Of a stretch of 64,000 nt of DNA, positions 1 through 64,000 are shown one piece after another. The position numbers were made by a program, and so were the translations under genes. Source of the DNA: a virus; the IMG/VR virus record IMGVR_UViG_3300034415_000120. The stretch is one strand, 5' to 3'. Position 1 is the stretch's first letter; each line of letters begins with the position of its first letter. A model generated the notes under the pieces. That model had not been told where the DNA came from. It ran no database searches and saw only the letters and a list, made by a program, of their open reading frames with translations.

Positions 1-63
1 TCAATTTTGGGAGAGTGACGGTCTTAGAACTGTAGGGTATGGGTTCAAGTCCCATAATTCCCA
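1..63 (+). tRNA. 3' portion of a tRNA, truncated by the window edge. T-arm ATGGG-TTCAAGT-CCCAT with acceptor 3' strand AATTCCC; anticodon stem ACGGT/ACTGT with an atypical 6-nt loop CTTAGA.
   Basis: Perfect 5-bp T-stem with a GGTTCAAGTCC T-loop at 39-55; acceptor 3' strand 56-62 plus discriminator A63, no encoded CCA. Anticodon stem 18-22/29-33 pairs but its loop is not canonical, so the isotype is unclear (TAG, i.e. Leu, is possible). Confidence 0.45.
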
Positions 64-92
64 TTAAAAGAAAAATGAAAGGAGAGATATAG

Positions 93-824
93 TTGGAATG
101 TTTGATTACTAACGGCAAACAGTACATCCGACTTGATTCAAATGGTACTCCGCAAACGTGTGGTCAGGTGCTTGCTGATAAATTTTCAGAAGATAAAGCA
201 CGAAACATTATTAGAAATTTGCCAAAGCCTATGCGGAAATTTCATTTTAATGTGCAGCTTATCCCTGAGATCAACACATCCGTTAAGCAAGTTGAAGAAG
301 AAAAGTTACCAGATGACATCAATGATGTACTAACAGAACTCGATGATTATTATGAGGATTATCAGAGAAATCCTAAATATGACAATCCTTACACCTATCA
401 CGGGGAAACATCTTTAGAAAAAGAAATGTCTGTAAATCATGTAGATATAGGTAATTTCTTTAAGATGGTGATTGAGTGTGTTTCTGATAGAAAAAATTAT
501 ATTGAGAATATGGAATATCTTATCAAAGAATATGATTTAAAAATTCTTGATGTAAGGCACTTTATTAGAGATGAAGACACTAAGTTAGGTACAGTTGCAA
601 TGAGTAGAATTAGTTACTTGTTGCAATATTATGAACGTCAACGGGCTATATGTAAGAGAAATAGAAATTGCGCAAAGATTTTTCAATATCACGTTGAGAG
701 ATTTAAGAGCAAGAAGTATATGAAAGTGATTGATACGATCATGAACTCTAAATATAAATATAGGCGGTTGAGTAAATCTTATCTTGAGGATTATGCGAAA
801 GGCATAACCAGAGAGAAGAAATAA
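93..824 (+). CDS. hypothetical protein (243 aa)
   Basis: Long ORF with phage-typical codon bias; no motif recognised. Confidence 0.5.
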   Translation: MECLITNGKQYIRLDSNGTPQTCGQVLADKFSEDKARNIIRNLPKPMRKFHFNVQLIPEINTSVKQVEEEKLPDDINDVLTELDDYYEDYQRNPKYDNPYTYHGETSLEKEMSVNHVDIGNFFKMVIECVSDRKNYIENMEYLIKEYDLKILDVRHFIRDEDTKLGTVAMSRISYLLQYYERQRAICKRNRNCAKIFQYHVERFKSKKYMKVIDTIMNSKYKYRRLSKSYLEDYAKGITREKK

Positions 825-855
825 TTATTACATAGCAACTATTAACAGAAAGGAA

Positions 856-3156
856 TTGGTGATACAAATGCACTATAAAGATATTCTGGAATCCTATTAT
901 GAGATTAATGAAGATCATCCAGAAAACTCAGCAAGGAAATTACATAATTTTGTAGATAAAATTCTCTCAGAGTTTGGTGGTATCACCGATTTTGATAAGG
1001 ATGAGTGCTATTCAATAGCTAATTTATACATTGCAAAATACATAAAAACTCAATTAGAAGACGGAATTGAGGATTTAGATGAGAAAAAATTTGATGCTTT
1101 TATGTATTGTGGAATAAAAAATAAAATTAAAAGCTATATAACAAAGAAGAATAGAGGAAAGCGTTGCAAAATTATAACTACTAAAGAAGGTGATAAAGAA
1201 GTTAAACAGTATATTTATCCTGTTTCTTTAGACGGTATGAGTGCCGATGATGGAGAAGCTCAATACATAGATGTAATTCCTTCTGATTTTAATTTGGATA
1301 AAGAGTTGGATATATCAGTAGAAAATGAATCAGTACAATTGTTTTTGGATTCGTTACCAGATATTCAGAAGAAATTACTTCTTATGAAAATGGAAAATAT
1401 ACCTGTACATGAAATAAAGAAGTCATTAGAACTTACGGAAAACGCATATGCACAATGTATGCAGTCGATTCGTGAGAATAAGATGATTAATTTATTCAAC
1501 AAAAATAGAAAATACCTTAATCAGATTCAAAAGGAGAGTAAGAAAATGGAGAACACAACTGTTAAAGATGAAGATTTAATCATGGATATTGATACTACAG
1601 ACGGTTATAGGATGGATAAATACACTCTTGAATCTCTGATTGAGGATAAACAGGATGGAGAACTTGATTGTGAGTATATATCTCAGCGTGTTCCGTTTGT
1701 ATGGACAGATGAAAAAGTAAACAAATTCTATTCAAGAGTATTAAATAATCAGCCTATACCAGAGTTGATCGTGTGTGAAATGGTTATACCTGGTATAAAT
1801 GGTGGAAAGATTTCTTATCTAATTGATGGTCTACAACGATTGTCATATGCCGAAGCATTTAGAGAGAATCGTTTTCCAGTTGGAAAGAAAGGTGCAGAAT
1901 TTACGAAAATCCGTTACAGAAAATATAAGTATGATGAAAACGGTAAAAAAGTGCTTGATGAAAACGGTAGAGCAAAATTCACAATTGAGATTTTCGATAT
2001 TTGTGGAAAATACTATAAGGATTTACCAGAATTTTTACAGAAAAGATTTGATAAGTTCAATGTAAACGTAACAAGATTCTTTGATTGTACTCAGGAAATG
2101 ATTGATTATCACTTGAGAAATTATAACAATCATGAAGCTATGAGTAAGAATCAGTATGGAATCACATGTGTATCAAACGAAACATCCAAACATATTAAAG
2201 ATATTTCTCAGAAACATACTTTTATGAAGAACAATATTAAGTGTACTAATAAGAGTTTAAAGATGGGAATGCCGGAAGAAATGGTTTCAAGAGCAATTAT
2301 GACTATGAAATATATTGACGATTGGAAGAAAGAATCTATGGATGTATATAAGTTCCTTGATGCAAATGCGGATGAATCTGATTTTAAACACTTAACATTC
2401 TTACTTGATAGACTTGCAATCGTATGTGATAAAGGTGTGAAAGAACTTTTCAACACTACCAACTTCAATATTTGGGTTGCAGCGTTTGATAAATTTATTG
2501 ATTACGGAATGGATGACACATGGTTTGTACAGTTTATGAAGCAATTTATCAGTGAATTACATAGCAAAGAAATTAACGGACGTTCATATGATGATGTTAA
2601 TACAAAAAATACAAAAGATAAGAATACTGTTAAGAACAAATTAGCAGTAATTGAAGATCTGATGAAAGAATATTTACATATAGAAGATTCTGTTGAAGAA
2701 ATTACAGAAGAATCTGAACCAGAAACTGTTGAAAATGATTTATTTGACACTGCAACAGTCGAAGAATCACCTGATAAACCTATTATTGCAGAAGTAACGG
2801 AGTATTCGGCAATCGGGAACGTGGAAATTGAACACGTTGAGGGAGAAGTAGTAGATAACGATACGCTTGATTTTGTGAAAGAATGTGTTGATAAGAACGT
2901 AACGGACATTGATGTTTCTTATTATGAAGATGATTTAAACACTATTACAAAAGACGTACAGTCTAAGTTACTTGATGAGGTAAACAGAAAATCATTAATT
3001 GCAATTATTGCATATGCTTATATGCAGGATGAAAACTATGAAGAATGGTTTGAGAATTACTTTAAGAGAGTTGATACATATGATGCTGATCAGAAAAAGA
3101 ATTATCTTAATATGAGAAACGATTTGATTTCTTTCAATAAAGGAGCAGTTGCATAA
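856..3156 (+). CDS. Multidomain protein: N-terminal sigma-70 region-4-like HTH (LPDIQKKLLLMKMENIPVHEIKKSLELTENAYAQCMQSIRENK), central DUF262/ParB-like domain (ISQRVPFVWTDEKVNKFYSRVL ... LIDGLQRLSYAEAF), acidic Glu/Asp-rich C-terminal tail.
   Basis: QR..W and (I/V)DGQQR-like signature motifs of DUF262 (GmrSD N-domain family); region-4-like HTH pattern; C-terminal run of E/D-rich low complexity. RBS GGAATTGGTG precedes the start. Confidence 0.55.
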   Translation: MVIQMHYKDILESYYEINEDHPENSARKLHNFVDKILSEFGGITDFDKDECYSIANLYIAKYIKTQLEDGIEDLDEKKFDAFMYCGIKNKIKSYITKKNRGKRCKIITTKEGDKEVKQYIYPVSLDGMSADDGEAQYIDVIPSDFNLDKELDISVENESVQLFLDSLPDIQKKLLLMKMENIPVHEIKKSLELTENAYAQCMQSIRENKMINLFNKNRKYLNQIQKESKKMENTTVKDEDLIMDIDTTDGYRMDKYTLESLIEDKQDGELDCEYISQRVPFVWTDEKVNKFYSRVLNNQPIPELIVCEMVIPGINGGKISYLIDGLQRLSYAEAFRENRFPVGKKGAEFTKIRYRKYKYDENGKKVLDENGRAKFTIEIFDICGKYYKDLPEFLQKRFDKFNVNVTRFFDCTQEMIDYHLRNYNNHEAMSKNQYGITCVSNETSKHIKDISQKHTFMKNNIKCTNKSLKMGMPEEMVSRAIMTMKYIDDWKKESMDVYKFLDANADESDFKHLTFLLDRLAIVCDKGVKELFNTTNFNIWVAAFDKFIDYGMDDTWFVQFMKQFISELHSKEINGRSYDDVNTKNTKDKNTVKNKLAVIEDLMKEYLHIEDSVEEITEESEPETVENDLFDTATVEESPDKPIIAEVTEYSAIGNVEIEHVEGEVVDNDTLDFVKECVDKNVTDIDVSYYEDDLNTITKDVQSKLLDEVNRKSLIAIIAYAYMQDENYEEWFENYFKRVDTYDADQKKNYLNMRNDLISFNKGAVA

Positions 3157-3173
3157 GAAGGGAGAATATATGC

Positions 3174-3752
3174 ATGAGACTTTCAGAAATTAAAATTCCT
3201 ACGGATTTTGAAAGCAGTATTCCAAATACATATAAATATAATAAATGTGAAAGGTATTATAAGGAGAATAATAAGCAGGATAGATACTTAGTTGTAAATG
3301 AAAATAATTATCTTATTGATGGATATATTATGTATCTGGTGCTTAAAAATAATGGAGCTGAATACGGAGATGTACGAATAGTCACATTAAACGGACGTAA
3401 ATATACCGATAGACAGAGAAAACATTATGGGAAATTAATTCCAACAGATAAAAACGATACATACAAAAGAAAGCCTACTACATATGTATACGGTATTCAT
3501 TATAAGGGATTCAATCATAAAACATATATGTGGAGAATACCTCCAACATGGACAACCATGATAAAGGAATTACAACCAGGAGATAAAGTCTATTGTAAAA
3601 CAAGATTTGGAAAAGTTCCTGTAATCGTAACACAAATAGAAACGAAAGACAAAATTGATACGGATATGATTGTGAGAAAAGTTTGTTCACATAAAATAAT
3701 TCGTGATGGAGAAATATTAAAATATGATAAAGGTAAAAATGCTTATGTGTAA
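3174..3752 (+). CDS. ParB N-terminal (sulfiredoxin-fold) nuclease-like domain protein
   Basis: Pattern RYLVVNENNYLIDGYIMYLVLKNNGAEYGDVRIV resembles the ParB-N consensus (..viv....y.liaG.rR..Aak..G...v.v.v). Confidence 0.4.
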   Translation: MRLSEIKIPTDFESSIPNTYKYNKCERYYKENNKQDRYLVVNENNYLIDGYIMYLVLKNNGAEYGDVRIVTLNGRKYTDRQRKHYGKLIPTDKNDTYKRKPTTYVYGIHYKGFNHKTYMWRIPPTWTTMIKELQPGDKVYCKTRFGKVPVIVTQIETKDKIDTDMIVRKVCSHKIIRDGEILKYDKGKNAYV

Positions 3753-3912
3753 TCACAACTGGGTATTAATCGAAAAGCCACGACATTTAAAGTATGATTA
3801 TAGCGGATTAGAAGTTGTAATTGGTAAATGTCGATGCACGAAATGTAAGAAGATAAAGGACAGGAAGATGATTGGACATCAGATTGGAAATATATTCGAG
3901 GAGACAGGATAA
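3724..3912 (+). CDS. small Zn-ribbon-like protein (CNHN...CRCTKCKK)
   Basis: Short ORF with paired Cys motifs, overlapping the previous stop. Confidence 0.35.
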   Translation: MIKVKMLMCNHNWVLIEKPRHLKYDYSGLEVVIGKCRCTKCKKIKDRKMIGHQIGNIFEETG

Positions 3913-3941
3913 AAGCGTGGTTTCAAAATGAGGTACATAAT

Positions 3942-4355
3942 ATGAAAATTGGAGATATTGTAGTATATAACGGGAAAATTGGAAAAGTTATAAAAGATGT
4001 AAATGGTTTTAGATTTAAGCCTATGGGTTATGGACGATATTATATTAGTGATTTAGATACGATTTTTGATAATAGCGTAAGAGAAGCAACGAATGAAGAA
4101 AAGATAAGATTAATTAAAGAAGAATTTGTATGGGGATATATAATTAACATACATTGTATTGGAGAATATCAGATTATAGAGTATGAAGATAAAAACACAC
4201 ATGAGATATTTTGGCATGGATATGTTAATTATGAAGATACAAATTGTACTTATTCATCTTTAGATTCTGCATTAATTGGATGTATTGGAATAAAATATGA
4301 AGGTTTGGGTGGTAGAGCTTCAATGTATTTTGAAAGAATGCTTGGATTAGAGTAG
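3942..4355 (+). CDS. hypothetical protein (137 aa)
   Basis: ORF with RBS AGGTACATAATATG. Confidence 0.5.
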   Translation: MKIGDIVVYNGKIGKVIKDVNGFRFKPMGYGRYYISDLDTIFDNSVREATNEEKIRLIKEEFVWGYIINIHCIGEYQIIEYEDKNTHEIFWHGYVNYEDTNCTYSSLDSALIGCIGIKYEGLGGRASMYFERMLGLE

Positions 4356-4362
4356 CTGAAAC

Positions 4363-4677
4363 TTGAATTTCAAAGAAAGGAAGCGAGATGCAATAAGTCA
4401 GGAATTTGAAAATGAATTTTATAAATTAGATTACATTCATAATTACATTTTAAATATTATGAATCACATACCGAAATATGTTTATGGCAAACCAAAACAA
4501 TCAAAGAGACTCATTAAAGAATACATGTTGAAAAATGAATATGATGAATATTTTACAGAAGAAATTAATAATGATTTTTGTGAAGGTTTTGGATGCGCAG
4601 TTGATTTAATATTTAATGAATTTTTAAATGACATTCACGAGAAACATGAATTATTAAAAACAAGGGAGAATACATGA
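4363..4677 (+). CDS. hypothetical protein (start uncertain, TTG)
   Basis: ORF; the TGAAA-N6-TTTCA motif at 4357-4372 overlaps the annotated start. Confidence 0.35.
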   Translation: MNFKERKRDAISQEFENEFYKLDYIHNYILNIMNHIPKYVYGKPKQSKRLIKEYMLKNEYDEYFTEEINNDFCEGFGCAVDLIFNEFLNDIHEKHELLKTRENT

Positions 4678-4916
4678 ATATAATAGTTAGAAACGACAGA
4701 TATGAAACAATATTGAAACTACATTGTGAAAAGAATGGTACATTGACTATTGAACCAGTACCATCAGAAAGAAAAGCATATATGATTGAAATATTTGCTG
4801 ATAATAATGGAGAAGTTACATATAAGGTTGAAGTCTCAATGCCAGAAGAAATAATTGAACAGATTAGCACAGATGATCTGTTAAGAGAAGTGAGAAGAAG
4901 GATGGTAACTAAATGA
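4674..4916 (+). CDS. hypothetical protein (80 aa)
   Basis: ORF with RBS GGGAGAATACATG; overlapping stop/start coupling. Confidence 0.45.
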   Translation: MNIIVRNDRYETILKLHCEKNGTLTIEPVPSERKAYMIEIFADNNGEVTYKVEVSMPEEIIEQISTDDLLREVRRRMVTK

Positions 4917-5227
4917 GAGTTAAAAGATTATTGATTGGATTACTTGTATCTGGATTAGCATTTTCATTTACAGGATGTGGTGACGAAGTGATAAATGACA
5001 ACGGAGAAAAGGTTAGTTCTTATGGACAATTTATAGAAATTAATAAAAAGAACATTGTATCAAGTAATGGTTTTAAATTTATTCAATATTTTGTATATGA
5101 TAAAACCACCAAAATTGTATATGTATTGCAAGGCTTAAAAAATTTTAGTGGAATCGCACCATATTATGTATTAGATGAAAATGGCAAACCAGAAATTGCA
5201 ATCTATGGAGAAAATTATAATGGATAA
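4913..5227 (+). CDS. putative lipoprotein (signal peptide + lipobox FTGC)
   Basis: N-terminus MRVKRLLIGLLVSGLAFSFTGCGDE is a classic SPII signal peptide with lipobox. Confidence 0.55.
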   Translation: MRVKRLLIGLLVSGLAFSFTGCGDEVINDNGEKVSSYGQFIEINKKNIVSSNGFKFIQYFVYDKTTKIVYVLQGLKNFSGIAPYYVLDENGKPEIAIYGENYNG

Positions 5228-5440
5228 TGGGTTATTGAGTTATCCGATTTTGATGGAAAGGATATTGAACTGGAATGATTAAACATATCAAACAAGGCGA
5301 TAGAATAGGTGTAGCAAAACAAGTTCAAGGTGCAGTAGTTGACGTAAAATCACATCTAAGATTTACTGGGATGTATACTTTTACATATAATGGGGAACCC
5401 TGGACGTGTAGCGATTATGCATTTGATGAGGAATATAAGA

Positions 5441-5617
5441 ATGAAGTGGATTAAGAGAAAGATTATTATGTGGCTATTTGGGTATGATTTTCCACGGTAT
5501 GTAAGGCAGTTTTATAAAGAGCAGGATCAGATTATCAAAATGTATTCTGAAATGTTGCGAGAGGAAGAAAAACTTCTTAGATGGCTTAAATTAGCAGAAG
5601 AAAAGAGGTGTAAATAG
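5441..5617 (+). CDS. small basic hypothetical protein (MKWIKRK...)
   Basis: Internal ATG at 5441 has a better RBS (GAGGAA) than the ORF-track start at 5390. Confidence 0.35.
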   Translation: MKWIKRKIIMWLFGYDFPRYVRQFYKEQDQIIKMYSEMLREEEKLLRWLKLAEEKRCK

Positions 5618-6396
5618 TGGAAGAAATCATTAAGAATTATGATTCATATATATCAGGAATGAAGAAATCAAGTGCAGATAAGCTATTTTGGATGAGTAAA
5701 ATAGAAGAGATTGATACAGTGGTTGATTTTGGATGTGCTGATGGTACGTTAATTAGACAAATGAATAGTGAAATGCCAGATTTACACTACATAGGATATG
5801 ATAATAGCAAGGCTATGATTTCTCTTGCGGGAACAAGGACACCTCATGAACTAGAAAACATTCAATATGTAAGTAATTTAAAAGAATCTTTGAAAGAAAA
5901 TAACCCAAATAAAACATTATTAAATTTATCAAGCGTGATTCATGAAGTATATTCTTATTCAAATATTAATGGAATTGATAAGTTTTGGAATAATGTTTTT
6001 GGATATGATTATGGATACATAGCTATCAGAGATTTTTGTGTAAGTAGATCAGTAAATAGAAATAGTGATATTAATGATTATACCAAAGTGATTCAAAATG
6101 CAGAAGAGAAGCAGATCATTGATTATGAATCAATATGGGGAAGTTTACGAGATAACAGGAATTTGATTCATTATCTTATGAAATATAGATATATAGAAAA
6201 TTGGGATAGAGAAGTGAGAGAAAATTATTTTCCAATTACACTTGAGCAATTACTTAGTAAAATCCCTACATATAAATACGAGATTATATATTTTGAAGAT
6301 TACATCTTACCATTCACATCTAATAGAATCAAACAAGATTTCGATGTCGATATTCACGACAATACTCATGTAAAATTATTATTGCAATTGAAATAA
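5617..6396 (+). CDS. class I SAM-dependent methyltransferase
   Basis: Motif I VVDFGCADGTLI followed by an acidic loop (GYDNS); Rossmann MTase pattern. Confidence 0.6.
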   Translation: MEEIIKNYDSYISGMKKSSADKLFWMSKIEEIDTVVDFGCADGTLIRQMNSEMPDLHYIGYDNSKAMISLAGTRTPHELENIQYVSNLKESLKENNPNKTLLNLSSVIHEVYSYSNINGIDKFWNNVFGYDYGYIAIRDFCVSRSVNRNSDINDYTKVIQNAEEKQIIDYESIWGSLRDNRNLIHYLMKYRYIENWDREVRENYFPITLEQLLSKIPTYKYEIIYFEDYILPFTSNRIKQDFDVDIHDNTHVKLLLQLK

Positions 6397-6407
6397 GGTG
6401 TAAATGA

Positions 6408-7004
6408 TTGAGCTGTGTAGGGATTAGGGTTAAATATTTAGGTTATGTTTATAAGATGTATGGCAAAGAAGGTATAGTTATTGAAGACATTAGTAAAGAA
6501 TATCTAAATGCTGTAAAAATTGAATTTGATAATGGTACAATTCTTGTTGTAGATAAAAAAGATGTGGTAGTAATCGAAAGTGAGGATGATAACATGGCAA
6601 ATTTAGAAGGATATAAAGCAGTTGCAGTAACAAAAGAGGGTTATTACAAAAAGAAATATTATTATGCAATTTATGATGATGGAGAAACTTATAATGTAGG
6701 CGATAAAATTTTAGTTAGTGGTGCAAATAAAGACATCCTTACGATTGATGACATTATTGCGCCAGATGAATGTAATGTAAATATCACCGCCGAAGTTATC
6801 TGTAAAGTTGATGTTGATACATCTGCATATGATAAACGTATCGAAGAACGCAAAGAGAAAGCAGAACGTAAGAAAGAAGCTGATAAGATTAAGAGACAGA
6901 TGGATAAAATGATTTTAGCAATGGATTATGAGATGTACGCAAGTAATAATCCTGAGTTAGCGGAGAAATTAAAAGTATACAAAGAGTTGATCGGAGAGAA
7001 ATGA
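6408..7004 (+). CDS. hypothetical protein with C-terminal coiled coil
   Basis: ORF; the C-terminus ERKEKAERKKEADKIKRQMDK is charged helical. Confidence 0.45.
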   Translation: MSCVGIRVKYLGYVYKMYGKEGIVIEDISKEYLNAVKIEFDNGTILVVDKKDVVVIESEDDNMANLEGYKAVAVTKEGYYKKKYYYAIYDDGETYNVGDKILVSGANKDILTIDDIIAPDECNVNITAEVICKVDVDTSAYDKRIEERKEKAERKKEADKIKRQMDKMILAMDYEMYASNNPELAEKLKVYKELIGEK

Positions 7005-7261
7005 GCAAAGAAAAGATACATAAATTTCGTAGAAAGTTAGGCTGGATTGTTTTTATTGGTGGAATGATAGCAAATGTGATAATTTCGTGGGGATTTTTGT
7101 TCATGAAACCCGTCTTTCATCTGTTATTTTCCATTGCAGCAGGGGTATTTTCAGTCAAATTACTGGCAATTTCACTCTTAAAATGCTTTTTAGCTCCTGT
7201 TGTGTGGTATGCATTACTATGGACGATAGAAGTTATCACAGGATATTTAGGAGATTATTGA
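7001..7261 (+). CDS. small membrane protein (2 TM)
   Basis: Hydrophobic stretches GWIVFIGGMIANVIISWGFLF and IAAGVFSVKLLAISLL. Confidence 0.45.
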   Translation: MSKEKIHKFRRKLGWIVFIGGMIANVIISWGFLFMKPVFHLLFSIAAGVFSVKLLAISLLKCFLAPVVWYALLWTIEVITGYLGDY

Positions 7262-7372
7262 TGGATAAGGAAAAAGAATTAAAAGAACGTATCGAAAACT
7301 GTATTCAGAATTATGTTTGGAAATTATTCACTGGACAAAAATTAACTATAGAAGAAATGGGAGGATATTCAA

Positions 7373-7621
7373 ATGTCGGTTTTAAAAACAAAAGACGGTA
7401 GAGAATTAATTTTAAGTTGTCGTTGCGGATGCGATGATGGTATTCATTTCAAGATTGATAAGGATTTCGAGGATTACATGTATATGACATACACGAATGG
7501 AAACTTTTATCGTGATCAGGATGATACGTTTGTGCGTAATTTTATAAGAAAATTGCATAAAATTTTATCAATTATCTTTAATAGGGATTATGTTTACGCA
7601 GAAGCAATAAGAAGATTTTGA
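7373..7621 (+). CDS. small Cys-containing hypothetical protein
   Basis: ORF with CRCGCDDG motif. Confidence 0.35.
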   Translation: MSVLKTKDGRELILSCRCGCDDGIHFKIDKDFEDYMYMTYTNGNFYRDQDDTFVRNFIRKLHKILSIIFNRDYVYAEAIRRF

Positions 7622-7798
7622 GGAGTTTAGAACATATATAAATAGCTTCACAGTACATAAAGAAAACTCCACTGACGTTGTGGACAATCAGTAGAGTTAT
7701 TGGAATAGATCAAGACCAGTGATCTATGTAGAATATCATATCATGTTTCTATGGCTTGTTCAAGTCAATGTTTCCAAAGCGAATAAAATTGAATAGAG

Positions 7799-9025
7799 GT
7801 GAATGCAAATATAAAAGTAAAAAGATGTGAACAAGTAATTATTAGAAAGAATCATCCTAAATTTAAAATGATAGATCAACAGTGCTTTTGCTCTAAGAAT
7901 TTGTATAATGAAGCAAATTATGTATTACGTCAAGAATTTATAAACAATGATAAATACATAAGCTATTATGATATGAATAGAGAATTTAAAACACATGAGA
8001 ATTATAAACTTACATTCAGTCAACCTGCAAATTGTACTTTAAGATTGTTGGATAAAAACTGGAAATCTTATTTTAATGCAATTAAAGATTGGGGTAAAAA
8101 TCCCAATAAATATTTAGGTAAACCAAAACTTCCAAAATACTTAAAGAAAGACGGAAGGTTCATATGGATGATTCCAAATAATCAACTTCATTATAACTAT
8201 GAAAAGGGGACGATTCATATAAGTAATCGTTTAGTAAATGATTATGATTGGAAATGTCGTTGCTTAGGCAGAATAATTCAAGTTAGATTTGTTCCAAGAG
8301 GATCTTGTTATGTGATGGAAATTATCTATGAGACGGAAATTCCAAATACAAATAAAAAACCTAAGAGTATAGCAGCTATTGATTTAGGCGTAAATAATCT
8401 TGTAACTATGACAAATAATATCGGATTAAATCCAATTATTATTAACGGCAAGGGAATTAAAAGCATAAATCAGTGTTATAATAAAAGACTTGCAAAAGAA
8501 AGATCAATGCTGAAAATACGACATAATAAAGATTGGTCAAAGAAATTAGATATAATTACTTTTAAAAGATTTCAGAGAATAAAGAATTACATGCACAATA
8601 CAAGTCATTACATTGTAAGTTGGTGTATTGAAAATAACATTGACACATTAGTAGTTGGTAAAAACAACAAATGGAAACAAGAATCTGAGATGAATAAGAA
8701 ATCTAATCAGAATTTTATAATGATTCCGTACCAGATATTATTACAACAACTTAAATATAAGTGTGAAAATGTTGGAATTAATTACATTGAGCAAGAAGAA
8801 AGTTATACATCTGGAACAAGTTTCTTAGATGAAGAAAATCCAATTAAAGAGAATTATAATAAGAATAGACGTATTCAAAGAGGATTATTCAAAAGTAATT
8901 CTGGGCTATTAATTAATAGTGATGTAAATGGATCATTTCAGATTATGAAAAAAGTATTCCCAAATGCGATTAGTCGATATGGGATAGAGGGTGTTCTAAC
9001 CCCTATAGTTATAAATGTGGCATAA
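7799..9025 (+). CDS. tnpB: TnpB-like (IS200/IS605 OrfB family) protein, degenerate. RuvC-I Asp retained (AAIDLGV); RuvC-II Glu replaced (DTLVVGKNN vs canonical ..vvED.L..); the Zn-finger CxxC...CxxC is absent; the RuvC-III region (NSDVNGSFQI) is retained.
   Basis: Direct alignment against the intact TnpB at 25637 in this window. Overall TnpB architecture, with YTS motif ESYTSGT and DxNAAxNI-like SDVNGSFQI. Confidence 0.75.
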   Translation: MNANIKVKRCEQVIIRKNHPKFKMIDQQCFCSKNLYNEANYVLRQEFINNDKYISYYDMNREFKTHENYKLTFSQPANCTLRLLDKNWKSYFNAIKDWGKNPNKYLGKPKLPKYLKKDGRFIWMIPNNQLHYNYEKGTIHISNRLVNDYDWKCRCLGRIIQVRFVPRGSCYVMEIIYETEIPNTNKKPKSIAAIDLGVNNLVTMTNNIGLNPIIINGKGIKSINQCYNKRLAKERSMLKIRHNKDWSKKLDIITFKRFQRIKNYMHNTSHYIVSWCIENNIDTLVVGKNNKWKQESEMNKKSNQNFIMIPYQILLQQLKYKCENVGINYIEQEESYTSGTSFLDEENPIKENYNKNRRIQRGLFKSNSGLLINSDVNGSFQIMKKVFPNAISRYGIEGVLTPIVINVA

Positions 9026-9094
9026 GTTACATGATTTACTATGAACGTATTTATTATTAAGTACGATAGAATCTTGCTTTTAGGAGGTGAATAA

Positions 9095-9742
9095 ATGAGT
9101 AGTTGGACTTACATACAGGGAACAATAACAGTATCACCCATAGGGCGTACACAAGCGGAGAAAAGGTACATTCTTGATACTGTATTAGCACATTTACCGA
9201 TAGTTTCTGGTTCAGAGAAAGATATGGATGTGTATGTTATTCAGAAGAATGGACATAATGGATCAAGTTCATGTGATGAATTTGGAGAAAGAACAAATAA
9301 TCTTGTTGATTGGCATGGAAACAGAACAAGAAGTAGAGGAATGTTGCGTGTGCAAGATGAATATATCTTAGTCGTAGATGCTGCATTAAGAGATAGAGAG
9401 TTTGATGAAACGTACAGAGAATTTATAAAGTGGCTTGTGAGATTAGGTAAAAGAGTCATGATTGATAATGTTCTTGTACAAATCAGTGGATATGATAAAT
9501 CTACAATCATCAAAGATCATTGCATACAGAATGAAAAGTATTCATATCAGAATGTTTTCTTTAATTTATTTGAAGGCACAAGTTGGGTTAGAGATGATGG
9601 AGAAGTTAATTGGTGTGAATATATGTTATATCCAAGAGCCAAAGATTCTAATTATCCCATGATGTTAGCTTATAAATACTTCAATGATGAAGAAAATGAT
9701 AAAGAAGTAGAGAGAAGAATGAAATATGAGAGGGGCAAATGA
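9095..9742 (+). CDS. hypothetical protein (215 aa)
   Basis: ORF with strong RBS AGGAGGTGAATAAATG immediately downstream of the tnpB-like gene. Confidence 0.5.
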   Translation: MSSWTYIQGTITVSPIGRTQAEKRYILDTVLAHLPIVSGSEKDMDVYVIQKNGHNGSSSCDEFGERTNNLVDWHGNRTRSRGMLRVQDEYILVVDAALRDREFDETYREFIKWLVRLGKRVMIDNVLVQISGYDKSTIIKDHCIQNEKYSYQNVFFNLFEGTSWVRDDGEVNWCEYMLYPRAKDSNYPMMLAYKYFNDEENDKEVERRMKYERGK

Positions 9743-9749
9743 AATATAT

Positions 9750-9793
9750 ACAATATATAGTTGCTTAAAATGTTAATATATACAATATATTGT
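9750..9793. promoter_or_regulatory. Pair of AT palindromic boxes ACAATATATAGT / ACAATATATTGT, 32 bp apart
   Basis: Read directly; upstream of the gene at 9845. Confidence 0.45.
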
Positions 9794-9844
9794 GTTAAAT
9801 ATTACATGAAATTGGCATTTCATAGACAAAATTGGAGGTAAAAT

Positions 9845-10405
9845 ATGTTAATTAGAAGTCAAAATGGAACAAAATTAATAGATATGTCTAGTAAAACAAT
9901 ATCAGTCGATAAATCAGGTTCAACTTTACCATATAAAAATGGATATGATGTTAAAATTTTATATGCAAATAGTTCTGTTTGGCTAGGAGAATATGATAGC
10001 AAAGAAAAAGCATTTAAAGTATTGGATATGATTGGCGAAGCACATCATTATTTTGAATCAGGATTTGAGATGGAAGTTTTTCAGATGCCACAAAATGATG
10101 ACGTTAATGTATCTGGAGTGAAATGTAAAGAAAATCCCACATTAACCGCAAATGAAAAATTATTTCTTGATTTGATTAAAGAAGAATATACATATATTGC
10201 AAGAGACAAAGATGGTCTATTGGCGGTTTATCCTAGAAAGCCTGAGAAAAAATTGACATATTGGTTACTTGCAGATAGCCCAAATACTGCAAGAGATTTA
10301 TATACTAGAGCATTAGATGTTGGTTTTGACTTCATTAAATGGGAAGACGAAGAACCTTGGTTAATTGAAAATTTGAAGAAGTTGGAGTTGAAAGATGAAA
10401 AATAG
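9845..10405 (+). CDS. hypothetical protein, paralog A (conserved C-terminal module ..FLD..EY.YI..DK...L.V......FDFIKWEDEEPWLIENLKKLELKDE)
   Basis: Shares about 80 aa of C-terminal similarity, and nucleotide similarity 10330-10400 vs 10745-10815, with the next gene. Confidence 0.5.
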   Translation: MLIRSQNGTKLIDMSSKTISVDKSGSTLPYKNGYDVKILYANSSVWLGEYDSKEKAFKVLDMIGEAHHYFESGFEMEVFQMPQNDDVNVSGVKCKENPTLTANEKLFLDLIKEEYTYIARDKDGLLAVYPRKPEKKLTYWLLADSPNTARDLYTRALDVGFDFIKWEDEEPWLIENLKKLELKDEK

Positions 10406-10820
10406 AGAAAAGTTTGCAAAAGAGATTTTAGATATTGCGTGTGGGGGTGGAGCATTTGCAGTTACAAAGTCAAGTAAAATTACCTCTTGCAATCAGATTA
10501 GCTGTGAGAAATGTATATTTCGTTCTGAAAAAACTTGCAGAATTAAGCGATATGAATGGTCACAATCAGAATATGTAGAGAAGCATACCATCACATTAAG
10601 AGAAAAGAAGTTTCTGGATATACTTTCACCAGAGTACAAATATATTACAAAAGATAAGAACAATGAACTTTATGTACACGATAAAAATTGGGTTTCAAAT
10701 GATAGAGATCATAATATATCAACAAATATTTTTGGTAATATGTTTGATTTTATTAAATGGGAAGATGAAGATCCTTGGTTAATTGAGGATTTGAAAAAAC
10801 TGGAGTTGAAAGATGAATGA
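10395..10820 (+). CDS. hypothetical protein, paralog B (Cys-rich N-terminus + the same C-terminal module)
   Basis: C-terminus FDFIKWEDEDPWLIEDLKKLELKDE; N-terminus CGGGAF...CNQISCEKC. Confidence 0.5.
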   Translation: MKNREKFAKEILDIACGGGAFAVTKSSKITSCNQISCEKCIFRSEKTCRIKRYEWSQSEYVEKHTITLREKKFLDILSPEYKYITKDKNNELYVHDKNWVSNDRDHNISTNIFGNMFDFIKWEDEDPWLIEDLKKLELKDE

Positions 10821-11142
10821 TTTAGATGATTATGAAGAAGATCCATATGACTACTGTTATGAATGTGGTGGATATGGTGATGATTATTATACGGACGAAG
10901 ATGGAGAATTAGTCTGTAGATGTCTTGAATGTCCTATGAATCCTAATTCGTGGGATGATTAATACATATCAAGTAAATTTCTATGGGTGATCACCCAAAT
11001 TATTTCCAAGAACAAAGAAATATTATTTTTTATCGGTCGGTTGCAAACGTCCGATTTACGTAGCATTGCAGAGTTTATAGAAAGGAATTTAGGTAAATTC
11101 TAGGATAAAGTAGTTGTGCAACTCCCTATAAAATAAGGGAAT

Positions 11143-12126
11143 TTGAGTCATTTAGTTGAAAATAATATTTTATCAGAGAATGGATTAAGAGTATTAAGTC
11201 TATTTGATGGTATATCATGCGGTAGAATTGCATTGGATAGAGCTGGGTTTGAAATAAATGATTATTATGCTTATGAGATTGAACAAAATGCAATCAAGAT
11301 AAGTAGATATAATTACCCATCAATTCATCAATGTGGTGATGTATTTGAGGAAGATTTTAGTAAATATGAAGGTATTGATTTGTTGATTGGAGGCAGTCCA
11401 TGCACCTTTTGGTCAAGTTCCAAGTGTTCAAAAACGGCAAAACATAAGAGGGAAGTTAAACCAGAGGGTGATGGATGGAATTTATTTATGGAATATGTAA
11501 GAGCATTACACGAATCTAAACCAAAATATTTTCTATATGAGAATAATTATAGGATTGATGATTCTATACAAGCTGCAATTACAGAAAATTTAGGTGTTGA
11601 ACCTGTTCTTCTCGATAGTCAGTTAATTTCGGCTCAAAGACGCAAGAGATTATATTGGACAAATATTCCAATAAAAGGAGAACCAGAAGATAAAGGAATT
11701 TTAGTAAAGGATGTGATTACAGATGATTATGAACTAATCAAACATTTTGATGATAGGATAAAAAATACATTAGTCAAATGTGAGAATTACATAAAGTATG
11801 ATTTGAGTGGTAAAGGACATTATTCTCAACAGGATAGGATGTATTTTCTTGATAATAAAGCACCAACTGTTCCGAGATGTAGAACTGAAACTAAATTTAA
11901 TGTTTGGTTAGGTGGTGAAACATATAAGAAAACTTGTCCTGTTGAGATAGAAAGACTTCAAACATTACCAGATGGATATACAGAATTTGGTATGAATGAA
12001 AATGGAAGTGTTGTAAAAATGCCTAAGACAAGAAGATTTGAAGCTATTGGAAATGGTTGGACTGTTGATATGATAGCTTGGATATTTAGTTTTATGAAGG
12101 AGAAATATAATGCAGATAACAGCTAA
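11143..12126 (+). CDS. DNA (cytosine-5)-methyltransferase
   Basis: Motif I LSLFDGISCG; PC motif GGSPCTFWSS; ENV-like YFLYENN; motif VIII QRRKRLYW. TTG start. Confidence 0.8.
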   Translation: MSHLVENNILSENGLRVLSLFDGISCGRIALDRAGFEINDYYAYEIEQNAIKISRYNYPSIHQCGDVFEEDFSKYEGIDLLIGGSPCTFWSSSKCSKTAKHKREVKPEGDGWNLFMEYVRALHESKPKYFLYENNYRIDDSIQAAITENLGVEPVLLDSQLISAQRRKRLYWTNIPIKGEPEDKGILVKDVITDDYELIKHFDDRIKNTLVKCENYIKYDLSGKGHYSQQDRMYFLDNKAPTVPRCRTETKFNVWLGGETYKKTCPVEIERLQTLPDGYTEFGMNENGSVVKMPKTRRFEAIGNGWTVDMIAWIFSFMKEKYNADNS

Positions 12127-12976
12127 AAGTTATTTTAGTGGAGCAGGAGGGATGGATTTAGGAATAGAGGAATCTGGAATTAACATAATTGAATCATATG
12201 AGATAGATAAAAAGTGTTGCGATACTCTGAGAAAGAATTTTAAACATCATGTAAATGAAGCGGATATTACACAGATTACCGTTCTTGATCAGAATGACGC
12301 AGATGTATATATTGGTACATTTCCATGCACACGGTATTCAACTATTGCTGATATTTCAGGCACAAGAACAGGAGATGATTTATTTTTACATTTCTTTAGA
12401 CATATTGCTTTGGCTCAACCAGAAATGTATGTAGTAGAAAATGTTCCTGGAATGCTTAAATTTAAAGTAGTTATGGAAGCATTAACAAAACTACCTGATT
12501 ATTATGTAAGAGTTGAATGTCCTGTTAATGCAAATATGTGGCTACCACAAGAAAGAAAACGATTGATTCTAATTGGAAGTAAAAAACCATTTACCAATTT
12601 TGATTATCCTGATTCTCAACCGTTAAGGCTTAAAGATATTATTGAAAAGGATGCTTCGATTGATATTCCACAATATGTATATAATCGCATCAATGGAAAG
12701 TATAGAGATAAACCAATTATTTCAGATCCAGACAATGATGATCTTGCTCCAACTTGTGTAGCACATTACGCAAAAGATAAAGGAACAAGATTGATTAAAG
12801 ACGGACAGAGAATTAGACCATATACAGTAAAAGAATATGCTAGATTACAAGGCTTTCCAGATTGGTTTGAGTTTTGTGGAACAGATAATGATGCTTATAG
12901 ACAAATTGGTAATGCTGTTGCTGTTCCAATGGGACGTTGGATTGGTAAACAGATTGTAAAATATTTTAATTCATAA
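12110..12976 (+). CDS. DNA (cytosine-5)-methyltransferase (second; overlaps the previous by 17 nt)
   Basis: Motif I YFSGAGGMDLG; PC motif GTFPCTRYS; ENV VVENVPGM; QERKRLILIG. Confidence 0.8.
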   Translation: MQITAKSYFSGAGGMDLGIEESGINIIESYEIDKKCCDTLRKNFKHHVNEADITQITVLDQNDADVYIGTFPCTRYSTIADISGTRTGDDLFLHFFRHIALAQPEMYVVENVPGMLKFKVVMEALTKLPDYYVRVECPVNANMWLPQERKRLILIGSKKPFTNFDYPDSQPLRLKDIIEKDASIDIPQYVYNRINGKYRDKPIISDPDNDDLAPTCVAHYAKDKGTRLIKDGQRIRPYTVKEYARLQGFPDWFEFCGTDNDAYRQIGNAVAVPMGRWIGKQIVKYFNS

Positions 12977-13500
12977 TAAGAAAAGGAGAAAACACTATGG
13001 GAATTACAAGCAAACAGACAGGAAAATTCAGAGGAATGATGAGAAAAATCGAGAATGAGCAGCTTAAAATTAAAGCCGATTCCGTAAAACGTAAGAAGAA
13101 AGAAGATAAGAAAAATGCCTGATATTACAATGTGCCGTAGTAGTGACTGCCCTAAACGCAGTCATTGCTACAGGGTACAAGCCAAACCAGATAAATTGCA
13201 GAGTTATTCAGACTTCTCTGCTGAATGTTTTCAATACAATTTCTTGCGATTTTGGAGTATGAGTGAGGAAGTTGATAAGATGAAGGGTTGATTTCAAATG
13301 AGATGGTTAATCAATTATATACGAAGTTGTTTTTGTAAACATGGCTTGGAATTAATTTTTGATACTCAAGTACATGGTGAAAAATTAGATGGAAGTCGTT
13401 ATGAATATCCATTATATCGTGTAAAAACATATCGTTGTAAAAAATGTGGAATGGAGAAGAAATATAAGAGTAACAGTTGAAAAGACTAATGAGGTGAATA

Positions 13501-13809
13501 ATGTCTAATTATATTTGTTTAACGTCATCAAAGTTATCAAGATACAAACAATATATGTATGTTGATTGTAAGAATTATCTTGCTGATGATTTATTCATAA
13601 AAAATAAAATCACGGTAAAATTTGAAGGTGATTTCACAAAGGATAATTCTGATTATATTTTTGTGTATTGTAAAGTAAAGAAAAAAGATCATGATAAATT
13701 CATTAAGACTCTTGGAGAATTGAAAAATAAGATGTTAATTATGGGACATTCTGATTACGAATCATTTTGTGAAAAACAGATTAATAAGATTTTGTGCAAA
13801 TTAAATTAG
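13501..13809 (+). CDS. hypothetical protein
   Basis: ORF with RBS GAGGTGAATAATG. Confidence 0.45.
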   Translation: MSNYICLTSSKLSRYKQYMYVDCKNYLADDLFIKNKITVKFEGDFTKDNSDYIFVYCKVKKKDHDKFIKTLGELKNKMLIMGHSDYESFCEKQINKILCKLN

Positions 13810-13862
13810 TAAAATTCGAGTTGAAAGAAATCTTTCATAGCATGGATAAATAGGAGGTAATT

Positions 13863-14405
13863 ATGGTATATGGAGTATTTGGTGGTTGTTATAGCGACTG
13901 GTATATAGTTGGTTATTTTGGTAATCGTGATGATGCAGAAAAATATTGTTGTATCTCCAATGCTGATTATTATGTAGAACCATTAAAAAATTTAACAAAT
14001 GAAAAAGATCTGTCGAAAGTAGAATTAAAGTATACTCATGAGGTTCTTTTTGATTATGATAAAAACAATAAATATACTATGAGAAAAGAACCAGATAGAT
14101 ATAGATATTATATAGATAATGAATTGCATTGCAATAGCATAACGAAAAGTAATAGACTGTGTAACTGGATAAAATTTGAAATTAATATTAGTCATAATGA
14201 TAGAAAACTTGCTGAAAAAATTGCACAAGATTATTTGGCAGAATTACGTTCTTACGGTGATGGTAAAATTTATGATGAAAATATTAAGTTGATGAATGAA
14301 AAATTTGTAAGACCTTTTAAAGAAAAAGAAAGATTAGAAAAAGAGAAACAGCTAAGAGAAAAAGAGTTAGCTGAATTACAAAGGTTAAAAGAAAAGTATG
14401 AGTAA
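13863..14405 (+). CDS. hypothetical protein with C-terminal coiled coil (KEKERLEKEKQLREKELAELQRLKEKYE)
   Basis: ORF with RBS TAGGAGGTAATTATG. Confidence 0.5.
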   Translation: MVYGVFGGCYSDWYIVGYFGNRDDAEKYCCISNADYYVEPLKNLTNEKDLSKVELKYTHEVLFDYDKNNKYTMRKEPDRYRYYIDNELHCNSITKSNRLCNWIKFEINISHNDRKLAEKIAQDYLAELRSYGDGKIYDENIKLMNEKFVRPFKEKERLEKEKQLREKELAELQRLKEKYE

Positions 14406-14476
14406 AGAACTAAAATGGTGTAAGCAATTCATTAAATGTAGCAGGTTATCAATGTATCATAAGAAAAGGAGAAACA

Positions 14477-14812
14477 ATGATAAACGTGGTTGAAATGAGA
14501 TTAGTTAAAATTGTAGATATGAAACTCAAAAAATCAGATAAGCAATTCTTGTTGGATGTTAAATTAGATACTGGGGATTCATATGTTTATGTTAGAGATA
14601 TTGAAATTGCCAATATGGACAATGTATTAAATAGTGTAAAGATTGAACAAGATAACTTAACTGGCGATTGTATGATTTCAAGATTGTGCAAAAATAATTT
14701 ATGGGTACTTAATAATACCATAGAACATGAACAAAAACCAAAAGAAATGACATTAGAAGATATTGAAAAAGCTCTTGGATATCCTGTGAAGATTGTTGAG
14801 GATAAGAAATGA
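14477..14812 (+). CDS. hypothetical protein
   Basis: ORF with RBS AAGGAGAAACAATG. Confidence 0.45.
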   Translation: MINVVEMRLVKIVDMKLKKSDKQFLLDVKLDTGDSYVYVRDIEIANMDNVLNSVKIEQDNLTGDCMISRLCKNNLWVLNNTIEHEQKPKEMTLEDIEKALGYPVKIVEDKK

Positions 14813-14981
14813 ATAAATTAACTATGTATATTATATGGATTTTATGTGCAGTAATTTCTATCGGGGGAATGTTAATTACGAAAAATTCTGATACGGTTTG
14901 GTTTATGGTAATTCCTTTTGCGGTAATGTTTGCAGAAGATTTATGGAGTTGAAAAATTTATTTCAAGGAGAGAAATAATAC

Positions 14982-15197
14982 ATGATTAAATATATTTGTG
15001 ACTTATGTGGTAAAGAATCAGAGTATTTAGACAAATATTATATTCCAATGATGCATTCGGATGGTAAATTCAAATCAGTACAATTACATTTATGTGATGA
15101 TTGCTGTAATAGAATTGATTTATTCGCACATGATATAGTATCTAAGGGCATGGAGAAAAGACTGGACAGGTTGGTAAATGTAAATGATGATGAATGA
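14982..15197 (+). CDS. small Zn-ribbon protein (CDLCGK...CDDCC)
   Basis: ORF with RBS AAGGAGAGAAATAATACATG. Confidence 0.45.
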   Translation: MIKYICDLCGKESEYLDKYYIPMMHSDGKFKSVQLHLCDDCCNRIDLFAHDIVSKGMEKRLDRLVNVNDDE

Positions 15198-15558
15198 ATG
15201 GAGAAATCGGATATACCTACATCCACCAGATAAAATGAATGATTTATATTATAAAGTTTGTTGCTATTGGAACGCAAAGACTGAAATATATGATTCTATT
15301 TTAGCTGACAGTTATAGTTATCTATATGACACAATGTATATTTCAAATCCTAAACTTCGTGGCTATTCTGCCGAATATTCCCGTCAAATATTTTTGTTTT
15401 GTCAACACGTACTTATTTGTGAATGTGATAAACCGTTTGATGAAAACTTATGGAAGTATATAAATAACAATAGATATACTGCTCGTCAGTGGATGAAAGA
15501 ATATGGAAGATTAAAGTCTAATGGAGAATTAGATTTTATAGAACGATATAAACAATAA
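15184..15558 (+). CDS. hypothetical protein
   Basis: ORF overlapping the previous stop. Confidence 0.4.
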   Translation: MMMNEWRNRIYLHPPDKMNDLYYKVCCYWNAKTEIYDSILADSYSYLYDTMYISNPKLRGYSAEYSRQIFLFCQHVLICECDKPFDENLWKYINNNRYTARQWMKEYGRLKSNGELDFIERYKQ

Positions 15559-15580
15559 TAAATAAATAAAAGGAGATTTA

Positions 15581-16945
15581 ATGAATTACGAAGATTTTCT
15601 AAAACAAAAGGATTATATTCTGGAAAGTAGCGGATTTAATATTGATAAAGATAAATTAAATCCCATGCTATTTGACTTTCAGAAAGATGTAGTAAGATGG
15701 GCGTTAGCAAAAGGTAAAGCTTGTATTTTTGCAGAGTGTGGGCTTGGCAAAACGCCAATGCAATTATCATGGGCGCATCAAGTACATCTACATACGGGCG
15801 GTAAAGTTTTGATTCTTGCACCTCTATCGGTTGCGGATCAGACAAAGAGAGAAGCTGAAAAATTCCATTACAATGCAAAAGTATGTGAGAAACAGGAAGA
15901 TTGTATTGATGGAATTAATATTACAAACTATGAGAAACTAGATAAATTCGTAGCAAATGAATTTGTTGGAGTAGTCTTAGACGAGAGTTCAATTCTTAAA
16001 TCCTACACTGGTAAAGTGAGGACTTCTATTATCGAGAATTTCCAAAATGTTCCCTATAAATTAGCTTGTACTGCGACACCTGCTCCAAATGATTATATGG
16101 AGTTGGGAAATCATTCTGAATTTTGTGGAGTTATGACACGTTCAGAAATGTTATCAATGTTCTTTGTTCATGATGGTGGTCAAACATCTAAGTGGAGATT
16201 AAAAGGTCATGCAAAAGATGTATTTTGGCAATGGATGGCAAGTTGGTCTGTATTTATTGATAATCCATCAAATTTAGGATATGACGGTACAGATTATGAA
16301 TTACCTAATTTGAATATTTATGAAATTATAGTTGATGGAGATGAACCAATCACTGAATCACTTACATTAACAGAGCGTAGAAATGCAAGAAAAGATACTC
16401 TTGAATTAAGATGTCAAAAAGCAGCAGATTTAGTAAATAATTCAGATGAACAATGGTTAGCCTGGTGTGATCTTAATGCAGAAGGTGATAGATTAAATGA
16501 ACTGATTGAAGAAAGTAAAAACGTTCAAGGAAGTGATAAGAATAAATACAAGAGTGAAACAATGCTATCATTTTCTGATGAAAAATTAAAATGTCTTATC
16601 AGCAAGCCACAGCTCGCAGGCTACGGCATGAATTGGCAGAATTGCCACAATGTTATTTTTACTGGACTTTCTGATAGTTTTGAGCAGTATTATCAGGCTG
16701 TAAGAAGATGTTGGCGTTTTGGTCAGACTCAAGAAGTTAATGTATACATAATCATTTCAGCAAAAGAAGGTTGCGTAAAAGAGAATATTGAAAGAAAACA
16801 GTTAGATTTTATCACTATGAGGGATGCAATGATTAATCTAACTAAAGAAATTACTAAGAAAGAGCTTAAATCAACGTGTAGGCTTACTACACCATATGAA
16901 GCAAATACAACAATGAAATTACCAAACTGGGAGGAATTCAAATAA
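15581..16945 (+). CDS. SNF2/DEAD-like family helicase (compact, 454 aa)
   Basis: Motif I AECGLGKT; motif II VVLDESSILK; motif III CTATPAPN; motif VI QAVRRCWRFGQ. Confidence 0.75.
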   Translation: MNYEDFLKQKDYILESSGFNIDKDKLNPMLFDFQKDVVRWALAKGKACIFAECGLGKTPMQLSWAHQVHLHTGGKVLILAPLSVADQTKREAEKFHYNAKVCEKQEDCIDGINITNYEKLDKFVANEFVGVVLDESSILKSYTGKVRTSIIENFQNVPYKLACTATPAPNDYMELGNHSEFCGVMTRSEMLSMFFVHDGGQTSKWRLKGHAKDVFWQWMASWSVFIDNPSNLGYDGTDYELPNLNIYEIIVDGDEPITESLTLTERRNARKDTLELRCQKAADLVNNSDEQWLAWCDLNAEGDRLNELIEESKNVQGSDKNKYKSETMLSFSDEKLKCLISKPQLAGYGMNWQNCHNVIFTGLSDSFEQYYQAVRRCWRFGQTQEVNVYIIISAKEGCVKENIERKQLDFITMRDAMINLTKEITKKELKSTCRLTTPYEANTTMKLPNWEEFK

Positions 16946-17853
16946 TGATGAACGTAATTGATCAAGCAGTAGCAAACAGATATGCACTTTATCATGGAGA
17001 TAGTGTAGAAATTACTAAGGAGATTCCAGATAATAGCATCCACTACACTATCTTTTCCCCACCATTTTCACAGTTATACGTGTACTCTAATTCAGATAGA
17101 GATATGGGTAATTGTAAAGGGGATGAAGAATTTTACAATCATTTCAAATATCTTGCAAAAGAATTATATAGAATTACAATGCCTGGACGACTTCTGAGTT
17201 TTCACTGTATGGATTTACCTCTTATGAAATCAAGAGATGGTGTAATTGGACTAAAAGATTTTCCTGCGCTCATGCTTAAAATCTTTCAGGATTGTGGATT
17301 CATCTACCATAGTAAAGTAACTATTTGGAAGAATCCTGTTACAGAAATGCAAAGAACAAAAGCACTTGGGCTTTTACATAAACAGATTAAGAAAGATAGT
17401 AGTATGAGTCGTCAAGGACTTCCAGATTATGTGATTACGGTTAGGAAGCCCGGTGATAATCCAGAACGAGTTGAACACACAAATGAATCATTTCCTGTTA
17501 ATGTATGGCAAAATTACGCTTCACCTGTATGGATGGACATTAGACAGAGTGATACATTACAGAGAAAATCAGCAAGATCTGAACAAGATGAGAAACATAT
17601 TTGTCCATTACAGCTTGAAGTAATTCAGAGATGTATTGAATTATGGACAAATCCAAACGATATTGTGTTTGATCCGTTTGGTGGAATTGGTTCTACTCCA
17701 TATGTTGCACTTAAATTAGGAAGAAGAGGAATTGCAAGTGAATTAAAAGATAGCTATTTTGAGCAGTTAAAGAAAAATGTAGAGTCTGTGGCTGCCGAAG
17801 AACCAGAAGTATTTCCAGTTGGAGAAAAGAGTATTGAGGATGTAGTCGCATAA
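16945..17853 (+). CDS. beta-class DNA N6-adenine/N4-cytosine methyltransferase
   Basis: Motif IV IFSPPF precedes motif I FDPFGGIGSTPYVALKLGRRGIASEL (PF01555-like order). Start overlaps the helicase stop (TAATGATG). Confidence 0.8.
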   Translation: MMNVIDQAVANRYALYHGDSVEITKEIPDNSIHYTIFSPPFSQLYVYSNSDRDMGNCKGDEEFYNHFKYLAKELYRITMPGRLLSFHCMDLPLMKSRDGVIGLKDFPALMLKIFQDCGFIYHSKVTIWKNPVTEMQRTKALGLLHKQIKKDSSMSRQGLPDYVITVRKPGDNPERVEHTNESFPVNVWQNYASPVWMDIRQSDTLQRKSARSEQDEKHICPLQLEVIQRCIELWTNPNDIVFDPFGGIGSTPYVALKLGRRGIASELKDSYFEQLKKNVESVAAEEPEVFPVGEKSIEDVVA

Positions 17854-17902
17854 GCGGCTATATTCCTTACATAAAATACGGGTTTCACAGGAGGAATAAT
17901 TT

Positions 17903-18475
17903 ATGAGTTATATTATCAAATCGCCAGATGAATTAAAAGATCCATTCTTATGTTATTGTATTTTTCAGAGGTTTATGGAAGAAGCGGGAGAAGATTACAT
18001 TGACTATAACGAGTTAATTGTCAAACCAATACCATTTATATTTTGGTTAAAAGGACGTAAGGAAATTACAAATGAACAGTTAGAAAAGCTTTTGAAAACA
18101 AAATATTTAGAAGAAGTGTTAGAGCAAGAATTATTTCCAAATACATATGGAGAAGCTGAGATTTCACAGAGTAAAGCTTATGTACTGTTAGCTGAATATA
18201 TGTGTCAAATTTCAGAATTTAGACAAAGAGTTTTTGATAGTGTGAATGATAAGGCAGACAGTTTTGAAGATAGTCAATTTTATAAAGATGAAAATGGAAT
18301 TAGTCTTGCTTGTATTATTGATGACGAAGATATGATTGAAACAAAACAGTATAATTTTGATGATTTTAAAAATATGACATTATATGAGTTTAATAAATTA
18401 TCTTATAAAGAACAATTTAATGCAGTAAAGAAATTATCAATTGAGGAAACCGATAGTATTGATAACATATATTAG
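17903..18475 (+). CDS. hypothetical protein (190 aa)
   Basis: ORF with RBS CAGGAGGAATAATTTATG. Confidence 0.5.
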   Translation: MSYIIKSPDELKDPFLCYCIFQRFMEEAGEDYIDYNELIVKPIPFIFWLKGRKEITNEQLEKLLKTKYLEEVLEQELFPNTYGEAEISQSKAYVLLAEYMCQISEFRQRVFDSVNDKADSFEDSQFYKDENGISLACIIDDEDMIETKQYNFDDFKNMTLYEFNKLSYKEQFNAVKKLSIEETDSIDNIY

Positions 18476-18503
18476 ATGAAACACAGGTTTCATGGATAGA
18501 ATA

Positions 18504-18551
18504 ATACTATATATTGTGTACTGATGTTTTAATATACACAATATATAGTAT
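18504..18551. promoter_or_regulatory. Perfect 17-bp inverted repeat ATACTATATATTGTGTA ...14 nt... TACACAATATATAGTAT, containing two 12-bp AT palindromic boxes 32 bp apart
   Basis: Read directly. Related box pairs occur at 9750-9793 and 51993-52035. Confidence 0.5.
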
Positions 18552-18577
18552 AAAATAGAAAGGAGAACACAATATAA

Positions 18578-18727
18578 ATGTGTATTAAATGTACATTTAT
18601 AAAGTGGGAGCATTCTGATTATAACTTTTGCCCTTATTGCGGAGAAAGAATTAAAAGCACATTTGTTCCAAACGTTAAAGATATAACTTCAATCACAAAT
18701 AATCTACATACAATTGAGAAAAGAAGG
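18578..18727 (+). CDS. small Zn-ribbon protein (MCIKCT...CPYCGERI), 49 aa, below the ORF-track cutoff
   Basis: ATG preceded by AAAGGAGAACACAAT; CxxC...CxxC. Confidence 0.4.
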
Positions 18728-18736
18728 TGAATTTGT

Positions 18737-19057
18737 GTGGTATTAAAAGAAAGAGATAGTATAAGTAGTTCAAAAGAATATTATTGCGATTTAACAGAAG
18801 AATTAGATCAATTAGCAGGATTTAATACCACGGAATATCATCGTTATAAACATTATCTAATGTACTTTGAAAATAATTATAATAGATGTGTATATGCTAT
18901 TCGAGTTCCAGGTAGAACAGTTGGAGGTGTGTGGATATATAAAAATAATAGAATATATAAAATTGTTACTGATAATATTTATGTCAAATTTTATCCAGAT
19001 GATTTGGATGATAAGTTGGAGAAGTATATTGGTAAGAAGATTGAATTTGAGAGGTGA
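18737..19057 (+). CDS. hypothetical protein
   Basis: ORF (GTG start). Confidence 0.4.
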   Translation: MVLKERDSISSSKEYYCDLTEELDQLAGFNTTEYHRYKHYLMYFENNYNRCVYAIRVPGRTVGGVWIYKNNRIYKIVTDNIYVKFYPDDLDDKLEKYIGKKIEFER

Positions 19058-19614
19058 GTCAGATGGTTAATTTAATGAACACATGTGTTTTGGTCAAAAC
19101 ACGAAAAGAATATGAAGATATTTTAAATGAAGCTGAAAAGCAGGGATTTCACTGGTATAAAAAAGATGATGGTAAACCATTTGAACAATCCACATTTCCA
19201 GATATTTTAAAATTCTCATCAGATAATATTATTTGTAGAAGAAGTGGAATTTCTTTGGGTTATACTTTCTATGAAGCATCAGAACTCCTCGGCACAAAAG
19301 AAATGACAGCGAGAGAGTTTGCTGAGTGGATTGCAGATATAGGCAAGTGCGGTGAACGTAAATGTGCAGAATGTGTATTGAATAAAATGAATACTGAGTG
19401 TAGCTTTAGTTTATGTATTCCACGCAACTGGAAAGGCAATATTGATGAACTTCTTGAAATTGCGTTATTGAACAGAACTACAGTTTTATCACCAGAAGAG
19501 GAAGCAATTGATACGATTGAAAAATTTATTGAGAATCCAGATCACACAACATTAGACGATGAATTTGTAAATGCGTTGAAGTTTGCGGTGGAGAAGTTAA
19601 AAGAGGTGAAGTAG
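19054..19614 (+). CDS. hypothetical protein (Cys cluster CGERKCAECVLNKMNTEC)
   Basis: ORF with translational coupling. Confidence 0.45.
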   Translation: MSQMVNLMNTCVLVKTRKEYEDILNEAEKQGFHWYKKDDGKPFEQSTFPDILKFSSDNIICRRSGISLGYTFYEASELLGTKEMTAREFAEWIADIGKCGERKCAECVLNKMNTECSFSLCIPRNWKGNIDELLEIALLNRTTVLSPEEEAIDTIEKFIENPDHTTLDDEFVNALKFAVEKLKEVK

Positions 19615-19836
19615 ATGATAAAAATTAGCAAAATTGCCTTTGAAGCATTAAAAGATACGGACGGAAATGCTTCAATAAAACCAGTGGAATGGTGGAGAAA
19701 AAATAAGCTGGCATGTATTTGGTGCATATTGTGTCTACTGGCAGAGATTCCAATAGTAATATTAAGATTTGTGTTTATGGTAATTTGTTTTATTCCACAT
19801 AAAATTTATGAGTATTTAGAAGACATGTCTTTTTAA
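19615..19836 (+). CDS. small membrane protein
   Basis: TM stretch LACIWCILCLLAEIPIVILRFVFMVICFI. Confidence 0.4.
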   Translation: MIKISKIAFEALKDTDGNASIKPVEWWRKNKLACIWCILCLLAEIPIVILRFVFMVICFIPHKIYEYLEDMSF

Positions 19837-19848
19837 GAGGTGAAGTAG

Positions 19849-20301
19849 ATGGAGAGATTAACACTTGAAAATGCTATTAAATACATTAAAGAAGTAGAGC
19901 GAAAGAACAGAATAAACAAAGAGAGAAACACCATCATTATTCCTAACAGTTTTATCGGTAGTAAAGATTGTGCGGATAAATACGGACAAGTTGCTAAATG
20001 GCTAGAAAAACTAAAAGACTATAATGACTTAGAAGAACAAGGATTGTTGTTGAAACTTCCAATACCATTAAACACTACTGTTTATACAATATATACAAAA
20101 CAATGGTGTTATTATGACGATAACTGTATGGAAGATATAGAATATAAATGTATGAATGGGGAGTTTTGCGAAAATCAAAAAGTAAGACACTATCTTCATA
20201 TTGAAAAATTCAGTGTTCCAATGATTAACTTTATAAATAAAACTGTATTTTTAACCCGTGAAGAAGCCGAAAATAGATTGAAGGAGTTAGAAAATGAATA
20301 A
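19849..20301 (+). CDS. hypothetical protein
   Basis: ORF with RBS AGAGGTGAAGTAGATG. Confidence 0.45.
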   Translation: MERLTLENAIKYIKEVERKNRINKERNTIIIPNSFIGSKDCADKYGQVAKWLEKLKDYNDLEEQGLLLKLPIPLNTTVYTIYTKQWCYYDDNCMEDIEYKCMNGEFCENQKVRHYLHIEKFSVPMINFINKTVFLTREEAENRLKELENE

Positions 20302-20509
20302 TGTGTATCTAGTAACAAGACAGAAAGATAATGTATTGGTTTCAGTTATAAGAAATAAATTAGATGATACTTATTCTTTTGTAAACTTGACAAAAGGGCA
20401 TATATGCACTTGTAAATTTAATACCATTGAAGATGCGGTAAAAGATATGCAGATTAAAAAAGAAAATGGTGAGATTATAGATTATTTTGAGGTGAAAAAT
20501 GATAAGTAA
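20294..20509 (+). CDS. hypothetical protein
   Basis: ORF. Confidence 0.4.
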   Translation: MNNVYLVTRQKDNVLVSVIRNKLDDTYSFVNLTKGHICTCKFNTIEDAVKDMQIKKENGEIIDYFEVKNDK

Positions 20510-20777
20510 TTTATTTGGAAGTTTATTCGAAGGAATTGGAATAATAACAAGTGTATTACTTGTTTATTCTGTTACTTTATTTCTTTATTCAAAATTTGAT
20601 ATTTGGCGTAAAAATAAATGTAAAATTAAATTGCTTTGTCGTCCACATGTGTATGAGATTAATTGGCTTTTTGAAGAAGATGGAGAATGTGAATTAAAAT
20701 GTAAAAAATGTGGTAAAACAAAACATATGTATATTGATGTAAAGTCATTTGAAAAATTTTTAATAAAGAGCAAATAG
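20499..20777 (+). CDS. membrane-anchored Zn-ribbon protein
   Basis: N-terminal TM (GIGIITSVLLVYSVTLFLY) plus CRPH...CKKCGK. Confidence 0.4.
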   Translation: MISNLFGSLFEGIGIITSVLLVYSVTLFLYSKFDIWRKNKCKIKLLCRPHVYEINWLFEEDGECELKCKKCGKTKHMYIDVKSFEKFLIKSK

Positions 20778-20788
20778 GGAGTTAGAAA

Positions 20789-21052
20789 ATGGATCGAAGA
20801 AATAGAAAGTATTATTTAGTGGAATTACCATATTGTCACAATGCATGTGTGAAAAAATTAAAAGAAATTAGAACTGTAAAAATTTCAAATCCTTATGATT
20901 TTGATAAAGATAAGGAATATGGATATGTAAATTGTTTAATTGGATTTTCCAATGATGTAGAAAATTCTGTTCTTACAGTTTTAAATTCAAAATGGGAATA
21001 TGGTTATAAAGCAAAGTATAGAGAAATTACTAAAGAAATGATTGGACATTAA
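20789..21052 (+). CDS. hypothetical protein
   Basis: ORF with RBS GGGAGTTAGAAAATG. Confidence 0.4.
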   Translation: MDRRNRKYYLVELPYCHNACVKKLKEIRTVKISNPYDFDKDKEYGYVNCLIGFSNDVENSVLTVLNSKWEYGYKAKYREITKEMIGH

Positions 21053-21097
21053 AGTTAAAACGGCAGTTTCAAGGACAAAAAATGAAAGGTGCGTAAA

Positions 21098-21604
21098 ATG
21101 AAAGTTGGAATAACAGGACACAGAAATCAAAGATTAGGTTTGCCAGAAGATGAAACAGATGAGAAATGGACTCCAATTCAGTTTTGGATTATAGACGAAT
21201 TGAGTAAATTTATAAAGACTTGTGCAGATAATAATGAACCACTTGATTTATATACAGGAATGGCTTCTGGGAGTGATATTGCATTTGCGATCGCAGGAGT
21301 GTTAATGCATTACATAAATAGCATTAAATTACACTGTATTCTTCCTTGTAAAGATTATAACTCAACACATAAATATTATAAATTTTTAAAGCTAAAAGCA
21401 ACTGAATGGGTTGAATTATCAGATAAATTTTATAAAGGCTGTGATAACGTAAGAGATCAATACATAGTTGATAAGTGTGATGTTTTGCTAGCAATTTGGG
21501 ATGGTAATAAGTCTGGTGGTGTTTGGTCTACCATTCGTAAAGCTCAAAAAGCAGGAAAGAGAATTATTTATTGTCCAAAAGAAGTACTTGAATTTCACAA
21601 CTGA
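21098..21604 (+). CDS. YpsA-like SLOG-family (DUF1273-like) protein, putative nucleotide-binding
   Basis: N-terminus MKVGITGHRNQRLGL, internal TGMASGSDIAFAIAG and DVLLAIWDGNKSGG resemble B. subtilis YpsA (MKVLAITGYKP.., ISGQLGVE.., DGLLLLYD..) as recalled from memory. ATG 21098 has the better RBS spacing. Confidence 0.4.
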   Translation: MKVGITGHRNQRLGLPEDETDEKWTPIQFWIIDELSKFIKTCADNNEPLDLYTGMASGSDIAFAIAGVLMHYINSIKLHCILPCKDYNSTHKYYKFLKLKATEWVELSDKFYKGCDNVRDQYIVDKCDVLLAIWDGNKSGGVWSTIRKAQKAGKRIIYCPKEVLEFHN

Positions 21605-21612
21605 AATTATTT

Positions 21613-21807
21613 ATGGAGAATAAGATGAGTGAAACAGTTAAAGCAAGGAATAGAAATACAATGAAAGAAGCAAAATCAAAAGCCGAAAGAATTGGATTTG
21701 TACCTTCTGCGTGTTTGGAATGTCTGATGTATCAAGCTGGATTAAGACCAGGTACAAATAATCATTGTAGTAAATGTGTCGATGGAATAGGTATATTTCG
21801 TGGATAA
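21613..21807 (+). CDS. small hypothetical protein
   Basis: ORF. Confidence 0.35.
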   Translation: MENKMSETVKARNRNTMKEAKSKAERIGFVPSACLECLMYQAGLRPGTNNHCSKCVDGIGIFRG

Positions 21808-21841
21808 AATGTTGTTTTCATGGATAAGAAAGGAAAAATCT

Positions 21842-22744
21842 ATGCCAATAAAAGATGATTTAGGAACTAGAATGAAAACTTTTTATGAGGAAATTCCAAA
21901 AACAAAACTTATGCGCCGCTGCCCAGTTGCTATCAGAATTGACGGAAAATCATTTCATACATTTACAAGAAAATTTGAGAAGCCATTTGATGAAGTTTTA
22001 ATTGAATCTATGCAGAAAACAATGAAATATCTTTGTGAAAATATTCAAGGATGTGTATTGGGATATACCCAGTCTGATGAGATTACATTGATTCTTGTTG
22101 ATTATAAGAAATTAAATTCTTCTGCATGGTTTGATTATGAAGTTCAGAAAATGACTTCTATATCAGCTTCTATGGCAACACTAGCCTTCAATGATTTTTT
22201 TAAAAAAGGTATAACAAAAGAAAATAGTGCCTTTACTGATGAATGGTTGGACAATGGAGATTTTAATCCAAAATATAAAGATGAAGAATTAAATAAATTA
22301 TGGATAACTCATAAAAGAGCATCCGAAAAAGGTGCAATGTTTGACGCACGTTGCTTTAATATTCCGAAAGAAGAAGTCACAAATCTTATTTACTGGCGAC
22401 AATTAGACGCTTCTCGTAATTCAATTCAAATGGTAGGTCGAGCTAATTTTTCTCATAAAGAACTTCAAAATAAATCATGCAACCAGATTCAAGATATGTT
22501 AATGGAACAGAAAGGTATTAACTGGAACGATCTTCCTATATATCAAAAAAGAGGAAGTTGTTGTATTAAAATTAAAGATAAAATTGATGAAGTGATGGTA
22601 AACGAACAACAAGAATTTGGAGAAGATAAGGTAACAAAGATAGTTTCCATAGAAAAGAGTCATTGGATCATTGATAAAGAAATTCCTATTTTTAAAGGTG
22701 ATAATAGAAAATATATTGATAAGTTGATTAATGTAGGAGAATAA
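21842..22744 (+). CDS. Thg1-like protein (tRNA-His guanylyltransferase family, 3'-5' nucleotidyltransferase)
   Basis: VAIRIDGKSFHTFTRKFEKPFDE matches the Thg1 motif ([24 protein letters not shown]). CVLGYTQSDEITLIL matches IVIAYGQSDEYSFVF. LIYWRQLDASRNS matches YLSWRQADCHINN. Both catalytic Asp are present. The alternative start at 21800 is less favoured; an RBS precedes 21842. Confidence 0.8.
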   Translation: MPIKDDLGTRMKTFYEEIPKTKLMRRCPVAIRIDGKSFHTFTRKFEKPFDEVLIESMQKTMKYLCENIQGCVLGYTQSDEITLILVDYKKLNSSAWFDYEVQKMTSISASMATLAFNDFFKKGITKENSAFTDEWLDNGDFNPKYKDEELNKLWITHKRASEKGAMFDARCFNIPKEEVTNLIYWRQLDASRNSIQMVGRANFSHKELQNKSCNQIQDMLMEQKGINWNDLPIYQKRGSCCIKIKDKIDEVMVNEQQEFGEDKVTKIVSIEKSHWIIDKEIPIFKGDNRKYIDKLINVGE

Positions 22745-23010
22745 AATCTTATGACAGAACAAGAAATGATTGAATATTTAAAATCAACAGGATTATACGA
22801 ATAACATGAAGATTTCTTTTATGAACAAGAAATGATAAATACAAATAAAACAGTTCCAATTAGTGATCTTATTGAAAGATTTATTGAAATTGATAAAGAA
22901 TTTGAAGGAATGCCCTGGAATATATTACAAATTCTTACAAATATCAATATGATTATTCCTGTTGAGGATAGAAAATAACATTGAAATGCGTCTTTCATGA
23001 GGTGAGAAAT

Positions 23011-23307
23011 ATGTTTGAATTAGAATTATTTGATAAAATTCCAATGTCTGTTTATAAATTAATTTATGAACAAACTTTTGAACCACAAAGATTACAAAGT
23101 GAAGATGATTTATATTTTAAACATGGAATATCTGATCCAAATAGTTGCGATTATCATATGATGGATTTTGAAACAACTGAAATTTTAGGTGCATTTATGG
23201 ATTTACGTCAGGTATCTCCAAATCAATTAAAGAGGATATTAATTTTAGGCTATTTATTTAATATGGTTTTTGGTAGATATTATACGGATAAAAATGAGGA
23301 GCATTAG
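23011..23307 (+). CDS. hypothetical protein
   Basis: The ORF-track TTG start at 22981 lies inside the regulatory palindrome; ATG 23011 follows RBS GAGGTGAGAAATATG. Confidence 0.45.
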   Translation: MFELELFDKIPMSVYKLIYEQTFEPQRLQSEDDLYFKHGISDPNSCDYHMMDFETTEILGAFMDLRQVSPNQLKRILILGYLFNMVFGRYYTDKNEEH

Positions 23308-23310
23308 AAT

Positions 23311-23667
23311 ATGAGTGAGTATGTAAATTATAGAGGTAAACTAAAATTAATTCACAAAAAAGAAAATGAAACATATGGTGATTTTTGTAAAAGAGTTGCA
23401 TTAACTTGTCCTGGTTGTGATGAGAATTTGCCGAGTTATTATGACACATGGGAAGAATATCTTATATATGAATTTTATGATTATTATGTCGTTGTTGGTG
23501 AAAATGTGTATAGGATTATGTCAAAACAACAAATTGATTATGATGAGTCCACTTTTGATCTGACAAAGTTACAGGATGGAGAATATAAATACAATGTTAG
23601 ATATTACAACGGTGGATGTTGTTTTAGTGAAGCTATTCAATATGCGTTTAAAGAAAATGAGGAATAA
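23311..23667 (+). CDS. hypothetical protein (Cys-containing)
   Basis: ORF. Confidence 0.45.
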   Translation: MSEYVNYRGKLKLIHKKENETYGDFCKRVALTCPGCDENLPSYYDTWEEYLIYEFYDYYVVVGENVYRIMSKQQIDYDESTFDLTKLQDGEYKYNVRYYNGGCCFSEAIQYAFKENEE

Positions 23668-23723
23668 TAAATGGATGGATTTACAGTAATTGTAGAAATA
23701 TTATTTATGCTGTTACTTAGTGG

Positions 23724-24005
23724 GTGCGTATTAATTGGAAGGAACAAATAATGAGGTTAATAGATGCTGGTGAGTTAAAAGAACGATTTTGTGAAGAAAC
23801 CTGTGGTAAGAACAGATGCGTTGGTTACATGGATAAATGTGCATGGATTTTATCAGTAGAAGAAAGTAAAACTGCTTTCGATGCGGAAAAAGTTACGGAA
23901 TCGCTTATGAACAGATTTCGTGTTGTTTCCAATGATGATGACTTAGAGTGGAATAGAGCTATAGATTATGCTATTAAAATCTTAGAAGGTGGTGGAATTG
24001 AATGA
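23724..24005 (+). CDS. hypothetical protein
   Basis: ORF. Confidence 0.4.
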   Translation: MRINWKEQIMRLIDAGELKERFCEETCGKNRCVGYMDKCAWILSVEESKTAFDAEKVTESLMNRFRVVSNDDDLEWNRAIDYAIKILEGGGIE

Positions 24006-24451
24006 GAGAGATTCTTTTTAAGGCAAAACGAATTGATAACGGAGAATGGGTAGAAGGATATCTTTTTGACAATGGATTTGACGGAGAAGAGAAAAAGTAT
24101 TTCGTAGGTGGTTTAGTTATTGAAAAATACAATGGAACTGCTTGTGATGAGTGGGATATTACAGGAATTGATTTTTGTGAGATTGATCCAGAAACCCTCT
24201 GCCAGTTCACAGGGGAGACTGACAAGAACGGTAAGAGGATCTGGGAGAGCGATGTTGTTTGGCTTGTTTATGATGGGAAAGAACATATTTATCAGATAGT
24301 TTGGGATAACTCTGAATTAGATTTTAAAGCGACCAATGGTGAAGAAAATTACGGATCGAATTTTGAATATTTACTATGTTGCGATGAAATTGAAGTGATT
24401 GGAAACATTTTTGATAATCCAGAATTATTACAGGAGGAATCAAATGAGTAA
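24002..24451 (+). CDS. YopX-family phage protein
   Basis: N-terminus MREILFKAKRIDNGEWVEGYL is the characteristic YopX start (MREIKFRAW....GEWVYG). Confidence 0.6.
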   Translation: MREILFKAKRIDNGEWVEGYLFDNGFDGEEKKYFVGGLVIEKYNGTACDEWDITGIDFCEIDPETLCQFTGETDKNGKRIWESDVVWLVYDGKEHIYQIVWDNSELDFKATNGEENYGSNFEYLLCCDEIEVIGNIFDNPELLQEESNE

Positions 24452-24595
24452 AGGAAAAGACATTTCCACTATGTTCACAAGAGAGGAAAACAAAAAGAAT
24501 GGAAGACTCGGATATGGACTGGCTACCAGAGAAAAAGATACTATCATTAGTCCTGCACAATATGGAGCATTCTTGCAGAAAAGAGGTAAGAGAAG

Positions 24596-24898
24596 ATGAG
24601 CAAATCAGTATTAGTGATTGATACACCAGAGAATTGCTTAGATTGTCAATTCTGTTATGAATTAGATGAAGGTGTCGAAGCATGTTGTTCAATCTCAGAT
24701 GATGATGAAGACGCAAGTCTCATGAAGAAAATTGATTGTGAATATGGATATTGTCAAGGTAAGCCTGATTGGTGTCCGCTTATGGACTTGCCGGAGAAGG
24801 ATGATTTTGATGATTTGTATGACGAATATTATACTGGGTATCATGACGGTTGGAATAGATGTTTAAAAGAAATTACAAGTCAAGGGAAAGATAATTAA
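24596..24898 (+). CDS. Cys-rich hypothetical protein
   Basis: ORF with CLDCQFCYELDEGVEACC. Confidence 0.45.
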   Translation: MSKSVLVIDTPENCLDCQFCYELDEGVEACCSISDDDEDASLMKKIDCEYGYCQGKPDWCPLMDLPEKDDFDDLYDEYYTGYHDGWNRCLKEITSQGKDN

Positions 24899-24902
24899 CA
24901 GT

Positions 24903-24918
24903 TGAAAGTAAACTTTCA
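24903..24918. promoter_or_regulatory. TGAAA-N6-TTTCA palindromic motif (extended to GTTGAAAG-N4-CTTTCAAC)
   Basis: One of at least 12 occurrences: 4357-4372, 9807-9822, 13822-13837, 18477-18492, 22982-22997, 24903-24918, 27876-27891, 32591-32606, 36094-36109, 38726-38741, 51964-51979, 53546-53561. Imperfect TAAAA variants at 17872, 21055, 29399 and 34231. Confidence 0.5.
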
Positions 24919-24985
24919 ACTAAGTTCTTAGAGTATTTCTGCTCAAACTTTCCAATGATTTATAATTGAATAGAGGTGAAATTAA

Positions 24986-25408
24986 ATGACAATGATAAGT
25001 GTAGAACCTGCAATATGTAAGAAATGCGGTACAAAACAACCATATACAGTTGTACACAGTTGGAATAAATTAATTGATCCAATATATCCTGCAAATAACA
25101 TCTGTAAAAATTGTGGTGAGAAATTGACATCTGATGATATTGATATGAATAAATGTAGTCCAGATCATAGATTATGGACAAGAGGTGTAAAAATATACAA
25201 TTATTGGATGGACAATTGTTTAACTAGAGAAGAATATGATAAATACGATTTTGAACATGATTTGGATAAAATACAAAGAAAAGTAGAAAATGAGATGGTT
25301 TCACTAGGATTAATTCCAAGTATGCAAGAAGAAATCAAATATAAGAAAAAATATTATGAATGCCTAGAAAACAAGTATAGGAATAAAGGTGATAGCAATG
25401 ATACATAA
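24986..25408 (+). CDS. double Zn-ribbon protein
   Basis: CKKCGT...CKNCGEK. Confidence 0.45.
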   Translation: MTMISVEPAICKKCGTKQPYTVVHSWNKLIDPIYPANNICKNCGEKLTSDDIDMNKCSPDHRLWTRGVKIYNYWMDNCLTREEYDKYDFEHDLDKIQRKVENEMVSLGLIPSMQEEIKYKKKYYECLENKYRNKGDSNDT

Positions 25409-25577
25409 ATCAAAAAGATATACAAATACATGGTGGAGTTTATGCAATAACTATGAAGATTACATTAATTTCGCAAAAGAAATGTACAAATGGAAAGGTG
25501 AAGATGCCATATTTGGAGGTGATCAATTCCAAACAGAAGATTCATTATTTGATAGAAATGTGAACGCATACTTGTGA
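25389..25577 (+). CDS. small hypothetical protein
   Basis: ORF. Confidence 0.35.
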   Translation: MIAMIHKSKRYTNTWWSLCNNYEDYINFAKEMYKWKGEDAIFGGDQFQTEDSLFDRNVNAYL

Positions 25578-25636
25578 CTTTAGCCATGAGTTAGTGAACG
25601 AAAATATAGAGAATTATATAGAAAAGAGGTGAAATT

Positions 25637-26758
25637 GTGGAAAGAGCATTTAAGTATAGAATTTATCCAACAAAGAAACAACAAAAGTTAATTCAGAAAA
25701 CATTTGGATGTTGTCGATTTGTATATAATTATTATCTCAATATGAGGAAAGAATCATATGAAAAAGATAAAATATCTGTAACTTATAATATGTGTTCAAA
25801 AGATATGACAAGTTTGAAGAAACAATTGGAATGGTTGAAAGAACCAGATAAAGACGCTTTGCAAAAATCATTGAAAGATTTAGATATGGCATATCAGAAG
25901 TTCTTTAAAGAACATACAGGATATCCAAAATTCAAATCTAAAAAGACCAGATATAAGTCTTATAGAACTAGCTGTACAAATAACAATATCAGATATGATA
26001 ACAGAAAGATCAAACTTCCAAAAATCGGATGGATTAAAACCAAGGATAAACAAATTCCACAAGGTAAAATATTGAATGCTACAATTTCACAAGAACCAAA
26101 TGGACATTATTACTGTTCATTATGTTGTTCTGATGTAGAATTTCTACAATTCACAAAAACAGATAAAAATATTGGTATTGACTTAGGAATCTGTGATTTT
26201 GCAATATTTTCTGATGGAACGAAAATTGAGAATCCAAGATTTTATGAAAAATCAGAAAACAAACTCGTTAAATTACAACGTGAATTATCAAGAAAAACAA
26301 TTGGTAGTAATCGTTGGGATAAAGCAAGAATTAAAGTTGCAAATTTACAAAAACATATTTCAAATCAACGTAAAGATTTTTTACAAAAATTAACCACAGA
26401 TATTGTAAAGAATTACGATGTGATCTGCATTGAGGATTTAGATATTATATCTATGAAAGAAACAGATTCTACTATTCGTAATAAACGAGTTGGTGATGTT
26501 TCATGGTCAGAGTTCAGAAGAATGCTTACATATAAAACTCAATGGTATGGAAAAGAATTATCTGTCATAGGTAGATTCTATCCATCTTCTCAGATTTGTC
26601 ATATTTGTGGAAATAAGGATGGGAGAAAATCAGAAGATATTAGATTCTGGACTTGTCCTAATTGTAAATCTGAATTAGACAGAGATATAAACGCAGCAAT
26701 AAATATTCTCAATGAAGGTTTGAGAATAAGAACCGTAGGAACTACGGGGATAGCCTAG
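25637..26758 (+). CDS. tnpB: TnpB (IS200/IS605 OrfB family RNA-guided endonuclease), apparently intact
   Basis: N-terminus MERAFKYRIYPTKKQQKLIQKTFGCCRFVYNYYL. RuvC-I GIDLGI; RuvC-II CIEDLDI; Zn finger CHICGN...CPNCKS; RuvC-III DRDINAAINIL. Confidence 0.85.
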   Translation: MERAFKYRIYPTKKQQKLIQKTFGCCRFVYNYYLNMRKESYEKDKISVTYNMCSKDMTSLKKQLEWLKEPDKDALQKSLKDLDMAYQKFFKEHTGYPKFKSKKTRYKSYRTSCTNNNIRYDNRKIKLPKIGWIKTKDKQIPQGKILNATISQEPNGHYYCSLCCSDVEFLQFTKTDKNIGIDLGICDFAIFSDGTKIENPRFYEKSENKLVKLQRELSRKTIGSNRWDKARIKVANLQKHISNQRKDFLQKLTTDIVKNYDVICIEDLDIISMKETDSTIRNKRVGDVSWSEFRRMLTYKTQWYGKELSVIGRFYPSSQICHICGNKDGRKSEDIRFWTCPNCKSELDRDINAAINILNEGLRIRTVGTTGIA

Positions 26759-26821
26759 TGATACTTAACACGTTGGTGTTATTGACTAGGAATCTCGTCA
26801 CTTTAGCGATTAGAGGTTCAA
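26600..26821 (+). ncRNA. putative omegaRNA (reRNA) region of the TnpB element: tnpB 3' end plus the 63-nt downstream spacer
   Basis: By analogy with IS605/IS1341 TnpB systems, where the guide RNA scaffold overlaps the tnpB 3' end. No secondary structure was verified. Confidence 0.3.
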
Positions 26822-27040
26822 ATGTCATTGAATACAGCTTTATATGAATGGTATGAAAAAGACATAAATAAGGAACTAGATACTTCTGATGGTGCAATTA
26901 GGAAATATATTGATGATTTAAAAGATCAAAAGGATATGCAAGTTAATAGGGTATATGAAAAATATCAAGCAGAATTAAGGAGAGTAGAAGAAAAGAATCT
27001 ATGGATGAAACAATTTTTAGATAGTTTGGAGAATATGTAG
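26822..27040 (+). CDS. hypothetical protein
   Basis: ORF. Confidence 0.4.
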   Translation: MSLNTALYEWYEKDINKELDTSDGAIRKYIDDLKDQKDMQVNRVYEKYQAELRRVEEKNLWMKQFLDSLENM

Positions 27041-27075
27041 GTATATGAAACAAACGATTCAAGGCAGGTGAATAA

Positions 27076-27345
27076 ATGTCAATAGAGGAAATTATTAGTA
27101 TATCTTGGTTTTTAATCGGGTTAATAACAGGAACTATAATGATATTATTAGATATGCAAGGGGAAGAATTTGATGAAGATTATTTCTCATCGGAAATTAT
27201 AATATTTTATCTTGGTTCGATATTACTGGGATATATTACTACATTTATTTTTATTGGTATTTGTATATACAATCATAGACCATTTACAAAATTTATGTAT
27301 TGGTTGGCAAATATCGGAGTTAAGAAAGATGGTGATAATAAATGA
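27076..27345 (+). CDS. small membrane protein (2 TM)
   Basis: Hydrophobic segments. Confidence 0.45.
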   Translation: MSIEEIISISWFLIGLITGTIMILLDMQGEEFDEDYFSSEIIIFYLGSILLGYITTFIFIGICIYNHRPFTKFMYWLANIGVKKDGDNK

Positions 27346-27423
27346 CATTATTAGAGTTATGGAAAACATTGGATAAATTACCTACGATTATCCTTAAAAG
27401 TACAAATGCTATAGTTCTTACAA

Positions 27424-27666
27424 GTGAAGGAGAATTTGAAATTGGAAATATTGAGTACAAAAATAATCAGATTAAAGTGGCATGATCGAGAAGATTACCC
27501 AGAAGAGAATAAATGGATTATTGTAAAAGATAAAGATGGTAGAGAATTTAAATACCATCAATGGACAGGATATTGTTATTATGCTTATGTGCTAGACGCT
27601 GATGGATGTGATGGGTGGCGCAGCGATATAGATATTGTAGCCTGGCGATATGATTATTCAATTTAA
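27424..27666 (+). CDS. hypothetical protein
   Basis: ORF. Confidence 0.4.
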   Translation: MKENLKLEILSTKIIRLKWHDREDYPEENKWIIVKDKDGREFKYHQWTGYCYYAYVLDADGCDGWRSDIDIVAWRYDYSI

Positions 27667-27686
27667 CAAAAAGGAGAAGATGAGAT

Positions 27687-27878
27687 ATGAAAACAATCTA
27701 TGAATTAAACGAAAATGATATTGTAAAAATTGTAGCAGATAAATTTGATATTGATACAGAATGCGTTCATGCAAGCTATGATAATGTAACAACTGGTTAT
27801 GGTGTCGCAGAAACTACGAAACCAACTATTAAGATCCAAATTACAATGGATAAAGAAATAGATGAAGTGTGGTTTTGA
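27687..27878 (+). CDS. hypothetical protein
   Basis: ORF with RBS AAAGGAGAAGATGAGATATG. Confidence 0.4.
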   Translation: MKTIYELNENDIVKIVADKFDIDTECVHASYDNVTTGYGVAETTKPTIKIQITMDKEIDEVWF

Positions 27879-27903
27879 AATCTCGATTTCATGGAGGTAA
27901 AAT

Positions 27904-28293
27904 ATGAATATTGCATATAAAATATTTATCTTATTTACTATGATTTTCTGCCACATTGTAGATGATTATTATTTACAAGGATGGTTGGCATCCGCTAAAC
28001 AAAAATCATGGTGGGAAAAGAACGCACCAGAGAAATTATATAAATATGATTACCTAGCAGCGTTATTTATGCATAGCTTTAGTTGGTCATTTATGATTAT
28101 GTTACCACCAACAATTGCTCTTATGGTAATTGGTGGAATATGGAAACCTGTATTATTAATTGTTAATTTATTGATACATATGTTTGTAGACAATTTGAAA
28201 GCTAATGAAAAGAAAATTAATTTAATTCAAGACCAAATGATCCACATTATTCAGGTTATTGTTACATGGTGGGTTTTAATTGGAATATTATGA
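27904..28293 (+). CDS. membrane protein (3-4 TM)
   Basis: Hydrophobic segments; RBS GGAGGTAAAATATG. Confidence 0.5.
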   Translation: MNIAYKIFILFTMIFCHIVDDYYLQGWLASAKQKSWWEKNAPEKLYKYDYLAALFMHSFSWSFMIMLPPTIALMVIGGIWKPVLLIVNLLIHMFVDNLKANEKKINLIQDQMIHIIQVIVTWWVLIGIL

Positions 28294-28306
28294 TGGGTGA
28301 TATTTT

Positions 28307-28660
28307 ATGAATAAAAGAGTACATAAAAAGCGGTTAAAGAAACAAGGATTGTATATAAATCCAAAAGAAACATGGAATCTAGATTGTAATATTGCAAAAT
28401 ATGTTCTTCCAAGATTAAAGATGTATAAGAAATTAACCATTGCTTATCCTGGATATGGCGAAGCGAATACACCTGAGAAATGGGATGCTCTATTGGATAA
28501 AATGATTTGGTCATTCGAGCAAGTTGCTAATGATTATGAGATATATGTGTCTATAAATTTTAAGGATTCCGATTGGATGGATAAATACAATGAATTGAAT
28601 GATAAGATTCAAGAAGGATTGACATTATTTGCAAAATGGTTTCGGTATTTAGGGTGGTGA
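28307..28660 (+). CDS. hypothetical protein
   Basis: ORF. Confidence 0.45.
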   Translation: MNKRVHKKRLKKQGLYINPKETWNLDCNIAKYVLPRLKMYKKLTIAYPGYGEANTPEKWDALLDKMIWSFEQVANDYEIYVSINFKDSDWMDKYNELNDKIQEGLTLFAKWFRYLGW

Positions 28661-28664
28661 GAAA

Positions 28665-29120
28665 ATGAAAGAGATTTTAGGTAATAACCTTGAGCAATTC
28701 TTTTTTGTACTGGATTATCCAAAAGAATATGGAGCAGTATGTACATACAAAAGTAATAGATATGAAGTTTGGTTAATGGATGATGAAATATTTAATATGA
28801 TTTCAAATATGTCAGAAGAAGATTTTGTTAAATTTGCTGGTGAAGATGCTTGGTGGAGAAGTAGTAGTGGTAGTGTATTATATTCACTTGATAAAGGAGA
28901 AGTAACAATCAATAATCATAAAATGATTGGATGGATTAGAAAACCTTGGGATGAAGAAATATCAACAGATATTAAATATTCATCATTAACAGAATATTTA
29001 TGTGAATTTATTGGAGCTTCTACACCTCATAATGTTGTAGCTTGCGCAATGGATTTGGCTAAATTTAATCATTTGATAATGGGCGGATTGTTTAAAAAAT
29101 ATGAACCAGTGGAGGATTAA
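28665..29120 (+). CDS. hypothetical protein
   Basis: ORF. Confidence 0.45.
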   Translation: MKEILGNNLEQFFFVLDYPKEYGAVCTYKSNRYEVWLMDDEIFNMISNMSEEDFVKFAGEDAWWRSSSGSVLYSLDKGEVTINNHKMIGWIRKPWDEEISTDIKYSSLTEYLCEFIGASTPHNVVACAMDLAKFNHLIMGGLFKKYEPVED

Positions 29121-29126
29121 AAATTT

Positions 29127-29396
29127 ATGATTATTACAGGAATGAATCACTTTCAGAAAGTATGTTTAAAGAAATTAGTAGAATGGTATTATGAAAATTA
29201 TCCAGAAGATGAAGTTGATTTGAATGATGTATTTATTGTTTGGTCATGTAAGACTCTACAAAACTATAAATGTCTTGCTTCTACTACGGTTTCTGGTGAT
29301 GGTATTTATGCTGAATATACATACAATGGTGATAAGCAGGAACTTTATGAAGATGTGTATAAGAAAGTGACAAATACTTGTATTACTGAGGAATAA
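29127..29396 (+). CDS. hypothetical protein
   Basis: ORF. Confidence 0.4.
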   Translation: MIITGMNHFQKVCLKKLVEWYYENYPEDEVDLNDVFIVWSCKTLQNYKCLASTTVSGDGIYAEYTYNGDKQELYEDVYKKVTNTCITEE

Positions 29397-29615
29397 CATA
29401 AAATATTTCTTTCATGTGATATGTTAAATCACTAATATTTATGCGGTTTCAGCGTCCCAAAACCACATGATTCTATGTATTCTAGCTGTATCATCTCTTT
29501 CAAAAGTCAGTAAAATCAATGATTTTTAAGACTACGATGAAAGAAATAATTGATAGAAGAAAGGAATACATAGTCTCATGAGATAAGCTGCGCAACACTA
29601 TTATGGTGCGAGACT

Positions 29616-30260
29616 GTGAAAGTATTAGGATTATTTGCAGGTACAAGATCTATTGAAAAAGCATTTGAATCCAGAGGACATGAAGTTTTTAGTGTAGAAT
29701 GGAATAAAGATTTTAAAAACATTGATTTATATGATGATGTTAATAATATTACAGCGAAAGATATATTAGAGAAATTTGGGCATCCAGATGTAATCTGGGC
29801 GAGTCCTGATTGTACAACATTTTCTATTGCGGCTATTAGTCATCATAGAAGAAAGAATCCAGAAACAGGTAATCTTGATCCTGTAAGTGATTATGCGAAA
29901 TTCTGTGATAAAACTGATCAACACGTTCTATCCTTAATCAAGGAATTAAACCCAACTTTTTATTTTATTGAAAACCCTAGAGGTGGTATGAGAAAGATGA
30001 CATGGATGCAAGGTTTACCACGTTATACGGTGACTTATTGCAAATACGGAGATGACAGGATGAAACCTACTGATATTTGGACAAATCATCCTAATCCTAA
30101 ATTCTTACCTATGTGTAAAAATGGTGATCCATGTCATGTTTCTGCTCCAAGAGGTAGTAGAACTGGAACACAAGGACTAAAAGGTAGTGTTGAGAGAAGT
30201 AAAATACCACAGAAATTGTGTGAGCATATTGTAGATATTTGTGAAGAATATATTAAGTAA
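29616..30260 (+). CDS. small DNA (cytosine-5)-methyltransferase-like protein (214 aa)
   Basis: Motif I VLGLFAGTRS; PC motif SPDCTTFSIA; ENV-like YFIENPRGGM. Short for a canonical C5-MTase. GTG start. Confidence 0.55.
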   Translation: MKVLGLFAGTRSIEKAFESRGHEVFSVEWNKDFKNIDLYDDVNNITAKDILEKFGHPDVIWASPDCTTFSIAAISHHRRKNPETGNLDPVSDYAKFCDKTDQHVLSLIKELNPTFYFIENPRGGMRKMTWMQGLPRYTVTYCKYGDDRMKPTDIWTNHPNPKFLPMCKNGDPCHVSAPRGSRTGTQGLKGSVERSKIPQKLCEHIVDICEEYIK

Positions 30261-30305
30261 TTAAATGAAATTATTTTTTCAATGTGTGGAAGGAGGTGAG
30301 AAACA

Positions 30306-30662
30306 GTGCATCCAAGCAAATTTTTTAATGAATGTAATTTAAGGACAGGAATTGATACGTTTGAAATATACGATAAAGAACTAAAAGATAAACTATCTTC
30401 GGTTCATCCATTGAATTTTCTTAAAACAAAAGTTACATTGCCTGTATATCAAATTGATCTAAGCTACATGACAGACAAAGGTAATTATAAAAATGTCACA
30501 AGATATGCAGTAATGGATTCAGAAGCAGATGATGAATACATGGATTTCTGGGCTGATATGTTTACAAGAGATTACAATAACAATCACCCTGAACATCAAA
30601 TGATTGATTGTAAAATCAATAGCATAGAGAAAATTTGTGAAGCTGTGCTGCCGATTGGCTAG
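30306..30662 (+). CDS. hypothetical protein
   Basis: ORF (GTG start). Confidence 0.4.
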   Translation: MHPSKFFNECNLRTGIDTFEIYDKELKDKLSSVHPLNFLKTKVTLPVYQIDLSYMTDKGNYKNVTRYAVMDSEADDEYMDFWADMFTRDYNNNHPEHQMIDCKINSIEKICEAVLPIG

Positions 30663-30799
30663 AATACGGCAATGTGTATTTAATACCTTTATTAGATAAA
30701 GGTTGTCACAATGATTTATATGTCGGATCGTTGGTCTATATAAATCGAAAAAAGTAATGTGATAGTGACGTAAAAAGACACTCACTAAGTATGGCTTTA

Positions 30800-30832
30800 C
30801 CTCATACGAAACGAAATAAATTTCGTGTGAGG
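30800..30832 (+). promoter_or_regulatory. Stable hairpin (12-bp stem CCTCATACGAAA / TTTCGTGTGAGG, 9-nt loop) 10 nt upstream of the next start codon
   Basis: Inverted repeat read directly from the sequence, with one G-U pair. No T-run follows, so more likely regulatory or processing than a terminator. Confidence 0.4.
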
Positions 30833-30842
30833 AAAGTACATA

Positions 30843-31859
30843 TTGCTGAGTAAAGCCAATAGTATAGAAGAATTATTAGAAAGTTGCCCTAAGAATCAAA
30901 CAATTGGAGATAACCTGGTTAGGGCATGGTCAAAGATTAATAGTAGTAAGTATAAAAATATTCTATGTAGCATCTCAGGTGGTTCTGATAGTGATGTAAT
31001 GTTAGACATTGTGTGGAGATGCGATAAAGACAATAAAGTTACATATGTGTGGTTTGATACAGGTCTTGAATATCAAGCTACAAAAGATCATTTGAAATAT
31101 CTTGAAGAGAAATATAACATAGAGATTCATCCATATAAAGCAATTAAACCAATTCCTTCGTCCTGTAAAAAATATGGACAACCATTCATTTCTAAGCAAG
31201 TCAGCGAATTTATCCAACGATTACAAGCACATAATTTCAAGTGGGAAGATGAAGATTTTGATACCTTGATGAAAAAATATCCAAAATGTAAATCTGCACT
31301 AGCATGGTGGTGTAATGCAAAAGGCAATGGAAGTAGTTTTAATATTTCTCGTAATAAATATCTGAAAGAATTTATGGTTGCAAATCCACCCACGTTTAAA
31401 ATATCAAATAAGTGTTGTAAATATGCTAAGAAAGATGTTATGCATAAATGTATTTCAGAGTCCAATTATGATCTTGACATATATGGTGTAAGAAAAGCAG
31501 AAGGTGGTTCAAGAGCAACTGCGTATAAATCATGCTTTGATGAAACAGATGCAGGATGTGATAATTATAGACCTTTATTCTGGTATAAAGATTCCGACAA
31601 GATTGATTATGAAGGAGCTTATTTTGTTGAGCATAGTAATTGTTACACTGAATATGGATTAAAACGTACTGGATGCGCTGGTTGTCCATTTGGTAGAGAT
31701 TTTGAATATGAATTAGAAGTTATTCGGAAATATGAATCGAAATTATTTAAAGCGGTGAATAATATATTTGGAGAATCTTATGAGTATACAAGAAGATATA
31801 GAGAATTTTGTAAACAGATGAAGGAGAAAGAAAAGGATAACAATGAAATGTGTAAGTAA
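30843..31859 (+). CDS. PAPS reductase-family PP-loop protein (phage 'phosphoadenosine phosphosulfate reductase'-like)
   Basis: PP-loop SISGGSDSD; GVRKAEGGSRA motif; C-terminal Cys cluster CAGCPFG. TTG start. Confidence 0.65.
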   Translation: MLSKANSIEELLESCPKNQTIGDNLVRAWSKINSSKYKNILCSISGGSDSDVMLDIVWRCDKDNKVTYVWFDTGLEYQATKDHLKYLEEKYNIEIHPYKAIKPIPSSCKKYGQPFISKQVSEFIQRLQAHNFKWEDEDFDTLMKKYPKCKSALAWWCNAKGNGSSFNISRNKYLKEFMVANPPTFKISNKCCKYAKKDVMHKCISESNYDLDIYGVRKAEGGSRATAYKSCFDETDAGCDNYRPLFWYKDSDKIDYEGAYFVEHSNCYTEYGLKRTGCAGCPFGRDFEYELEVIRKYESKLFKAVNNIFGESYEYTRRYREFCKQMKEKEKDNNEMCK

Positions 31860-32112
31860 GAAACAATATGAATGCATAAAATTAACAAAGGAAAATTTAA
31901 AAGAATTTTTAAGAATAGTTGAACCTTATCTTGATAGTAAATATGTCTTTATCCAAGATGATAATGATAAATATTGTCTTGTTAAACGTTTTAAAGTGGA
32001 GAAATATTATTTTTACAATAAGTGGTATGTTTTCGATTGGGACGAAGCAACGTTGGAAAGTTATACAGATGAAGAATTTAAAGAAGAGTTTGAATTAGTA
32101 GAAGAGAGGTGA
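31843..32112 (+). CDS. hypothetical protein
   Basis: ORF. Confidence 0.4.
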   Translation: MKCVSKKQYECIKLTKENLKEFLRIVEPYLDSKYVFIQDDNDKYCLVKRFKVEKYYFYNKWYVFDWDEATLESYTDEEFKEEFELVEER

Positions 32113-32353
32113 TCCACGATAGAAATTAAATTCAAAAATGGAAGTAAATTAGAGAATATAGAATCAAAAGATAATAAACGTAGTAATTCTATGAGAATTA
32201 AATTTGGAGAATGGGAAACTACAACACCAGAAAATCCAGAAGAATTTGGGCGTAGACTTGTTGAAATTGTTGAAACATATAGAGAAACTTATGGTGTAGA
32301 TGATCCACAATATTCCATTGGATTTTGTGAATATGATATAGAGGTGAATAATT

Positions 32354-32593
32354 ATGATAAGTGCAACTACGGCATACGATAGAACAATGGATAATATCAG
32401 AAGCAATTTAACAGAAGAAATGGAGCGCATATCGAAAGAAATTTCTGATGCTATAGAAGATGGTAAGTTTCGTATTAAAATTGATAAATTAAGTGGTATT
32501 ACTCGAATGCAACTTGAGAAATTAGGATATAAAATAGATTCAGATTCAGAATTTTTTGGAACATATGATGTTATTAGTTGGGATAAAATCTGA
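32354..32593 (+). CDS. hypothetical protein
   Basis: ORF. Confidence 0.4.
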   Translation: MISATTAYDRTMDNIRSNLTEEMERISKEISDAIEDGKFRIKIDKLSGITRMQLEKLGYKIDSDSEFFGTYDVISWDKI

Positions 32594-32626
32594 AATTTTC
32601 ATTTCATGGAAAGGAGAAACAATATT

Positions 32627-32911
32627 ATGGGTTGTCAAGAAATTTCTTATGAACAAATGTGTAGAGAAATGGACAGGATTATGTCTGATAAACCTAACAC
32701 CAATTTTGATATTCCGTTTGATGAGGTGTTAAATCGAATTAAAACATATGAACATAATCCTAAATTTTATTACAATAGTGGCATAGCTGCTCGAAATGTT
32801 TTTTGTGATATTGCTGAAAACGAAGGAAATGATGCCCTCAATGCAGCATGTGGTGGGTTATATATGTTTGAAGAATTGATTTTGTTACACAAAGAGGATG
32901 AAGATATATGA
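32627..32911 (+). CDS. hypothetical protein
   Basis: Second ATG (32627) follows RBS GGAAAGGAGAAACAATATT; the ORF-track start at 32606 overlaps the palindromic motif. Confidence 0.4.
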   Translation: MGCQEISYEQMCREMDRIMSDKPNTNFDIPFDEVLNRIKTYEHNPKFYYNSGIAARNVFCDIAENEGNDALNAACGGLYMFEELILLHKEDEDI

Positions 32912-33495
32912 ATTCGACAGAACAAAATAATATATCTTTCCTACTAAATCAATATAAAGATATAGTAAAAAATGATGATGGTTCATTTAGATTGGCTCAT
33001 CGTTGTATTCCTGGTGATAATGATAGTTATGTTAAATTTGTAGACACAGGTGTACATAGCCATAATGAAATTGAACATAATTGCTACTGTTATAAATGTA
33101 AACATTGCGAATTAAATTATCCATTTGATTACTGTATTCTAAGAACAACTCTTGAAAACTCATCTATTAAAATTCCCATACACTATATTGCAAATTGTGA
33201 TGCATATGATCCAATTGAATGTTTTAATGCTATTCATAATATTTGTGATATGGTGAAGTTTATAGAAATGGTAAAAAATCGTTTTAAGTGTCCAGAAGAT
33301 TGCGAAAAATATTTTGGATTTACTCTAAATGTAAACGACAGCACAGGAAAAGTTTTAGAAACAGTAAAAGAATATTATGAACGTGGTGGAGAATTTAGTA
33401 ATATACCAGATAAATACCCATGTGTAATTTATTTTCCAATTGATAATATAGATATTCGCAAGAAATTAGAATGGATTTATATAGGAGAAAAATAG
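32908..33495 (+). CDS. Cys/His-rich hypothetical protein
   Basis: HNCYCYKCKHCELNYPFDYC. Confidence 0.45.
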   Translation: MNSTEQNNISFLLNQYKDIVKNDDGSFRLAHRCIPGDNDSYVKFVDTGVHSHNEIEHNCYCYKCKHCELNYPFDYCILRTTLENSSIKIPIHYIANCDAYDPIECFNAIHNICDMVKFIEMVKNRFKCPEDCEKYFGFTLNVNDSTGKVLETVKEYYERGGEFSNIPDKYPCVIYFPIDNIDIRKKLEWIYIGEK

Positions 33496-33498
33496 AAT

Positions 33499-34008
33499 AT
33501 GAAAGTAATTCAAAATAATTATAAAAATCAACCAAGAAATCCACATCAGTTATCAGAAGCAAGTAGACCTAAACCAAGAATAGAAAAAGTAACAGTAGAA
33601 TGTGAAAATTGCGGATCTGTTCTTGAAGTATCAAGAGAAGATACTCATACAGGATACTTAGGATTGCCACATGTAACATGTCCATGCTGTAATTATGAAA
33701 TGGATGTTGAAGAATTTGAAGATGATGCAATTAATATTTGTGCATCAAATCTGAAATATCCAACTCATTTCACTGTATCAAGTAAAGATTTTAGAGCTAT
33801 TGAAATTTCAGATAAAGAAATTAATAAATGGATTCAACAAGGAATTGAATATTTTAGAGGAAACCCAGAAGCATATTCTTATTTTATGGGTTCTGGTAAC
33901 AGTATGATACATATGTATAAATTCGATGAGGATAAAGAATATTATGTCGTAGTGTCAAAAGATTATGAATCAGGTGAAATTGAGTTTGAGAAAGAAGATT
34001 GTGTATGA
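33499..34008 (+). CDS. Zn-ribbon hypothetical protein
   Basis: CENCGS...CPCCNYE. Confidence 0.45.
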   Translation: MKVIQNNYKNQPRNPHQLSEASRPKPRIEKVTVECENCGSVLEVSREDTHTGYLGLPHVTCPCCNYEMDVEEFEDDAINICASNLKYPTHFTVSSKDFRAIEISDKEINKWIQQGIEYFRGNPEAYSYFMGSGNSMIHMYKFDEDKEYYVVVSKDYESGEIEFEKEDCV

Positions 34009-34229
34009 GTAAAAAAATTAAAATCAAAGGTAAATGTCCTAGATGCGGTTCTAAATTAGAGATGGGTTTATTATGTTATGAATTTTCATATATGGATGAA
34101 CCAGAAGTAACAGAACTTTTACCAATATGTACAAACGATAATTGTGATGAGTCATGTGGATATGGTAGTGAAATCAAATATAGATGGATTAATCATAGGA
34201 CAATCAAAATTGATGGATTATGGGACTAA
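33999..34229 (+). CDS. Zn-ribbon hypothetical protein
   Basis: CPRCGS...CTNDNCDESCG. Confidence 0.4.
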   Translation: MCMSKKIKIKGKCPRCGSKLEMGLLCYEFSYMDEPEVTELLPICTNDNCDESCGYGSEIKYRWINHRTIKIDGLWD

Positions 34230-34265
34230 TTAAAACTCTGATTTCATGGAGAAAGTGAGAACATT

Positions 34266-34568
34266 ATGAGTATAAACGAAGATTTTCAAATTCTTGCGAA
34301 AAAGTTGGACAATTGTGAACTACTTACAAATTACAATCTGAATGTATTAAATGAAGATATGATGTTGTTACAAAATGCTTTTATTGGAGCGTTAGTTACA
34401 AGAGATATTTCTGAAATGGAACGCTTATTGAATAATATAAAAGAACTTGCATACAGAATGAAGAATACATTAAAGAGAACAGAATCAATAGAATCACCAG
34501 ATGTATTGGCTTCAAAATTTGTAGCGACTTATGATATTTTTGAGAAGATTTTGACAATGAATAAGTGA
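34266..34568 (+). CDS. hypothetical protein
   Basis: ORF. Confidence 0.4.
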   Translation: MSINEDFQILAKKLDNCELLTNYNLNVLNEDMMLLQNAFIGALVTRDISEMERLLNNIKELAYRMKNTLKRTESIESPDVLASKFVATYDIFEKILTMNK

Positions 34569-34599
34569 TGTACATGTTAGAAAGGTGGTGGTAAATATA

Positions 34600-34764
34600 T
34601 GTGGGTTATCTTTTTACTAAGTGCTGTTGGTTTTGCAATTGGCGCACTTGTATTATTTTCAATTGGTTGGTTAATGCTCCATAAGATTGAAATGCACATT
34701 AATCGTCAAGATGATGATTATGAAAACGAAAAAGAGAATAAAAAGAAAGAGGACAAAGAATGAA
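34600..34764 (+). CDS. small single-TM protein (54 aa, below the ORF cutoff) with an acidic/lysine C-tail
   Basis: MWVIFLLSAVGFAIGALVLFSIGWLML...; overlaps the start of the SPFH gene (operon partner). Confidence 0.4.
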
Positions 34765-35707
34765 GAAAAAATCAGCAACAAGTAAAGTAGTGGCAGGATT
34801 AGTAATTGCATGTGCAGTAATTGGAGGGATTTTTACAATTTCTCACATTAAGATTATTGGTACTGGTAAGGTGGGTATAACCTATACGTATTCATCTGGG
34901 GTAAAAGATGAGTTATTAAAGCCAGGTGCGCATTTTATTCCACCAATGGAATATATGAAAGAATTTTCAACAAGTAATGAGATTCTTGTGTTATCAAAAG
35001 ATAGCAGAGATGGAAGTAAAGATGATGATTCTTTTAAGGTTGCAACATCAGATGATGCTAGTATTGCAATTAGTTTCCAAATGACATACCGATACATTGA
35101 AGATCAAGTAATTGATACATATAAAAAATTCAAAGGCATGGATGGAACAGATATTGTTGAAAATCGTGTTAAGACAGTTTTAAAATCTAAAATTTCTGAG
35201 GTCACAACTGATTATTCTATGATGGATATTTATTCTGGTAATCGTGCGCAACTTAACGAAGCGATTACAGAATATCTAAATAAAGACTTTTCTCAAAAAT
35301 ACGGCATTGAAGTTCTCGATGCATCTATTATTGACGTTCACCCAGATAAGAAATTAAAAAAGGCAATTGATAATCGTGTTACCGCACTACAGGAAAAGCA
35401 ACAAGCTCAAGCTGAACAGGAAAAAGTAAAAGTACAAAAACAGACTGAGCAGTTACAAGCCGAAGCAGATGCAAATATTGAGATTACAAAAGCGCAAGCT
35501 GATGCAGAGAAAACAAAAATTAAAGCGGAAGCCAATGCTGAAAAGACTAGAATTGCAGCGGAAGCACAAGCAAAGGCGAATAAAGAATTGAGTTCTTCCA
35601 TTACTGATGAGCTTATCAGAATGAAAGAAGCCGAAGCGCATTATAAGAATGGTTGGGTTACTGTACAAGGTGCAGGCACAACTGTAGTGGACGCAACAGA
35701 GAAATAA
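34760..35707 (+). CDS. SPFH/band-7 (stomatin/prohibitin/HflC-like) membrane protein
   Basis: N-terminal TM. SPFH core (IPPMEY...). C-terminal alanine/glutamate coiled coil (AEQEKVKVQKQTEQLQAEADANIEITKAQADAEKTKIKAEANAEKTRIAAEAQAKANKEL) typical of HflK/C-like proteins. Confidence 0.7.
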   Translation: MKKKSATSKVVAGLVIACAVIGGIFTISHIKIIGTGKVGITYTYSSGVKDELLKPGAHFIPPMEYMKEFSTSNEILVLSKDSRDGSKDDDSFKVATSDDASIAISFQMTYRYIEDQVIDTYKKFKGMDGTDIVENRVKTVLKSKISEVTTDYSMMDIYSGNRAQLNEAITEYLNKDFSQKYGIEVLDASIIDVHPDKKLKKAIDNRVTALQEKQQAQAEQEKVKVQKQTEQLQAEADANIEITKAQADAEKTKIKAEANAEKTRIAAEAQAKANKELSSSITDELIRMKEAEAHYKNGWVTVQGAGTTVVDATEK

Positions 35708-35708
35708 T

Positions 35709-35780
35709 AGTGTAGATATGGTGTGATTCTATATGGAGAAATATAGAATGGCAAGGTTCAATTCCTTGCCTACACATTCA
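35709..35780 (+). other. Nested hairpin cluster after the SPFH gene: 9-bp stem ATTCTATAT/ATATAGAAT, then hairpin GGCAAGG-TTCAATT-CCTTGCC (T-arm-like GGTTCAATTCC), flanked by GTGTAGA...TCTACAC
   Basis: Inverted repeats read directly. The outer pairing plus the TTCAATT loop gives a tRNA-like acceptor/T-arm but no D-arm. Confidence 0.35.
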
Positions 35781-35910
35781 AAATAAATAGGAAAGGGGAA
35801 ATAAGTATGGCAAATATAGAAGTAAGAATCCATTTTGGCAATCTCGAATTTCGAAATTGGAATAAACATAAGAAATGGCATGGTATAGAAACTAATATGT
35901 GAGGTAGATT

Positions 35911-36096
35911 ATGAGAAATATAGATAGATTAAGATCAATGTCACTTGAAGAAATTGCACCATATTTTGTTCATAGAACTATGATTAATGAGTTAGAAGTT
36001 TGGTATAGTCCTAGTGGGTATACGTTCAGTAATAAAGATGCTGCGATTAGCAATTGCATTCATTGGTTAGATAAAGAATATCATAAGGAGAAATGA
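35911..36096 (+). CDS. hypothetical protein
   Basis: ORF. Confidence 0.4.
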   Translation: MRNIDRLRSMSLEEIAPYFVHRTMINELEVWYSPSGYTFSNKDAAISNCIHWLDKEYHKEK

Positions 36097-36121
36097 AATC
36101 TAGTTTTCATAGGAGAAGTAT

Positions 36122-36475
36122 ATGATAGAAAAATACCAATACAATACAAAATATAAAAATGAGCATTTTGATGAGTACAGAAAAGAATGCATAAAGTCAT
36201 ATGGTTCGCCATGTATGCTTGATTTATCGAAAGAATGTGACGTAAAAATGTTTCATAATCTTGTAGGTATTGATGAATCAAGAATACCAGATGCATATAA
36301 TATGAAAGTATTTATGGTGATTCCTTGTAAATGGCACAAGAAAAAGCGAATAAATAAGAAATTGCTTAAAAAACATGGACATCCTAATTATGTTCAACAA
36401 AGAAGTATTAGAAAAGGTATATGTTTTACAACATATCCAGATGGAACATTTGAATTTATTAAAAAGGATATTTGA
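36122..36475 (+). CDS. hypothetical protein
   Basis: ORF. Confidence 0.45.
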   Translation: MIEKYQYNTKYKNEHFDEYRKECIKSYGSPCMLDLSKECDVKMFHNLVGIDESRIPDAYNMKVFMVIPCKWHKKKRINKKLLKKHGHPNYVQQRSIRKGICFTTYPDGTFEFIKKDI

Positions 36476-36663
36476 TTATGAAAGATATTAAAATTGCAAG
36501 ATTTGTAGAATTAATCATTAAAGGCAAAACAGCAATAGAAGCTGCGAGAGAATCCGGTATATCACATTTACTAATGGATGAAGTATTGACAGAATTATCA
36601 AAAGAAGATTATGAATCTGATTGGGATAAATTAGCAAAAGCGATTATGGGAGAATGCGTATGA
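36472..36663 (+). CDS. small HTH-like protein (IIKGKTAIEAARESGIS)
   Basis: Helix-turn-helix-like pattern; speculative. Confidence 0.35.
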   Translation: MIMKDIKIARFVELIIKGKTAIEAARESGISHLLMDEVLTELSKEDYESDWDKLAKAIMGECV

Positions 36664-37022
36664 TTAAAAATGAAAAAGATAGTGTTTATCTAATTACTCA
36701 TTCCTATGGAGAAGTAATAGATGGAATCACATACGATGAAGAGTCTGCAAAATATTTTGTTGATAAGATGAATGAGAAATATAAATTATCTATGAAGTGT
36801 TTTGAGTGTCGTAAAGATTGGTTTGAAACTGGTGAAGAAACTTGCGATAATGCAGAAATTCATTTCAATAGTAGTGGTCATGGTAGTAGATGCACAGTAT
36901 TTTGTGTAAATGACGTAAATGATAAGTTAAATAAGAACTACATCGAATCGCCGCATGAATATCATTACCAGAAGATTGATGTACTTGATGTGAAGAAAAT
37001 GTTAGGAGAAGAGAAGTTATGA
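36654..37022 (+). CDS. hypothetical protein
   Basis: ORF. Confidence 0.4.
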   Translation: MRMIKNEKDSVYLITHSYGEVIDGITYDEESAKYFVDKMNEKYKLSMKCFECRKDWFETGEETCDNAEIHFNSSGHGSRCTVFCVNDVNDKLNKNYIESPHEYHYQKIDVLDVKKMLGEEKL

Positions 37023-37282
37023 TTAGTGCAAAAGAAGCAAGAGAATTAATTAAAAGAAATACAGAATATAATAATAAATTAAAAAATTATATTGATAAAA
37101 TAGACAAGGAAATACGAAAACATGCTTCATATTCAGAAGATAATGCAATTCAATGGACAATTTCAAAACCAGAACCATTTAGAACATTATCAAAAGATTT
37201 AGAAGATGTTTTAAGAAGAAATGGTTATGATTTTGCTGTAAAATATGAAAAAGACCATAGTATAATTCAAATTTCTTGGTAA
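37019..37282 (+). CDS. hypothetical protein
   Basis: ORF. Confidence 0.4.
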   Translation: MISAKEARELIKRNTEYNNKLKNYIDKIDKEIRKHASYSEDNAIQWTISKPEPFRTLSKDLEDVLRRNGYDFAVKYEKDHSIIQISW

Positions 37283-37297
37283 ACGGAGAATACATAA

Positions 37298-37543
37298 ATG
37301 AACATTAAAATAACTGGAAAAATTGAAAAGCCTGTTGAAATCAATCCATTAGATGTAATCAGAGAGTTGAAGTTGCAATTACTTGGTAGAAATGATTATT
37401 TCATTGGTGAAGATGAACAAGTCTATTATCAAGAACAATGTAGTTTATATGGTGATTATGAAAATGTTCTAGCCCCTCAATATATTCAAGAAAATATTGA
37501 AGTTATAAAAGCGTTAAATGTTCTTGCAAATAAATTATCATAA
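37298..37543 (+). CDS. hypothetical protein
   Basis: ORF. Confidence 0.4.
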
Positions 37544-37557
37544 AGGAGAAATTATTA

Positions 37558-37887
37558 GTGGCGAAGAAAAATTATATGAAAGAACTTCTTGATCAATACG
37601 GTAGACTCAATACAAATTATCGAAATAGTTTTCACCAAGGGGACATTGTTAAGCATTTTAAAAGAGAAACAATAAATATAGCAAATTCGCCAAATGAATA
37701 TCTTTATAAAATTTTATGTATCGCAAAGTATACAGAAAAAGATGAATATATGGTTGTGTATCAAGCGTTATATGGACAGTTTGAAATTTATGCAAGACCT
37801 TATAAGATGTTCATGAGCGAAGTAGATCATAAGAAATATCCTGAGATTAAACAGAAATATAGATTTGTGTTATGGGATGGAGAATAA
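37558..37887 (+). CDS. hypothetical protein
   Basis: ORF (GTG start). Confidence 0.4.
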
Positions 37888-38085
37888 ATAAATGGCATGT
37901 GAAAAATATACAAATTGTGAATATTGCGGAAAAGATTATCACTGTCCATATGATCACATGGGAGATGGAAGTCCCTGGTGTAGAGAATTTCAATGCATAG
38001 TGGACAATTGTAAAAGATATGAATGTATCTCATATGATGAAGAATTATATGAGATGAGAGGCTATTGAAAGGAGAATAAATACAT

Positions 38086-38724
38086 ATGAAGTATAGTGAT
38101 AATATTACAATCCAAAAATTTATAGAACAGTTGGTTGATGCATTGAAATACGAGAATACATATAGAGAACTAAATGGTAAAAAGTTAAATATTCCATTTT
38201 TAGTATCTGCGCTATGGCAGGATTTAATGGACAACTATGAATGTTATGATGAATTTTGTTCTGATTTAAGAGATTGTGATAATTATGATATTGTAATTGG
38301 AGATGATAATTATTACATTTGTAAGGTAAATATTTTTCTTTACAACGAAATTGAAAACGATGATTGGAAATGTTTAAGAGAATCAGATTCCAGATACGAA
38401 TTTACATTTAATTATGATGAACACAATTGGGGATATTGTGAATGTAAACCTGGTGATCCAGATTATAGAGAAGATAAACATTGTTGTGGTCATGGATGTG
38501 ATTGGGATGCACCAAGTATTGAAGTAAGAAAAAGTTTTCTTGTATCAAACCACTCATGGAATGGAGATGAACATGATTATTGGGACTTTGAAGATAAGTT
38601 TTATGCGAATGATAAAGAAGAAAATGAAAAAAAGTTATTAGCAGAAAGAGAATATAAGATTAAGAATCTTAAAGAAACTATCGAAAATGCTCAAAAAGAG
38701 TTAAAAAAGTTAGAGAATTTATAA
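38086..38724 (+). CDS. Cys/His/Trp-rich protein with C-terminal coiled coil
   Basis: CECKPGDPDYREDKHCCGHGCDWD; the C-terminus is a charged helix. Confidence 0.45.
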   Translation: MKYSDNITIQKFIEQLVDALKYENTYRELNGKKLNIPFLVSALWQDLMDNYECYDEFCSDLRDCDNYDIVIGDDNYYICKVNIFLYNEIENDDWKCLRESDSRYEFTFNYDEHNWGYCECKPGDPDYREDKHCCGHGCDWDAPSIEVRKSFLVSNHSWNGDEHDYWDFEDKFYANDKEENEKKLLAEREYKIKNLKETIENAQKELKKLENL

Positions 38725-39161
38725 ATGAAACTTTCGTTTCATGTGCTTCTCAAACCCAGTGTTTATAAGGGTTTTGGGACACGAAATTTAAAAAATGCTT
38801 GAAAATCAAGTAAAATCAACAAATTACAGATTTTTTAAAAATCAATCGCTGAAAAGCCTTGATACATAAGGGTTTCTGAGTTTAAAAAACGAAAAAATGT
38901 AAATGTGTTAAATAGTTGAAATCCAAATTTCATCGGAGAAATAAATCTCATAGATTCAATCGAATCGAATTTTCCAAATAAATTAAAACTGAATAGAGAA
39001 ATAAAAAATGGGTGGTTAGCAGCATACCCTTGGGATTTTGTACCCATAAACCACTGTTGACATAGAATTTATCTTATAGATTTAATTCCATGTTCCGTCC
39101 GATAGGGCGTTTATCATAAACAAATTAAAAATTAATAAACAATTATTAAGGAGAAAAACAC
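38725..39161. promoter_or_regulatory. Largest intergenic region (~435 bp, AT-rich) upstream of the replication module. Contains TTGACA (39056), AAAATCAA repeats (38789-38840) and inverted AAAATC/GATTTT elements. Candidate early promoter/operator or origin.
   Basis: Repeats read directly; no function has been shown. Confidence 0.35.
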
Positions 39162-40115
39162 ATGAAAGAATTAAAGAATCTAGTAACAGTAACAGGAAGA
39201 CTTGTAAAAAATAACATTGAAGAGTTTAAAACAAAAAAAGGTGTAGACGCAATCGGAGGAAGTCTTGTATTAAGAACTGCTGACAATAGTGAACATGAGA
39301 TTAATTTCTATGCGAATAAATACAAGAAAAATGAAAACAAAGAGTTTACAACAGAAGAAAGTTACTTCTATAAACAGTATATGGATGCAAAAAATAATCT
39401 GAAAGATATTGAACATTGCTCAGAAGGAGAATCACCAGATGTTGTATCTATTACAGATGGTACATTCACAGACAACGACTTCAAGATTAATGGAAAAGTA
39501 GTATCTTCAAACAAAATCAACGCTAAATTTATTAATAAAATTGAGCCGAAAGATTATGAAAGCACAGTTCTGGAAGCTAAATTTGAAGTAGAAGGAATTG
39601 TAGAAAAAATTACAGATGAGATTGTGAAAGATGTTCCTACTGGAAATCTCGTAGTTACAATGAATGCTATTGGTCAAATGGCTGATGGATTTGGAAAAGA
39701 TGCCAAATATGAAGCTGATCACCTGATTCCAATTAGAATGACTGTTGATAAATCAATGGCTACAGATTTCCGCAATGCAGGATATTATGATGGATGCTTT
39801 ACTAAATTCACAGGTGTTGTAATTAATACTGTTGAAATTACAAAAGAAGTTGAGAAGGCTGCGTTTGGAACAGACATTATTAAAAAAGTAAAGAGAAATA
39901 TCAGAAGAAACGAAATTAAATCTGGTGTTGCGGTATCAACAATTTATGAACATGATCTGACAGAAGATGTTGTAGATACTCTGAAATCAAAGAGAAAAGC
40001 AAAACTCAAAGAGATTGAAAGTGGAGAATCAGCACATACAGAAACAGCAGAAGGATTTGAGAAAAATCCAACTCCTGCTCCTGCAACTACATACAATCCA
40101 TTTTTACAGAGATAA
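39162..40115 (+). CDS. putative single-stranded-DNA-binding (SSB/OB-fold) protein
   Basis: N-terminus NLVTVTGRLVKNNIEEFKTKKGVDAIGGSLVLRT follows the SSB OB-fold start pattern (N.V.L.GRL..dPE.R.T..G..V..F.LA). Position immediately upstream of the recombinase/helicase/primase genes. Confidence 0.4.
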   Translation: MKELKNLVTVTGRLVKNNIEEFKTKKGVDAIGGSLVLRTADNSEHEINFYANKYKKNENKEFTTEESYFYKQYMDAKNNLKDIEHCSEGESPDVVSITDGTFTDNDFKINGKVVSSNKINAKFINKIEPKDYESTVLEAKFEVEGIVEKITDEIVKDVPTGNLVVTMNAIGQMADGFGKDAKYEADHLIPIRMTVDKSMATDFRNAGYYDGCFTKFTGVVINTVEITKEVEKAAFGTDIIKKVKRNIRRNEIKSGVAVSTIYEHDLTEDVVDTLKSKRKAKLKEIESGESAHTETAEGFEKNPTPAPATTYNPFLQR

Positions 40116-40207
40116 ACACAATTAATTGAAATGGTAAATTACCTACTCAGTTCATATTGAATTGAGTAGGTACACAAATAAATCACATATATAAGGAGAA
40201 AATTAGA

Positions 40208-41188
40208 ATGATTCCAAATTTATTAGACTTACAACCAAACAAAGTATCTGTTGACCTTACTCAGTATTCAATGATTATCATGGGTGATACTGGTGTTGGT
40301 AAAACAATGAGTACAATGAAGTTTCTGAAAGAATTAGTTCCAGATAAAGATCCATTCTTCCTAGAATTTGAAGATAGATTCCAGAACATTCCTGGAATTA
40401 CCGCAGTAAAAGTAAATAGTATGTCAGACTTTAAATCAATCATTGGACAGTTAAGAAATCCAGCATTAAAAAATAAATTCTCTTGTATTGTAATTGATAC
40501 GCTTGACAAATATGAAGAATTTTGTGAGAGATATGTCCTTGAGAATAGAGATGCTGAAATCTTAAAAGATGTTGGTGGTTTTGGTGAAGGTTCATTAAGA
40601 TTTAAAAGTGCATTAAGAAACATTGGATTGATTCAAAGTTTAGGATATACAGTTCATTGTATTGCACAGTCTTCTCACGTAAAAGATTTTGACACAAAGA
40701 AAGAGAGTGATTCTCTTAAACTTAACAAAAACACATTTTCATATTGTAGAGAAGGTGCTTTCCTTGTTGGATATATGTATCAAAAAGATGGAGAGCGTTA
40801 TGTAACATTTAAGAAAAGTGACAAATATCCAGATTTAAAAGATACATTCAATCTTCCAAACGAAATCAACATTAAAGATTTGAAAGATGTATGGGTAAAA
40901 GCAGTAGAAGATTTAGGTGGAGATTTCACAACCAAAGAGAAAACAATTGATAAGACTACTCATGTAGAAGACTTTAATGCAATTAAGAATAAAGGATTAG
41001 AGTTAGGAGCATTACTTGCACAGCATGGATATCTGAATGAAGCTACCGCAGTTTTACAGAAAAATTTAGGTCTTGATGATGATGGAAATGTAAAAATGTT
41101 TGATAGTCTAAGAGATACACAGATTGATCTTACAAAAGTAATTGTAATGGAACTTGAAGAACTTGTTACAAAATACAACATTAAATAA
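40208..41188 (+). CDS. RecA-like/Sak4-like P-loop ATPase (recombination)
   Basis: Walker A GDTGVGKT; Walker B CIVIDTLD; size and position typical of phage Sak4/AAA_24. Confidence 0.5.
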   Translation: MIPNLLDLQPNKVSVDLTQYSMIIMGDTGVGKTMSTMKFLKELVPDKDPFFLEFEDRFQNIPGITAVKVNSMSDFKSIIGQLRNPALKNKFSCIVIDTLDKYEEFCERYVLENRDAEILKDVGGFGEGSLRFKSALRNIGLIQSLGYTVHCIAQSSHVKDFDTKKESDSLKLNKNTFSYCREGAFLVGYMYQKDGERYVTFKKSDKYPDLKDTFNLPNEINIKDLKDVWVKAVEDLGGDFTTKEKTIDKTTHVEDFNAIKNKGLELGALLAQHGYLNEATAVLQKNLGLDDDGNVKMFDSLRDTQIDLTKVIVMELEELVTKYNIK

Positions 41189-41243
41189 ATCTAAGGGAGG
41201 GGCAATTCCCTCCCAATAATTAAATTTAAAAGGTGAGTGTATT

Positions 41244-41747
41244 ATGGCAAGAGGTGTTAAATGTAAATGTTGTGGTAAAGCATTACAACCAGAAGAAAAG
41301 CATAAATATGATAATCGTTATTATTGCGAAGAATGTTTTAGTAAAGTAGAAAAAGATGCAAGAGAATATAAACAACTTATGGATTACATATTCACTATAT
41401 TTCATTTGGAAAAAGCAAATGGATTAATATTGAATCAAGTTAAAAAATTTAGAAAAGAATATAACTATCCATACGCTGCTATGACATATACGTTGTGGTA
41501 TTGTAAAGAAATTTTAGGAAAATCATTTAATGAAAAGTATGGAATTTATATTATAGATCATTATTACGATGAAGCTTGTAATTTTTATCTTCAACAAGAA
41601 AAACAAAAAGAACAAGCTGACAAAATATCCAAAGTAGATATTAAAACAAAAATTGTAAATAGAAAATCTTTAAATATGAATAAAATAAAATCATCTACAT
41701 CATTGATTAATTTAGGTGATTTGATAGAGGGTGGTGATTCAAATTAA
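41244..41747 (+). CDS. Zn-finger protein (CKCCGK...YYCEECF)
   Basis: N-terminal C4 motif. Confidence 0.4.
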   Translation: MARGVKCKCCGKALQPEEKHKYDNRYYCEECFSKVEKDAREYKQLMDYIFTIFHLEKANGLILNQVKKFRKEYNYPYAAMTYTLWYCKEILGKSFNEKYGIYIIDHYYDEACNFYLQQEKQKEQADKISKVDIKTKIVNRKSLNMNKIKSSTSLINLGDLIEGGDSN

Positions 41748-43350
41748 TTTTAATCAACAGGTAGATAAGAAAGCTATATTTTTATTATTTGGTTGTTATT
41801 GTTTGAATCCAAGATTAGCATTGGATGAAAAATATGCAACTAATACAAATGATTACCCTGAGAATTTTCATAAAATGATATGGGGTGCAATTATTAATAT
41901 TGCTAAGAAAAGAACGGCTGAAAAAATTACACCCATAGATATTGAAAATGAAATATCACAATTTGATACCGCTTTGTCTTTATGGAAAAATAACGATGGT
42001 TGGGGGTATATTGAATCTGCGATTGATATGTCTTCTGACAAACTTTCAAATGTAGGTAAATATTATGATGATGTAAGAAAATATTCAATCATTAGAAATG
42101 CTACAGAATCTCTTAGAATGGATGTATCGTTTATATATGATGAAAATGATGATGAAAAACTTGAACATTTCAATCAGTTGACTAGCATTGAAGTATTAAA
42201 TGAAATCAATAATAAATTTATGGATTTTAAATCTAAATGGAAGAATGTTTTTGGTGATAACTATTCATTTAGAGCAGGTGAAGGCATTGTAGAAAGATTA
42301 AATGAACATAAGAATCAGCAAAATGTATATGGTTATCCGTTTCAATCTGGATATTTAACTACAGTATATCGAGGGATGCGACCTAAAAAATACATTTTAA
42401 GAAGTTCTGTATCTGGTGGTGGAAAATCAAGATCTTCATTAGCAGATGGATGTAACATGGTATCAGATAGAATTTATGATTGGAATAAAAGAGAATGGAT
42501 TCCAACAGGTGAAAGCCAACCAGTGTTATTTATTTCAACAGAGCTTGAAAAAGAGGAAATTCAAGATATCATTTTAGCTCATGTTAGTGGAGTTGATCAG
42601 GATAGAATTGAAGAATGGAGTGATATTACACCAGAAGAAGAATCAATTCTTGATGAATCTGCAAAATACATAGAAAATTATAATTATTATATAGAGTATA
42701 TGCCAGATTTTACAATTGATTTGATTTCTGAAACTATTGAGAAATATGTTTTAAACTATGGAATAGTAGCTTGTTTCTTTGATTACATAAATGATTCACC
42801 ATCACTTTACGAATATTATTACAATAAGACGCATACAAGACTTAGAACAGATCAGATTCTTTTTTTGTTTAGTGCAGCTTTAAAATCAGTTTGTAATAAA
42901 TTTAATGTATATCTTGGTTCAGCTACACAGTTAAATGATAATTATAAAGAAGATAATAATAAAGATGCAGGTGCATTAAAAGGATCTAAAGCTATTATCG
43001 AAAAAGCTGATGGTGGTATACTTGCACTTCCTGTAACACACAAAGATTTAAAAAGATTAAAACCAATTCTTGAGTCAGATGGTTCATTCGGATCATTAAT
43101 CCCCAATATGTCTTACTACATATTTAAAAATCGTGGTGGAAAATGGAAAACTATTATAATTTGGACAAAACTCAATATGGGAACTATGAGAGAAGTAGAT
43201 TGTTTTGTGACGGATTACAACTATGAATTAATTACTGATATTGAGAAAACGTTGATTGATTTTAGATTAGATGATGTTGGAGATGTTGGTATTATTGAAA
43301 CTGATATTGATGTATCTGGATCAGATTTAGCAATGCAATTATCTAAGTAG
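41731..43350 (+). CDS. DnaB-like replicative helicase (RecA-fold C-terminal domain)
   Basis: Walker A RSSVSGGGKSRSSL; Walker B-like CFFDYINDS; located upstream of the primase. Confidence 0.5.
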   Translation: MVIQINFNQQVDKKAIFLLFGCYCLNPRLALDEKYATNTNDYPENFHKMIWGAIINIAKKRTAEKITPIDIENEISQFDTALSLWKNNDGWGYIESAIDMSSDKLSNVGKYYDDVRKYSIIRNATESLRMDVSFIYDENDDEKLEHFNQLTSIEVLNEINNKFMDFKSKWKNVFGDNYSFRAGEGIVERLNEHKNQQNVYGYPFQSGYLTTVYRGMRPKKYILRSSVSGGGKSRSSLADGCNMVSDRIYDWNKREWIPTGESQPVLFISTELEKEEIQDIILAHVSGVDQDRIEEWSDITPEEESILDESAKYIENYNYYIEYMPDFTIDLISETIEKYVLNYGIVACFFDYINDSPSLYEYYYNKTHTRLRTDQILFLFSAALKSVCNKFNVYLGSATQLNDNYKEDNNKDAGALKGSKAIIEKADGGILALPVTHKDLKRLKPILESDGSFGSLIPNMSYYIFKNRGGKWKTIIIWTKLNMGTMREVDCFVTDYNYELITDIEKTLIDFRLDDVGDVGIIETDIDVSGSDLAMQLSK

Positions 43351-43362
43351 GGAGGTACTTAT

Positions 43363-44442
43363 ATGACCGCCCAGGAATTAAAAAGTAAACTTACAGAAGA
43401 TGATATTAAGAAACTTCTTGAATTGATGGGAGCTACTTTTTATTACGAAGACGATGATATGTGGATAACAGATACGATATGTCATCATGGAACTAAACCT
43501 AAATTATATTTTTATAAAGATTCTATGTCATTTCATTGTTATACAGAATGTGGTCAATTAGATATTATTGGCGTAGTCATGGGATATAAAGGATATGAAC
43601 AAGAAGAATTTCAAAAAGCTATCAATTGGATTTCTATAAAATTAAATCTTGACAATCATGTGTATGGATTTGGTAAACAGGAACAAATTTCTGATTGGGA
43701 GTTTATCAAAAAATATAAGAAAAATAAAAAGGTAAAACCAAAAGACAAAATATTAGTTCCTTACGATAAAAATATTCTTAATATATTTCAGCACTTTTAT
43801 TGTCAATCATGGATAGAAGAAGGAATTTCTGTAGAAACGATGAAAAAGTACAACATTCTTTATTCAACATGGCAACAAAAAATTATCATACCTCATTACG
43901 ATATGAACAATAATTTAGTTGGTGTAAGATCGAGAGCATTACTTCCTGATGATATTGAATTATTTGGTAAATATGCACCCTTTAAAATTGGCAATAAATT
44001 TTATAATCATTCTCTTGGATTAAATTTATTTGGTTTAAATCATAATATAAATGCAATTCAAAAAAAGAGAAAGATAATGCTTGTAGAAGCTGAAAAATCA
44101 GTATTTCAAACTGATACTATGTTTGGTGAAGATAATTTTACAGTTGCTTTATGTGGAAGTAATTTAACTGATTATCAAAAAGGAATGATTCTTATGTTGG
44201 GAGTTAGAGAAGTTATTATTGCATTGGATAAACAATATCAAACTCTTGATTCAGACGAATGTAAAAACTGGTCACAACATATAAAAGATAAAATCATAGA
44301 TAAATTAAGTCCATTTGTTTCTGTATCTGTACTATGGGATAGTACAAATTTGTTAGGTTATAAAGATTCTCCAACAGATAGAGGTAAAGAAACTTTGTTG
44401 AAACTTATGGAGAATAAAATATATGTAGGAACAAATCAATAA
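43363..44442 (+). CDS. DnaG-type DNA primase (Zn-binding domain + TOPRIM)
   Basis: CHHGTKPKLYFYKDSMSFHCYTECGQLDIIGVVM matches the DnaG zinc-ribbon consensus (CPFH.E..PSF.V......YHCFGCG..G..I.F). TOPRIM-like EAEKSVF...D residues. Confidence 0.7.
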   Translation: MTAQELKSKLTEDDIKKLLELMGATFYYEDDDMWITDTICHHGTKPKLYFYKDSMSFHCYTECGQLDIIGVVMGYKGYEQEEFQKAINWISIKLNLDNHVYGFGKQEQISDWEFIKKYKKNKKVKPKDKILVPYDKNILNIFQHFYCQSWIEEGISVETMKKYNILYSTWQQKIIIPHYDMNNNLVGVRSRALLPDDIELFGKYAPFKIGNKFYNHSLGLNLFGLNHNINAIQKKRKIMLVEAEKSVFQTDTMFGEDNFTVALCGSNLTDYQKGMILMLGVREVIIALDKQYQTLDSDECKNWSQHIKDKIIDKLSPFVSVSVLWDSTNLLGYKDSPTDRGKETLLKLMENKIYVGTNQ

Positions 44443-44457
44443 TTAAGGTGGTGCAGA

Positions 44458-46197
44458 GTGAGTTTTAAATATGATGTACTTGGACATGTGAGGTTTGGAT
44501 ATGAATTAAATGATATTTTGACATTAAAAGGTATTGAAGATATTGATTCATTTTTACATCCAACCATTAAACATGTTGAGAGTGAAGAATTATTTGACAA
44601 TATAAAAAAAGCAAGAGATGTATATGTACAGCATGTGTCGCAGAATCATACAATTGATTTACTTGTTGACTGTGATGTTGATGGATATACATCTGGTGCA
44701 AATATATATCAATATACCAAAAGAATAAATCCATCAATAGAAATTAGATGTTTTATTCACAGTGGGAAAGTACATGGATTATCTGAATTTATAGACTCTA
44801 TGTGTTCAGATAATTCAGATTTAGTTATTATTCCTGATGCTGGTAGCGGTGATTGGAATGAATGTAAGCGATTAATTGACTCTGGTAAAGATGTGATTAT
44901 TCTTGATCATCATTCAATTGATACATCTGGAAATCCTGCAATTGTAATTAATAATCAATCATCAAAAAATATTACAGATAAAGCTATGACAGGAGTTGGA
45001 ATTACATACAAATTTACAAAACTATTAGACAAATACTATAAAGTAAATTACGCTGATGATTATTTGGATTTAGTGGCTCTTGGTATGATTGGCGATAGAG
45101 CGGATGTTTTAAATCTTCAAACACGATATTTAATACTAAAAGGTATTGAAGAGATTAAAAATCATACTAATAAAAATAAGTTGATTAGTACGTTTGTCGA
45201 AGCTCAAATGTATTCTATGAATAATAAAGTTACTATTAATGGTATAGGTTTCTATGTGTGTCCATTAATCAATTCAATGATTAGACTTGGAGATTATCAA
45301 GATAAATGTTATATGTTTGAAGCGTTATGTAATTCTAATGAATTTCTTGATAGAAAAGTTAGAGGTCAAGGAATTGTAAATATGTCAATTCAAGACTATG
45401 TGTTAAAAGCATGTCAGTCAAGTAATCGTAAACAGAAAAAACAAACAGAAGAAAGTGCTGCGATATTATCGGAAGAAATATCAAAATACAATCTTGATAA
45501 ATTTCCAATTCTAGTATGTAATGCAAAAGATGATGTTGACGGTAATTCCACTGGTTTAATTGCTAATAGACTTGCTGATCAATATCAACGTCCATGTTTA
45601 TTAATGAGAAGAAAAGGTGATATATGTAGAGGAAGTGGAAGAGGAAGCGACAAATGCGAAATACTAGATTTTAATGAATGGTGTAAAAATACAGGTTTAT
45701 TTAATAAAGTAGAAGGTCATTCAGGAGCATTTGGTTGTGAAATAAGTGTTGATAATACAAATAGATTATTTGAATTATTATCAACTATGAAAAGCATTAA
45801 TGAACCTACATATCATGTCTATAACGTCTATGAATCAAATCAAATTCATGATCAGATTATCAAAAATGTAGCGAAATATGACTACATTTGGGGTAACACG
45901 ATTAGTGAACCGATATTTCTTATCAAAAATATTCCATGTAATAAATACAATTTATATCTATTAGGTTCTAAACAAAATAGAATCGAATTTACATATCACA
46001 ATATTAAATTCATAAAACAAACCAAAGGAAGTTCTTTGGCAGCACAATATAAAGAAATTATAGATATTGGAGATAATGTGGAATTTGATATTGTTGGTAG
46101 ATTTTCAATTGATTATAAAACAAAATCAGCACAAGTTTTGATTGATGACTGGATGTTCTATAAGAGTGATAAAGTTTCTGGATTTGCATTTGGATAA
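44458..46197 (+). CDS. RecJ-like DHH-family single-strand exonuclease
   Basis: DHH motifs: I VDCDVDGYTSGA; II IIPDAGSGD; III ILDHHS; IV GHSGAFG. Confidence 0.7.
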   Translation: MSFKYDVLGHVRFGYELNDILTLKGIEDIDSFLHPTIKHVESEELFDNIKKARDVYVQHVSQNHTIDLLVDCDVDGYTSGANIYQYTKRINPSIEIRCFIHSGKVHGLSEFIDSMCSDNSDLVIIPDAGSGDWNECKRLIDSGKDVIILDHHSIDTSGNPAIVINNQSSKNITDKAMTGVGITYKFTKLLDKYYKVNYADDYLDLVALGMIGDRADVLNLQTRYLILKGIEEIKNHTNKNKLISTFVEAQMYSMNNKVTINGIGFYVCPLINSMIRLGDYQDKCYMFEALCNSNEFLDRKVRGQGIVNMSIQDYVLKACQSSNRKQKKQTEESAAILSEEISKYNLDKFPILVCNAKDDVDGNSTGLIANRLADQYQRPCLLMRRKGDICRGSGRGSDKCEILDFNEWCKNTGLFNKVEGHSGAFGCEISVDNTNRLFELLSTMKSINEPTYHVYNVYESNQIHDQIIKNVAKYDYIWGNTISEPIFLIKNIPCNKYNLYLLGSKQNRIEFTYHNIKFIKQTKGSSLAAQYKEIIDIGDNVEFDIVGRFSIDYKTKSAQVLIDDWMFYKSDKVSGFAFG

Positions 46198-46199
46198 GG

Positions 46200-48785
46200 A
46201 TGGTGATTGATATAATAGATAAAAGTAAAATTTATGGTTATGATTTCGAGGTATACAGTAAAATTAATTGGTTTTGCGTTACATTTATAAATTATGAAGA
46301 TAGAAATAAAGAAGTAGTTATAGTAAATGACAGAGCAAAATTAATAGAATTTTACAACTCACACAAAGACGATATTTTTATTTCATATAATGGACGACAA
46401 TATGATACGGGGATTTTTAAAGGAATCCTGGATGGAATGAATGTCGGATTTGTAAATGATAAACTTATCAAAGAAGGTAAAAAACCTTTTCAAGTTGTAA
46501 AAAATGCAAAGAAATATCCATTGAATGATTATGATACCATTTTAAAAGATAAATCATTGAAGCAGTTAGAAGCATTTATGGGAGATGATATTAGAGAAAC
46601 AGAAGTAGACTTTAATATTGATAGATCTCTCACACAAGAAGAAATAGAACAAACACTCTATTACAACCATCATGATGTAATAGAGGTATTGAGAGTTCTT
46701 GATTATTGTTGGGATGATTTTGAAGGTCAATTAGATATCATTGAATTATATGGACTTGATATGTCGTATTTCACTAAAACTAAGGTTCAATTAGCTGTAT
46801 CTCCTAAAATTTTAAATGCTGTAAATCAACATACTTTAGATGATGAATTTGATATTCGTCTTCCAGAAACCATTCAATTATCTGATAAATACAAATTTAT
46901 TCCAGAATGGTATATGAATCCTAAAAATTGGAGATATAAAGAACATTTACGATCAGATGACGATAAACAACATAATAATCAGTTATGTTGCACTGTTGCA
47001 GGAATACCGCATGTATTTGCATGGGGAGGATGTCATGGGGCTGATGACAAAGAAGCTGTATTTGAAGGAATTATTCTACATGCTGACGTAGCTTCAATGT
47101 ATCCTACAACAGATATTGAATATGGTTTGTTGAGTAGAAAATTTAAGAATCCTGATGACTTTAAGCAAATGAGAGATTTTAGATTAAAATTAAAATCAGA
47201 AAAGAATCCAAAAAATAAAGCTCTTAAACCTATGATTAATGGTGTGTATGGAGCAGGAAAAGATAGAAATAATCCATCATATGATCCGTTAATGGCTAAT
47301 TTAACTTGTGTATTTGGACAAATGTTTATTCTTGATTTAATTGATAAACTTGAACCATATTGTAGATTATTACAAACTAATACAGATGGTATTTTTGTTC
47401 TTTGTGAAAACGAAGAGATGAAAAATAAGGTAATTGAGATAACGAATGAAGTTGGTAAACGACTCAAAATGGAGTTTGAGATAGATGAATATATAAAACT
47501 CATTCAAAAAGATGTAAATAATTATATTGCTGTTATGAAAAATGGGAAACTGGAATGTAAAGGAGCAATGGTTAAATTCAATAAACCAATTGATAATGAT
47601 TTGCCGATTTTGAATGATGCTGTTAGAAATTATTTAGCATATGATATTCCAGTTGAACAAACAATTAATGAGTGTAATGAATATATCAAATTTCAAAAAG
47701 TTATTAAGTTATCTGCGAAATACAAAGAAATATGGTATGGAAATGGAGTGTCTAGCAAAGATGGTAAAGTAATATCAATAAATGGAGAATTATTGAAAGG
47801 TAAAGTACATAGAGTATTTGCTAGCAAACGACAATCTGATGGATCAATTTACAAATTAAAAATTGAAAAAGGTATAAAATCATATGAACAGTTTGCTAAT
47901 ACACCTACTCATTTGTTTATTGACAATGAAGATATTCACGATAAGTCAATACCTGAATATCTCGATAAAGATTATTACATCAATGAAGCGAAAAAACGAG
48001 CAGATATGTTTTTAACGAAAGACGAAGAAAAAATAGATGAAACTCCATATGTATTATATAAATGTATGTGTGAAAGTCCAACATTCTATGAATTTTTAAA
48101 AGAATGTTTAGATAATAAAATAACGAAAAAAGTATTAGAACAATATTTAATTGCAGATTGTTGTAATATTTATGGTAAAACAAAAAAATTATTAATTTTT
48201 AGAGATTATTTTACTATTCTATACGGAAAAGATAAAATTAATTTAACTACGTTGAACAAGAAAATAACTGATGAAGTTATAAAAAATATAATTATTTCAA
48301 ATTCTGAATTATCTAAATCTGGTAAATCTTATAACAACATGAATTTTGAAAAAGTTCTATTAGAAATATTCGATATTATTCCAAACGAAAATATAAACCC
48401 ATATAATATCATGGAAATGCAAATTAATAAATTTGATAAAGTTAGTTATATTGATTCATCTTTAGAAAAGGATATGTGGTTTGTATTAAACACCAGAAAT
48501 GTAATTGCTCCAAATTTAATTATTTATAATATTAAAAATGGAGAAATACAATATAGAAAGGTAGACAAACAAATATTTAAAATATTACCTTTACAGGATG
48601 GTGATATTATCGAAATTAAAAATTCTAAAAAGGAATTTGCAAAAAAAATAATTGGAAAAGATGAAGATGGTAAAAACATCGTTGTTGCCGATATAGATAG
48701 AGAATTAGATATTATCACACAATATGAAATATTATATAGAAACTATGGAAAAGGCAAGTCTTTAGTTAACAGTGAGGATATTTAA
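46200..48785 (+). CDS. Family B DNA polymerase with 3'-5' exonuclease
   Basis: Exo I YGYDFEV; Exo III YNHHDV; Pol motif A DVASMYPT; motif B KPMINGVYG; motif C-like QTNTDGIFV. Confidence 0.8.
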   Translation: MVIDIIDKSKIYGYDFEVYSKINWFCVTFINYEDRNKEVVIVNDRAKLIEFYNSHKDDIFISYNGRQYDTGIFKGILDGMNVGFVNDKLIKEGKKPFQVVKNAKKYPLNDYDTILKDKSLKQLEAFMGDDIRETEVDFNIDRSLTQEEIEQTLYYNHHDVIEVLRVLDYCWDDFEGQLDIIELYGLDMSYFTKTKVQLAVSPKILNAVNQHTLDDEFDIRLPETIQLSDKYKFIPEWYMNPKNWRYKEHLRSDDDKQHNNQLCCTVAGIPHVFAWGGCHGADDKEAVFEGIILHADVASMYPTTDIEYGLLSRKFKNPDDFKQMRDFRLKLKSEKNPKNKALKPMINGVYGAGKDRNNPSYDPLMANLTCVFGQMFILDLIDKLEPYCRLLQTNTDGIFVLCENEEMKNKVIEITNEVGKRLKMEFEIDEYIKLIQKDVNNYIAVMKNGKLECKGAMVKFNKPIDNDLPILNDAVRNYLAYDIPVEQTINECNEYIKFQKVIKLSAKYKEIWYGNGVSSKDGKVISINGELLKGKVHRVFASKRQSDGSIYKLKIEKGIKSYEQFANTPTHLFIDNEDIHDKSIPEYLDKDYYINEAKKRADMFLTKDEEKIDETPYVLYKCMCESPTFYEFLKECLDNKITKKVLEQYLIADCCNIYGKTKKLLIFRDYFTILYGKDKINLTTLNKKITDEVIKNIIISNSELSKSGKSYNNMNFEKVLLEIFDIIPNENINPYNIMEMQINKFDKVSYIDSSLEKDMWFVLNTRNVIAPNLIIYNIKNGEIQYRKVDKQIFKILPLQDGDIIEIKNSKKEFAKKIIGKDEDGKNIVVADIDRELDIITQYEILYRNYGKGKSLVNSEDI

Positions 48786-51130
48786 TGGAAGAGAAAATTT
48801 TAAAATTTGAATGTGCTTTGGATAGAATTATCTATCCAAAGTATACCAAAAAAGTACAATCTGGTGACTTTGCGATATTTAGTATGAGAATAACTAAATG
48901 GTTAGATAATCAAATTGATGGCGTTGAAGTTATCAAACTCAAAGGAACAACGTGTACACTTGAATATGGAACTACATATAAAATATTTTGTAAATTAGCA
49001 GAAACTCACGAAATATATGGAGATACGTATGGATTAATTTATATTAGTAAATGTATTGATATTTCAAGTAAAGATAAACAAAAAGAATTTTTGAAAAATG
49101 TTTTGAATGAAAATTTAGTAGAAAAGCTTTTTGATGAATATGATGACGTTATTAAATTACTTGAAAATAGAGATGTTAAATCTCTAATGAAGATAAAAGG
49201 AATAGGAAATCAAGTAGCTTTAAGAATGATTGATGAATACGAGGAATCTAAAGATTATAGCTCTATTTATATGGAATTAGGTCAGTTGGGATTTACACAT
49301 ACATTTATTAAAAAGCTTGTAGATTTTTATAAATCACCAGATACAGTAATTGATATTGTTAAAAATAATCCATATGATTTGTTGAGAGTTGATGGTATTG
49401 GTTTCAAAAAGGCTGATGAAGTAGCTTGTAAAGTTGGAATAACTCAATATGATGTTAGAAGAATCAAAGGATTTTTATTATATTATTTGAATGATCAAGG
49501 AGAAGCAGGAAGAAGTTATTTAAATTATCAAGATTTAATGAAAGCCTTATATGATACATTGGGATTTGTACCAGAAGAAATAATAAATACCACAGCGAAA
49601 CAAATGATTGATAATAAGGATGTAGTTGTACTTGATAATGGTTCTAAAATAGCATTGAAAAAATTCTACGATTTGGAGAAAAATATTATGAATGAATTAT
49701 TTAGACTTCAAATTGGACTTGTAAAAGTAGTAGAAAATGATTCAAACAAACTCAATAGTATTCATGATGATTATATTCCTAAGTCATTCAACATAGGAAA
49801 TTGGGAAACAATTACAGAAAATGTAGAAGAGAAACAAGGATTTATGTTTACTGATGAACAAAGAGCCGCAATTAAACTTAGCCTGGATAATCATGTTATG
49901 GCTTTAACTGGTGGAGCAGGATCAGGTAAAACAAGCACAGCAAATGGAATATGTTCATTATATAGTGGGTATAGTATTTTAGCTTGTGCGTTATCAGGAA
50001 AAGCCAGTGTGAGAATTACCGAAGCTACGGGACTTTCAGCTAGTACAATTCATAGAGCTTTAGGATATCAAAATGGTGAATTTATGTTCAACAAAGATAA
50101 TAAATTAGCAGTTGATATTGTTTTAATTGATGAAGCAACTATGATTAATGGTGCATTATTCTTATCATTGTTAGAAGCTATCCCAACAGGTGCGAAAGTA
50201 ATTATCATGGGTGATGTACAACAGCTTACACCAATTGGTAATTGTCAAGTATTTGCTGATATTCTTGATAGTAATGTTTTACCAGTAGTAAAATTAAGTA
50301 AACCACATAGACAAGCTTTGAGAAGCGGTATTATTCCAACTTCAATTAAAATTGCCAACCAAGAACAAATCTTTGATGGAAATTATACAGGAAATGTGAT
50401 TATTGGAGAATTAGAAGATATGGAATTGGATATTTCTGGAAAAGGAAATGATGAATCTATATCTGATAAGATTATTAAACATTTTCAAATTGAATTAGAA
50501 AAATTCCATGATATTATGGAAGTTCAGATTTGTGTTCCTATGAGATTACGTGGAGAATTATCTTGCTATAATCTAAATTCTAAAATTCAATCTATTTATA
50601 ATCCCAAATTAAGTAATGGTAACGAAATTGAAATTTTCTTAGAAAAGAAAAAAGACGAAGCAAAAAAATATATTATTAGAGCAGGAGATAAGGTTATTAA
50701 TACAAAAAATAATTACAAGTGTATCAATTCAGAAGGTGACACAACTCCTGTATTCAATGGAAATATGGGAATTGTAAAAGAAATTGAAAAGAATGGAATG
50801 TGTACAATAGATTTTATTGGTATTGGAGAAGTAATCTTTACAAAATCCGATTGTAAAAATCTTGAGTTAGGATATGCATGTACCGTACATAAACTTCAAG
50901 GATCTGGATTCTGCTCAACAATTGTTGGATTGGATAATAGCAGTTACATAATGAATAATTCAGAATTACTTTATACGGCTATCACCAGAGCAAAAAAATA
51001 CTGTGTTCTCATCGCTAACAATTATGCTGTTGTTAAATCTATTCAGACCAAAGAAGTTAAAACTAAGCAAACATTTTTAAAAGATATGTTACTTGAAAAT
51101 GCAAAAAGATTAAAAGAAAAGGAGAATTAA
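48785..51130 (+). CDS. SF1 RecD/Dda-like ATP-dependent DNA helicase
   Basis: Walker A LTGGAGSGKTS; Walker B VLIDEATMI; C-terminal motif YACTVHKLQGSGF (TVHKSQGSE-like). Confidence 0.8.
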   Translation: MEEKILKFECALDRIIYPKYTKKVQSGDFAIFSMRITKWLDNQIDGVEVIKLKGTTCTLEYGTTYKIFCKLAETHEIYGDTYGLIYISKCIDISSKDKQKEFLKNVLNENLVEKLFDEYDDVIKLLENRDVKSLMKIKGIGNQVALRMIDEYEESKDYSSIYMELGQLGFTHTFIKKLVDFYKSPDTVIDIVKNNPYDLLRVDGIGFKKADEVACKVGITQYDVRRIKGFLLYYLNDQGEAGRSYLNYQDLMKALYDTLGFVPEEIINTTAKQMIDNKDVVVLDNGSKIALKKFYDLEKNIMNELFRLQIGLVKVVENDSNKLNSIHDDYIPKSFNIGNWETITENVEEKQGFMFTDEQRAAIKLSLDNHVMALTGGAGSGKTSTANGICSLYSGYSILACALSGKASVRITEATGLSASTIHRALGYQNGEFMFNKDNKLAVDIVLIDEATMINGALFLSLLEAIPTGAKVIIMGDVQQLTPIGNCQVFADILDSNVLPVVKLSKPHRQALRSGIIPTSIKIANQEQIFDGNYTGNVIIGELEDMELDISGKGNDESISDKIIKHFQIELEKFHDIMEVQICVPMRLRGELSCYNLNSKIQSIYNPKLSNGNEIEIFLEKKKDEAKKYIIRAGDKVINTKNNYKCINSEGDTTPVFNGNMGIVKEIEKNGMCTIDFIGIGEVIFTKSDCKNLELGYACTVHKLQGSGFCSTIVGLDNSSYIMNNSELLYTAITRAKKYCVLIANNYAVVKSIQTKEVKTKQTFLKDMLLENAKRLKEKEN

Positions 51131-51133
51131 TAT

Positions 51134-51658
51134 ATGTCAAGTATTTATGAACTTACAGGAGAATATCTGGAACTTATGGATATGTTAGAAGATGAGGAAA
51201 TTGATGAGCAAACAATCATTGATACACTTGAAGCATTGGACGGAGAAATAGAAAATAAAGCAGACAACTACGCTAAGATTATCCGATCTCTTGAATCTGA
51301 CATTGAGGGAATTTCAAAAGAGAATAATAGATTAGCATCAAGAAAAAAAACATATGAAAATAGAATCAAGTGGTTAAAACAAAATCTTGAAATGTGTATG
51401 AGAACCATTGGAAAGAAAAAATTTACAACAGATTTGTTCTCATTTAGCATTCAGAAAAATGGTGGAAAGCGCAAACTTACAATTGATGTTGATGTAGAAA
51501 ATATTCCAGAGGAATATAGAATTAAACAACCTGATGCTGTTGATGGAGAAAAGCTGAGAGATTATTTAAAGGAAAATGGATTAGAAGGACAAGATGGATC
51601 ACTCAATTGTGAATGGTGTCACTTAGAACCACAGAGCGAAAGTTTGAGAATTAGATAA
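51134..51658 (+). CDS. Siphovirus Gp157-like protein
   Basis: N-terminus MSSIYELTGEYLELMDMLEDEEIDEQTIIDTLEALDGEIENKADNYAKII matches the Gp157 family start pattern. Confidence 0.5.
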   Translation: MSSIYELTGEYLELMDMLEDEEIDEQTIIDTLEALDGEIENKADNYAKIIRSLESDIEGISKENNRLASRKKTYENRIKWLKQNLEMCMRTIGKKKFTTDLFSFSIQKNGGKRKLTIDVDVENIPEEYRIKQPDAVDGEKLRDYLKENGLEGQDGSLNCEWCHLEPQSESLRIR

Positions 51659-51692
51659 CTTTTATTTTATAAAGTTTAAAGGAGTATGAGAT

Positions 51693-51962
51693 ATGACATT
51701 TGATAATTTACTTGATTTACAACCTAATGTTAGGTTAGCAGATTTAATTCAATTATTCTTAATGGGGTATGATGATAAAATTTATGTAAATGTGATTATA
51801 CATGAAGCAAACTTAAAAGAACCAATTGAATTATCTGAGGTAAGAATTATAGATAGTGCTTTGAAACCGTATTATGAATATAAAATAGCATATTTAGAAG
51901 ATTCATATTATGAAACTCCTGGAAGCATGATGACAATAAATCTAACAAAAGAAGATGATTAA
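51693..51962 (+). CDS. hypothetical protein
   Basis: ORF. Confidence 0.4.
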   Translation: MTFDNLLDLQPNVRLADLIQLFLMGYDDKIYVNVIIHEANLKEPIELSEVRIIDSALKPYYEYKIAYLEDSYYETPGSMMTINLTKEDD

Positions 51963-51992
51963 ATGAAAGCAGAATTTCATGGCAAAAATGAT

Positions 51993-52035
51993 ACTATATA
52001 TAGTGTTTTGAATAGTTATAAATACTATATATAGT
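51993..52035. promoter_or_regulatory. Pair of perfect palindromes ACTATATATAGT, 31 bp apart
   Basis: Read directly. Preceded at 51964-51979 by a TGAAA-N6-TTTCA site, the same arrangement as at 18477-18551. Confidence 0.45.
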
Positions 52036-52051
52036 ACGTGAGAAAAGGGGT

Positions 52052-52450
52052 GAACAACTATTATTCCAGAAAAATGTAATAAATGTGGTTGTGAAGAATT
52101 TTATACAAAAGAAAGTGGCACACAGACAGGACTGTATTGTAAGAAATGCAACAAATGGATTAAATGGTTAAGTAAGAAAGAAATAACTGACTTTAATAAA
52201 CTGAGTGTTTCTGATGTACAGATTGATACAAATGGTGACATTCATGGCAAATTAGTTTCTTCAATTGAAGAGCGTTTGTGGAGATTTGTAGAATTTCTTG
52301 ATAAGAAAATTGATAAAGAATTAGAAAGAGAACCATTATCTCAATCAGATTCTATTGCAAAATGTTCTTATTCACTTGCATTAGAAAGAGATAAAAACGC
52401 ACTAATCAATATTCTTAATGGTAGAGAATTTCATGATATGGGTGAATAAA
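52052..52450 (+). CDS. Zn-ribbon protein with no canonical start codon in frame (possible ATT start after RBS AAAAGGGG)
   Basis: Open frame of ~132 codons from the stop at 52042 to TAA 52448-52450, encoding ..IIPEKCNKCGCEEFYTKESGTQTGLYCKKCNKW.. The first in-frame ATG/GTG/TTG is far downstream, so the start is uncertain. Confidence 0.3.
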
Positions 52451-52451
52451 T

Positions 52452-52766
52452 ATGTTATACAAAATCAAGAGTATTAAACATAACGGTACATGTGATGAAT
52501 GTGGCACTGAAAGAACAGATGACAGATATCATCAACGAATTGGTAGAGTTGTAGAGTTAAATATTGATGATATCGAAATTGGATATCCGCTACTCATTCG
52601 ATATATAAAAGATTCTGATGGTACTTCAATGAAGTTTAGTCTTTTGAAAACAAGTTGTGTTAAAAACTATATTACTGTTGATGATTTAGAAGGAATCGTA
52701 AAATATATTACGATAGAAACCCAAAACTCCATATTTGAGTTTGAAAGAGTGGATGATAATGAATAA
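52452..52766 (+). CDS. hypothetical protein
   Basis: ORF. Confidence 0.45.
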   Translation: MLYKIKSIKHNGTCDECGTERTDDRYHQRIGRVVELNIDDIEIGYPLLIRYIKDSDGTSMKFSLLKTSCVKNYITVDDLEGIVKYITIETQNSIFEFERVDDNE

Positions 52767-52978
52767 ATATGTTAAATCATATCTACAAGCTTTAGAAGAA
52801 ACATTGTCAAAGAAGTACAGTATTTCATCATATAAAGCAAAATGATTATTCAAGATTCATATGTAATTCAATGTTTAAGAGACTATCCAGAAGAAAGTTT
52901 ACATGAGGATATAGAAACTGTCGCAGATATTATATATGGTGATTATATATGGTGATTATATAGAAAAGAGGTAAATAA

Positions 52979-53548
52979 ATGCAAGATATTTTAGGAAGAG
53001 AACTACAAGACGGTGATATATGTGTTGGAAAAGGCACTGGACGTAATGTAATTGGAATGTCAATTGGTGTCTGGTATGGTAATTCAATGACTGATGAAGA
53101 TGGATGTAAACGACATATGAGAGATCTATTTAAGATTGTAAATCCTTCTGATGAGGAACTTAAGATTGCAAATGAAATTAAAAGTAGACTACGTGAACAA
53201 GAAGAAGAGAAAGAAAAGAAGAGGCAAATTAAAACTATTCCATTGAAAGATTTAGTTGTTGGTGGAATATATAAAGGCATCTATGGAGAATATTATTTAT
53301 ATTTGGGAAATAGAATTGTTTCTAATGAATATAGAGACGCATTAATAGAAGAAAAGGGTAATTGTTTTATTCGTATATCAAATGCAAATATGGAATTAAA
53401 AAGAATGTTTAATTCGGCAGATATTAAGGTTTTAAAAGGGTGTAAAAAATTAGTAGAACATATAAAAACTGTAGAATTAAAAAAATTCCCAATAGTAATT
53501 GAGTCCTGTTCTCCACTTGATTACAAAAGAAAACTTACAATAAGATGA
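52979..53548 (+). CDS. hypothetical protein
   Basis: ORF with RBS AGAGGTAAATAAATG. Confidence 0.45.
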   Translation: MQDILGRELQDGDICVGKGTGRNVIGMSIGVWYGNSMTDEDGCKRHMRDLFKIVNPSDEELKIANEIKSRLREQEEEKEKKRQIKTIPLKDLVVGGIYKGIYGEYYLYLGNRIVSNEYRDALIEEKGNCFIRISNANMELKRMFNSADIKVLKGCKKLVEHIKTVELKKFPIVIESCSPLDYKRKLTIR

Positions 53549-53572
53549 AAGAACTGTTTCATGGAGGTCAAT

Positions 53573-53788
53573 ATGAGAGATAAGAATAGAATACCAGAAT
53601 TTACTAAAGAATTAGAAAGAGTATGGATGAGATATTATCCAGATTGGAGATTTGGTCAGTTGATGATGAACTTTCTAAATTATGTTGCACTTGAATATAA
53701 ACGAGATCCATTCTTTCCAGAAGAATCAGAGATGTTAAAGTATCTGAAAGAATATGAGAAGAAAAGTCCATATTATAAGGAGAAATAA
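53573..53788 (+). CDS. hypothetical protein
   Basis: ATG 53573 follows GGAGGTCAAT; the ORF-track start at 53561 overlaps the palindromic motif. Confidence 0.4.
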   Translation: MRDKNRIPEFTKELERVWMRYYPDWRFGQLMMNFLNYVALEYKRDPFFPEESEMLKYLKEYEKKSPYYKEK

Positions 53789-53792
53789 AAGT

Positions 53793-54047
53793 ATGAGTAA
53801 AAAGCATTATATATATGTCCCATGTATTAAATATGGTCATAATGGCGGTGTAATGGGAGACAAATACAAAAATATGCAAGATGCATGGGACTGGCTTTTA
53901 GAATACAAACAAACTTATCATACAAGGAATGATGTTGTGTTTATTGGAGTTATTAAATGTAGAGAAGATGAATCTGCATTTAGCAGAATTATGGATATTG
54001 ATAAAAGGAGTTATGAAAATATATGGGAAACACTATTGGCAAAATGA
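53793..54047 (+). CDS. hypothetical protein
   Basis: ATG after AAGGAGAAATAAAAGT; the ORF-track start at 53754 is less likely. Confidence 0.4.
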   Translation: MSKKHYIYVPCIKYGHNGGVMGDKYKNMQDAWDWLLEYKQTYHTRNDVVFIGVIKCREDESAFSRIMDIDKRSYENIWETLLAK

Positions 54048-55981
54048 AAGAATTAATCCAGGAACTCAATACAGCATCATATGCATATTACACAAGTACA
54101 CCAATTATGTCTGATTATGACTGGGATAAGAAATATGAAGAACTACAGATGTTAGAAAGTCAAGAAAATATCATCTTCCCAAACAGTCCTACTCAAAACG
54201 TGGGATATACAGTATCAGATAAATTAAATGAGGTTAAGTTGGATCATTTGATGTTATCGCTTGACAAGACAAAATCTATCAATGATTTAAAACAATTTGC
54301 TGGGAACAAACAGTGCATTGTATCTGTAAAATGTGATGGTCTTAGTACAACATTAAAGTATATTCATGGTGAATTAGTAAGTGCTGTCACTAGAGGTAAT
54401 GGCTATGAAGGTACAGATGTTCTCAAAAATGTATTAACAATCAAGAATATTCCAAAGAAAATCCCATATTACGATGAGTTAATCATTGATGGAGAAACTA
54501 TTATTGGGTGGGACACATTCAATAAGATTAATGAAAATATTAAAGATACAGATAAAAAATATAAGCATCCAAGAAATCTTGTGTCTGGTTCATTACTTTT
54601 ATTAGATAGTAAAGAAGCTGCTCAAAGAAATATGAGATTCATTGCATGGCGTGTCATTAAAGGATTTGAACATAAATCAGTATATGAAGATTTGCTAAAT
54701 GCAGAAAAATGTGGATTTGAAAGAGTCCCAATGATTCCATATATAGAATGTGAAAATACCCAAACTGTATTAGATACGATTAAAGATGTTGCTGACGCAA
54801 ATAATATTCCATATGACGGTGCAGTAATGGCATATGATGATTACGATTATGGAGAATCATTAGGTAAAACTGATAAATTCTTTAGACATTCCATTGCATA
54901 TAAATATGAAGATCAACTATATGAAACTATATTAAAAGATATTGAATGGAATACTTCTAAAACAGGATTAATTAATCCCGTAGCAATATTTGAACCTATT
55001 GATTTAGATGGTGCAATTACTACCAGAGCCACATTACATAACATTTCTTATATCAAGAAGTTATCTCTTGGTATCGGTGACAGAATCAGAGTATATCGCT
55101 CAAATAAAGTTATCCCAAAAGTACATGATAGTATTGATAAATCTAATAATTTTACAATTCCAGATAAATGTCCTATTTGTGGTGGGGAAACTAAAATTGT
55201 AAAAGAAAATGATTCAGAAGTATTAATGTGTATGAATGATGATTGCCAAGGTAAGTTATTAGGCAAACTCAGTCATGCGGTGAATAGAAATACACTGGAT
55301 ATAGATAATTTATCAGAAGCTACGATTGAGAAATTTATTTCTCTTGGTTGGTTAGATTCTATTAAGAGCGTTTATCATCTATCTGACTATAAGGGTAAAA
55401 TGTATAGTCTTGAAGGATTTGGTAAGAAATCAGTAGATAAATTGTTAGAATCTATTGATAAAAGTAGAGAAACAACACTTGATAGATTTATCTATAGTTT
55501 ATCCATTCCTTTAATTGGTAAAAGTGCAAGTAAAGATATTGCTAAACATTTTAAATATAACTTTGATGAATTTTATCATTGTTTCTCTTGTGGATATGGA
55601 TATTTTTGGAATCTTAAAGTAGATGGTATCGGTGTAGTTGCAAGTAATAATATTCAAAAATTTGCTATAACATACATGGATAAAGTTTTTGAATTGAGTA
55701 AAGAATTTACATTTAAAATTCCCAATGAATCTAATCATAATCAAAATATTTTACAAGGTAAAACATTTGTTATTACAGGATCATTAGAGAAATACAGTAA
55801 TAGAGATGAACTGAAATCTATTATTGAGTTAAATGGCGGTAAAGTATCTGGTTCTGTATCTGCTAAGACGTTTGCGTTGATTAATAATGATATTGAATCT
55901 TCTTCCAGCAAGAACAAGAAAGCAAAATCATTGGGAGTGCAAATTATCAATGAAGAACAATTTATGCAACTATTAAATTAA
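54023..55981 (+). CDS. ligA: NAD-dependent DNA ligase (LigA)
   Basis: Adenylation motif VKCDGLS; Zn finger CPICGGE...CMNDDCQGK; HhH region; C-terminal BRCT-like LQGKTFVITGSL. The N-terminus (MKELIQELNTASYAYY) is LigA-like; the true start may be 54044. Confidence 0.85.
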   Translation: MGNTIGKMKELIQELNTASYAYYTSTPIMSDYDWDKKYEELQMLESQENIIFPNSPTQNVGYTVSDKLNEVKLDHLMLSLDKTKSINDLKQFAGNKQCIVSVKCDGLSTTLKYIHGELVSAVTRGNGYEGTDVLKNVLTIKNIPKKIPYYDELIIDGETIIGWDTFNKINENIKDTDKKYKHPRNLVSGSLLLLDSKEAAQRNMRFIAWRVIKGFEHKSVYEDLLNAEKCGFERVPMIPYIECENTQTVLDTIKDVADANNIPYDGAVMAYDDYDYGESLGKTDKFFRHSIAYKYEDQLYETILKDIEWNTSKTGLINPVAIFEPIDLDGAITTRATLHNISYIKKLSLGIGDRIRVYRSNKVIPKVHDSIDKSNNFTIPDKCPICGGETKIVKENDSEVLMCMNDDCQGKLLGKLSHAVNRNTLDIDNLSEATIEKFISLGWLDSIKSVYHLSDYKGKMYSLEGFGKKSVDKLLESIDKSRETTLDRFIYSLSIPLIGKSASKDIAKHFKYNFDEFYHCFSCGYGYFWNLKVDGIGVVASNNIQKFAITYMDKVFELSKEFTFKIPNESNHNQNILQGKTFVITGSLEKYSNRDELKSIIELNGGKVSGSVSAKTFALINNDIESSSSKNKKAKSLGVQIINEEQFMQLLN

Positions 55982-56008
55982 CATTATAATAGGAAAGGAT
56001 TTTATAAA

Positions 56009-56251
56009 ATGAAGTGCAAAGTCAAATTAAACACAATCAATGATGCAGGATTATTCGTAGCAAAATGTGGAGAATATAAAGATGTGGATATCGACTATGT
56101 ATATTCTAGGTATACGATTGATGCCAAATCTATTATGGGAATTCTAAGCACAAGTCTTAATAAAGAATGTGTTGTAAATTTCTTATCGGATGATGAAAAA
56201 TTATGTAATCAATTTAAAGAAGATATTAGATTATGGATTGTGGAGGGGTAA
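56009..56251 (+). CDS. hypothetical protein
   Basis: ORF with RBS AGGAAAGGATTTTATAAAATG. Confidence 0.4.
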   Translation: MKCKVKLNTINDAGLFVAKCGEYKDVDIDYVYSRYTIDAKSIMGILSTSLNKECVVNFLSDDEKLCNQFKEDIRLWIVEG

Positions 56252-56254
56252 TAC

Positions 56255-57133
56255 ATGACAAGAGCAGATTTATTATTAATGAATGATATTCGTAATATTC
56301 TTGCAAATGGAACAAAAGACGAAAATCCTCGTCCAAAATATGAAGATAGTACACCAGCTCATACATATTTTGTGAATCATGTTGTGAGAACTTATAATCT
56401 TCAAACTGAATTTCCAATTTGTACATTACGTTCTATTGCGTGGAAAAGTGCGATTAAGGAATTGCTATGGATATACCAAGATCAGAGTAGTTCATTACAT
56501 TTATTAAAAGATAAATATAATGTTAATTATTGGGACGCATGGGAATCTAAAGATATTCCAGGAACAATAGGTGTTAGATACGGTGAAACAGTAAGAAAAC
56601 ATAATCTTATAAACAATTTAATTGCTGATATTAAAGAAAATCCATATGGACGTAGACATATTATGTCTTTGTGGCAAGAAGAAGATTTTAAAGAATCTGA
56701 CGGACTTATGCCATGTGCATTCCTTACAATCTGGAATGTAAGAGGTGAATATCTTGATATGTGTCTCATTCAGAGAAGTGGAGATATGCTTACTGCTTCG
56801 GGTGCAGGTGGAGTTAATGAAGTACAGTATGCTTGTTTACAGATGATGGTTGCGAAAGCTACTGGATATAAGCCAGGTAAGTTCACACATTTTGTAGCAA
56901 ATGAACAGATTTACGATCGTCACATTGACGCAGCTAATGAATTACTTAACAGAGCAAAGCAACAGAAATTAGATTTATCTACATCTAATGGACATTATAA
57001 TTATGAATTTGAATCAATCAAAATGAATTTCAATCCTAAGTCTGATAATTTTTATGATTTCTCAATCGAAGATTTTTCTCTTGAAAATTATAATCCGATT
57101 AAGCCACAGATCAAACTTGAATTAGGCATTTAA
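56255..57133 (+). CDS. Thymidylate synthase (ThyA) family enzyme, divergent; dUMP-type pocket (Asn retained); candidate dTMP synthase or dUMP hydroxymethylase
   Basis: ELLW motif; RRHIMSLWQ (cf. SRRIIVSAWN); catalytic Cys in LMPCAF (cf. LPPCH); IQRSGD (cf. YQRSCD); VNEVQY (Asn of the N177 position); NEQIYDRH (cf. GDTHLY). Confidence 0.7.
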   Translation: MTRADLLLMNDIRNILANGTKDENPRPKYEDSTPAHTYFVNHVVRTYNLQTEFPICTLRSIAWKSAIKELLWIYQDQSSSLHLLKDKYNVNYWDAWESKDIPGTIGVRYGETVRKHNLINNLIADIKENPYGRRHIMSLWQEEDFKESDGLMPCAFLTIWNVRGEYLDMCLIQRSGDMLTASGAGGVNEVQYACLQMMVAKATGYKPGKFTHFVANEQIYDRHIDAANELLNRAKQQKLDLSTSNGHYNYEFESIKMNFNPKSDNFYDFSIEDFSLENYNPIKPQIKLELGI

Positions 57134-57143
57134 GAATAGGAGC

Positions 57144-57725
57144 GTGATTATTATACATACAGTATATTGTGTATTAGGAAGAACAGGATCAGGTAAATCA
57201 ACAATTACAAAAGAAGCATCAAAGCAATTGAATATGAGTATCTTACGTTCATATTCTACACGACAATATCTACGTAAAGGTGAAACAAAAGAAAATTCAG
57301 ACCATATATTAATTTCACCAGACGAAGTGGAGAAACATCGTAACGATATGATTGCTTATACTGATAGAGTAGGATATTGTAACTTCGCAACAAAACAACA
57401 ACTCTTAGATAATGACTTCTACATTATCAATCCCACAGGATATTACGAATTAAAACTCAAAACAAAAGATATGGATATTGAATTAGTAACCATTATGGTG
57501 AATGTTCCATATAATGACTTACGAAAAAGAGCAGAGAAACGTGGAGATTATGATGCTTGGCAAGCTAATTACATCAAAGAAAGTGAAGAATTTTCAAGTT
57601 TTGAGAAATCCAATCTTATTGATTACTTTGTATTGAATGATAGAAGTCTTGAAGAATCTGTTGCGAAAATGGTACGTGTAATCAATAAGGACAGAGCAAA
57701 ACGAGGTATCACAGATGAGAAATGA
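57144..57725 (+). CDS. P-loop NTPase, putative (deoxy)nucleoside monophosphate kinase
   Basis: Walker A GRTGSGKST; small size; position between the ThyA-like and HAD genes. GTG start. Confidence 0.45.
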   Translation: MIIIHTVYCVLGRTGSGKSTITKEASKQLNMSILRSYSTRQYLRKGETKENSDHILISPDEVEKHRNDMIAYTDRVGYCNFATKQQLLDNDFYIINPTGYYELKLKTKDMDIELVTIMVNVPYNDLRKRAEKRGDYDAWQANYIKESEEFSSFEKSNLIDYFVLNDRSLEESVAKMVRVINKDRAKRGITDEK

Positions 57726-58305
57726 TATTAAAACATTATATGTTGATTTTGATGGAACATTAGTTGCCACTATAGATGCAATTGTTGATTTATACAATGA
57801 AGATTTTCAGTATTATAAGAAATTTCATTATGTAAATTGGTGGAATGTTGATACTTATGGATTTGAAGAATGCAATTGTGCGTCACCTGGATTTATTGAT
57901 TTGTACTTCAATCAACCTAGATTCTTTGAGAGATTACATTTTATGCCTTGGGCTGAACGTGCAATTAATGAATTATCTGAGTATTACATAATTAAAATTG
58001 TGTCACATGGATATTCACCTAATCTTAAACAAAAGGAAGAATGGATTAAAAAAAGATTTCCAGATATAGAATTTATTGGTGTAAATCTCAAAGAACATTC
58101 AGATAAGTCACATATTGATATGAGTGATGGATTATTTATTGATGATAGTACAAAAAATCTTGTGACTTCCAATGCAAAAGAAAATATTTGTTTTGGTAGA
58201 ACATATAGTTGGAATAGAGATTGGACAGGTAAAAGATTACAGAATTGGGCTGAAATTAGACAATATCTACTAGGTATTGGAAAAGAGGTGACAAAGGAGA
58301 AGTGA
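57715..58305 (+). CDS. HAD-superfamily phosphatase, 5'(3')-deoxyribonucleotidase-like
   Basis: Motif I LYVDFDGTLV (DxDGT); motif III/IV-like GLFIDDS. Confidence 0.55.
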   Translation: MRNDIKTLYVDFDGTLVATIDAIVDLYNEDFQYYKKFHYVNWWNVDTYGFEECNCASPGFIDLYFNQPRFFERLHFMPWAERAINELSEYYIIKIVSHGYSPNLKQKEEWIKKRFPDIEFIGVNLKEHSDKSHIDMSDGLFIDDSTKNLVTSNAKENICFGRTYSWNRDWTGKRLQNWAEIRQYLLGIGKEVTKEK

Positions 58306-58499
58306 TTATTAGTAGCGGAGAGCTAGTACGAGAGTTAAGACGTATTGGGGATAATTTTATCACTGTTGAAGTTGAGAATAGAGAATATGTAATTGATATG
58401 ATTTCGCATAAACCAAATTGTGCTGATTCATTATGTACACATCTTGTTTTGAAATGTAAAGATGGTGGTAACGGTGAAATCAAAAGAATTTGCTCATAA
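58302..58499 (+). CDS. small hypothetical protein
   Basis: ORF (GTG start). Confidence 0.3.
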   Translation: MIISSGELVRELRRIGDNFITVEVENREYVIDMISHKPNCADSLCTHLVLKCKDGGNGEIKRICS

Positions 58500-59005
58500 G
58501 GATATGGAGGGCAAGTTAATAGTTGCATGTTGATAAAATTTGATATATCCCATTTATACAATTTATATATAAGAGAATTAAACACTATATGGACTATTAA
58601 TTTTTGGATAAATTTTTGAAACGCCCTCCATTAACAAATATTATATCACATTTGTGGAGAAAATAAACATATAAGAAAAAATTAGTAAGGAATCATAAAA
58701 CAATGACAGAAAAAGAGAAGAAACTACTTGTGGAACTTATATGCAACGAGCAGACACATATGATTCGTAAAGATCATACCAGATATGATACTGATGAATA
58801 TAAAGAATTAGAAGCATTGAAAATTAAGATTAAAGATATGTGAGGTGGTTATTATGAATGCAGTTGTTATCGGAGTTGGAGCTTTTATAATTGCGTGTTT
58901 GATTGTAATCGCATATATGTGCTTATGTTTAGCAATTTCAACGAAGGATAGAGAAAAGATGGAAAAGGAACTATTTAATAAGAGATTTAGTAAAGGAGAT
59001 AATGA

Positions 59006-61499
59006 ATGATTAGAATTATCAAAAAGGATGGGACTTTAGAAGATTTTGATGAACAAAAAATTGTAAATGCTTGTGATAAAGCCGCAAGACGAGCAATGTT
59101 TGAATTTTCAGAAAATGATTATTCTATTATTCTGAATGATGTTTGGCAAAAAATCGAAGAACTATATGAAGACGATTCCAATATTGAAATTTATGATATG
59201 CACAATATTGTAGAATCCGTGCTTGAAGAAGATTTTCCAGTTGTTGCAAAGATGTATAAAGAGTATAGAAATTACAAAAAAGATTTTGTTCATATGATGG
59301 ATAAGGTATATGAGAGAAGTCAAACTATCAGATATATTGGAGATAAAAACAATGCCAATACAGATAGTGCATTAGTAGCAACTAAAAGAAGTCTTATTTA
59401 CAATGAATTAAGTAGCCAATTATATAAGAAATTTTTCTTAACGCATGATGAAAAACAGGCTATGAAAGATGGATATATTTATATTCATGATAGAAGTGCA
59501 AGACTTGACACATTTAACTGTTGCTTATTTGATATTGGTTCAGTTATGAAGAATGGATTTGAAATGGGAAATATTTGGTATAATGAGCCAAATTATCTGG
59601 ACACTGCTTTTGATGTTATGGGAGATATTATTTTATCAACGGCTGCACAACAATATGGTGGTTTCACTGTACCAGAAGTAGACAAAATTTTAGAACCATA
59701 TGCAGAGAAAAGTTATGATAAATATTTTAATGAATATTTAGAAATTTGCGAAGATGTAAATGGTATTATTCCAGAAGTAATGGATTATAGATGTGAAAAA
59801 GCATGTGAATATGCAACTGAAAAAGTAGAACGTGACTTTGAACAGGGATGGCAAGGGATAGAATATAAATTAAATAGCGTTGGATCAAGTCGAGGTGACT
59901 ATCCGTTTGTAACAATGACCGTAGGGTTATCTACGAGCAAGTTTGGGAAAATGGCTGCGATTACATTATTAAATGTTCATAAAGAAGGTCAAGGTAAAAA
60001 CGGATTTAAACGCCCTGTATTATTCCCTAAAATTGTATTTCTTTACGACAAAGATTTACACGGAGATGGTTCTGAAAAATATCCAAGTGCAGATGTATTT
60101 AATGCAGGAATTGAATGTAGTGCAAAAACAATGTATCCAGATTGGTTATCATTAACAGGCGATGGATATGTGGCAGAAATGTATAAGAAATATAAACGAG
60201 TGGTAAGTCCGATGGGATGTAGGGCGTTCCTTTCACCTTGGTATGAAAAAGGTGGAATGCATCCAGTGGATGAAAATGACAAACCTGTTTTCGAAGGAAG
60301 ATTTAACTTGGGCGTTGTGAGTCTGCATCTTCCTATGATTCTTGCTAAAGCAAGAAGAGAATCTAAAGATTTCTATGACGTTCTTAATTATTATCTTGAA
60401 ATGATTCGTAATCTCCATAAACGTACATATGAATACATTGGCGAATTAAGAGCAAGTGTAAATCCTATTGCATTTTGTGAAGGTGGGTTACTTGGTGGTC
60501 ATTTAAAACCAGACGATAAAATTAAATCATTATTATCACCAATGACATTAAGTTATGGAATTACAGCGTTAAACGAACTTCAAAGATTATATAATGGCAA
60601 ATCTATCAGAGAAGATGGGGAATTTGCATTAGAAGTAATGAAGTATATCAATAATTATACAAATAAAATCAAAGAAGAAGATCATTTACTCTATGCAATT
60701 TACGGCACTCCTGCTGAGAGTTTATGTGGGTTGCAAATTAAGCAGTTCCGTAAGATTTATGGAATCGTAGAAAATGTATCAGATAGAGAATATGTAAGTA
60801 ATAGCTTTCACTGTCATGTATCAGAAGATATGAACCCTATCGAAAAGCAAGATAAAGAAGGAAGATTCTGGAATTATTTTAATGGTGGAAAAATTCAATA
60901 TTGCAGATATAATCTTGGGTACAATAAAGAAGCTATTAAAACATTGGTATTAAGAGCTATGGATAAAGGTTTCTATGAAGGTGTAAATCTTGCAATGTGC
61001 TATTGTGAAGATTGTGGGTATCAGCAAGTGGAGATGGATATATGTCCTAAGTGTGGAAGTAAAATGATTACAAAGATTGACAGGATAGAAAATCCGTTTG
61101 TCCTGTATAAATAGGTTAAATTGCGGGGACATCCCCATAATCCTATCTCGCTACAACGTAACTAGAAATGGTAAGCGTGAATGCGGTACATATTTATAAT
61201 ATATCAGCCGAAAGGTAGAAACCATAAAAAGTAGATAGGTTAGGGACAACCGAGTGTGCAAGTCACTCAGACGCAGCGAAATCTTCTTAACAGATCATGC
61301 TGATGAAGAACGTTCAGAGACTATAATCCTACATTGATTGTATAGTCCAACCCGTTATTCATATATGAATAAGAAATATTACGAAAGTGACGGTAATTAA
61401 AGATATTGGAACGGTTATCTAGGATTCACAAGAGTTCATGGTAAGACAAGATACAATGAGGCAAAAAATGCTGAAATTAAAGATAGGGTGAGCATGTGA
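59006..61499 (+). CDS. nrdD: Anaerobic ribonucleoside-triphosphate reductase NrdD, split by a group I intron (exon 1 59006-~61093; exon 2 ~61410-61499)
   Basis: ATP-cone N-terminus (MIRIIKKDGTLEDFDEQKI); C-terminal Zn ribbon CEDCGY...CPKCGS at the end of exon 1. The readthrough stops at 61114 without the glycyl-radical motif. Exon 2 (frame with GGT at 61413) encodes (N)GYLGFTRVHGKTRYNEAKNAEIKDRVSM*, matching the class III RVCGYLG....N.GK..E..RRV C-terminus. Confidence 0.75.
61094..61409 (+). ncRNA. Group I self-splicing intron in nrdD (~316 nt; boundaries +/- a few nt)
   Basis: Conserved R/S elements GTTCAGAGACTATA (61311-61324) and TATAGTCC (61341-61348) forming P7. The intron ends in G (61409) and exon 1 ends in U (61093). 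Higher GC and stop-rich, unlike the flanking coding DNA. Confidence 0.7.
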
Positions 61500-62116
61500 T
61501 TATAGATTTTAGACAAAAAATAAATGATGTATTTATAACTAATGAAGGGTATAAAATTCAAATCATTGACTACCTTGATACTAAAAATGTTCTAATTAAT
61601 TTTGTAGATAGACCAGATGTTCAAATTTGGTCTACTCTGCAAAATATTAAGAAAGGACAAATTAAAAATCCATATCATAGATCTGTATATAATAAAGGTT
61701 ATTATGGCATAGGGAAATATACCGCAAGAAAAAATAACGTAAAAACAGAAGAGTATGTAAAATGGATAAGTATGTTTGTAAGATGTTATGACGAAAAATA
61801 TCATATGAGACAACATACATATATTGGCTGTAAAGTATCAGAAGAATTTTGTAATTTCCAAAATTTTGCTGAATGGTATTCACATTATAAATACGATTGT
61901 AAATATCCATTAGAAATCGACAAAGATTTGTTATATGAAGGAAATAAAATTTATTCTCCAAGAACTTGTTGTGTGATACCTAAAGAAATTAATACAACAT
62001 TAAATAGTAAAAGACATGACATTTCTACAATGAAAAGTTTATACCAAAAATATAAAATGGATGTTCCTTATTATATAAGAACTGAATTGTATGAACTAAC
62101 AAAGGAGAATAAATAA
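61496..62116 (+). CDS. Free-standing ORF between nrdD exon 2 and nrdG; candidate homing-endonuclease-like or DNA-binding protein
   Basis: GTG start overlapping the nrdD exon-2 stop. The position (between nrd genes, next to an intron) is typical of freestanding HEGs. Only weak AP2-like similarity (YNKGYYGIGKYTARKN); no clear HNH/GIY-YIG/LAGLIDADG motif. Confidence 0.3.
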   Translation: MIIDFRQKINDVFITNEGYKIQIIDYLDTKNVLINFVDRPDVQIWSTLQNIKKGQIKNPYHRSVYNKGYYGIGKYTARKNNVKTEEYVKWISMFVRCYDEKYHMRQHTYIGCKVSEEFCNFQNFAEWYSHYKYDCKYPLEIDKDLLYEGNKIYSPRTCCVIPKEINTTLNSKRHDISTMKSLYQKYKMDVPYYIRTELYELTKENK

Positions 62117-62117
62117 T

Positions 62118-62675
62118 ATGAATTATCATAATATAACATATCCAGATCAAAACAATGGTGATGGATTAAGAATTGTATTATGGGTAGCTGGTTGTGAACA
62201 TCATTGTGCAAATTGCCAGAATCAACAAACGTGGAATCCGCAAAGTGGGATTCCATTTGATGAAAATTCAATGAATGAAATACGAAATGAGTTAAAAAAA
62301 GACTATATTAGTGGCATTACATTCAGTGGTGGTGACCCTTTACACCCTAAAAATGTACAAAATGTTCTGAAAATCGTAGATGAAATCCGAGTTTCATATC
62401 CCACTAAAAATATATGGTTATACACAGGATATACTTGGGAAGAAATCTGGATTAAAGATATAGTAAAAACTGGTGATAGAATTAAAAATATGAGACAAAA
62501 AGCAATTACAAATCTTCGCAGACAAGTAGTAAGTATGTGTGACGTACTTATAGATGGGAGATATGTTGATGAACTCAGAGATGTATCACTACATTGGATA
62601 GGTTCATCAAATCAGAGGGTTATTAATGTACAAGAAACATTGGAACAAAAACAAATAGTATTATGGGAGTCTTAA
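62118..62675 (+). CDS. nrdG: Anaerobic ribonucleotide reductase activating protein NrdG (radical SAM)
   Basis: N-terminus MNYHNITYPDQNNGDGLRIVLWVAGCEHHCANCQNQQTW matches the NrdG consensus (..VLFVSGC.H.C.GC.N..TW). Confidence 0.8.
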   Translation: MNYHNITYPDQNNGDGLRIVLWVAGCEHHCANCQNQQTWNPQSGIPFDENSMNEIRNELKKDYISGITFSGGDPLHPKNVQNVLKIVDEIRVSYPTKNIWLYTGYTWEEIWIKDIVKTGDRIKNMRQKAITNLRRQVVSMCDVLIDGRYVDELRDVSLHWIGSSNQRVINVQETLEQKQIVLWES

Positions 62676-63032
62676 TTGACTCCCGTACAAAAGGAGAAAA
62701 TTCTTATGGTAGAACCAAAAACATATCGTGTAAAACAACCGATTAGAGATAGAGATTTTGTATCTAATAATTTTAGAGTAACACCAACTCAGTATATACT
62801 GAACAAGCCATTATATACAGAAGAAATTATTCTTAATCTTACTGTAGATAAAGAAGATTACTTTGTATCAACAAATGTACGATATGCAAACGGAACATTA
62901 TTTGCACCATTTTATAATCCAGATGATAGAGGAAATAATAAACTCTATAAAAAAGTAGTAAAAGCATACAATAAATTCATGAATAATATGAAAGATGTTT
63001 TCGAGGAAATATCAGAGAATGAAAACTATTAA
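62676..63032 (+). CDS. hypothetical protein
   Basis: ORF. Confidence 0.4.
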   Translation: MTPVQKEKILMVEPKTYRVKQPIRDRDFVSNNFRVTPTQYILNKPLYTEEIILNLTVDKEDYFVSTNVRYANGTLFAPFYNPDDRGNNKLYKKVVKAYNKFMNNMKDVFEEISENENY

Positions 63033-63288
63033 TAAAGGAGATGTCGTATATTATACACGTATATTTCCAGAAACAGGCACATATGATTTGTGCGATTTAG
63101 TCATAAGAACTGTTATGAATAATTGGTTCTGTGGTGTAGACAAGAAAGACAAACGTGCATATCTATTAGGGTTCAACGAAATAGATGAAAATGTGTTTGA
63201 TACTCGTTCAATTGCTCTTAAAAGAATACACAATGCAGAACAAAAATATCCAAAAATAAACGGAGAAACATATTATGAAGAATATTGA
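62995..63288 (+). CDS. hypothetical protein
   Basis: ORF. Confidence 0.4.
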   Translation: MFSRKYQRMKTINKGDVVYYTRIFPETGTYDLCDLVIRTVMNNWFCGVDKKDKRAYLLGFNEIDENVFDTRSIALKRIHNAEQKYPKINGETYYEEY

Positions 63289-63499
63289 TGATAGCATTAA
63301 GCTAGAGTGGAATGTATTTATATACGATATAAATGAAAGGCAGATTGAATTATTTAATGTGTTTAATCATGGAAGATACAGACAGGAAATTATTAAGTTA
63401 TTAAATCATAAACATGATTTTAGGCTAAAAGAATTTACAGAAAAAGTAAAACGTCAACGATGTATTACTATTGGTGCAAGTGTGAATGGGAGATTTTAA
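63275..63499 (+). CDS. hypothetical protein
   Basis: ORF. Confidence 0.35.
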   Translation: MKNIDDSIKLEWNVFIYDINERQIELFNVFNHGRYRQEIIKLLNHKHDFRLKEFTEKVKRQRCITIGASVNGRF

Positions 63500-63610
63500 T
63501 TGCTCCTTGGATTGGTGATTTTGATAAGGAATCTGTAAAAATGGACGTGTATATGCAGTTAGAAATGAATTGGAATCACTACATAAAATATTTATGGGAG
63601 ATATAAATTT

Positions 63611-64000
63611 ATGCTTAAATATTATATACCAACAACCGAAGTGTGTATCAATTCTATTACTCCATTCCATATAAATTTGTATGCACCTAAGATATGTGAG
63701 AATTATCCTGATACAGATGTAATTAATATCAATTGGGATAACACAGAAGAAGAAATTCAAAAACTTGATATATGGCTTCCATTTGGAATTACGAAGCGAA
63801 GAAAAGGATTAAAATTATTCTTTTGGGATGATTTATTTACAAATGTTAAACAATGGAAAGAAGATTTAGATATAGAAATTAAAACATCTTGGAGAGAATA
63901 TAAGCCTACAATTAAAGAAATTATGGACTTCAAAGATAGTGATAAATCTATTCAATATCTTGTCGAACGTGGTCTTAATGCAAGTTCATTAATAAAATAA
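63611..64000 (+). CDS. hypothetical protein (runs to the window end)
   Basis: ORF. Confidence 0.4.
   Translation: MLKYYIPTTEVCINSITPFHINLYAPKICENYPDTDVININWDNTEEEIQKLDIWLPFGITKRRKGLKLFFWDDLFTNVKQWKEDLDIEIKTSWREYKPTIKEIMDFKDSDKSIQYLVERGLNASSLIK

Follow-up and report, generated by a model that had tools for sequence, protein, structure and literature searches.

The window, a 64,000-nucleotide stretch of viral DNA (IMG/VR record IMGVR_UViG_3300034415_000120), carries four separate DNA-methyltransferase modules inside 19 kb: two C5-cytosine methyltransferases (C5a and C5b), a helicase–methylase pair and a 214-aa C5-methyltransferase-like protein (Table 1). We conclude that these modules probably shield the phage DNA, with C5a and C5b acting autonomously, the pair acting as one machine and the 214-aa protein being a competent C5 enzyme. 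Their shared job would be to methylate phage DNA after replication, sparing it from cleavage by host restriction enzymes.

Table 1. Features of the window considered in this analysis, with supporting matches.
Feature	Coordinates	Strand	Matches and remarks
Class I SAM-dependent methyltransferase, 259 aa	5617..6396	+	Weak Pfam matches to generic SAM-methyltransferase domains
C5a–C5b cassette, 1.9 kb	11029..12954	.	Missing in the closest relative, MT835469; ~37 bp there instead
43-nt hairpin-containing element	11106..11148	.	Left cassette edge; direct sequence comparison with MT835469
C5a, C5-cytosine DNA methyltransferase, 327 aa, TTG start	11143..12126	+	PF00145 E 7e-26, residues 16–315; phrog_116
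C5b, C5-cytosine DNA methyltransferase, 288 aa	12110..12976	+	PF00145 E 6e-48; TIGR00675 166 bits, above its cutoff
SNF2-type SF2 ATPase/translocase, 454 aa, first half of the pair	15581..16945	+	Pfam ResIII, Helicase_C, DEAD; phrog_62, phrog_16
Beta-class amino-methyltransferase, 302 aa, second half of the pair	16945..17853	+	PF01555 N6_N4_Mtase E 3e-21; phrog_67
Single-domain C5-methyltransferase-like protein, 214 aa, GTG start	29616..30260	+	PF00145, N-terminal half only

All open reading frames listed in the initial annotation were found in place on the + strand. That annotation had described a dense anti-restriction region with an unusual number of methyltransferase genes, five in all. 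The region is indeed a methyltransferase-rich accessory one, and an anti-restriction purpose is plausible from its context. The count, however, is four DNA-methyltransferase modules. The protein at 5617 has neither a DPPY-like nor a PC motif and a generic fold that matches small-molecule and RNA methyltransferases; it is therefore not to be counted and is probably not a DNA methyltransferase. Among 8,848 surveyed gut phages, 34% encoded a methyltransferase and 72% of those had only one (PMC10477858), which places a count of four in the upper tail. Within this phage of gut Bacillota (Clostridia-type hosts), which is ~177 kb in size, the region belongs to the mosaic accessory arm; the accessory nature of the region follows from the lack of the C5a–C5b cassette in MT835469 and from the rearranged gene order revealed by sequence comparison with relatives. 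Hosts of the close helicase relatives include Lachnospiraceae, Blautia, Clostridium and Veillonella. All four modules fall into gene families for which phage members had been annotated before. Experimental characterization was not found in the literature for two of the four, nor were methylome or biochemical data for these window proteins.

As had been proposed, C5a and C5b are overlapping C5 methyltransferases; the overlap is 17 nt, and each is complete and matches PF00145. C5a has the motifs I FDGISCG, IV PCTFWS, VI ENN, VIII QRRKR and X GNGW. Its best solved relatives, DNMT3A/3B/3C and DRM2 (E 2.5e-19, compared with 1e-6 for HaeIII), place it in a DNMT3-like subfamily. C5b, which is preceded by an AGGAG ribosome-binding site, has the motifs I FSGAGG, IV PCTRYS, VI ENV, VIII QERKR and X GNAV and matches best 3g7u and M.HaeIII in the PDB; it is HaeIII-like, with a short recognition region, and shares 74–75% identity with the methyltransferases that Enterococcus phage VEsP-1 and Bacillus phage PK1 encode. 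Both would be ordinary autonomous 5-methylcytosine methyltransferases. Comparison with MT835469 by blastn showed that 10395–11029 and 12954–13284 match neighbouring stretches of that genome, and MT835469 was not among the close matches in tblastn searches. The hairpin element at the left edge overlaps the ribosome-binding site and start of C5a, and an inverted copy of it lies at the empty site of MT835469. The 1.9-kb cassette is probably gained or lost as one unit.

The first gene of the helicase–methylase pair encodes an ATPase with Walker A GLGKT, Walker B LDESS, motif III TATP and motif VI QAVRRCWRFGQ. Its top PDB matches are the SNF2-family ATPases Rad26, SRCAP, DDM1 and SsoRad54, and its close homologs carry PF00176. 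In profile searches residues 24–428 matched phrog_62, and no nuclease or other extra domain was seen in the 454 aa. In the methylase, motif IV (SPPF, residues 38–41) precedes motif I (FDPFGGIGST, residues 242–251). Its best solved relative, aligned at full length, is TTHA0409 (2zie), which has SPPY; the solved relatives align mostly at motif I, N6A as well as N4C enzymes being among them. SPPF is also the motif of M.PvuII. Because motif IV is SPPF, the one motif on which the assignment rests, the methylase is predicted to be N4-cytosine specific. N4CMT has SPPY at the position where CcrM has DPPY (PMC10406627). The stop/start overlap previously noted between the two genes is real but had been misplaced: the ATGATG is two consecutive Met codons, and the true overlap is TAA/ATG, the helicase stop and methylase start having one base in common (TAATG) with GGAGG 11 nt upstream.

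The proposal that the two proteins form a functional pair was borne out by their conservation. We examined 132 loci, and the methylase lay downstream of the helicase in all 131 that had enough downstream sequence. This held for the IMG/VR loci with room, where the methylase homolog was on the same strand (79/79), and for bacterial-genome (prophage) loci (52/52). The same order was also seen in metagenome contexts (7/7), Dulem virus 39, Synechococcus phage S-LBS1 and Mycobacterium phage Crumble. The 79 IMG/VR pairs comprised 31 fused genes, 33 adjacent or overlapping genes and 15 lying over 60 bp apart (70–451 bp in most cases). Fused orthologs from isolated phages include a 729-aa protein of Flavobacterium phage VK42, with 46% identity in the helicase part (E 3e-129) and 50% in the methylase part, gp78 of Arthrobacter phage Faja (842 aa, ‘DNA helicase/methylase’ by annotation) and an 865-aa protein of Pseudomonas phage vB_PaeP-D14I labelled ‘SNF2 family’. 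The window ATPase aligns over its full length to residues 5–440 of the VK42 fusion; the methylase also matches the C-terminal part of phrog_16, whose profile spans both proteins. The helicase and methylase are thus an obligate two-gene unit. Across homologous loci, Walker B LDESS was present in 84 of 88, motif VI Q..RR..RFGQ was conserved, and motif IV was SPPF in 84 of 87 and DPPY in none, indicating that ATPase and methylase activities are both under selection.

The nearest counterparts of the pair are the phage ‘DNA helicase/methylase’ proteins of phrog_16 and phrog_67, which likewise place an SNF2-type ATPase before a beta-class PF01555 methylase with SPPF. Split forms with a stop/start overlap occur in S-LBS1 (A50/A49) and Crumble (gp61/gp62). 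The window pair differs from the fused relatives in having its halves on separate genes with a TAATG junction, and in its host lineage of gut Bacillota. Published activity was not found in the literature for the relatives from Faja, VK42, D14I, S-LBS1 and Crumble. We propose that ATPase and methylase are two halves of one machine, in which the ATPase would move or anchor a dimer of the methylase along the DNA duplex while leaving its strands paired, as Type III Mod2–Res uses ATP. If the ATPase drives the methylase, the phage genome could be N4-cytosine methylated fast and at every site.

The pair had earlier been likened to a split P1 DarB, a polyvalent anti-restriction protein that is packaged in the virion, enters with the injected DNA and acts in cis to protect it. 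DarB and the ‘DNA methylase–helicase dyad’ of polyvalent proteins do bring together, on a mobile element, a DNA methylase and an ATPase of SWI2/SNF2 type. Such pairings have been described as recurring in phages and conjugative elements, with ATP-driven DNA tracking coupled to protective methylation as their proposed logic (Iyer et al. 2017, PMC5512222). The 2255-aa, virion-packaged DarB nevertheless differs in methylase class and in domain order: its gamma-class, EcoKI/TaqI-like adenine methylase (N6_Mtase/Eco57I domain, 145–290) is N-terminal to SNF2-rel (849–911) and Helicase_C (1455–1517), the reverse of the window pair, in which the helicase comes first and the beta-class PF01555 methylase second. 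BLASTP against DarB returned only a 33-residue Walker A match for the helicase (E 0.026) and no match of note for the methylase. The true fused orthologs are helicase-then-methylase proteins of 729–865 aa, and the pair neighbours replication and recombination genes rather than head or virion genes. As a claim of homology the comparison is contradicted, and a DarB-type role is highly improbable. We give as little credence to a phage-borne defence or exclusion system in the style of Type III restriction–modification, DISARM or Zorya, with its nuclease partner encoded elsewhere. Type III enzymes (EcoP15I/EcoPI, Mod2Res1) do combine a dimeric beta-class amino-methyltransferase with an SF2 ATPase subunit (PMC7544214), and the window helicase gives partial matches to ZorD, DpdE and DrmD models as well as to Pfam ResIII. 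The PADLOC matches, however, span just 50–130 residues of models 750–1300 positions long, and the NCBIfam scores are far below their cutoffs. Type III Res is ~970 aa, with a C-terminal nuclease and the gene order mod then res, whereas the SNF2-type window ATPase is a 454-aa helicase core that lacks a nuclease domain and precedes its methylase; no conserved third gene accompanied the pair across the loci examined.

A role in the phage's own DNA metabolism has more in its favour. The pair might mark replicated DNA, remodel forks or recombination intermediates, or control packaging or expression, the methylase serving as a DNA-recognition or signalling module. In many phages the pair lies amid genes for SSB, RecT, RdgC, single-strand annealing protein, VRR-NUC and replisome organisers; this usual setting among replication and recombination genes makes a role in those processes, or in phage-internal epigenetic control, possible. 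The pair is also maintained at 46–50% identity among phages from five bacterial phyla, and such breadth would be more expected of a core function than of a host-specific countermeasure. Against this, strict conservation of the methylase catalytic motifs argues for real methyl transfer, and the window phage already encodes a replicative helicase, a polymerase, RecJ and RecD-like proteins of its own in another part, at 41.7–51 kb. We therefore regard a purely metabolic role as unlikely, and protective methylation by the pair as the preferred reading.

The 214-aa protein matched PF00145 at E 1.4e-5 (25.2 bits, cutoff 22). As suspected, it lacks a recognition domain; its C5-methyltransferase catalytic domain is complete, and the AdoMet-binding fold is kept. 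It has motifs I (LFAGT), II (E28), III (D41), IV (SPDC, Cys66) and VI (ENP, Glu119) and a motif VIII-like YCKYG..RMKPT; canonical C5 enzymes have ENV for ENP and Q.R.R for YG..R.KPT. Where M.HhaI, M.HaeIII and the DNMT3A/B catalytic domain have ~100 residues or more of recognition domain and motif IX, this protein has a 34-residue coil (157–190) with Cys167, Cys173, His174 and a TGTQG loop, followed by a C-terminal helix. Cys167, Cys173 and His174, together with Cys142, probably form a zinc site or knuckle at the place of the recognition domain. The protein matches over its full length (E 1e-43) the phrog_757 family of small ‘DNA methyltransferases’, also ~215 aa long, which includes proteins of Bacillus phages Bc431v3 (orf172), Bcp1, Deep Blue and JBP901 (‘C-5 cytosine-specific DNA methylase I’) and the methylase of Haloferax tailed virus 1 (HFTV1). 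The Bacillus phage proteins are 63–67% identical to it and the HFTV1 methylase 35%. Only the neighbourhood sets it apart from these relatives: the window gene stands alone, two genes upstream of a PAPS-reductase-like gene, whereas in Bc431v3 the small gene directly follows that of a 340-aa C5 methyltransferase.

The initial annotation had raised the possibility that so short a protein is regulatory or heteromeric. It could be an inert DNMT3L-like regulator, or a catalytic subunit that depends for DNA recognition on a second protein, for example a full-length C5 methyltransferase encoded nearby. Several lineages do have the small protein beside a canonical C5 methyltransferase: Bc431v3, contigs of 331 and 446 kb, and ~15% of viral loci. 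Cooperation is thus possible in some contexts. Dependence on a partner or lack of catalysis is nonetheless quite unlikely. The family is large and its members usually stand alone, ~85% of 75 viral loci having no canonical C5 methyltransferase within 5 kb, and the window gene is 16.6 kb from its nearest canonical counterpart, which lies on the cassette absent from relatives. Unlike in DNMT3L, the catalytic residues are conserved: among 64 diverse members, Cys66, Glu119, the motif II/III acids and KPT are each retained at at least 90%, while of motif I the first glycine alone is kept. Inteins interrupt some relatives at Cys66 and Thr152, which argues that these are essential catalytic positions. 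The 214-aa protein is thus probably a catalytically competent single-domain C5 methyltransferase in which a short zinc-knuckle loop replaces the recognition domain; it would probably act alone or as a homo-oligomer, on a short or relaxed target sequence.

Protection by methylation would not be the only defence of this phage. Because GGCC (0 sites observed against 16 expected) and CGCG (0 against 17) are wholly absent from the genome, it also relies on site avoidance, an absence that does not indicate which sites the methyltransferases protect. CCGG (4 against 19), GATC (114 against 258) and GAATTC (3 against 35) are depleted as well, and the depleted sites point to restriction pressure on this genome.

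All of the genes named in the initial annotation were recovered in place and with the domain content it had described, and the region is indeed rich in methyltransferases (Table). Its count of five DNA methyltransferases was one too many. The product of 5617-6396 gave weak Pfam matches to generic methyltransferase models, confined to an N-terminal AdoMet-binding segment, and a motif scan revealed neither an amino-methyltransferase motif nor a PC motif. Its AlphaFold2 model, built with 40 homologs (pLDDT 90.5), matched O-, N- and C-methyltransferases of small molecules as well as RNA methyltransferases, the latter including a bacterial Hen1 domain (RNA 2'-O-methyltransferase), a cmo5U tRNA methyltransferase and METTL6, and there was no DNA methyltransferase among the top 60 matches of the fold search. 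Because of these motif and fold results, four DNA methyltransferase modules were counted. A motif and phmmer scan of the 85 + strand ORFs of at least 80 aa in the window found no others. Of 8,848 high-quality gut phages, 34% have a methyltransferase gene, and a single such gene is found in 72% of these carriers (PMC10477858). By this measure four DNA methyltransferases in one phage are uncommon. Taken singly, each module is common in phages, and phage databases already annotate the families of every part. What interest remains attaches to two widespread modules, the obligate pair of SNF2 ATPase and SPPF methylase and the single-domain C5 methyltransferase.

Features of the window, with positions and the matches or setting of each
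Feature	Position	Matches or setting
Putative fifth methyltransferase (259 aa)	5617-6396	
TnpB-type gene	7799-9025	OrfB_IS605 and Cas12f1-like TNB domains
43-nt hairpin element, AGTTGTGCAACT / TCCCTATAAAATAAGGGA	11106-11148	left edge of C5a-C5b cassette
C5a, C5-cytosine methyltransferase (327 aa)	11143-12126	PF00145, E 7e-26, profile positions 2-319 of 324
C5b, C5-cytosine methyltransferase (288 aa)	12110-12976	PF00145, E 6e-48
SNF2-type ATPase (454 aa)	15581-16945	
SPPF methylase (302 aa)	16945-17853	
Thg1-like tRNA-His guanylyltransferase	21800-22744	
TnpB-type gene	25637-26758	OrfB_IS605, Cas12f1-like TNB and HTH_OrfB_IS605 domains
Small C5 methyltransferase (214 aa)	29616-30260	
118-aa ORF	30306-30662	no family match; between small methyltransferase and PAPS-reductase-like gene
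PAPS-reductase-like PP-loop protein	30843-31859	PF01507; weak BrxP and SspD matches; two genes downstream of small methyltransferase
Replication genes (DnaB-like helicase, RecJ, DNA polymerase, RecD/Dda-like helicase)	41.7-51 kb	
NrdD, NAD-dependent ligase	beyond 41.7-51 kb	beyond the replication genes
Thymidylate-synthase homolog	56255-57133	
Guanylate-kinase-like nucleotide kinase	57144-57725	next gene after thymidylate-synthase homolog

SWI2/SNF2 ATPases are recognized by an SF2 core with Walker A, a DExx Walker B, a motif VI of the form Q..R..R.GQ and an insert between the RecA-like lobes. The 454-aa protein is an ATPase of this type, with Walker A GLGKT, Walker B LDESS, motif VI QAVRRCWRFGQ and a spacing of ~140 residues from N-lobe to Helicase_C. 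Its top PDB matches were all SNF2-family remodellers (Rad26, SRCAP, DDM1, SsoRad54, CHD1L and Snf2), and PF00176 is on record for its close homologs and for fused relatives. A match to phrog_62 fills residues 24-428 and so leaves no room for a nuclease; none was detected in Pfam, NCBIfam or PADLOC. The 302-aa partner is a circularly permuted amino-methyltransferase of the beta class, in which SPPF (motif IV, residues 38-41) precedes FDPFGGIGST (motif I, residues 242-251) and PF01555 extends over residues 33-277; it aligns along its whole length with its best solved relative, Thermus TTHA0409, where motif IV is SPPY. A motif IV of the form S-P-P-[YF] is typical of N4C enzymes and [DN]-P-P-[YFW] of N6A enzymes. 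The contrast between SPPY and DPPY has been described (PMC10406627). In homologous pairs motif IV was SPPF in 84 of 87 cases, SPPY in one and SIPF in two, with DPPY and NPPY in none, and the catalytic motifs were conserved in ATPase and methylase alike. The N4-cytosine subgroup is the leading candidate assignment for the SPPF methylase, judging by its motif.

The two genes belong together. The helicase stop and the methylase start have one base in common (TAATG), downstream of GGAGG. A single profile, phrog_16 (986 positions), matched the helicase at 250-627 and the methylase at 800-915; fused relatives were therefore sought, and were found. The 729-aa protein of Flavobacterium phage VK42 is, over its own residues 5-440, 46% identical to the helicase (E 3e-129), and its methylase part is 50% identical to the methylase, and Arthrobacter phage Faja gp78 (842 aa) is annotated 'DNA helicase/methylase'; in both, Pfam places the helicase N-terminal to PF01555. 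An 865-aa protein of Pseudomonas phage D14I had the fused layout by tblastn and no Pfam match. In Synechococcus phage S-LBS1, Mycobacterium phage Crumble and Dulem virus 39 the two genes are separate and overlap. We examined 80 diverse IMG/VR loci with a helicase 44-79% identical to that of the window. The methylase lay downstream on the same strand in all 79 that had downstream room, fused in 31, adjacent or overlapping in 33 and separated by more than 60 bp (mostly 70-451 bp) in 15. It was likewise linked in 52 of the 52 bacterial-genome loci with room (53 examined) and in seven of seven metagenome contexts, so that ATPase and methylase were never apart in the 131 viral and bacterial-genome loci tested. 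This linkage and the existence of fused orthologs confirm the pair as genuine and of the phrog_16 type, an ATPase followed by a PF01555 methylase, fused or adjacent. Its distribution spans phages of five or more bacterial phyla as well as many gut prophages. Gaps of 198-451 bp in the IMG/VR loci L113, L114, L117-L120, L122-L124, L126 and L162 suggest a small ORF inserted between the two genes. A general island of the pair with C5 methyltransferases was not borne out, as a C5 gene was found within 3 kb in only three of 80 loci. PAPS-reductase-like genes recur near the pair in loci L011 and L014 and in Mycobacterium phage Crumble (gp66).

The initial annotation had likened this pair to a split version of DarB, the anti-restriction protein of phage P1. 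When P1 darB was compared with the pair, BLASTP gave no similarity, the only match was at Walker A, and Pfam showed that methylase class and domain order differ: DarB carries a gamma-class N6_Mtase/Eco57I domain (residues 145-290) ahead of SNF2-rel (849-911) and Helicase_C (1455-1517), whereas in the window a beta-class methylase is positioned C-terminal to, or downstream of, the ATPase. DarB-type proteins are virion-packaged and encoded with head or late genes. Around the pair, in the window and in relatives, lie genes for replication or recombination and small ORFs of early type. Type III enzymes offer another comparison. Their Res subunit is an SF2 ATPase with a C-terminal PD-(D/E)xK nuclease. 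The pair resembles them in combining a beta-class methylase (dimeric in solved examples) with an SF2 ATPase (PMC7544214, PMC10406627), but differs in that the 454-aa ATPase has no nuclease domain. Nor did searches place the pair in a known defence system: PADLOC returned partial SNF2 matches and generic Type II methyltransferase models only, and neither PADLOC nor NCBIfam gave a full-length match. The DarB-type pairing has been described as an EcoKI/TaqI-like adenine methylase C-terminally fused to a SNF2 ATPase, in a paper that notes a wide coupling of SNF2 ATPases with methylases in phages and plasmids and proposes ATP-dependent tracking coupled to protective methylation (Iyer et al., PMC5512222). 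We conclude that the window pair is an independent, differently built solution to the SNF2-methylase theme. The DarB label is tempting and should be dropped; the window genes can be annotated with confidence. A role of the pair in DNA metabolism is possible, as its usual neighbours (SSB, RecT, RdgC, VRR-NUC and replication genes) leave room for one.

In canonical C5 methyltransferases, a separate small domain that holds the recognition region and motif IX lies between motifs VIII and X. The 214-aa protein matched phrog_757 ('DNA methyltransferase') from end to end (E 1e-43), and its Pfam match covered positions 1-110 only of the 324 of PF00145. Residues conserved in at least 90% of 64 diverse family members comprised Gly9 (motif I), Asp41 (motif III), Ser63-Pro64-Cys66 (motif IV) and Glu119-Asn120-Pro121 (motif VI); Tyr141-Cys142-x-Tyr144 ... 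Lys150-Pro151-Thr152, which replaces motif VIII; and Cys167, Cys173, His174, Gly184 and Pro198. The very confident AlphaFold2 model (pLDDT 96.5, pTM 0.92) shows the fold of the catalytic domain, with conservation of the catalytic Cys, of the Glu in motif VI and of the acids for AdoMet binding. After the motif VIII strand there is no small domain, just a well-defined coil of 34 residues (157-190) and then two C-terminal helices. Conservation and model together indicate a complete AdoMet-binding catalytic domain and no recognition domain, as had been suspected; the AdoMet-binding fold, on which the first view of this protein depended, is present. Going by their conservation, Cys142, Cys167, Cys173 and His174 would be well placed to form a putative zinc site.

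This family is large. A word-indexed search returned at least 8,000 matches, the best 120 of which were 78-96% identical and mostly ~215 aa long, and an exhaustive search of 50%-identity representatives gave 2,518 clusters at E ≤ 1e-3 and 323 at E ≤ 1e-30. Isolated phages with a homolog include the Bacillus cereus-group myophages Bcp1, Deep Blue, JBP901 and Bc431v3, at 63-67% identity, and Haloferax tailed virus 1, at 35%. One 177-kb IMG/VR contig has the gene in a copy that is 99% identical; tblastn detected no homolog in MT835469, the closest relative of the window.

An obligate partnership of the small protein with a canonical C5 methyltransferase is not favoured, since the gene mostly stands alone: a canonical enzyme was encoded within 5 kb in ~11 of 75 viral loci, in a regex motif scan that divergent methyltransferases may escape. 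The two are adjacent in Bc431v3 and in contigs of 331 and 446 kb. The long relatives (~530-630 aa) are not versions with a recognition domain, because their extra length consists of inteins with Hint and LAGLIDADG homing endonuclease domains (P0241, P0243, P0245, P0252, P0277, P0292, P0293 and P0300). These inteins have two hot spots, directly before the catalytic Cys66 and directly before the invariant Thr152, and thereby independently mark both residues as critical. A modification module with the PAPS-reductase-like gene was also rejected, the linkage being confined to the closest relatives (L023 and L028) among 80 loci. In the relative P0374 (588 aa), residues 3-210 make up the small methyltransferase domain, which is fused to a region that weakly matches B12-binding and radical-SAM domains. 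Several contigs, the 331-kb one among them, also have a radical-SAM gene ~5 kb further downstream than the small gene (L007-L009, ~11455-12351). The fusion and these neighbours may hint at further modification of 5mC.

A further-reaching reading of both modules is tentative and, in our view, rather unlikely to hold: the 214-aa family would consist of autonomous single-domain DNA C5 methyltransferases, in which a CCCH zinc knuckle and a TGTQG loop take the place of the whole recognition domain; separately, SNF2 ATPase and SPPF methylase would form a motor for N4-cytosine methylation that is driven by ATP and has no nuclease. If so, a family of ~2,500 clusters at 50% identity, ranging from Bacillus myophages to a haloarchaeal virus, would comprise the smallest known DNA C5 methyltransferases. 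These would be expected to recognize very short sequences or to have almost no specificity, as a cytosine counterpart of M.EcoGII, a non-specific adenine methylase. If active alone, the 214-aa protein would be useful as a minimal or low-specificity writer of 5mC, and would show how little protein suffices to flip and methylate a cytosine. The pair offers a clean test of whether SNF2-type motors can power DNA methylation, the logic put forward for DarB and seen in DDM1/LSH-assisted methylation of eukaryotes. Literature searches found no experimental characterisation of the pair or of a single-domain C5 methyltransferase, no account of what the ATPase contributes, and nothing specific on a characterised helicase-methylase fusion, a C5 methyltransferase without a recognition domain or the HFTV1 methylase.

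C5-cytosine methyltransferases carry, in order, motifs I (FxGxG), IV (PC, with the catalytic Cys), VI (ENV), VIII (QxRxR) and X (GN). Both C5a and C5b, whose genes overlap by 17 nt, are complete by this measure. C5b exceeded the TIGR00675 cutoff and C5a fell below it (76.9 vs 100.65 bits). Among solved structures, C5a was nearer to the catalytic domains of eukaryotic DNMT3A/3B/3C and DRM2 (E 2.5e-19) than to M.HaeIII (1e-6); matches to the de novo methyltransferases DNMT3A/3B/3C and plant DRM2 ranged from ~1e-19 to 1e-14, and those to bacterial M.HaeIII and M.HhaI from 1e-6 to 1e-4. Its best phage relatives are merely 39-52% identical. C5b resembles HaeIII/3g7u. It shares 74-75% identity with methyltransferases from Enterococcus phage VEsP-1 and Bacillus phage PK1, and 60% with one from a cyanophage; it is a short, widely exchanged methyltransferase. 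Homology between the window and MT835469 ends at 11029 and restarts at 12954, with ~37 bp replacing 1.9 kb in MT835469. As this break removes both genes together, they form a cassette. In the relative L022 a C5a homolog is kept, C5b is absent and the gene order is different. The hairpin element overlaps with both the ribosome-binding site and the TTG start codon of C5a. At the empty site of MT835469 (~12900-12940 of locus L001) it is inverted; it could serve as a hot spot of recombination or as a bidirectional terminator.

Site counts in the window were compared with maximal-order Markov expectations. GGCC (16 expected), CGCG (17), ATCGAT (9) and CCATGG (8) were absent, as was GGNCC, and depletion was also seen for CCGG (4 observed, 19 expected), GATC (114, 258) and GAATTC (3, 35). 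Near-total avoidance of several 4-bp and 6-bp palindromes in a phage that has four methyltransferase modules indicates that its hosts exert heavy restriction pressure. The combination of site avoidance and several methyltransferases fits an anti-restriction function; the counts do not reveal the methyltransferase targets. The C5 methyltransferases would serve no purpose if cytosine were replaced at the nucleotide level. The thymidylate-synthase homolog that bears on this scored 323 bits against a ThyA equivalog cutoff of 327, and reads most simply as an ordinary ThyA, which argues against such replacement.

The window has a G+C content of ~30%, and virtually all genes are on the + strand. MT835469, the closest record, is a phage scaffold of 176 kb that comes from human faeces and carries no annotation. 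Aligned parts were 89-94% identical and covered only 45-65% of the query, which indicates that the two genomes are mosaic. Because genomes of Lachnospiraceae, Blautia, Clostridium, Ruminiclostridium, Peptoanaerobacter and Veillonella contain close helicase relatives, the host is most likely a gut member of the Bacillota. MT835469 has a TnpB gene (13304-14500 of locus L001) that is 48% identical and lies at a different site; TnpB elements are therefore mobile within this phage lineage. Thg1 and an RNA ligase are encoded near the helicase-methylase pair on the related contig L016. The Thg1-like gene of the window and the RNA-methyltransferase-like fold of the 5617-6396 product may reflect a function in RNA repair or modification.

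Follow-up and report, generated by a model that had tools for sequence, protein, structure and literature searches.

Members of the superfamily that unites Thg1 with the Thg1-like proteins (TLPs) share three conserved carboxylates, two of them coordinating Mg2+, and the roles of these residues have been assigned (PMC3701042). All bacterial and archaeal TLPs tested so far prefer the templated repair of 5′-truncated tRNAs, independently of the anticodon, and their natural substrates are still to be established for the bacterial type (PMC6471195). BtTLP, the enzyme of Bacillus thuringiensis, which serves here as the biochemical proxy, carries out such templated repair and adds U-1 opposite A73 (PMC6471195). 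Thg1 in phages was reported in 2010 and again in 2013, and a comparative review from 2021 lists phage Thg1 under the restoration of tRNA 5′ ends (PMC7824862). The gene, its occurrence in phages and its interpretation as a tRNA repair factor have thus all been published before or are contained in annotation resources; in the literature that we searched, we found no enzyme assay of any phage TLP. What we add here is one clade along with its two insertions, and no new type of system. The protein in question is encoded in a stretch of 64,000 nucleotides of viral DNA (IMG/VR record IMGVR_UViG_3300034415_000120), hereafter called the window. The element carrying it is phage-like, and its source is a large, probably temperate phage of gut Clostridia.

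A Thg1-like protein with intact catalytic residues

The TLP gene lies on the plus strand at 21842..22744 and encodes 300 amino acids. Its open reading frame, 21800-22744 (+), would give 314 residues if counted from the GTG at 21800; gene callers chose the ATG at 21842, which has AAAGGA ahead of it, and the database protein P0001, an exact match over all 300 residues, starts at the same ATG. In this numbering, the three motifs from which the first-pass annotation had recognized a Thg1-like polymerase are present at residues 32 (RIDGKSFHTF), 75 (YTQSDEITL) and 184 (YWRQLDA). The identification is borne out by family matches that far exceed chance: Pfam PF04446 (Thg1) scores 102.5 bits (E=2.2e-29; cut-off 29.2), PHROG 4717, named ‘tRNA-His guanylyltransferase’, matches at 1.5e-87, and the best solved structure is that of BtTLP (PDB 4KGK, 1.4e-58). 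The second Pfam model proposed for checking, PF14413 (Thg1C), scored 21.6 bits and thus misses its cut-off (26.3); the C-terminal region of BtTLP nevertheless aligns with residues 164-243 and 272-296 at 1.7e-29. No NCBIfam model matched the TLP or the SLOG protein encoded upstream of it.

The catalytic Asp/Asp/Glu, which the first-pass annotation had wanted to see on a proper alignment, is intact. D34 (codon 21941..21943, +), the first metal-binding carboxylate in the RIDG motif, corresponds to D30 of BtTLP and D29 of human THG1, and the QSDE motif contributes D79 and E80 (codons 22076..22081, +), the counterparts of D75/E76 and D76/E77, respectively. All three residues are invariant among 55 relatives, as are E16, R32, S78, K103 and R170, which match BtTLP/Thg1 residues with assigned roles, while K47, aligned with a catalytic-residue position, is K or R in the relatives; for these six residues, the equivalences were drawn from pairwise alignment and not from a structure. 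In place of HINNLYN, with which eukaryotic Thg1 reads the anticodon, the protein carries YWRQLDASRNS; the motif region reads YWRQLDASRNSIQM, and HINNLYN is absent. It is also closer to BtTLP than to human THG1 (3.7e-11). Judged by its sequence, the window protein is a TLP of the bacterial/archaeal subgroup and not a bona fide Thg1. As HINNLYN is missing, neither specificity for tRNA-His nor the untemplated addition of G-1 opposite A73 is expected of it.

Two insertions set the protein apart. The first (about residues 123-163; 22208..22330, +) has 41 residues where BtTLP has 6 in the alignment; it is found neither in BtTLP nor in the TLPs of Bacillus phages, and its sequence is hypervariable across the gut-phage clade. 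It is predicted to form a helix-loop-helix, with a pLDDT of 83-90 inside an otherwise poor model. The second (about residues 244-271; 22571..22654, +) lengthens the C-terminal β-hairpin and is highly variable among relatives in both length and sequence, with strands predicted at 241-253 and 265-277, again in poor models. In archaeal MaTLP, the equivalent hairpin touches the T-arm of the tRNA (PMC6471195). Two large lineage-specific insertions, one of them in the hairpin with which MaTLP measures its tRNA, could alter the choice of substrate. AlphaFold2 runs with alignments of 29 and 55 relatives, in both cases 60-92% identical, averaged a pLDDT of 49.7 and 54.9, respectively, at pTM <0.3, and left the catalytic core unmodelled, and we read them as hints on secondary structure for the insertions only. 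When homologues were sought a third time, now with a mixed profile, the gut clade alone came back once more.

Distribution and genomic surroundings

How common are such proteins in phages? A homologue is present in 163 of 50,697 phage records, many of them labelled tRNA-His guanylyltransferase, and close relatives occur on at least 264 IMG/VR contigs. More than 8000 metagenome sequences are homologous, the close ones residing on phage contigs of 100-210 kb. With these numbers, and with a PHROG family of its own, the earlier description of phage TLPs as rare in viruses was overstated. Within the window, the gene stands alone as an accessory gene, set in an early-gene region that is hypervariable, and it is dispensable, because the syntenic relative MT835469.1 does without it. 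A scan for promoters and terminators gave nothing above chance.

Upstream on the same strand lies a YpsA/YoqJ-like SLOG protein of 168 residues (21098..21604, +, from the ATG at 21098; the open reading frame starts at 21089 or 21098). Taken alone, it scores 27.3-27.4 bits against the Pfam model YpsA (PF06908), just short of the cut-off of 27.7. Among its relatives, however, 31 of 32 match YpsA at E<=1e-3, one is named ‘phage-like protein YoqJ’, and a profile built from them matches residues 3-149 to 2NX2, the crystal structure of YpsA, at 1e-4, which upholds the YpsA-like assignment made from the letters. YpsA is a factor in cell division and oxidative stress, and viral YpsA-like SLOG proteins have been predicted to degrade cADPR-type, ADP-ribose-derived signals; nothing about the SLOG protein in the window connects it to tRNA. 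Between the two genes lies an open reading frame of 64 residues (21613..21807, +), rich in cysteine and with a CxxC...CxxC pattern, possibly a zinc ribbon. The family-model searches returned no match for it, and none of 85 related loci has a homologue of it near the TLP.

The tRNA gene reported at the start of the window is there, but only in part. Rfam detects the 3′ 63 nucleotides of a 74-nucleotide gene cut by the window edge (1..63, +; 30.2 bits), with an atypical anticodon loop of 6 nucleotides (CUUAGA); four relatives (L087-L090) carry the whole 74-nucleotide gene at 9898-9971 with 55.7 bits. ARAGORN finds no tRNA in the 64 kb, and besides this single, truncated and atypical gene there is none. 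Nor did Pfam reveal an RNA ligase, a polynucleotide kinase or a CCA-adding enzyme among its 43 open reading frames.

What the enzyme may do

We favour the reading that the TLP performs templated 3′-5′ addition and thereby repairs or completes tRNA 5′ ends, which, going by homology, is the most likely one and in our view probable. In this scheme, the enzyme would use ATP or GTP to activate the 5′-monophosphate end of an RNA and would then add nucleotides in the 3′-to-5′ direction by two-metal catalysis, with the acceptor stem of the tRNA providing, in its 3′ strand, the Watson-Crick template. In the infected cell, host or phage tRNAs would regain their 5′ ends, and translation of phage genes could be sustained. 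By analogy with BtTLP and MaTLP, we infer a preference for templated repair of 5′-truncated tRNAs. Several features of related phages count in favour of repair. Isolate phages with a TLP are large and rich in tRNAs: Bacillus phage PHZU0001 combines its TLP with 20 tRNAs, and Fnu1 encodes at least 5 tRNAs and an RNA ligase. In 13 related loci, arrays of tRNA genes are found at most 10 kb away from the TLP, some relatives have Tpt1/KptA just upstream of the first tRNA of the window, and CcrColossus has a CCA-adding enzyme 6 kb from its TLP (no tRNA gene is annotated in the 40 kb around it). Counting against repair, the window itself has no repair partners and a single, atypical tRNA, and the gene can be dispensed with. 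The first-pass annotation had suggested that the repair might counter host nucleases; any such link to host defence would be conjectural, and no host defence known to us trims the 5′ ends of tRNAs.

The first-pass annotation had also proposed looking for a missing G-1 or for 5′ mismatches in the phage tRNAs, and the outcome was divided. Mismatches at the 5′ end are not systematic, with acceptor stems fully paired in 63 of 69 phage tRNAs from related loci, and 5′ editing of the mitochondrial type is thereby rejected. A paired G-1 is indeed missing in the tRNA-His genes of phages, yet this is not specific to phages with a TLP.

The missing G-1 leads to the best surviving alternative, which we nevertheless hold to be unlikely: that the TLP adds the -1 nucleotide to a phage tRNA-His lacking the encoded G-1:C73 pair that is usual in bacteria, with A73 templating a U-1 and the product being chargeable by the host HisRS. 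The -1 and 73 positions of tRNA-His were compared between phages with a TLP and phages without a detected one. No tRNA-His gene examined from TLP-encoding phages has G-1:C73. Three gut phages (L052, L084 and L093), the TLPs of the first two being 63-64% identical to that of the window, have U-1/A73; in Fnu1, G-1 is unpaired opposite A73; PHZU0001 has C-1/A73, and the same gene recurs with 86-100% identity in other phages of the Bastille group. C73 has been called universal in Bacteria, and in yeast BtTLP, which is ~70% identical to the TLPs of Bacillus phages, adds U-1 opposite A73 and supports growth (PMC6471195). On the other side, TLPs in vitro favour truncated tRNAs over full-length tRNA-His (PMC6471195). 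The Bacillus siphoviruses MrDarsey and Nate have the same tRNA-His with A73 and no G-1, and no TLP among the Bacillus matches listed; such lists served to judge absence in the control phages. The T4-like phages, which we take to be without a TLP, likewise encode no G-1 in tRNA-His, though they keep C73. Furthermore, a tRNA-His was seen neither in the window nor, in relatives, in the 10 kb ahead of it, and the complete genome of MT835469.1 showed none either; just 2 of 85 loci contain one at a distance of up to 10 kb from the TLP. The sample of tRNA-His genes is small and the counts ignore phylogeny; BLAST with tRNA-His sequences located further genes poorly, and a scan with exact patterns gave only 3 contigs. 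Because phages without a detected TLP lack G-1:C73 as well, we keep tRNA-His as a rival only. The more general proposal, that phage TLPs complete such unusual tRNA-His species (A73, no paired G-1) by templated addition of U-1 and thus yield an 8-bp stem with U-1:A73, strikes us as quite doubtful; some gut-phage tRNA-His genes already encode the 8-bp U-1:A73 acceptor stem. If true, it would provide the first natural substrate for bacterial TLPs and would further point to a phage origin of BtTLP, the model enzyme.

Alternatively, the enzyme might not act on tRNA at all, but on the 5′ ends of small RNAs or phage transcripts, or it might make a nucleotide product with its palm, in the manner of GGDEF or Cas10 proteins. 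Some TLPs, Dictyostelium TLP4 among them, are presumed to act on RNAs other than tRNA (PMC6471195), the Thg1 palm is homologous to those of cyclases and Cas10, both hypervariable insertions lie in regions that possibly contact the substrate, and the phage lineage of the window is poor in tRNA genes. Against this, the alignment with the tRNA-repairing BtTLP spans the entire protein, fingers and C-terminal region included, the residues for activation and transfer are conserved, and no cyclase-type partner or effector is found near the gene. We consider such a substrate improbable.

The remaining proposal, made in the first-pass annotation, joins the two neighbouring genes into a tRNA-centred counter-defence module in which the SLOG protein senses or binds a nucleotide and the TLP repairs tRNAs damaged by nucleases. 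The two genes share a strand and are separated by ~240 bp that hold only the small open reading frame, one relative (L003) repeats the arrangement with a SLOG protein that is 98% identical, and 11 of 85 related loci have a SLOG gene no more than 10 kb away from the TLP. But it is upstream and adjacent only in the window and in L003; in the other 10 loci it is downstream at variable distances, mostly 0.7-5 kb. Neighbours differ even beside one and the same enzyme: the TLP P0006, 92% identical to that of the window, is preceded either by a SLOG gene or, in L001 and L002, by an adenylosuccinate synthase. The isolate phages Fnu1 and PHZU0001 have a TLP and no SLOG match, medium and jumbo phages independently encode YpsA-like SLOG proteins at frequencies of 19-31%, and both genes are missing from the syntenic phage MT835469.1. 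PADLOC models matched neither protein, nor the 64-residue reading frame. A search for partners in which 12 neighbours from the window were compared by tblastn with the 85 TLP loci, and all co-oriented open reading frames within 5 kb of the TLP were clustered, revealed no conserved partner; at most 29 of 86 loci (34%) share a neighbour family. The module therefore finds no support and is, in our estimation, very improbable: the SLOG gene is accessory in its own right, a neighbour and not a demonstrated partner of the TLP.

Comparison with known systems

Finally, we would like to place both proteins into the context of their described relatives. The SLOG protein shares the PF06908 fold family and the motifs TGHR...RL, GMASGSD and WDG..SGG with B. 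subtilis YpsA (2NX2) and SPbeta YoqJ, although its similarity to YpsA is low (profile E=1e-4). For the TLP, the phage proteins of PHROG 4717, such as gp143 of Bacillus phage Bc431v3 and gp147 of Fusobacterium phage Fnu1, belong to the same family with 40-45% identity; they, too, are carried by large, tRNA-bearing tailed phages and are annotated as tRNA-His guanylyltransferase. The window protein differs from them in its two insertions and in belonging to a separate clade from gut metagenomes with 60-92% identity within, and the nearest TLP of an isolate phage is only 45% identical. Being very abundant and having its catalytic residues intact, this clade of gut phages makes a reasonable system in which to study the function of bacterial 3′-5′ polymerases.

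A role has been demonstrated for Dictyostelium TLP3, which refills the 5′ ends of mitochondrial tRNAs after the removal of mismatches (PMC6471195). That system needs 5′ mismatches encoded in the genome, whereas the phage tRNAs in related loci show none of a systematic kind. With the eukaryotic Thg1 enzymes (human THG1, 3OTB, and yeast Thg1), the window protein shares the fold family, the carboxylates and, presumably, the chemistry of activation followed by transfer, but the match to human THG1 is weak and confined to the N-terminal part. BtTLP (4KGK/4KGM) is 38% identical over the full length (E=1e-66) and has in common the three carboxylates, the residues R28, E12 and R131 and the RQxDAxxNS motif. 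It is, however, shorter, with 245 residues compared to 300, and lacks two features that characterize the window TLP: 41 residues inserted between its palm and its fingers, and an extension of the C-terminal hairpin by ~28 residues.

An intact active site and two insertions

Genes in the 20-24 kb part of the window are tightly packed on the + strand and include the SLOG protein (168 aa, 21098-21604 from ATG 21098), a small Cys-rich ORF (64 aa, 21613-21807) and the Thg1-like protein (TLP). The TLP reading frame, which holds the three motifs quoted in the first-pass annotation, is open from a GTG (21800-22744, + strand); the start chosen by gene callers and seen in a database protein of identical sequence (P0001) is ATG 21842, preceded by AAAGGA, giving 300 aa, and residues are numbered from this codon.

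The assignment to Thg1 has held up. Pfam Thg1 (PF04446) reaches 102.5 bits, above its cut-off of 29.2, with the C-terminal Thg1C model just below the Pfam threshold, and PHROG 4717 'tRNA-His guanylyltransferase' is matched at 1.5e-87; no assignment to an unrelated family was seen. The closest solved structure is the Bacillus thuringiensis TLP (BtTLP; PDB 4KGK, 1.4e-58), whereas human and yeast Thg1 match at only ~1e-11. The conserved carboxylates of BtTLP (D30, D75, E76) and the residues that position its incoming nucleotide (R28, E12, R131) (PMC3701042) align with D34, D79, E80, R32, E16 and R170 of the window TLP, and yeast Thg1 S75 and K96 align with S78 and K103. All eight positions, including the catalytic carboxylates that the first-pass annotation singled out for checking, are identical in all 55 aligned relatives. 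The anticodon-reading HINNLYN region of eukaryotic Thg1 is YWRQLDASRNSIQM in the window TLP, as in BtTLP. Judged by its conserved catalytic residues and this BtTLP-like region, the window protein is an intact TLP-type enzyme. In P0034, a relative with 78% identity, RVKNK replaces RIDGK and QSNE replaces QSDE.

Alignment with BtTLP and the Bacillus-phage TLPs, which lack both, delimits two insertions: about 41 residues between the palm and the C-terminal half (aa 123-163) and about 28 residues within the C-terminal beta-hairpin (aa 244-271). Both are hypervariable yet present across the gut-phage clade, and the remaining protein is strongly conserved; the gene is under selection. Two AlphaFold runs left the core unmodelled (pLDDT 50-55), and secondary-structure hints in these poor models point to a helix-loop-helix in insertion 1 and, in insertion 2, to a long hairpin. 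The corresponding hairpin of archaeal MaTLP touches the T-arm of the tRNA and has a part in measuring the acceptor stem (PMC6471195), so insertion 2 could tune substrate recognition.

A replaceable region in a large phage

The SLOG protein alone falls 0.3 bits under the Pfam YpsA cut-off; since 31 of its 32 relatives match the YpsA model and their profile reaches the YpsA structure 2NX2, the family assignment made in the first pass is sound. Of medium and jumbo phages, 19-31% carry a YpsA-like SLOG, and the viral proteins have been predicted to act on cADPR-type signals. PADLOC models matched neither the SLOG nor the TLP. What found no support was the proposed pairing of the two into a module: 11 of 85 related loci have a SLOG homologue at most 10 kb from the TLP, upstream-adjacent as in the window only in L003 and 0.7-5 kb downstream in the other ten. 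The gene upstream of one shared TLP (P0006, 92% identical to that of the window) is either the SLOG or adenylosuccinate synthase, depending on the contig, and clustering of all co-oriented neighbours within 5 kb yielded no family common to more than 29 of 86 loci. We regard the linkage as incidental. 'Bacteriophage sp.' MT835469.1 from human faeces, whose 32-92 kb are syntenic with window 2.7-64 kb, has neither the SLOG nor the 64-aa ORF nor the TLP, and window 19.6-23.0 kb therefore behaves as a replaceable, swap-prone accessory cassette. The genes flanking the missing SLOG-TLP stretch share 67-94% protein identity between the window and this record (L086 about 49100 to L100 about 2835).

The most likely identity of the element is a large temperate phage that infects gut Clostridia: its relatives encode an integrase upstream, and TLPs 45-67% identical occur in Lachnospiraceae and other clostridial genomes, one of them a complete Lacrimispora chromosome. 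Its replication and nucleotide-metabolism genes comprise DnaB-like and RecD2 helicases, an NAD-dependent ligase, ThyA and NrdDG, and the window also has several DNA methyltransferases, Gp157, YopX and two TnpB/IS605 OrfB-type genes, at 7799-9025 (OrfB_IS605 and Cas12f1-like TNB domain) and 25637-26758, one of them 2.9 kb downstream of the TLP. DNA-modification genes are dense at 11143-12976, 16945-17853, 29616-30260 and 30843-31859: a pair of neighbouring C5-cytosine methyltransferases, an N6/N4 methyltransferase, a C5 methyltransferase that is truncated, and a protein with a PAPS-reductase domain that weakly resembles BrxP/SspD. An SPFH/prohibitin-family gene lies at 34760-35707; Fusobacterium phage Fnu1 also has one, three genes away from its TLP (L092 21134-21943).

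Phage tRNAs and the putative role of the TLP

As to function, we infer activity, substrate and benefit to the phage, and the best-supported reading, carried over from characterised TLPs, is templated 3'-5' repair of tRNA 5' ends. The TLP would adenylylate or guanylylate the 5'-monophosphate end of an RNA and then, with D34 and D79 holding two metal ions, add templated nucleotides in the 3'-5' direction; with the 3' strand of the acceptor stem as template, tRNAs short of 5' nucleotides would be restored or a -1 nucleotide added.

The tRNA noted at the window start is present, as its last 63 nt (1-63, left edge, Rfam), while ARAGORN on the whole window returned no tRNA. Relatives have the complete 74-nt gene (L087 9898-9971), with perfect acceptor stem and T-arm. 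Its anticodon stem ACGGU/ACUGU closes a 6-nt loop (CUUAGA), so this tRNA is atypical and may not decode normally; ARAGORN labels the complete form 'tRNA-???', and similar '???' tRNAs occur in related loci L047 and L065. In MT835469.1 a normal tRNA-Met(CAU) occupies a comparable place, upstream of the stretch in common. Immediately upstream of the tRNA, and thus just before the point where the window begins, some relatives (L087 7222-9551, L089 6452-9551) encode a Tpt1/KptA RNA 2'-phosphotransferase, a second RNA-end-processing enzyme of this phage lineage whose presence is variable, together with an integrase, GmrSD_N proteins and a PemK-family toxin that has an HTH gene beside it. The 5' mismatches raised in the first pass did not emerge as a pattern: of 69 distinct tRNAs, drawn from related loci, Fnu1 and one Bacillus phage, 63 have fully paired acceptor stems, with no 5'-editing signature.

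Maturation of tRNA-His by the phage TLP is a rival rather than the lead. The lack of G-1 that the first pass proposed to look for is borne out insofar as no TLP-phage tRNA-His examined has G-1:C73, while C73 is described as universal in Bacteria (PMC6471195): gut phages L052, L084 and L093 pair U-1 with A73, Fnu1 has G-1 opposite A73, and Bacillus phage PHZU0001, whose gene other Bastille-group phages carry at 86-100% identity, has C-1, C1:G72 and A73. BtTLP, ~70% identical to Bacillus-phage TLPs, moreover puts U-1 opposite A73 in yeast (PMC6471195). However, the Bacillus siphoviruses MrDarsey and Nate, which are not among the Bacillus TLP matches listed, have tRNA-His of the same A73 type, and five T4-like phages have U at -1 and no encoded G-1, though C73 is retained. 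In the present lineage no tRNA-His was seen in the window, in the 10 kb upstream in relatives or in the whole genome of the TLP-lacking MT835469.1. Since the absence of G-1:C73 is not specific to TLP phages and the lineage showed no such gene, tRNA-His maturation ranks below general 5'-end repair. The tRNA-His genes examined lie at L052 5572-5645, L084 2908-2981, L092 40195-40268, L098 43206-43279 and in L103-L110; encoded G-1:C73 is absent in 10 of 11 gene types, the sole G-1/C73 form being that of Arthrobacter phage Mimi, with A73 types in gut phages, Fnu1 and Bacillus myoviruses and siphoviruses and C73/U-1 types in the five T4-like phages.

How would 5'-end repair benefit the phage? Counter-defence, as put forward in the first pass, is plausible, and the prediction is already in print; we are aware of no nuclease of host defence that trims tRNAs at the 5' end, and no companion repair enzymes were found in the 64-kb window. 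Alternatively, repair could act as quality control where phage tRNA genes are tightly arrayed, as in L052, where only 0-1 nt separate tRNA-Pro from tRNA-His. The first-pass observation is confirmed, and its interpretation is partly supported.

Phage TLPs and their bacterial counterpart

The first pass called such proteins rare in viruses, but of 50,697 phage records 163 have a homologue by tblastn, including Bacillus (46), Prevotella Lak (15), Caulobacter (13) and Mycobacterium (11) phages, many already labelled tRNA-His guanylyltransferase. IMG/VR holds at least 264 contigs with close relatives, mostly of 100-200 kb, and the protein database gives more than 8000 matches, the best 120 of which are 70-100% identical, some on 150-210 kb contigs. 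In several mycobacteriophages (matches H89, H92, H94, H95) a feature that overlaps the TLP match, possibly the TLP gene itself, is annotated 'tRNA nucleotidyltransferase'; Caulobacter phage CcrColossus encodes a CCA-adding tRNA nucleotidyltransferase 6 kb upstream of its TLP (L140 12603-13757 and 20001-20840).

Phage Thg1 was noted already in 2010, that of Bacillus phage Bc431v3 was highlighted in 2013, and a 2021 jumbo-phage comparison listed Thg1 as the tRNA 5'-end restorer of phage RNA-repair systems (PMC7824862); we found no published experimental test of a phage TLP in the literature. The TLP of a Bastille-group Bacillus phage (L097 18640-19371) is ~70% identical to BtTLP (PDB 4KGK), and so BtTLP, the model 'bacterial' TLP, may itself be of phage or prophage origin. 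The window TLP adds to this known, already annotated phage gene family, within an abundant gut clade marked by its two insertions.

What the first reader, a model, noticed from the sequence alone, without database searches (positions are those of the whole stretch)
59006..62116. nrdD interrupted by a compact group I intron; the glycyl-radical exon sits 316 nt downstream, followed by a freestanding endonuclease-like ORF
The annotated NrdD ORF ends right after its Zn ribbon without the essential RxxGY glycyl-radical motif. A short exon at ~61410-61499 encodes ..NGYLGFTRVHGKTRYNEAKNAEIKDRVSM, which restores it. The intervening 61094-61409 has the group I R/S core (CAGAGACTATA / TATAGTCC). An automated annotation would call nrdD truncated. 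The adjacent 206-aa ORF, wedged between nrdD and nrdG with an overlapping GTG start, is positioned like a mobile homing endonuclease. The splice-site pairing (P1/P10) is not clean, so the boundaries are approximate.
Basis: partly seen in the sequence, partly recalled or inferred. Interest (0 to 1): 0.6.

Follow-up and report, generated by a model that had tools for sequence, protein, structure and literature searches.

The report
Split phage nrdD: intron plus endonuclease
A gut phage's anaerobic ribonucleotide reductase gene is cut just before its catalytic glycine by a small self-splicing group I intron and followed by a selfish endonuclease gene; this is a known type of arrangement, but the intron lacks one normally universal helix (P8).

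Summary
The nrdD ORF (59006-61114) stops after the Zn ribbon. Joining 59006-61086 to 61409-61499 gives a 723-aa NrdD. It ends ...KIDRMNGYLGFTRVHGKTRYNEAKNAEIKDRVSM, exactly as in dozens of uninterrupted 97-99%-identical homologues. The intron is 61087-61408 (322 nt, no ORF), ending in G.

- P1 is ACAGGAU/GUCCUGU, with U·G at the splice site.
- P10 is GAACGG/CCGUUU.

Rfam scores the intron only 18.9 bits. Even so, ten related nrdD introns support a group I fold: 99% of cells paired and 17 compensatory pairs. A 33-nt module is identical to Twort nrdE intron 2. The 29-codon exon 2 has no start codon yet is under strong purifying selection, so splicing is inferred.

This intron clade has no P2, and P8 is reduced to CAUUG.

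ORF 61496-62116 belongs to a widespread phage family annotated as HNH endonuclease, but a Lys replaces the first His. It sits where T4 has mobC. Close intron-less relatives lack both intron and ORF. However, every combination of intron and ORF exists in other loci, so the two elements are separable. No cleavage or splicing was tested.

Overall this is a new variant of a known kind.

The parts
59006..61086 (+). nrdD exon 1: ATP-cone, NrdD barrel and Zn ribbon. It ends with the first two bases (AT) of the Met694 codon. The last 7 nt (61080-61086, ACAGGAT) are the 5' strand of P1.
61087..61408 (+). ORF-less group I intron, 322 nt. The first base is A and the last base, G61408, is ωG.
   Evidence: Boundaries come from intron-less homologues. 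Weak Rfam hit at 61186-61393. Covariation.
61094..61106 (+). Internal guide sequence. CCGTTT (61094-61099) pairs with exon 2 GAACGG to form P10. GTCCTGT (61100-61106) pairs with exon 1 ACAGGAT to form P1, with a U·G pair at the 5' splice site.
   Evidence: Direct reading. 8/8 sequences paired. The guide co-varies with the exons in L008 and L185.
61112..61116 (+). P3 5' strand (TAGGT). It pairs with 61326 and 61328-61331. There is no P2 between P1 and P3.
61122..61275 (+). P4 (61122-61125 with 61272-61275) enclosing P5, P5a, P5b, P5c and an extra hairpin. P5c has a GAAA loop. The 33-nt module 61151-61183 is identical to Twort nrdE intron 2. The extra hairpin (61252-61268) lies in J5/4.
61276..61313 (+). 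P6, P6a and P6b.
   Evidence: compensatory changes in P6a and P6b.
61317..61348 (+). P7 is G61317 plus 61319-61325, paired with 61341-61348. A61318 is bulged, which is the guanosine-site pattern. Enclosed are the P3 3' strand (61326-61331) and only 9 nt, CATTGATTG (61332-61340), where P8 and J8/7 should be.
61352..61393 (+). P9 three-way junction: P9 (CCG/CGG), a variable hairpin P9a, and P9b with a GAAA tetraloop.
61409..61499 (+). nrdD exon 2: G completes Met694, then NGYLGFTRVHGKTRYNEAKNAEIKDRVSM and the stop codon. The radical glycine is G696 of the spliced product. 61409-61414 is the exon strand of P10.
61496..62116 (+). Free-standing 206-aa ORF of a family annotated as HNH endonuclease. 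It has an N-terminal SH3/KOW-like barrel followed by a ββα-Me-like domain. The invariant motif is LDKD...N150...N166. The GTG start overlaps the nrdD stop.
62118..62675 (+). nrdG, the radical-SAM activase of NrdD. An AAGGAG ribosome-binding site lies inside the 3' end of the endonuclease-like ORF (62102-62107).

Best explanation
nrdD, the 206-aa ORF and nrdG are read as one operon.

Splicing (inferred):
- The 322-nt insert at 61087-61408 is a self-splicing group I intron.
- Its guide sequence pairs with the last 7 nt of exon 1 to form P1, placing U61086 in a U·G wobble.
- An external guanosine bound in P7 (the G-C pair next to bulged A61318) attacks after U61086.
- ωG61408 then enters the same site, and P10 aligns exon 2.
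- The exons are ligated to recreate codon AT|G (Met694).
- The product is a 723-aa NrdD whose radical glycine G696 (RMNGY) can be activated by NrdG.

Mobility (inferred):
- The ORF at 61496-62116 is a free-standing homing endonuclease gene of an HNH-like family, lodged exactly between the nrdD stop and the nrdG start.
- It most likely cuts nrdD/nrdG alleles that lack it in co-infecting relatives.
- Repair from the donor would copy the endonuclease gene. Because only 87 nt separate the two, the intron and its adapted exon flanks would be copied as well. This is collaborative or trans homing.

Shown here: the split, the exact junction, the fold with covariation, selection on exon 2, and the presence/absence polymorphism.

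Inferred, not shown: splicing itself, endonuclease activity and its target.
For: Junction:
- Uninterrupted 723-aa homologues at 97-99% identity read ...KIDRMNGYLGFTRVHGKTRYNEAKNAEIKDRVSM.
- Pfam NRDD coverage extends from 2-539 to 2-560 of 562 after joining.
- PDB 8p23 NrdD aligns across the junction.

Fold:
- P1 has 7 bp and P10 has 6 bp.
- 70 pairs on 8 introns are 99.1% paired, against 35-39% when partners are slid.
- 17 pairs carry double changes, against 2-5 in slid controls, and 0 of 500 shuffles reach the observed values.
- P1, P10, P3 and P7 change compensatorily in L008 and L185.
- A 33-nt module is identical to the Twort nrdE intron that holds I-TwoI.

Function:
- Exon 2 has no in-frame start codon.
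- Among intron-bearing alleles dN/dS was 0-0.4 for the 15 of 21 pairs where dS could be computed, with synonymous sites near saturation.

Mobility:
- 11 intron-less loci have nrdD abutting nrdG, with neither intron nor ORF.
- All 10 intron-bearing alleles carry GACAGGAT|GAACGG. All intron-less close relatives carry GATCGAAT|GAATGG. The differences are synonymous and are exactly the P1 and P10 partners.
- Divergence from intron-less relatives rises towards the intron. NrdD is 97.5% identical to them but NrdG only 79-82%.
- Copies of the ORF are frameshifted in L023, L024, L027, L127 and L185, as expected for a decaying selfish gene.
- The ORF matches phrog_953 (8.6e-34). It has homologues in 1367 phage records, often several per genome and annotated as HNH homing endonuclease.
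- T4 has the same gene order, nrdD[intron]-mobC(HNH)-nrdG.
Against: - No RNA or enzyme data exist.
- Rfam Intron_gpI scores 18.9 bits against a gathering score of 50, and nothing passes at gathering threshold.
- The MFE z-score is only -1.5.
- P8, a core helix of group I introns, is missing. Autonomous splicing is therefore not guaranteed.
- The ORF has no Pfam hit.
- The first His of the HNH motif is replaced by an invariant Lys.
- Intron and ORF are separable. L031 has the intron without the ORF. L128-L133 have the ORF next to an uninterrupted nrdD. The endonuclease need not target the intron site.
Confidence: 0.8

Rival explanations
1. The insert is a decayed group I intron that no longer splices. 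nrdD is then a pseudogene truncated after the Zn ribbon, and the phage relies on the host NrdD.
For: P2 and P8 are absent. The Rfam score is far below threshold. The fold energy is unremarkable. Lachnospiraceae hosts encode a close NrdD at 66-82% identity.
Against: - Exon 2 stays open and under purifying selection in all 10 intron-bearing alleles. Their NrdD identity to the window ranges from 63% to 99%.
- Intron helices keep pairing through 17 compensatory changes.
- P1 and P10 partners in the exons are invariant.
- nrdG is retained downstream.
Confidence: 0.07
2. The intron splices, but the 206-aa ORF is not its mobility partner. It is an independent free-standing selfish gene, or a domesticated DNA-binding protein, that targets the nrdD/nrdG junction or another site. 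The intron is inherited vertically or moves by reverse splicing.
For: - All four combinations of intron and ORF occur.
- Exon 2 is saturated at synonymous sites between intron-bearing lineages, so the intron is old in most of them.
- The catalytic His is replaced by Lys.
- A related intron sits 8 nt away in L185 and L008, with a guide sequence retuned to the new exons. This fits RNA-level site choice.
Against: - Within the window's own close lineage the two elements are gained or lost together.
- Only 87 nt separate them, so any repair event started by the ORF's product would co-convert the intron.
- Identity to the window drops sharply across the ORF: NrdD 97.5% against NrdG 79-82%.
Confidence: 0.3
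3. There is no intron. The two nrdD pieces are joined by translational bypassing or frameshifting, or the C-terminal piece is made as a separate 'spare-part' glycyl-radical peptide like GrcA/YfiD.
For: T4-type phages do use translational bypassing in another gene, and small glycyl-radical spare-part proteins exist for pyruvate formate-lyase (background knowledge).
Against: - The gap is 322 nt and carries a covarying group I fold.
- Exon 2 has no start codon and no ribosome-binding site.
- The boundaries have the canonical U·G and ωG, and P1/P10 pairing tracks the exon sequence in three different contexts.
Confidence: 0.01

Closest known systems
Phage T4 nrdD (sunY) group IA intron with I-TevII, and the T4 nrdD-mobC-nrdG arrangement
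   Same: Both have a phage anaerobic RNR large-subunit gene split by a self-splicing group I intron. Both have an HNH-type free-standing endonuclease gene wedged between nrdD and nrdG, with its start overlapping the nrdD stop (PMC2988022).
   Different: - The T4 intron is about 1 kb, carries its own GIY-YIG endonuclease, and sits roughly one third into the gene. It is not at the glycyl-radical motif, which is uninterrupted in T4.
- MobC shows no sequence similarity to the 206-aa ORF (E 2.4).
Staphylococcus phage Twort nrdE intron 2 (IA2, encodes I-TwoI) and related Staphylococcus and Lactococcus phage introns
   Same: 33 nt (61151-61183, P5b-P5c) are 100% identical. The 5' part, about nt 23-97, is 76-81% identical. 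They share the R/S core GTTCA..GACTAT / ATAGTC.
   Different: The host gene is different (class Ib nrdE). The Twort intron holds an ORF and has P7.1/P7.2 and a normal P8, with 63 nt between the P7 strands against 15 nt here. No deposited phage record holds more than 26% of this intron.
Collaborative or trans homing: cyanophage S-PM2 psbA intron with F-CphI, and T4 mobE with the nrdB intron
   Same: An ORF-less (or endonuclease-dead) group I intron lies next to a free-standing endonuclease gene in a conserved gene, and the two are inherited together in close relatives (PMC3984707, PMC2988022, PMC2790892).
   Different: In those systems cleavage at or near the intron insertion site was demonstrated. 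Here nothing is tested. An ORF-plus, intron-minus lineage exists. The endonuclease family also differs: F-CphI is Endo VII-like (PMC6083498).
Group I introns fragmenting nrdD in gut 'Jug' jumbo phages (PMC12880540)
   Same: These are gut phages whose nrdD is split by small group I introns, with stand-alone HNH genes nearby. Splicing of nrdD pieces was seen in metatranscriptomes for that clade.
   Different: That is a different phage clade: 360-402 kb and Bacteroides/Phocaeicola hosts. The contigs here are about 165-180 kb and their NrdD relatives are Lachnospiraceae. I did not compare sequences or insertion sites with that paper's data.

Membership tests
Group I self-splicing intron | P1: the 5' exon pairs with an internal guide, with a U·G wobble at the splice site. 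| tested here: met
   ACAGGAU/GUCCUGU, 7 bp, with U61086·G61100. Present in 8/8 related introns. It co-varies with the exon in L008 and L185.
Group I self-splicing intron | A terminal guanosine (ωG), and P10 pairing of the guide with the 3' exon. | tested here: met
   The intron ends in G61408. P10 is CCGUUU/GAACGG, 6 bp adjacent to P1. P10 is retuned in L008 (CCAAUA/UAUUGG) and L185 (GCCUAA/UUAGGC).
Group I self-splicing intron | P3-P7 pseudoknot with a guanosine-binding P7 (G-C pair next to a bulged A). | tested here: met
   P7 is G(A)GACUAUA/UAUAGUCC and P3 is UAGG/CCUA, crossing it. Both are invariant in the clade and compensatory in L185, L008 and L010. Actual guanosine binding is not testable here.
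Group I self-splicing intron | P4-P6 domain. | tested here: met
   P4, P5, P5a-c, P6 and P6a-b were counted, with compensatory changes in P5, P5a, P5c, P6a and P6b.
Group I self-splicing intron | P8 hairpin between P3' and J8/7. | tested here: not met
   Only CAUUGAUUG lies between P3' and P7'. That is 15 nt between the P7 strands, against 26-76 nt with clear hairpins in relatives. The same holds in all 10 site-A nrdD introns.
Group I self-splicing intron | A match to the curated covariance model (Rfam RF00028). | tested here: not met
   18.9 bits against a gathering score of 50. E is 0.041 only when 1.3 kb is searched, and there is no hit at gathering threshold.
Group I self-splicing intron | Autocatalytic, guanosine-dependent splicing. 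| not testable with these tools
   Indirect evidence only: exon 2 is under purifying selection with no start codon of its own.
NrdD (class III anaerobic ribonucleotide reductase) | A C-terminal Zn ribbon followed by the RxxGY glycyl-radical loop, with an adjacent NrdG activase. | tested here: met
   The spliced product matches Pfam NRDD at 2.6e-114 over profile positions 2-560 of 562. It aligns to 8p23 over ...RITGYL.... nrdG matches Fer4_12 at 7.8e-47.
HNH (ββα-Me) homing endonuclease | ββα-metal fold with an H...N...H/N catalytic motif. | tested here: inconclusive
   - PHROG families annotated as HNH endonuclease match at 8.6e-34 and 1e-27.
- Foldseek finds nothing and there is no Pfam HNH hit.
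- The motif is D142-K143-D144...N150...N166, so the first His is an invariant Lys.
HNH (ββα-Me) homing endonuclease | Selfish-gene behaviour: presence/absence polymorphism at a fixed site, decay by frameshifts, and multiple copies per genome. | tested here: met
   The ORF is absent from 11 close loci. It is frameshifted in five loci. Many phage records hold 2-4 copies.
Collaborative / trans homing pair | [quoted passage not shown] | not testable with these tools
   Only co-occurrence is available, and it is imperfect.

The most novel reading that the evidence does not exclude
The nrdD intron clade represented here (282-322 nt in at least 10 phage lineages) may be a naturally functional group I ribozyme that has lost both P2 and the supposedly universal P8 helix. 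Sister introns 8 nt away in the same motif keep P8. If so, P8 is dispensable in vivo, or is replaced by a protein or another RNA contact.

In addition, two related introns flank the radical-glycine codon, and both are found next to the same family of free-standing HNH-like genes. That would make this locus a natural series of intermediates for how introns and endonucleases converge on one target (collaborative homing).
Probability: 0.35. Interest if true: 0.6.

Novelty: new variant of a known kind. Interest (0 to 1): 0.5.

Why it matters
Practical consequences:
- Gene callers report this nrdD as a 702-aa truncated protein. That protein cluster (P0038) stands for 195 member sequences. Rfam does not flag the intron. 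Metabolic annotation of these abundant gut phages will therefore wrongly score anaerobic RNR as broken.

Biological interest:
- The locus adds a compact intron inserted inside the codons of the glycyl-radical loop, the most conserved stretch of the enzyme.
- It shows the whole range of states side by side in related phages:
  - no intron and no endonuclease gene;
  - intron alone;
  - endonuclease gene alone;
  - both elements together;
  - decayed endonuclease gene;
  - intron at a second site 8 nt away;
  - an additional intein.
- That makes it a convenient natural system for testing collaborative homing.
- A conserved intron without P8 would be of interest to ribozyme structural biologists if splicing is confirmed.

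Tried and rejected
- Rfam at gathering threshold over the whole window found only a cut tRNA. An E-value scan gave a sub-threshold, partly misaligned Intron_gpI hit that could not place S or P8.
- I first read GGGGACAUCCCC as a local hairpin (a supposed P2.1). I rejected it after comparison with relatives showed that CCCC pairs with a downstream GGG(A) as P5.
- I first read CAACG/CAUUG as P3. I rejected it because of a C·A mismatch and the lack of covariation. UAGG/CCUA is supported by L008, L185 and L010 instead.
- I tested the idea that the extra hairpin P9a compensates for the lost P8. It fails, because L031 has neither.
- A strict intron-plus-ORF linkage seemed to hold in viral contigs and in protein look-ups. 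The metagenome scan broke it with ORF-plus, intron-minus loci.
- MobC of T4 is not a detectable homologue of the ORF.
- Foldseek against the PDB gave no significant match for the ORF model.
- Pfam gave nothing for the ORF. More distant homologues carry AP2 domains that this ORF lacks.
- The promoter and terminator scan was no better than chance, so there is no evidence for a separate promoter for the ORF.
- Two literature searches for natural group I introns without P8 returned nothing relevant. This is not proof of novelty.
- Rfam found nothing in the second nrdD interruptions of L024 (an intein) or L031.
Full report
**1. What is in the sequence**

The ORF at 59006-61114 (702 aa) has an ATP-cone and an NrdD body. 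It ends ...CEDCGYQQVEMDICPKCGSKMITKIDRIENPFVLYK*. Pfam NRDD matches only profile positions 2-539 of 562.

About 300 nt downstream, the frame opened after TAA 61398-61400 reads RYW-NGYLGFTRVHGKTRYNEAKNAEIKDRVSM*. There is no ATG, GTG or TTG in frame before NGY. A 206-aa ORF starts at GTG 61496, overlapping the stop (ATGTGA). It ends one base before the nrdG ATG at 62118. nrdG matches Fer4_12 at 7.8e-47.

**2. The exact junction**

A canonical group I choice is a U before the 5' splice site and a G as the last intron base. That choice joins 59006-61086 to 61409-61499 in frame and gives 723 aa with ...KIDR-M-NGYLG....

A protein search returned dozens of uninterrupted proteins, mostly of 723 aa, at 97-99% identity. 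Their C-termini read ...MITKIDRMNGYLGFTRVHG(K/E)TRYNEAKNAEIKDRVSM, which is exactly the predicted ligation product including the Met made by the split codon AT|G. The same search returned the truncated form (P0038, 702 aa, 195 member sequences) ending ...DRIENPFVLYK, as in the window.

After joining, Pfam coverage extends to 2-560 of 562 and the score rises from 363.5 to 383.3 bits. The solved Prevotella NrdD (8p23) aligns across the junction: CPKCGSHHIDKLQRITGYL against CPKCGSKMITKIDRMNGYL.

The intron is therefore 61087-61408 (322 nt). The radical glycine is G696 of the spliced protein.

**3. Is it a group I intron?**

Rfam says little. There is no hit at gathering threshold. When 1.3 kb is scanned, Intron_gpI gives 18.9 bits against a gathering score of 50 (E 0.041), with a poor alignment. 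The MFE z-score is -1.5.

The sequence says more.
- P1 is 5'-ACAGGAU-3' (61080-61086) with 5'-GUCCUGU-3' (61100-61106), with U·G at the splice site.
- P10 lies immediately 5' of P1 in the guide: 5'-CCGUUU-3' (61094-61099) pairs with the first six exon 2 bases, GAACGG.
- Bases 61151-61183 are 100% identical to a stretch of Twort nrdE intron 2, the intron that holds I-TwoI. The same stretch occurs in introns of Lactococcus AM phages and in 13 IMG/VR contigs.
- No deposited phage record contains more than about a quarter of this intron.

**4. Comparative structure**

Scans of viral contigs, bacterial genome contigs and metagenome contigs gave 10 distinct nrdD alleles with an intron at the same site: window/L020, L021, L022, L023, L024, L025, L030, L031, L039 and L132. 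The intron is 72-77% identical to the window's, and NrdD is 63-99% identical.

I counted a hand-derived structure on eight of them (alignment A3). It comprises P1, P10, P3, P4, P5, P5a, P5b, P5c, an extra hairpin in J5/4, P6, P6a, P6b, P7, P9 and P9b.
- 99.1% of 560 cells are paired, against 35-39% when partners are slid by 1-3 columns.
- 17 pairs have changes on both sides, against 2-5 in the slid controls.
- 0 of 500 shuffles reach the observed values.
- The window row is offset by one column in P5a. Its own P5a is CCUAUCU/AGAUAGG.

The core helices are invariant inside this clade. They change compensatorily in two sister introns:

| Helix | Window | L008 | L185 |
|---|---|---|---|
| P1 | ACAGGAU/GUCCUGU | GUGGAU/GUCCAC | AUGGAU/GUCCAU |
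| P10 | CCGUUU/GAACGG | CCAAUA/UAUUGG | GCCUAA/UUAGGC |
| P3 | UAGG/CCUA | UCGGA/UCCGA | UCGAA/UUCGA |
| P7 | GACUAUA/UAUAGUC | GACUAUA/UAUAGUC | GAGUAUA/UGUACUC |

P7 shows the G(A)G.../...CC pattern, a G-C pair after a bulged A. From background knowledge this matches the guanosine site of the Tetrahymena intron.

**5. What is unusual in the RNA**

There is no P2: five bases separate P1 from P3. There is also no P8. Between the P3 3' strand and the P7 3' strand lie only CAUUGAUUG.

The distance between the two P7 strands is 15 nt here and in all site-A nrdD introns. In relatives it is 26-76 nt with obvious P8 hairpins (L008, L010 twice, L018, L007, L009, Twort). Compared with L010 intron 2 (CAUCCUUAUGGGAUG), the window's CAUUG looks like P8 with its interior deleted.

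A variable hairpin in the P9 junction (P9a) is not a substitute, because L031 lacks both. I found no description of natural P8-less group I introns in the searchable literature, which is weak evidence of novelty.

**6. Does it splice?**

This was not testable directly. The indirect evidence is as follows.
- Exon 2 cannot be translated on its own.
- Among seven intron-bearing alleles it shows 6-16 synonymous differences against 0-16 non-synonymous ones over 29 codons. dS runs from 0.4 to saturation and dN from 0 to 0.27.
- dN/dS was 0-0.4 for the 15 of 21 pairs where dS could be computed, and at most 0.11 in 11 of those.
- The exon bases that form P1 and P10 are invariant in all intron-bearing alleles.
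- Splicing of split nrdD genes by small group I introns has been observed in metatranscriptomes of other gut phages (PMC12880540).

**7. The 206-aa ORF**

- Pfam finds nothing.
- PHROGs gives families annotated as HNH endonuclease: phrog_953 at 8.6e-34 and phrog_2081 at 1e-27.
- 913 homologues were found in metagenomes. More distant ones carry a C-terminal AP2 domain that this ORF lacks.
- 1367 deposited phage records encode relatives below 60% identity. Many hold 2-4 copies, annotated as HNH or HNH homing endonuclease.
- An AlphaFold model built from 38 sequences is confident (pLDDT 94.5).
- The invariant motif is L-D142-K143-D144...G149-N150-K151-x-Y153...C158...P162...N166. A Lys sits where HNH enzymes have the first His.

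Nuclease activity is therefore plausible but unproven.

**8. Population picture**

- **No intron, no ORF.** Close relatives of the window phage come from contigs up to about 165-175 kb. In 11 loci shown, nrdD runs straight into nrdG (...AGCATGTAATATGAAT...), with neither intron nor ORF. The window equals such an allele plus 322 nt at AT|G and about 618 nt between the stop and the nrdG start.
- **Flanking bases.** Intron-bearing alleles all read GACAGGAT|GAACGG(Y)TATCT. Intron-less close relatives all read GATCGAAT|GAATGGTTATTT. The changes are synonymous, and they are the P1 and P10 partners.
- **Divergence gradient.** Differences between the window and intron-less relatives are 0-8 per 90 nt over most of nrdD (one bin reaches 15). 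They rise to 9-14 towards the intron and are much higher beyond the ORF. NrdG is 79-82% identical at the protein level against 97.5% for NrdD. This is the pattern expected for a co-conversion tract and for an exchange boundary at a nuclease gene (compare PMC10448857).
- **Decayed copies.** The ORF is frameshifted in L023, L024, L027, L127 and L185.
- **The linkage is not absolute:**
  - L031 has the intron without the ORF.
  - L128, L129, L130 and L133 (one lineage) have the ORF after an uninterrupted nrdD reading GATCGCATGAACGGATATATTGG.
  - L185 has the ORF (frameshifted) with a related, P8-containing intron 8 nt downstream, at GGAU|AU in the Tyr codon.
  - L008, a 26%-identical nrdD on a 243-kb contig, has that second-site intron and no ORF.

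**9. Mechanism and confidence**

| Claim | Confidence |
|---|---|
| A group I intron whose removal restores NrdD | about 0.9 |
| It splices without help despite lacking P8 | about 0.6-0.7 |
| The ORF is an active homing endonuclease | about 0.6 |
| The ORF mobilises the intron by cutting at or near the intron site (collaborative or trans homing, PMC3984707, PMC2790892) | about 0.4 |

The alternative to the last claim is that the ORF is an independent junction-targeting element that merely drags the intron along.

**10. Comparison with known systems**

T4 has the same gene order: nrdD split by a group IA intron, then mobC (HNH, target unknown), then nrdG (PMC2988022). The T4 intron is about 1 kb, holds I-TevII, and lies far upstream of the intact RTCGYLG motif. 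MobC is not detectably related to this ORF.

The intron's nearest sequence relatives are the Twort-type introns. The finding is therefore a new variant of a well-known kind, not a new kind. The likely hosts are Lachnospiraceae, judged from NrdD relatives at 66-82% identity.

Noticed in passing
L024:1152-2252 (also L027 and L127); protein P0067: In some related phages nrdD also carries an in-frame LAGLIDADG-type intein at SPMG|C...SHN|CRAF (residue 405 of the window NrdD). One gene then holds an intein, the glycyl-radical-site intron and the HNH-like ORF. P0067 (1091 aa, 179 members) has intein Pfam domains.
   Followed up: partly
L031:8883-9809 (minus strand): There is a second interruption of nrdD, about 950 nt, at AAQQYG|GFTVPEVD (residue 218). 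It contains a 186-aa ORF with a canonical NUMOD4/HNH-looking sequence (..VVNHKDGNKLNN..NLE..). It is probably another intron with its own endonuclease. Rfam found nothing there.
   Followed up: partly
L185:1113-1423 and L008:1810-2127: A related intron (76-80% identical over the aligned 228-261 nt) sits 8 nt downstream of the window's site, at GGAU|AU in the Tyr codon after the radical Gly. Its guide sequence is retuned to those exons and it has a normal P8. One case is in a nrdD only 26% identical to the window's.
   Followed up: yes
window 61403-61408; L008:2128-2134; L128:1401-1412: The last six bases of the window intron (ATATTG) equal the first six exon bases after the second-site intron in L008. 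They also equal the same codons (GGA TAT ATT GG) of the uninterrupted L128 gene. This may be a relic of a splice-site shift or of ectopic transposition between the two sites. It is unexplained.
   Followed up: partly
L128, L129, L130, L133 (metagenome contigs up to 177 kb): A homologue of the 206-aa ORF (67-69% identical) sits between an uninterrupted nrdD and nrdG. The endonuclease-like gene can therefore exist without any intron.
   Followed up: yes
window 61151-61183: A 33-nt stretch (P5b, P5c with its GAAA loop, and flanks) is 100% identical in introns of unrelated genes and hosts: Twort nrdE, Lactococcus AM phages and 13 IMG/VR contigs. The surrounding intron sequence is much more diverged. 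It looks like a strongly constrained tertiary-contact module.
   Followed up: partly
window 58446-58800 and 62118-62675: Compared with close intron-less relatives, nrdD is nearly identical. The about 350 nt upstream of the small ORFs before nrdD is almost unalignable (56-73 mismatches per 90 nt), and NrdG is only 79-82% identical. nrdD appears to sit between recombination boundaries.
   Followed up: no
window 1-63: A tRNA gene is cut by the start of the window (Rfam tRNA 30.2 bits, model positions 12-71).
   Followed up: no
L002, L119-L123 (relatives of the window phage): A phage integrase gene lies about 2.4 kb downstream of nrdG on the opposite strand in related 110-175 kb contigs. This suggests that these large Lachnospiraceae-associated phages are temperate.
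   Followed up: no
L010:565-1300: Two compact ORF-less introns of the same family lie about 300 nt apart in one gene of a 66-kb viral contig. Both have normal P8 hairpins.
   Followed up: no
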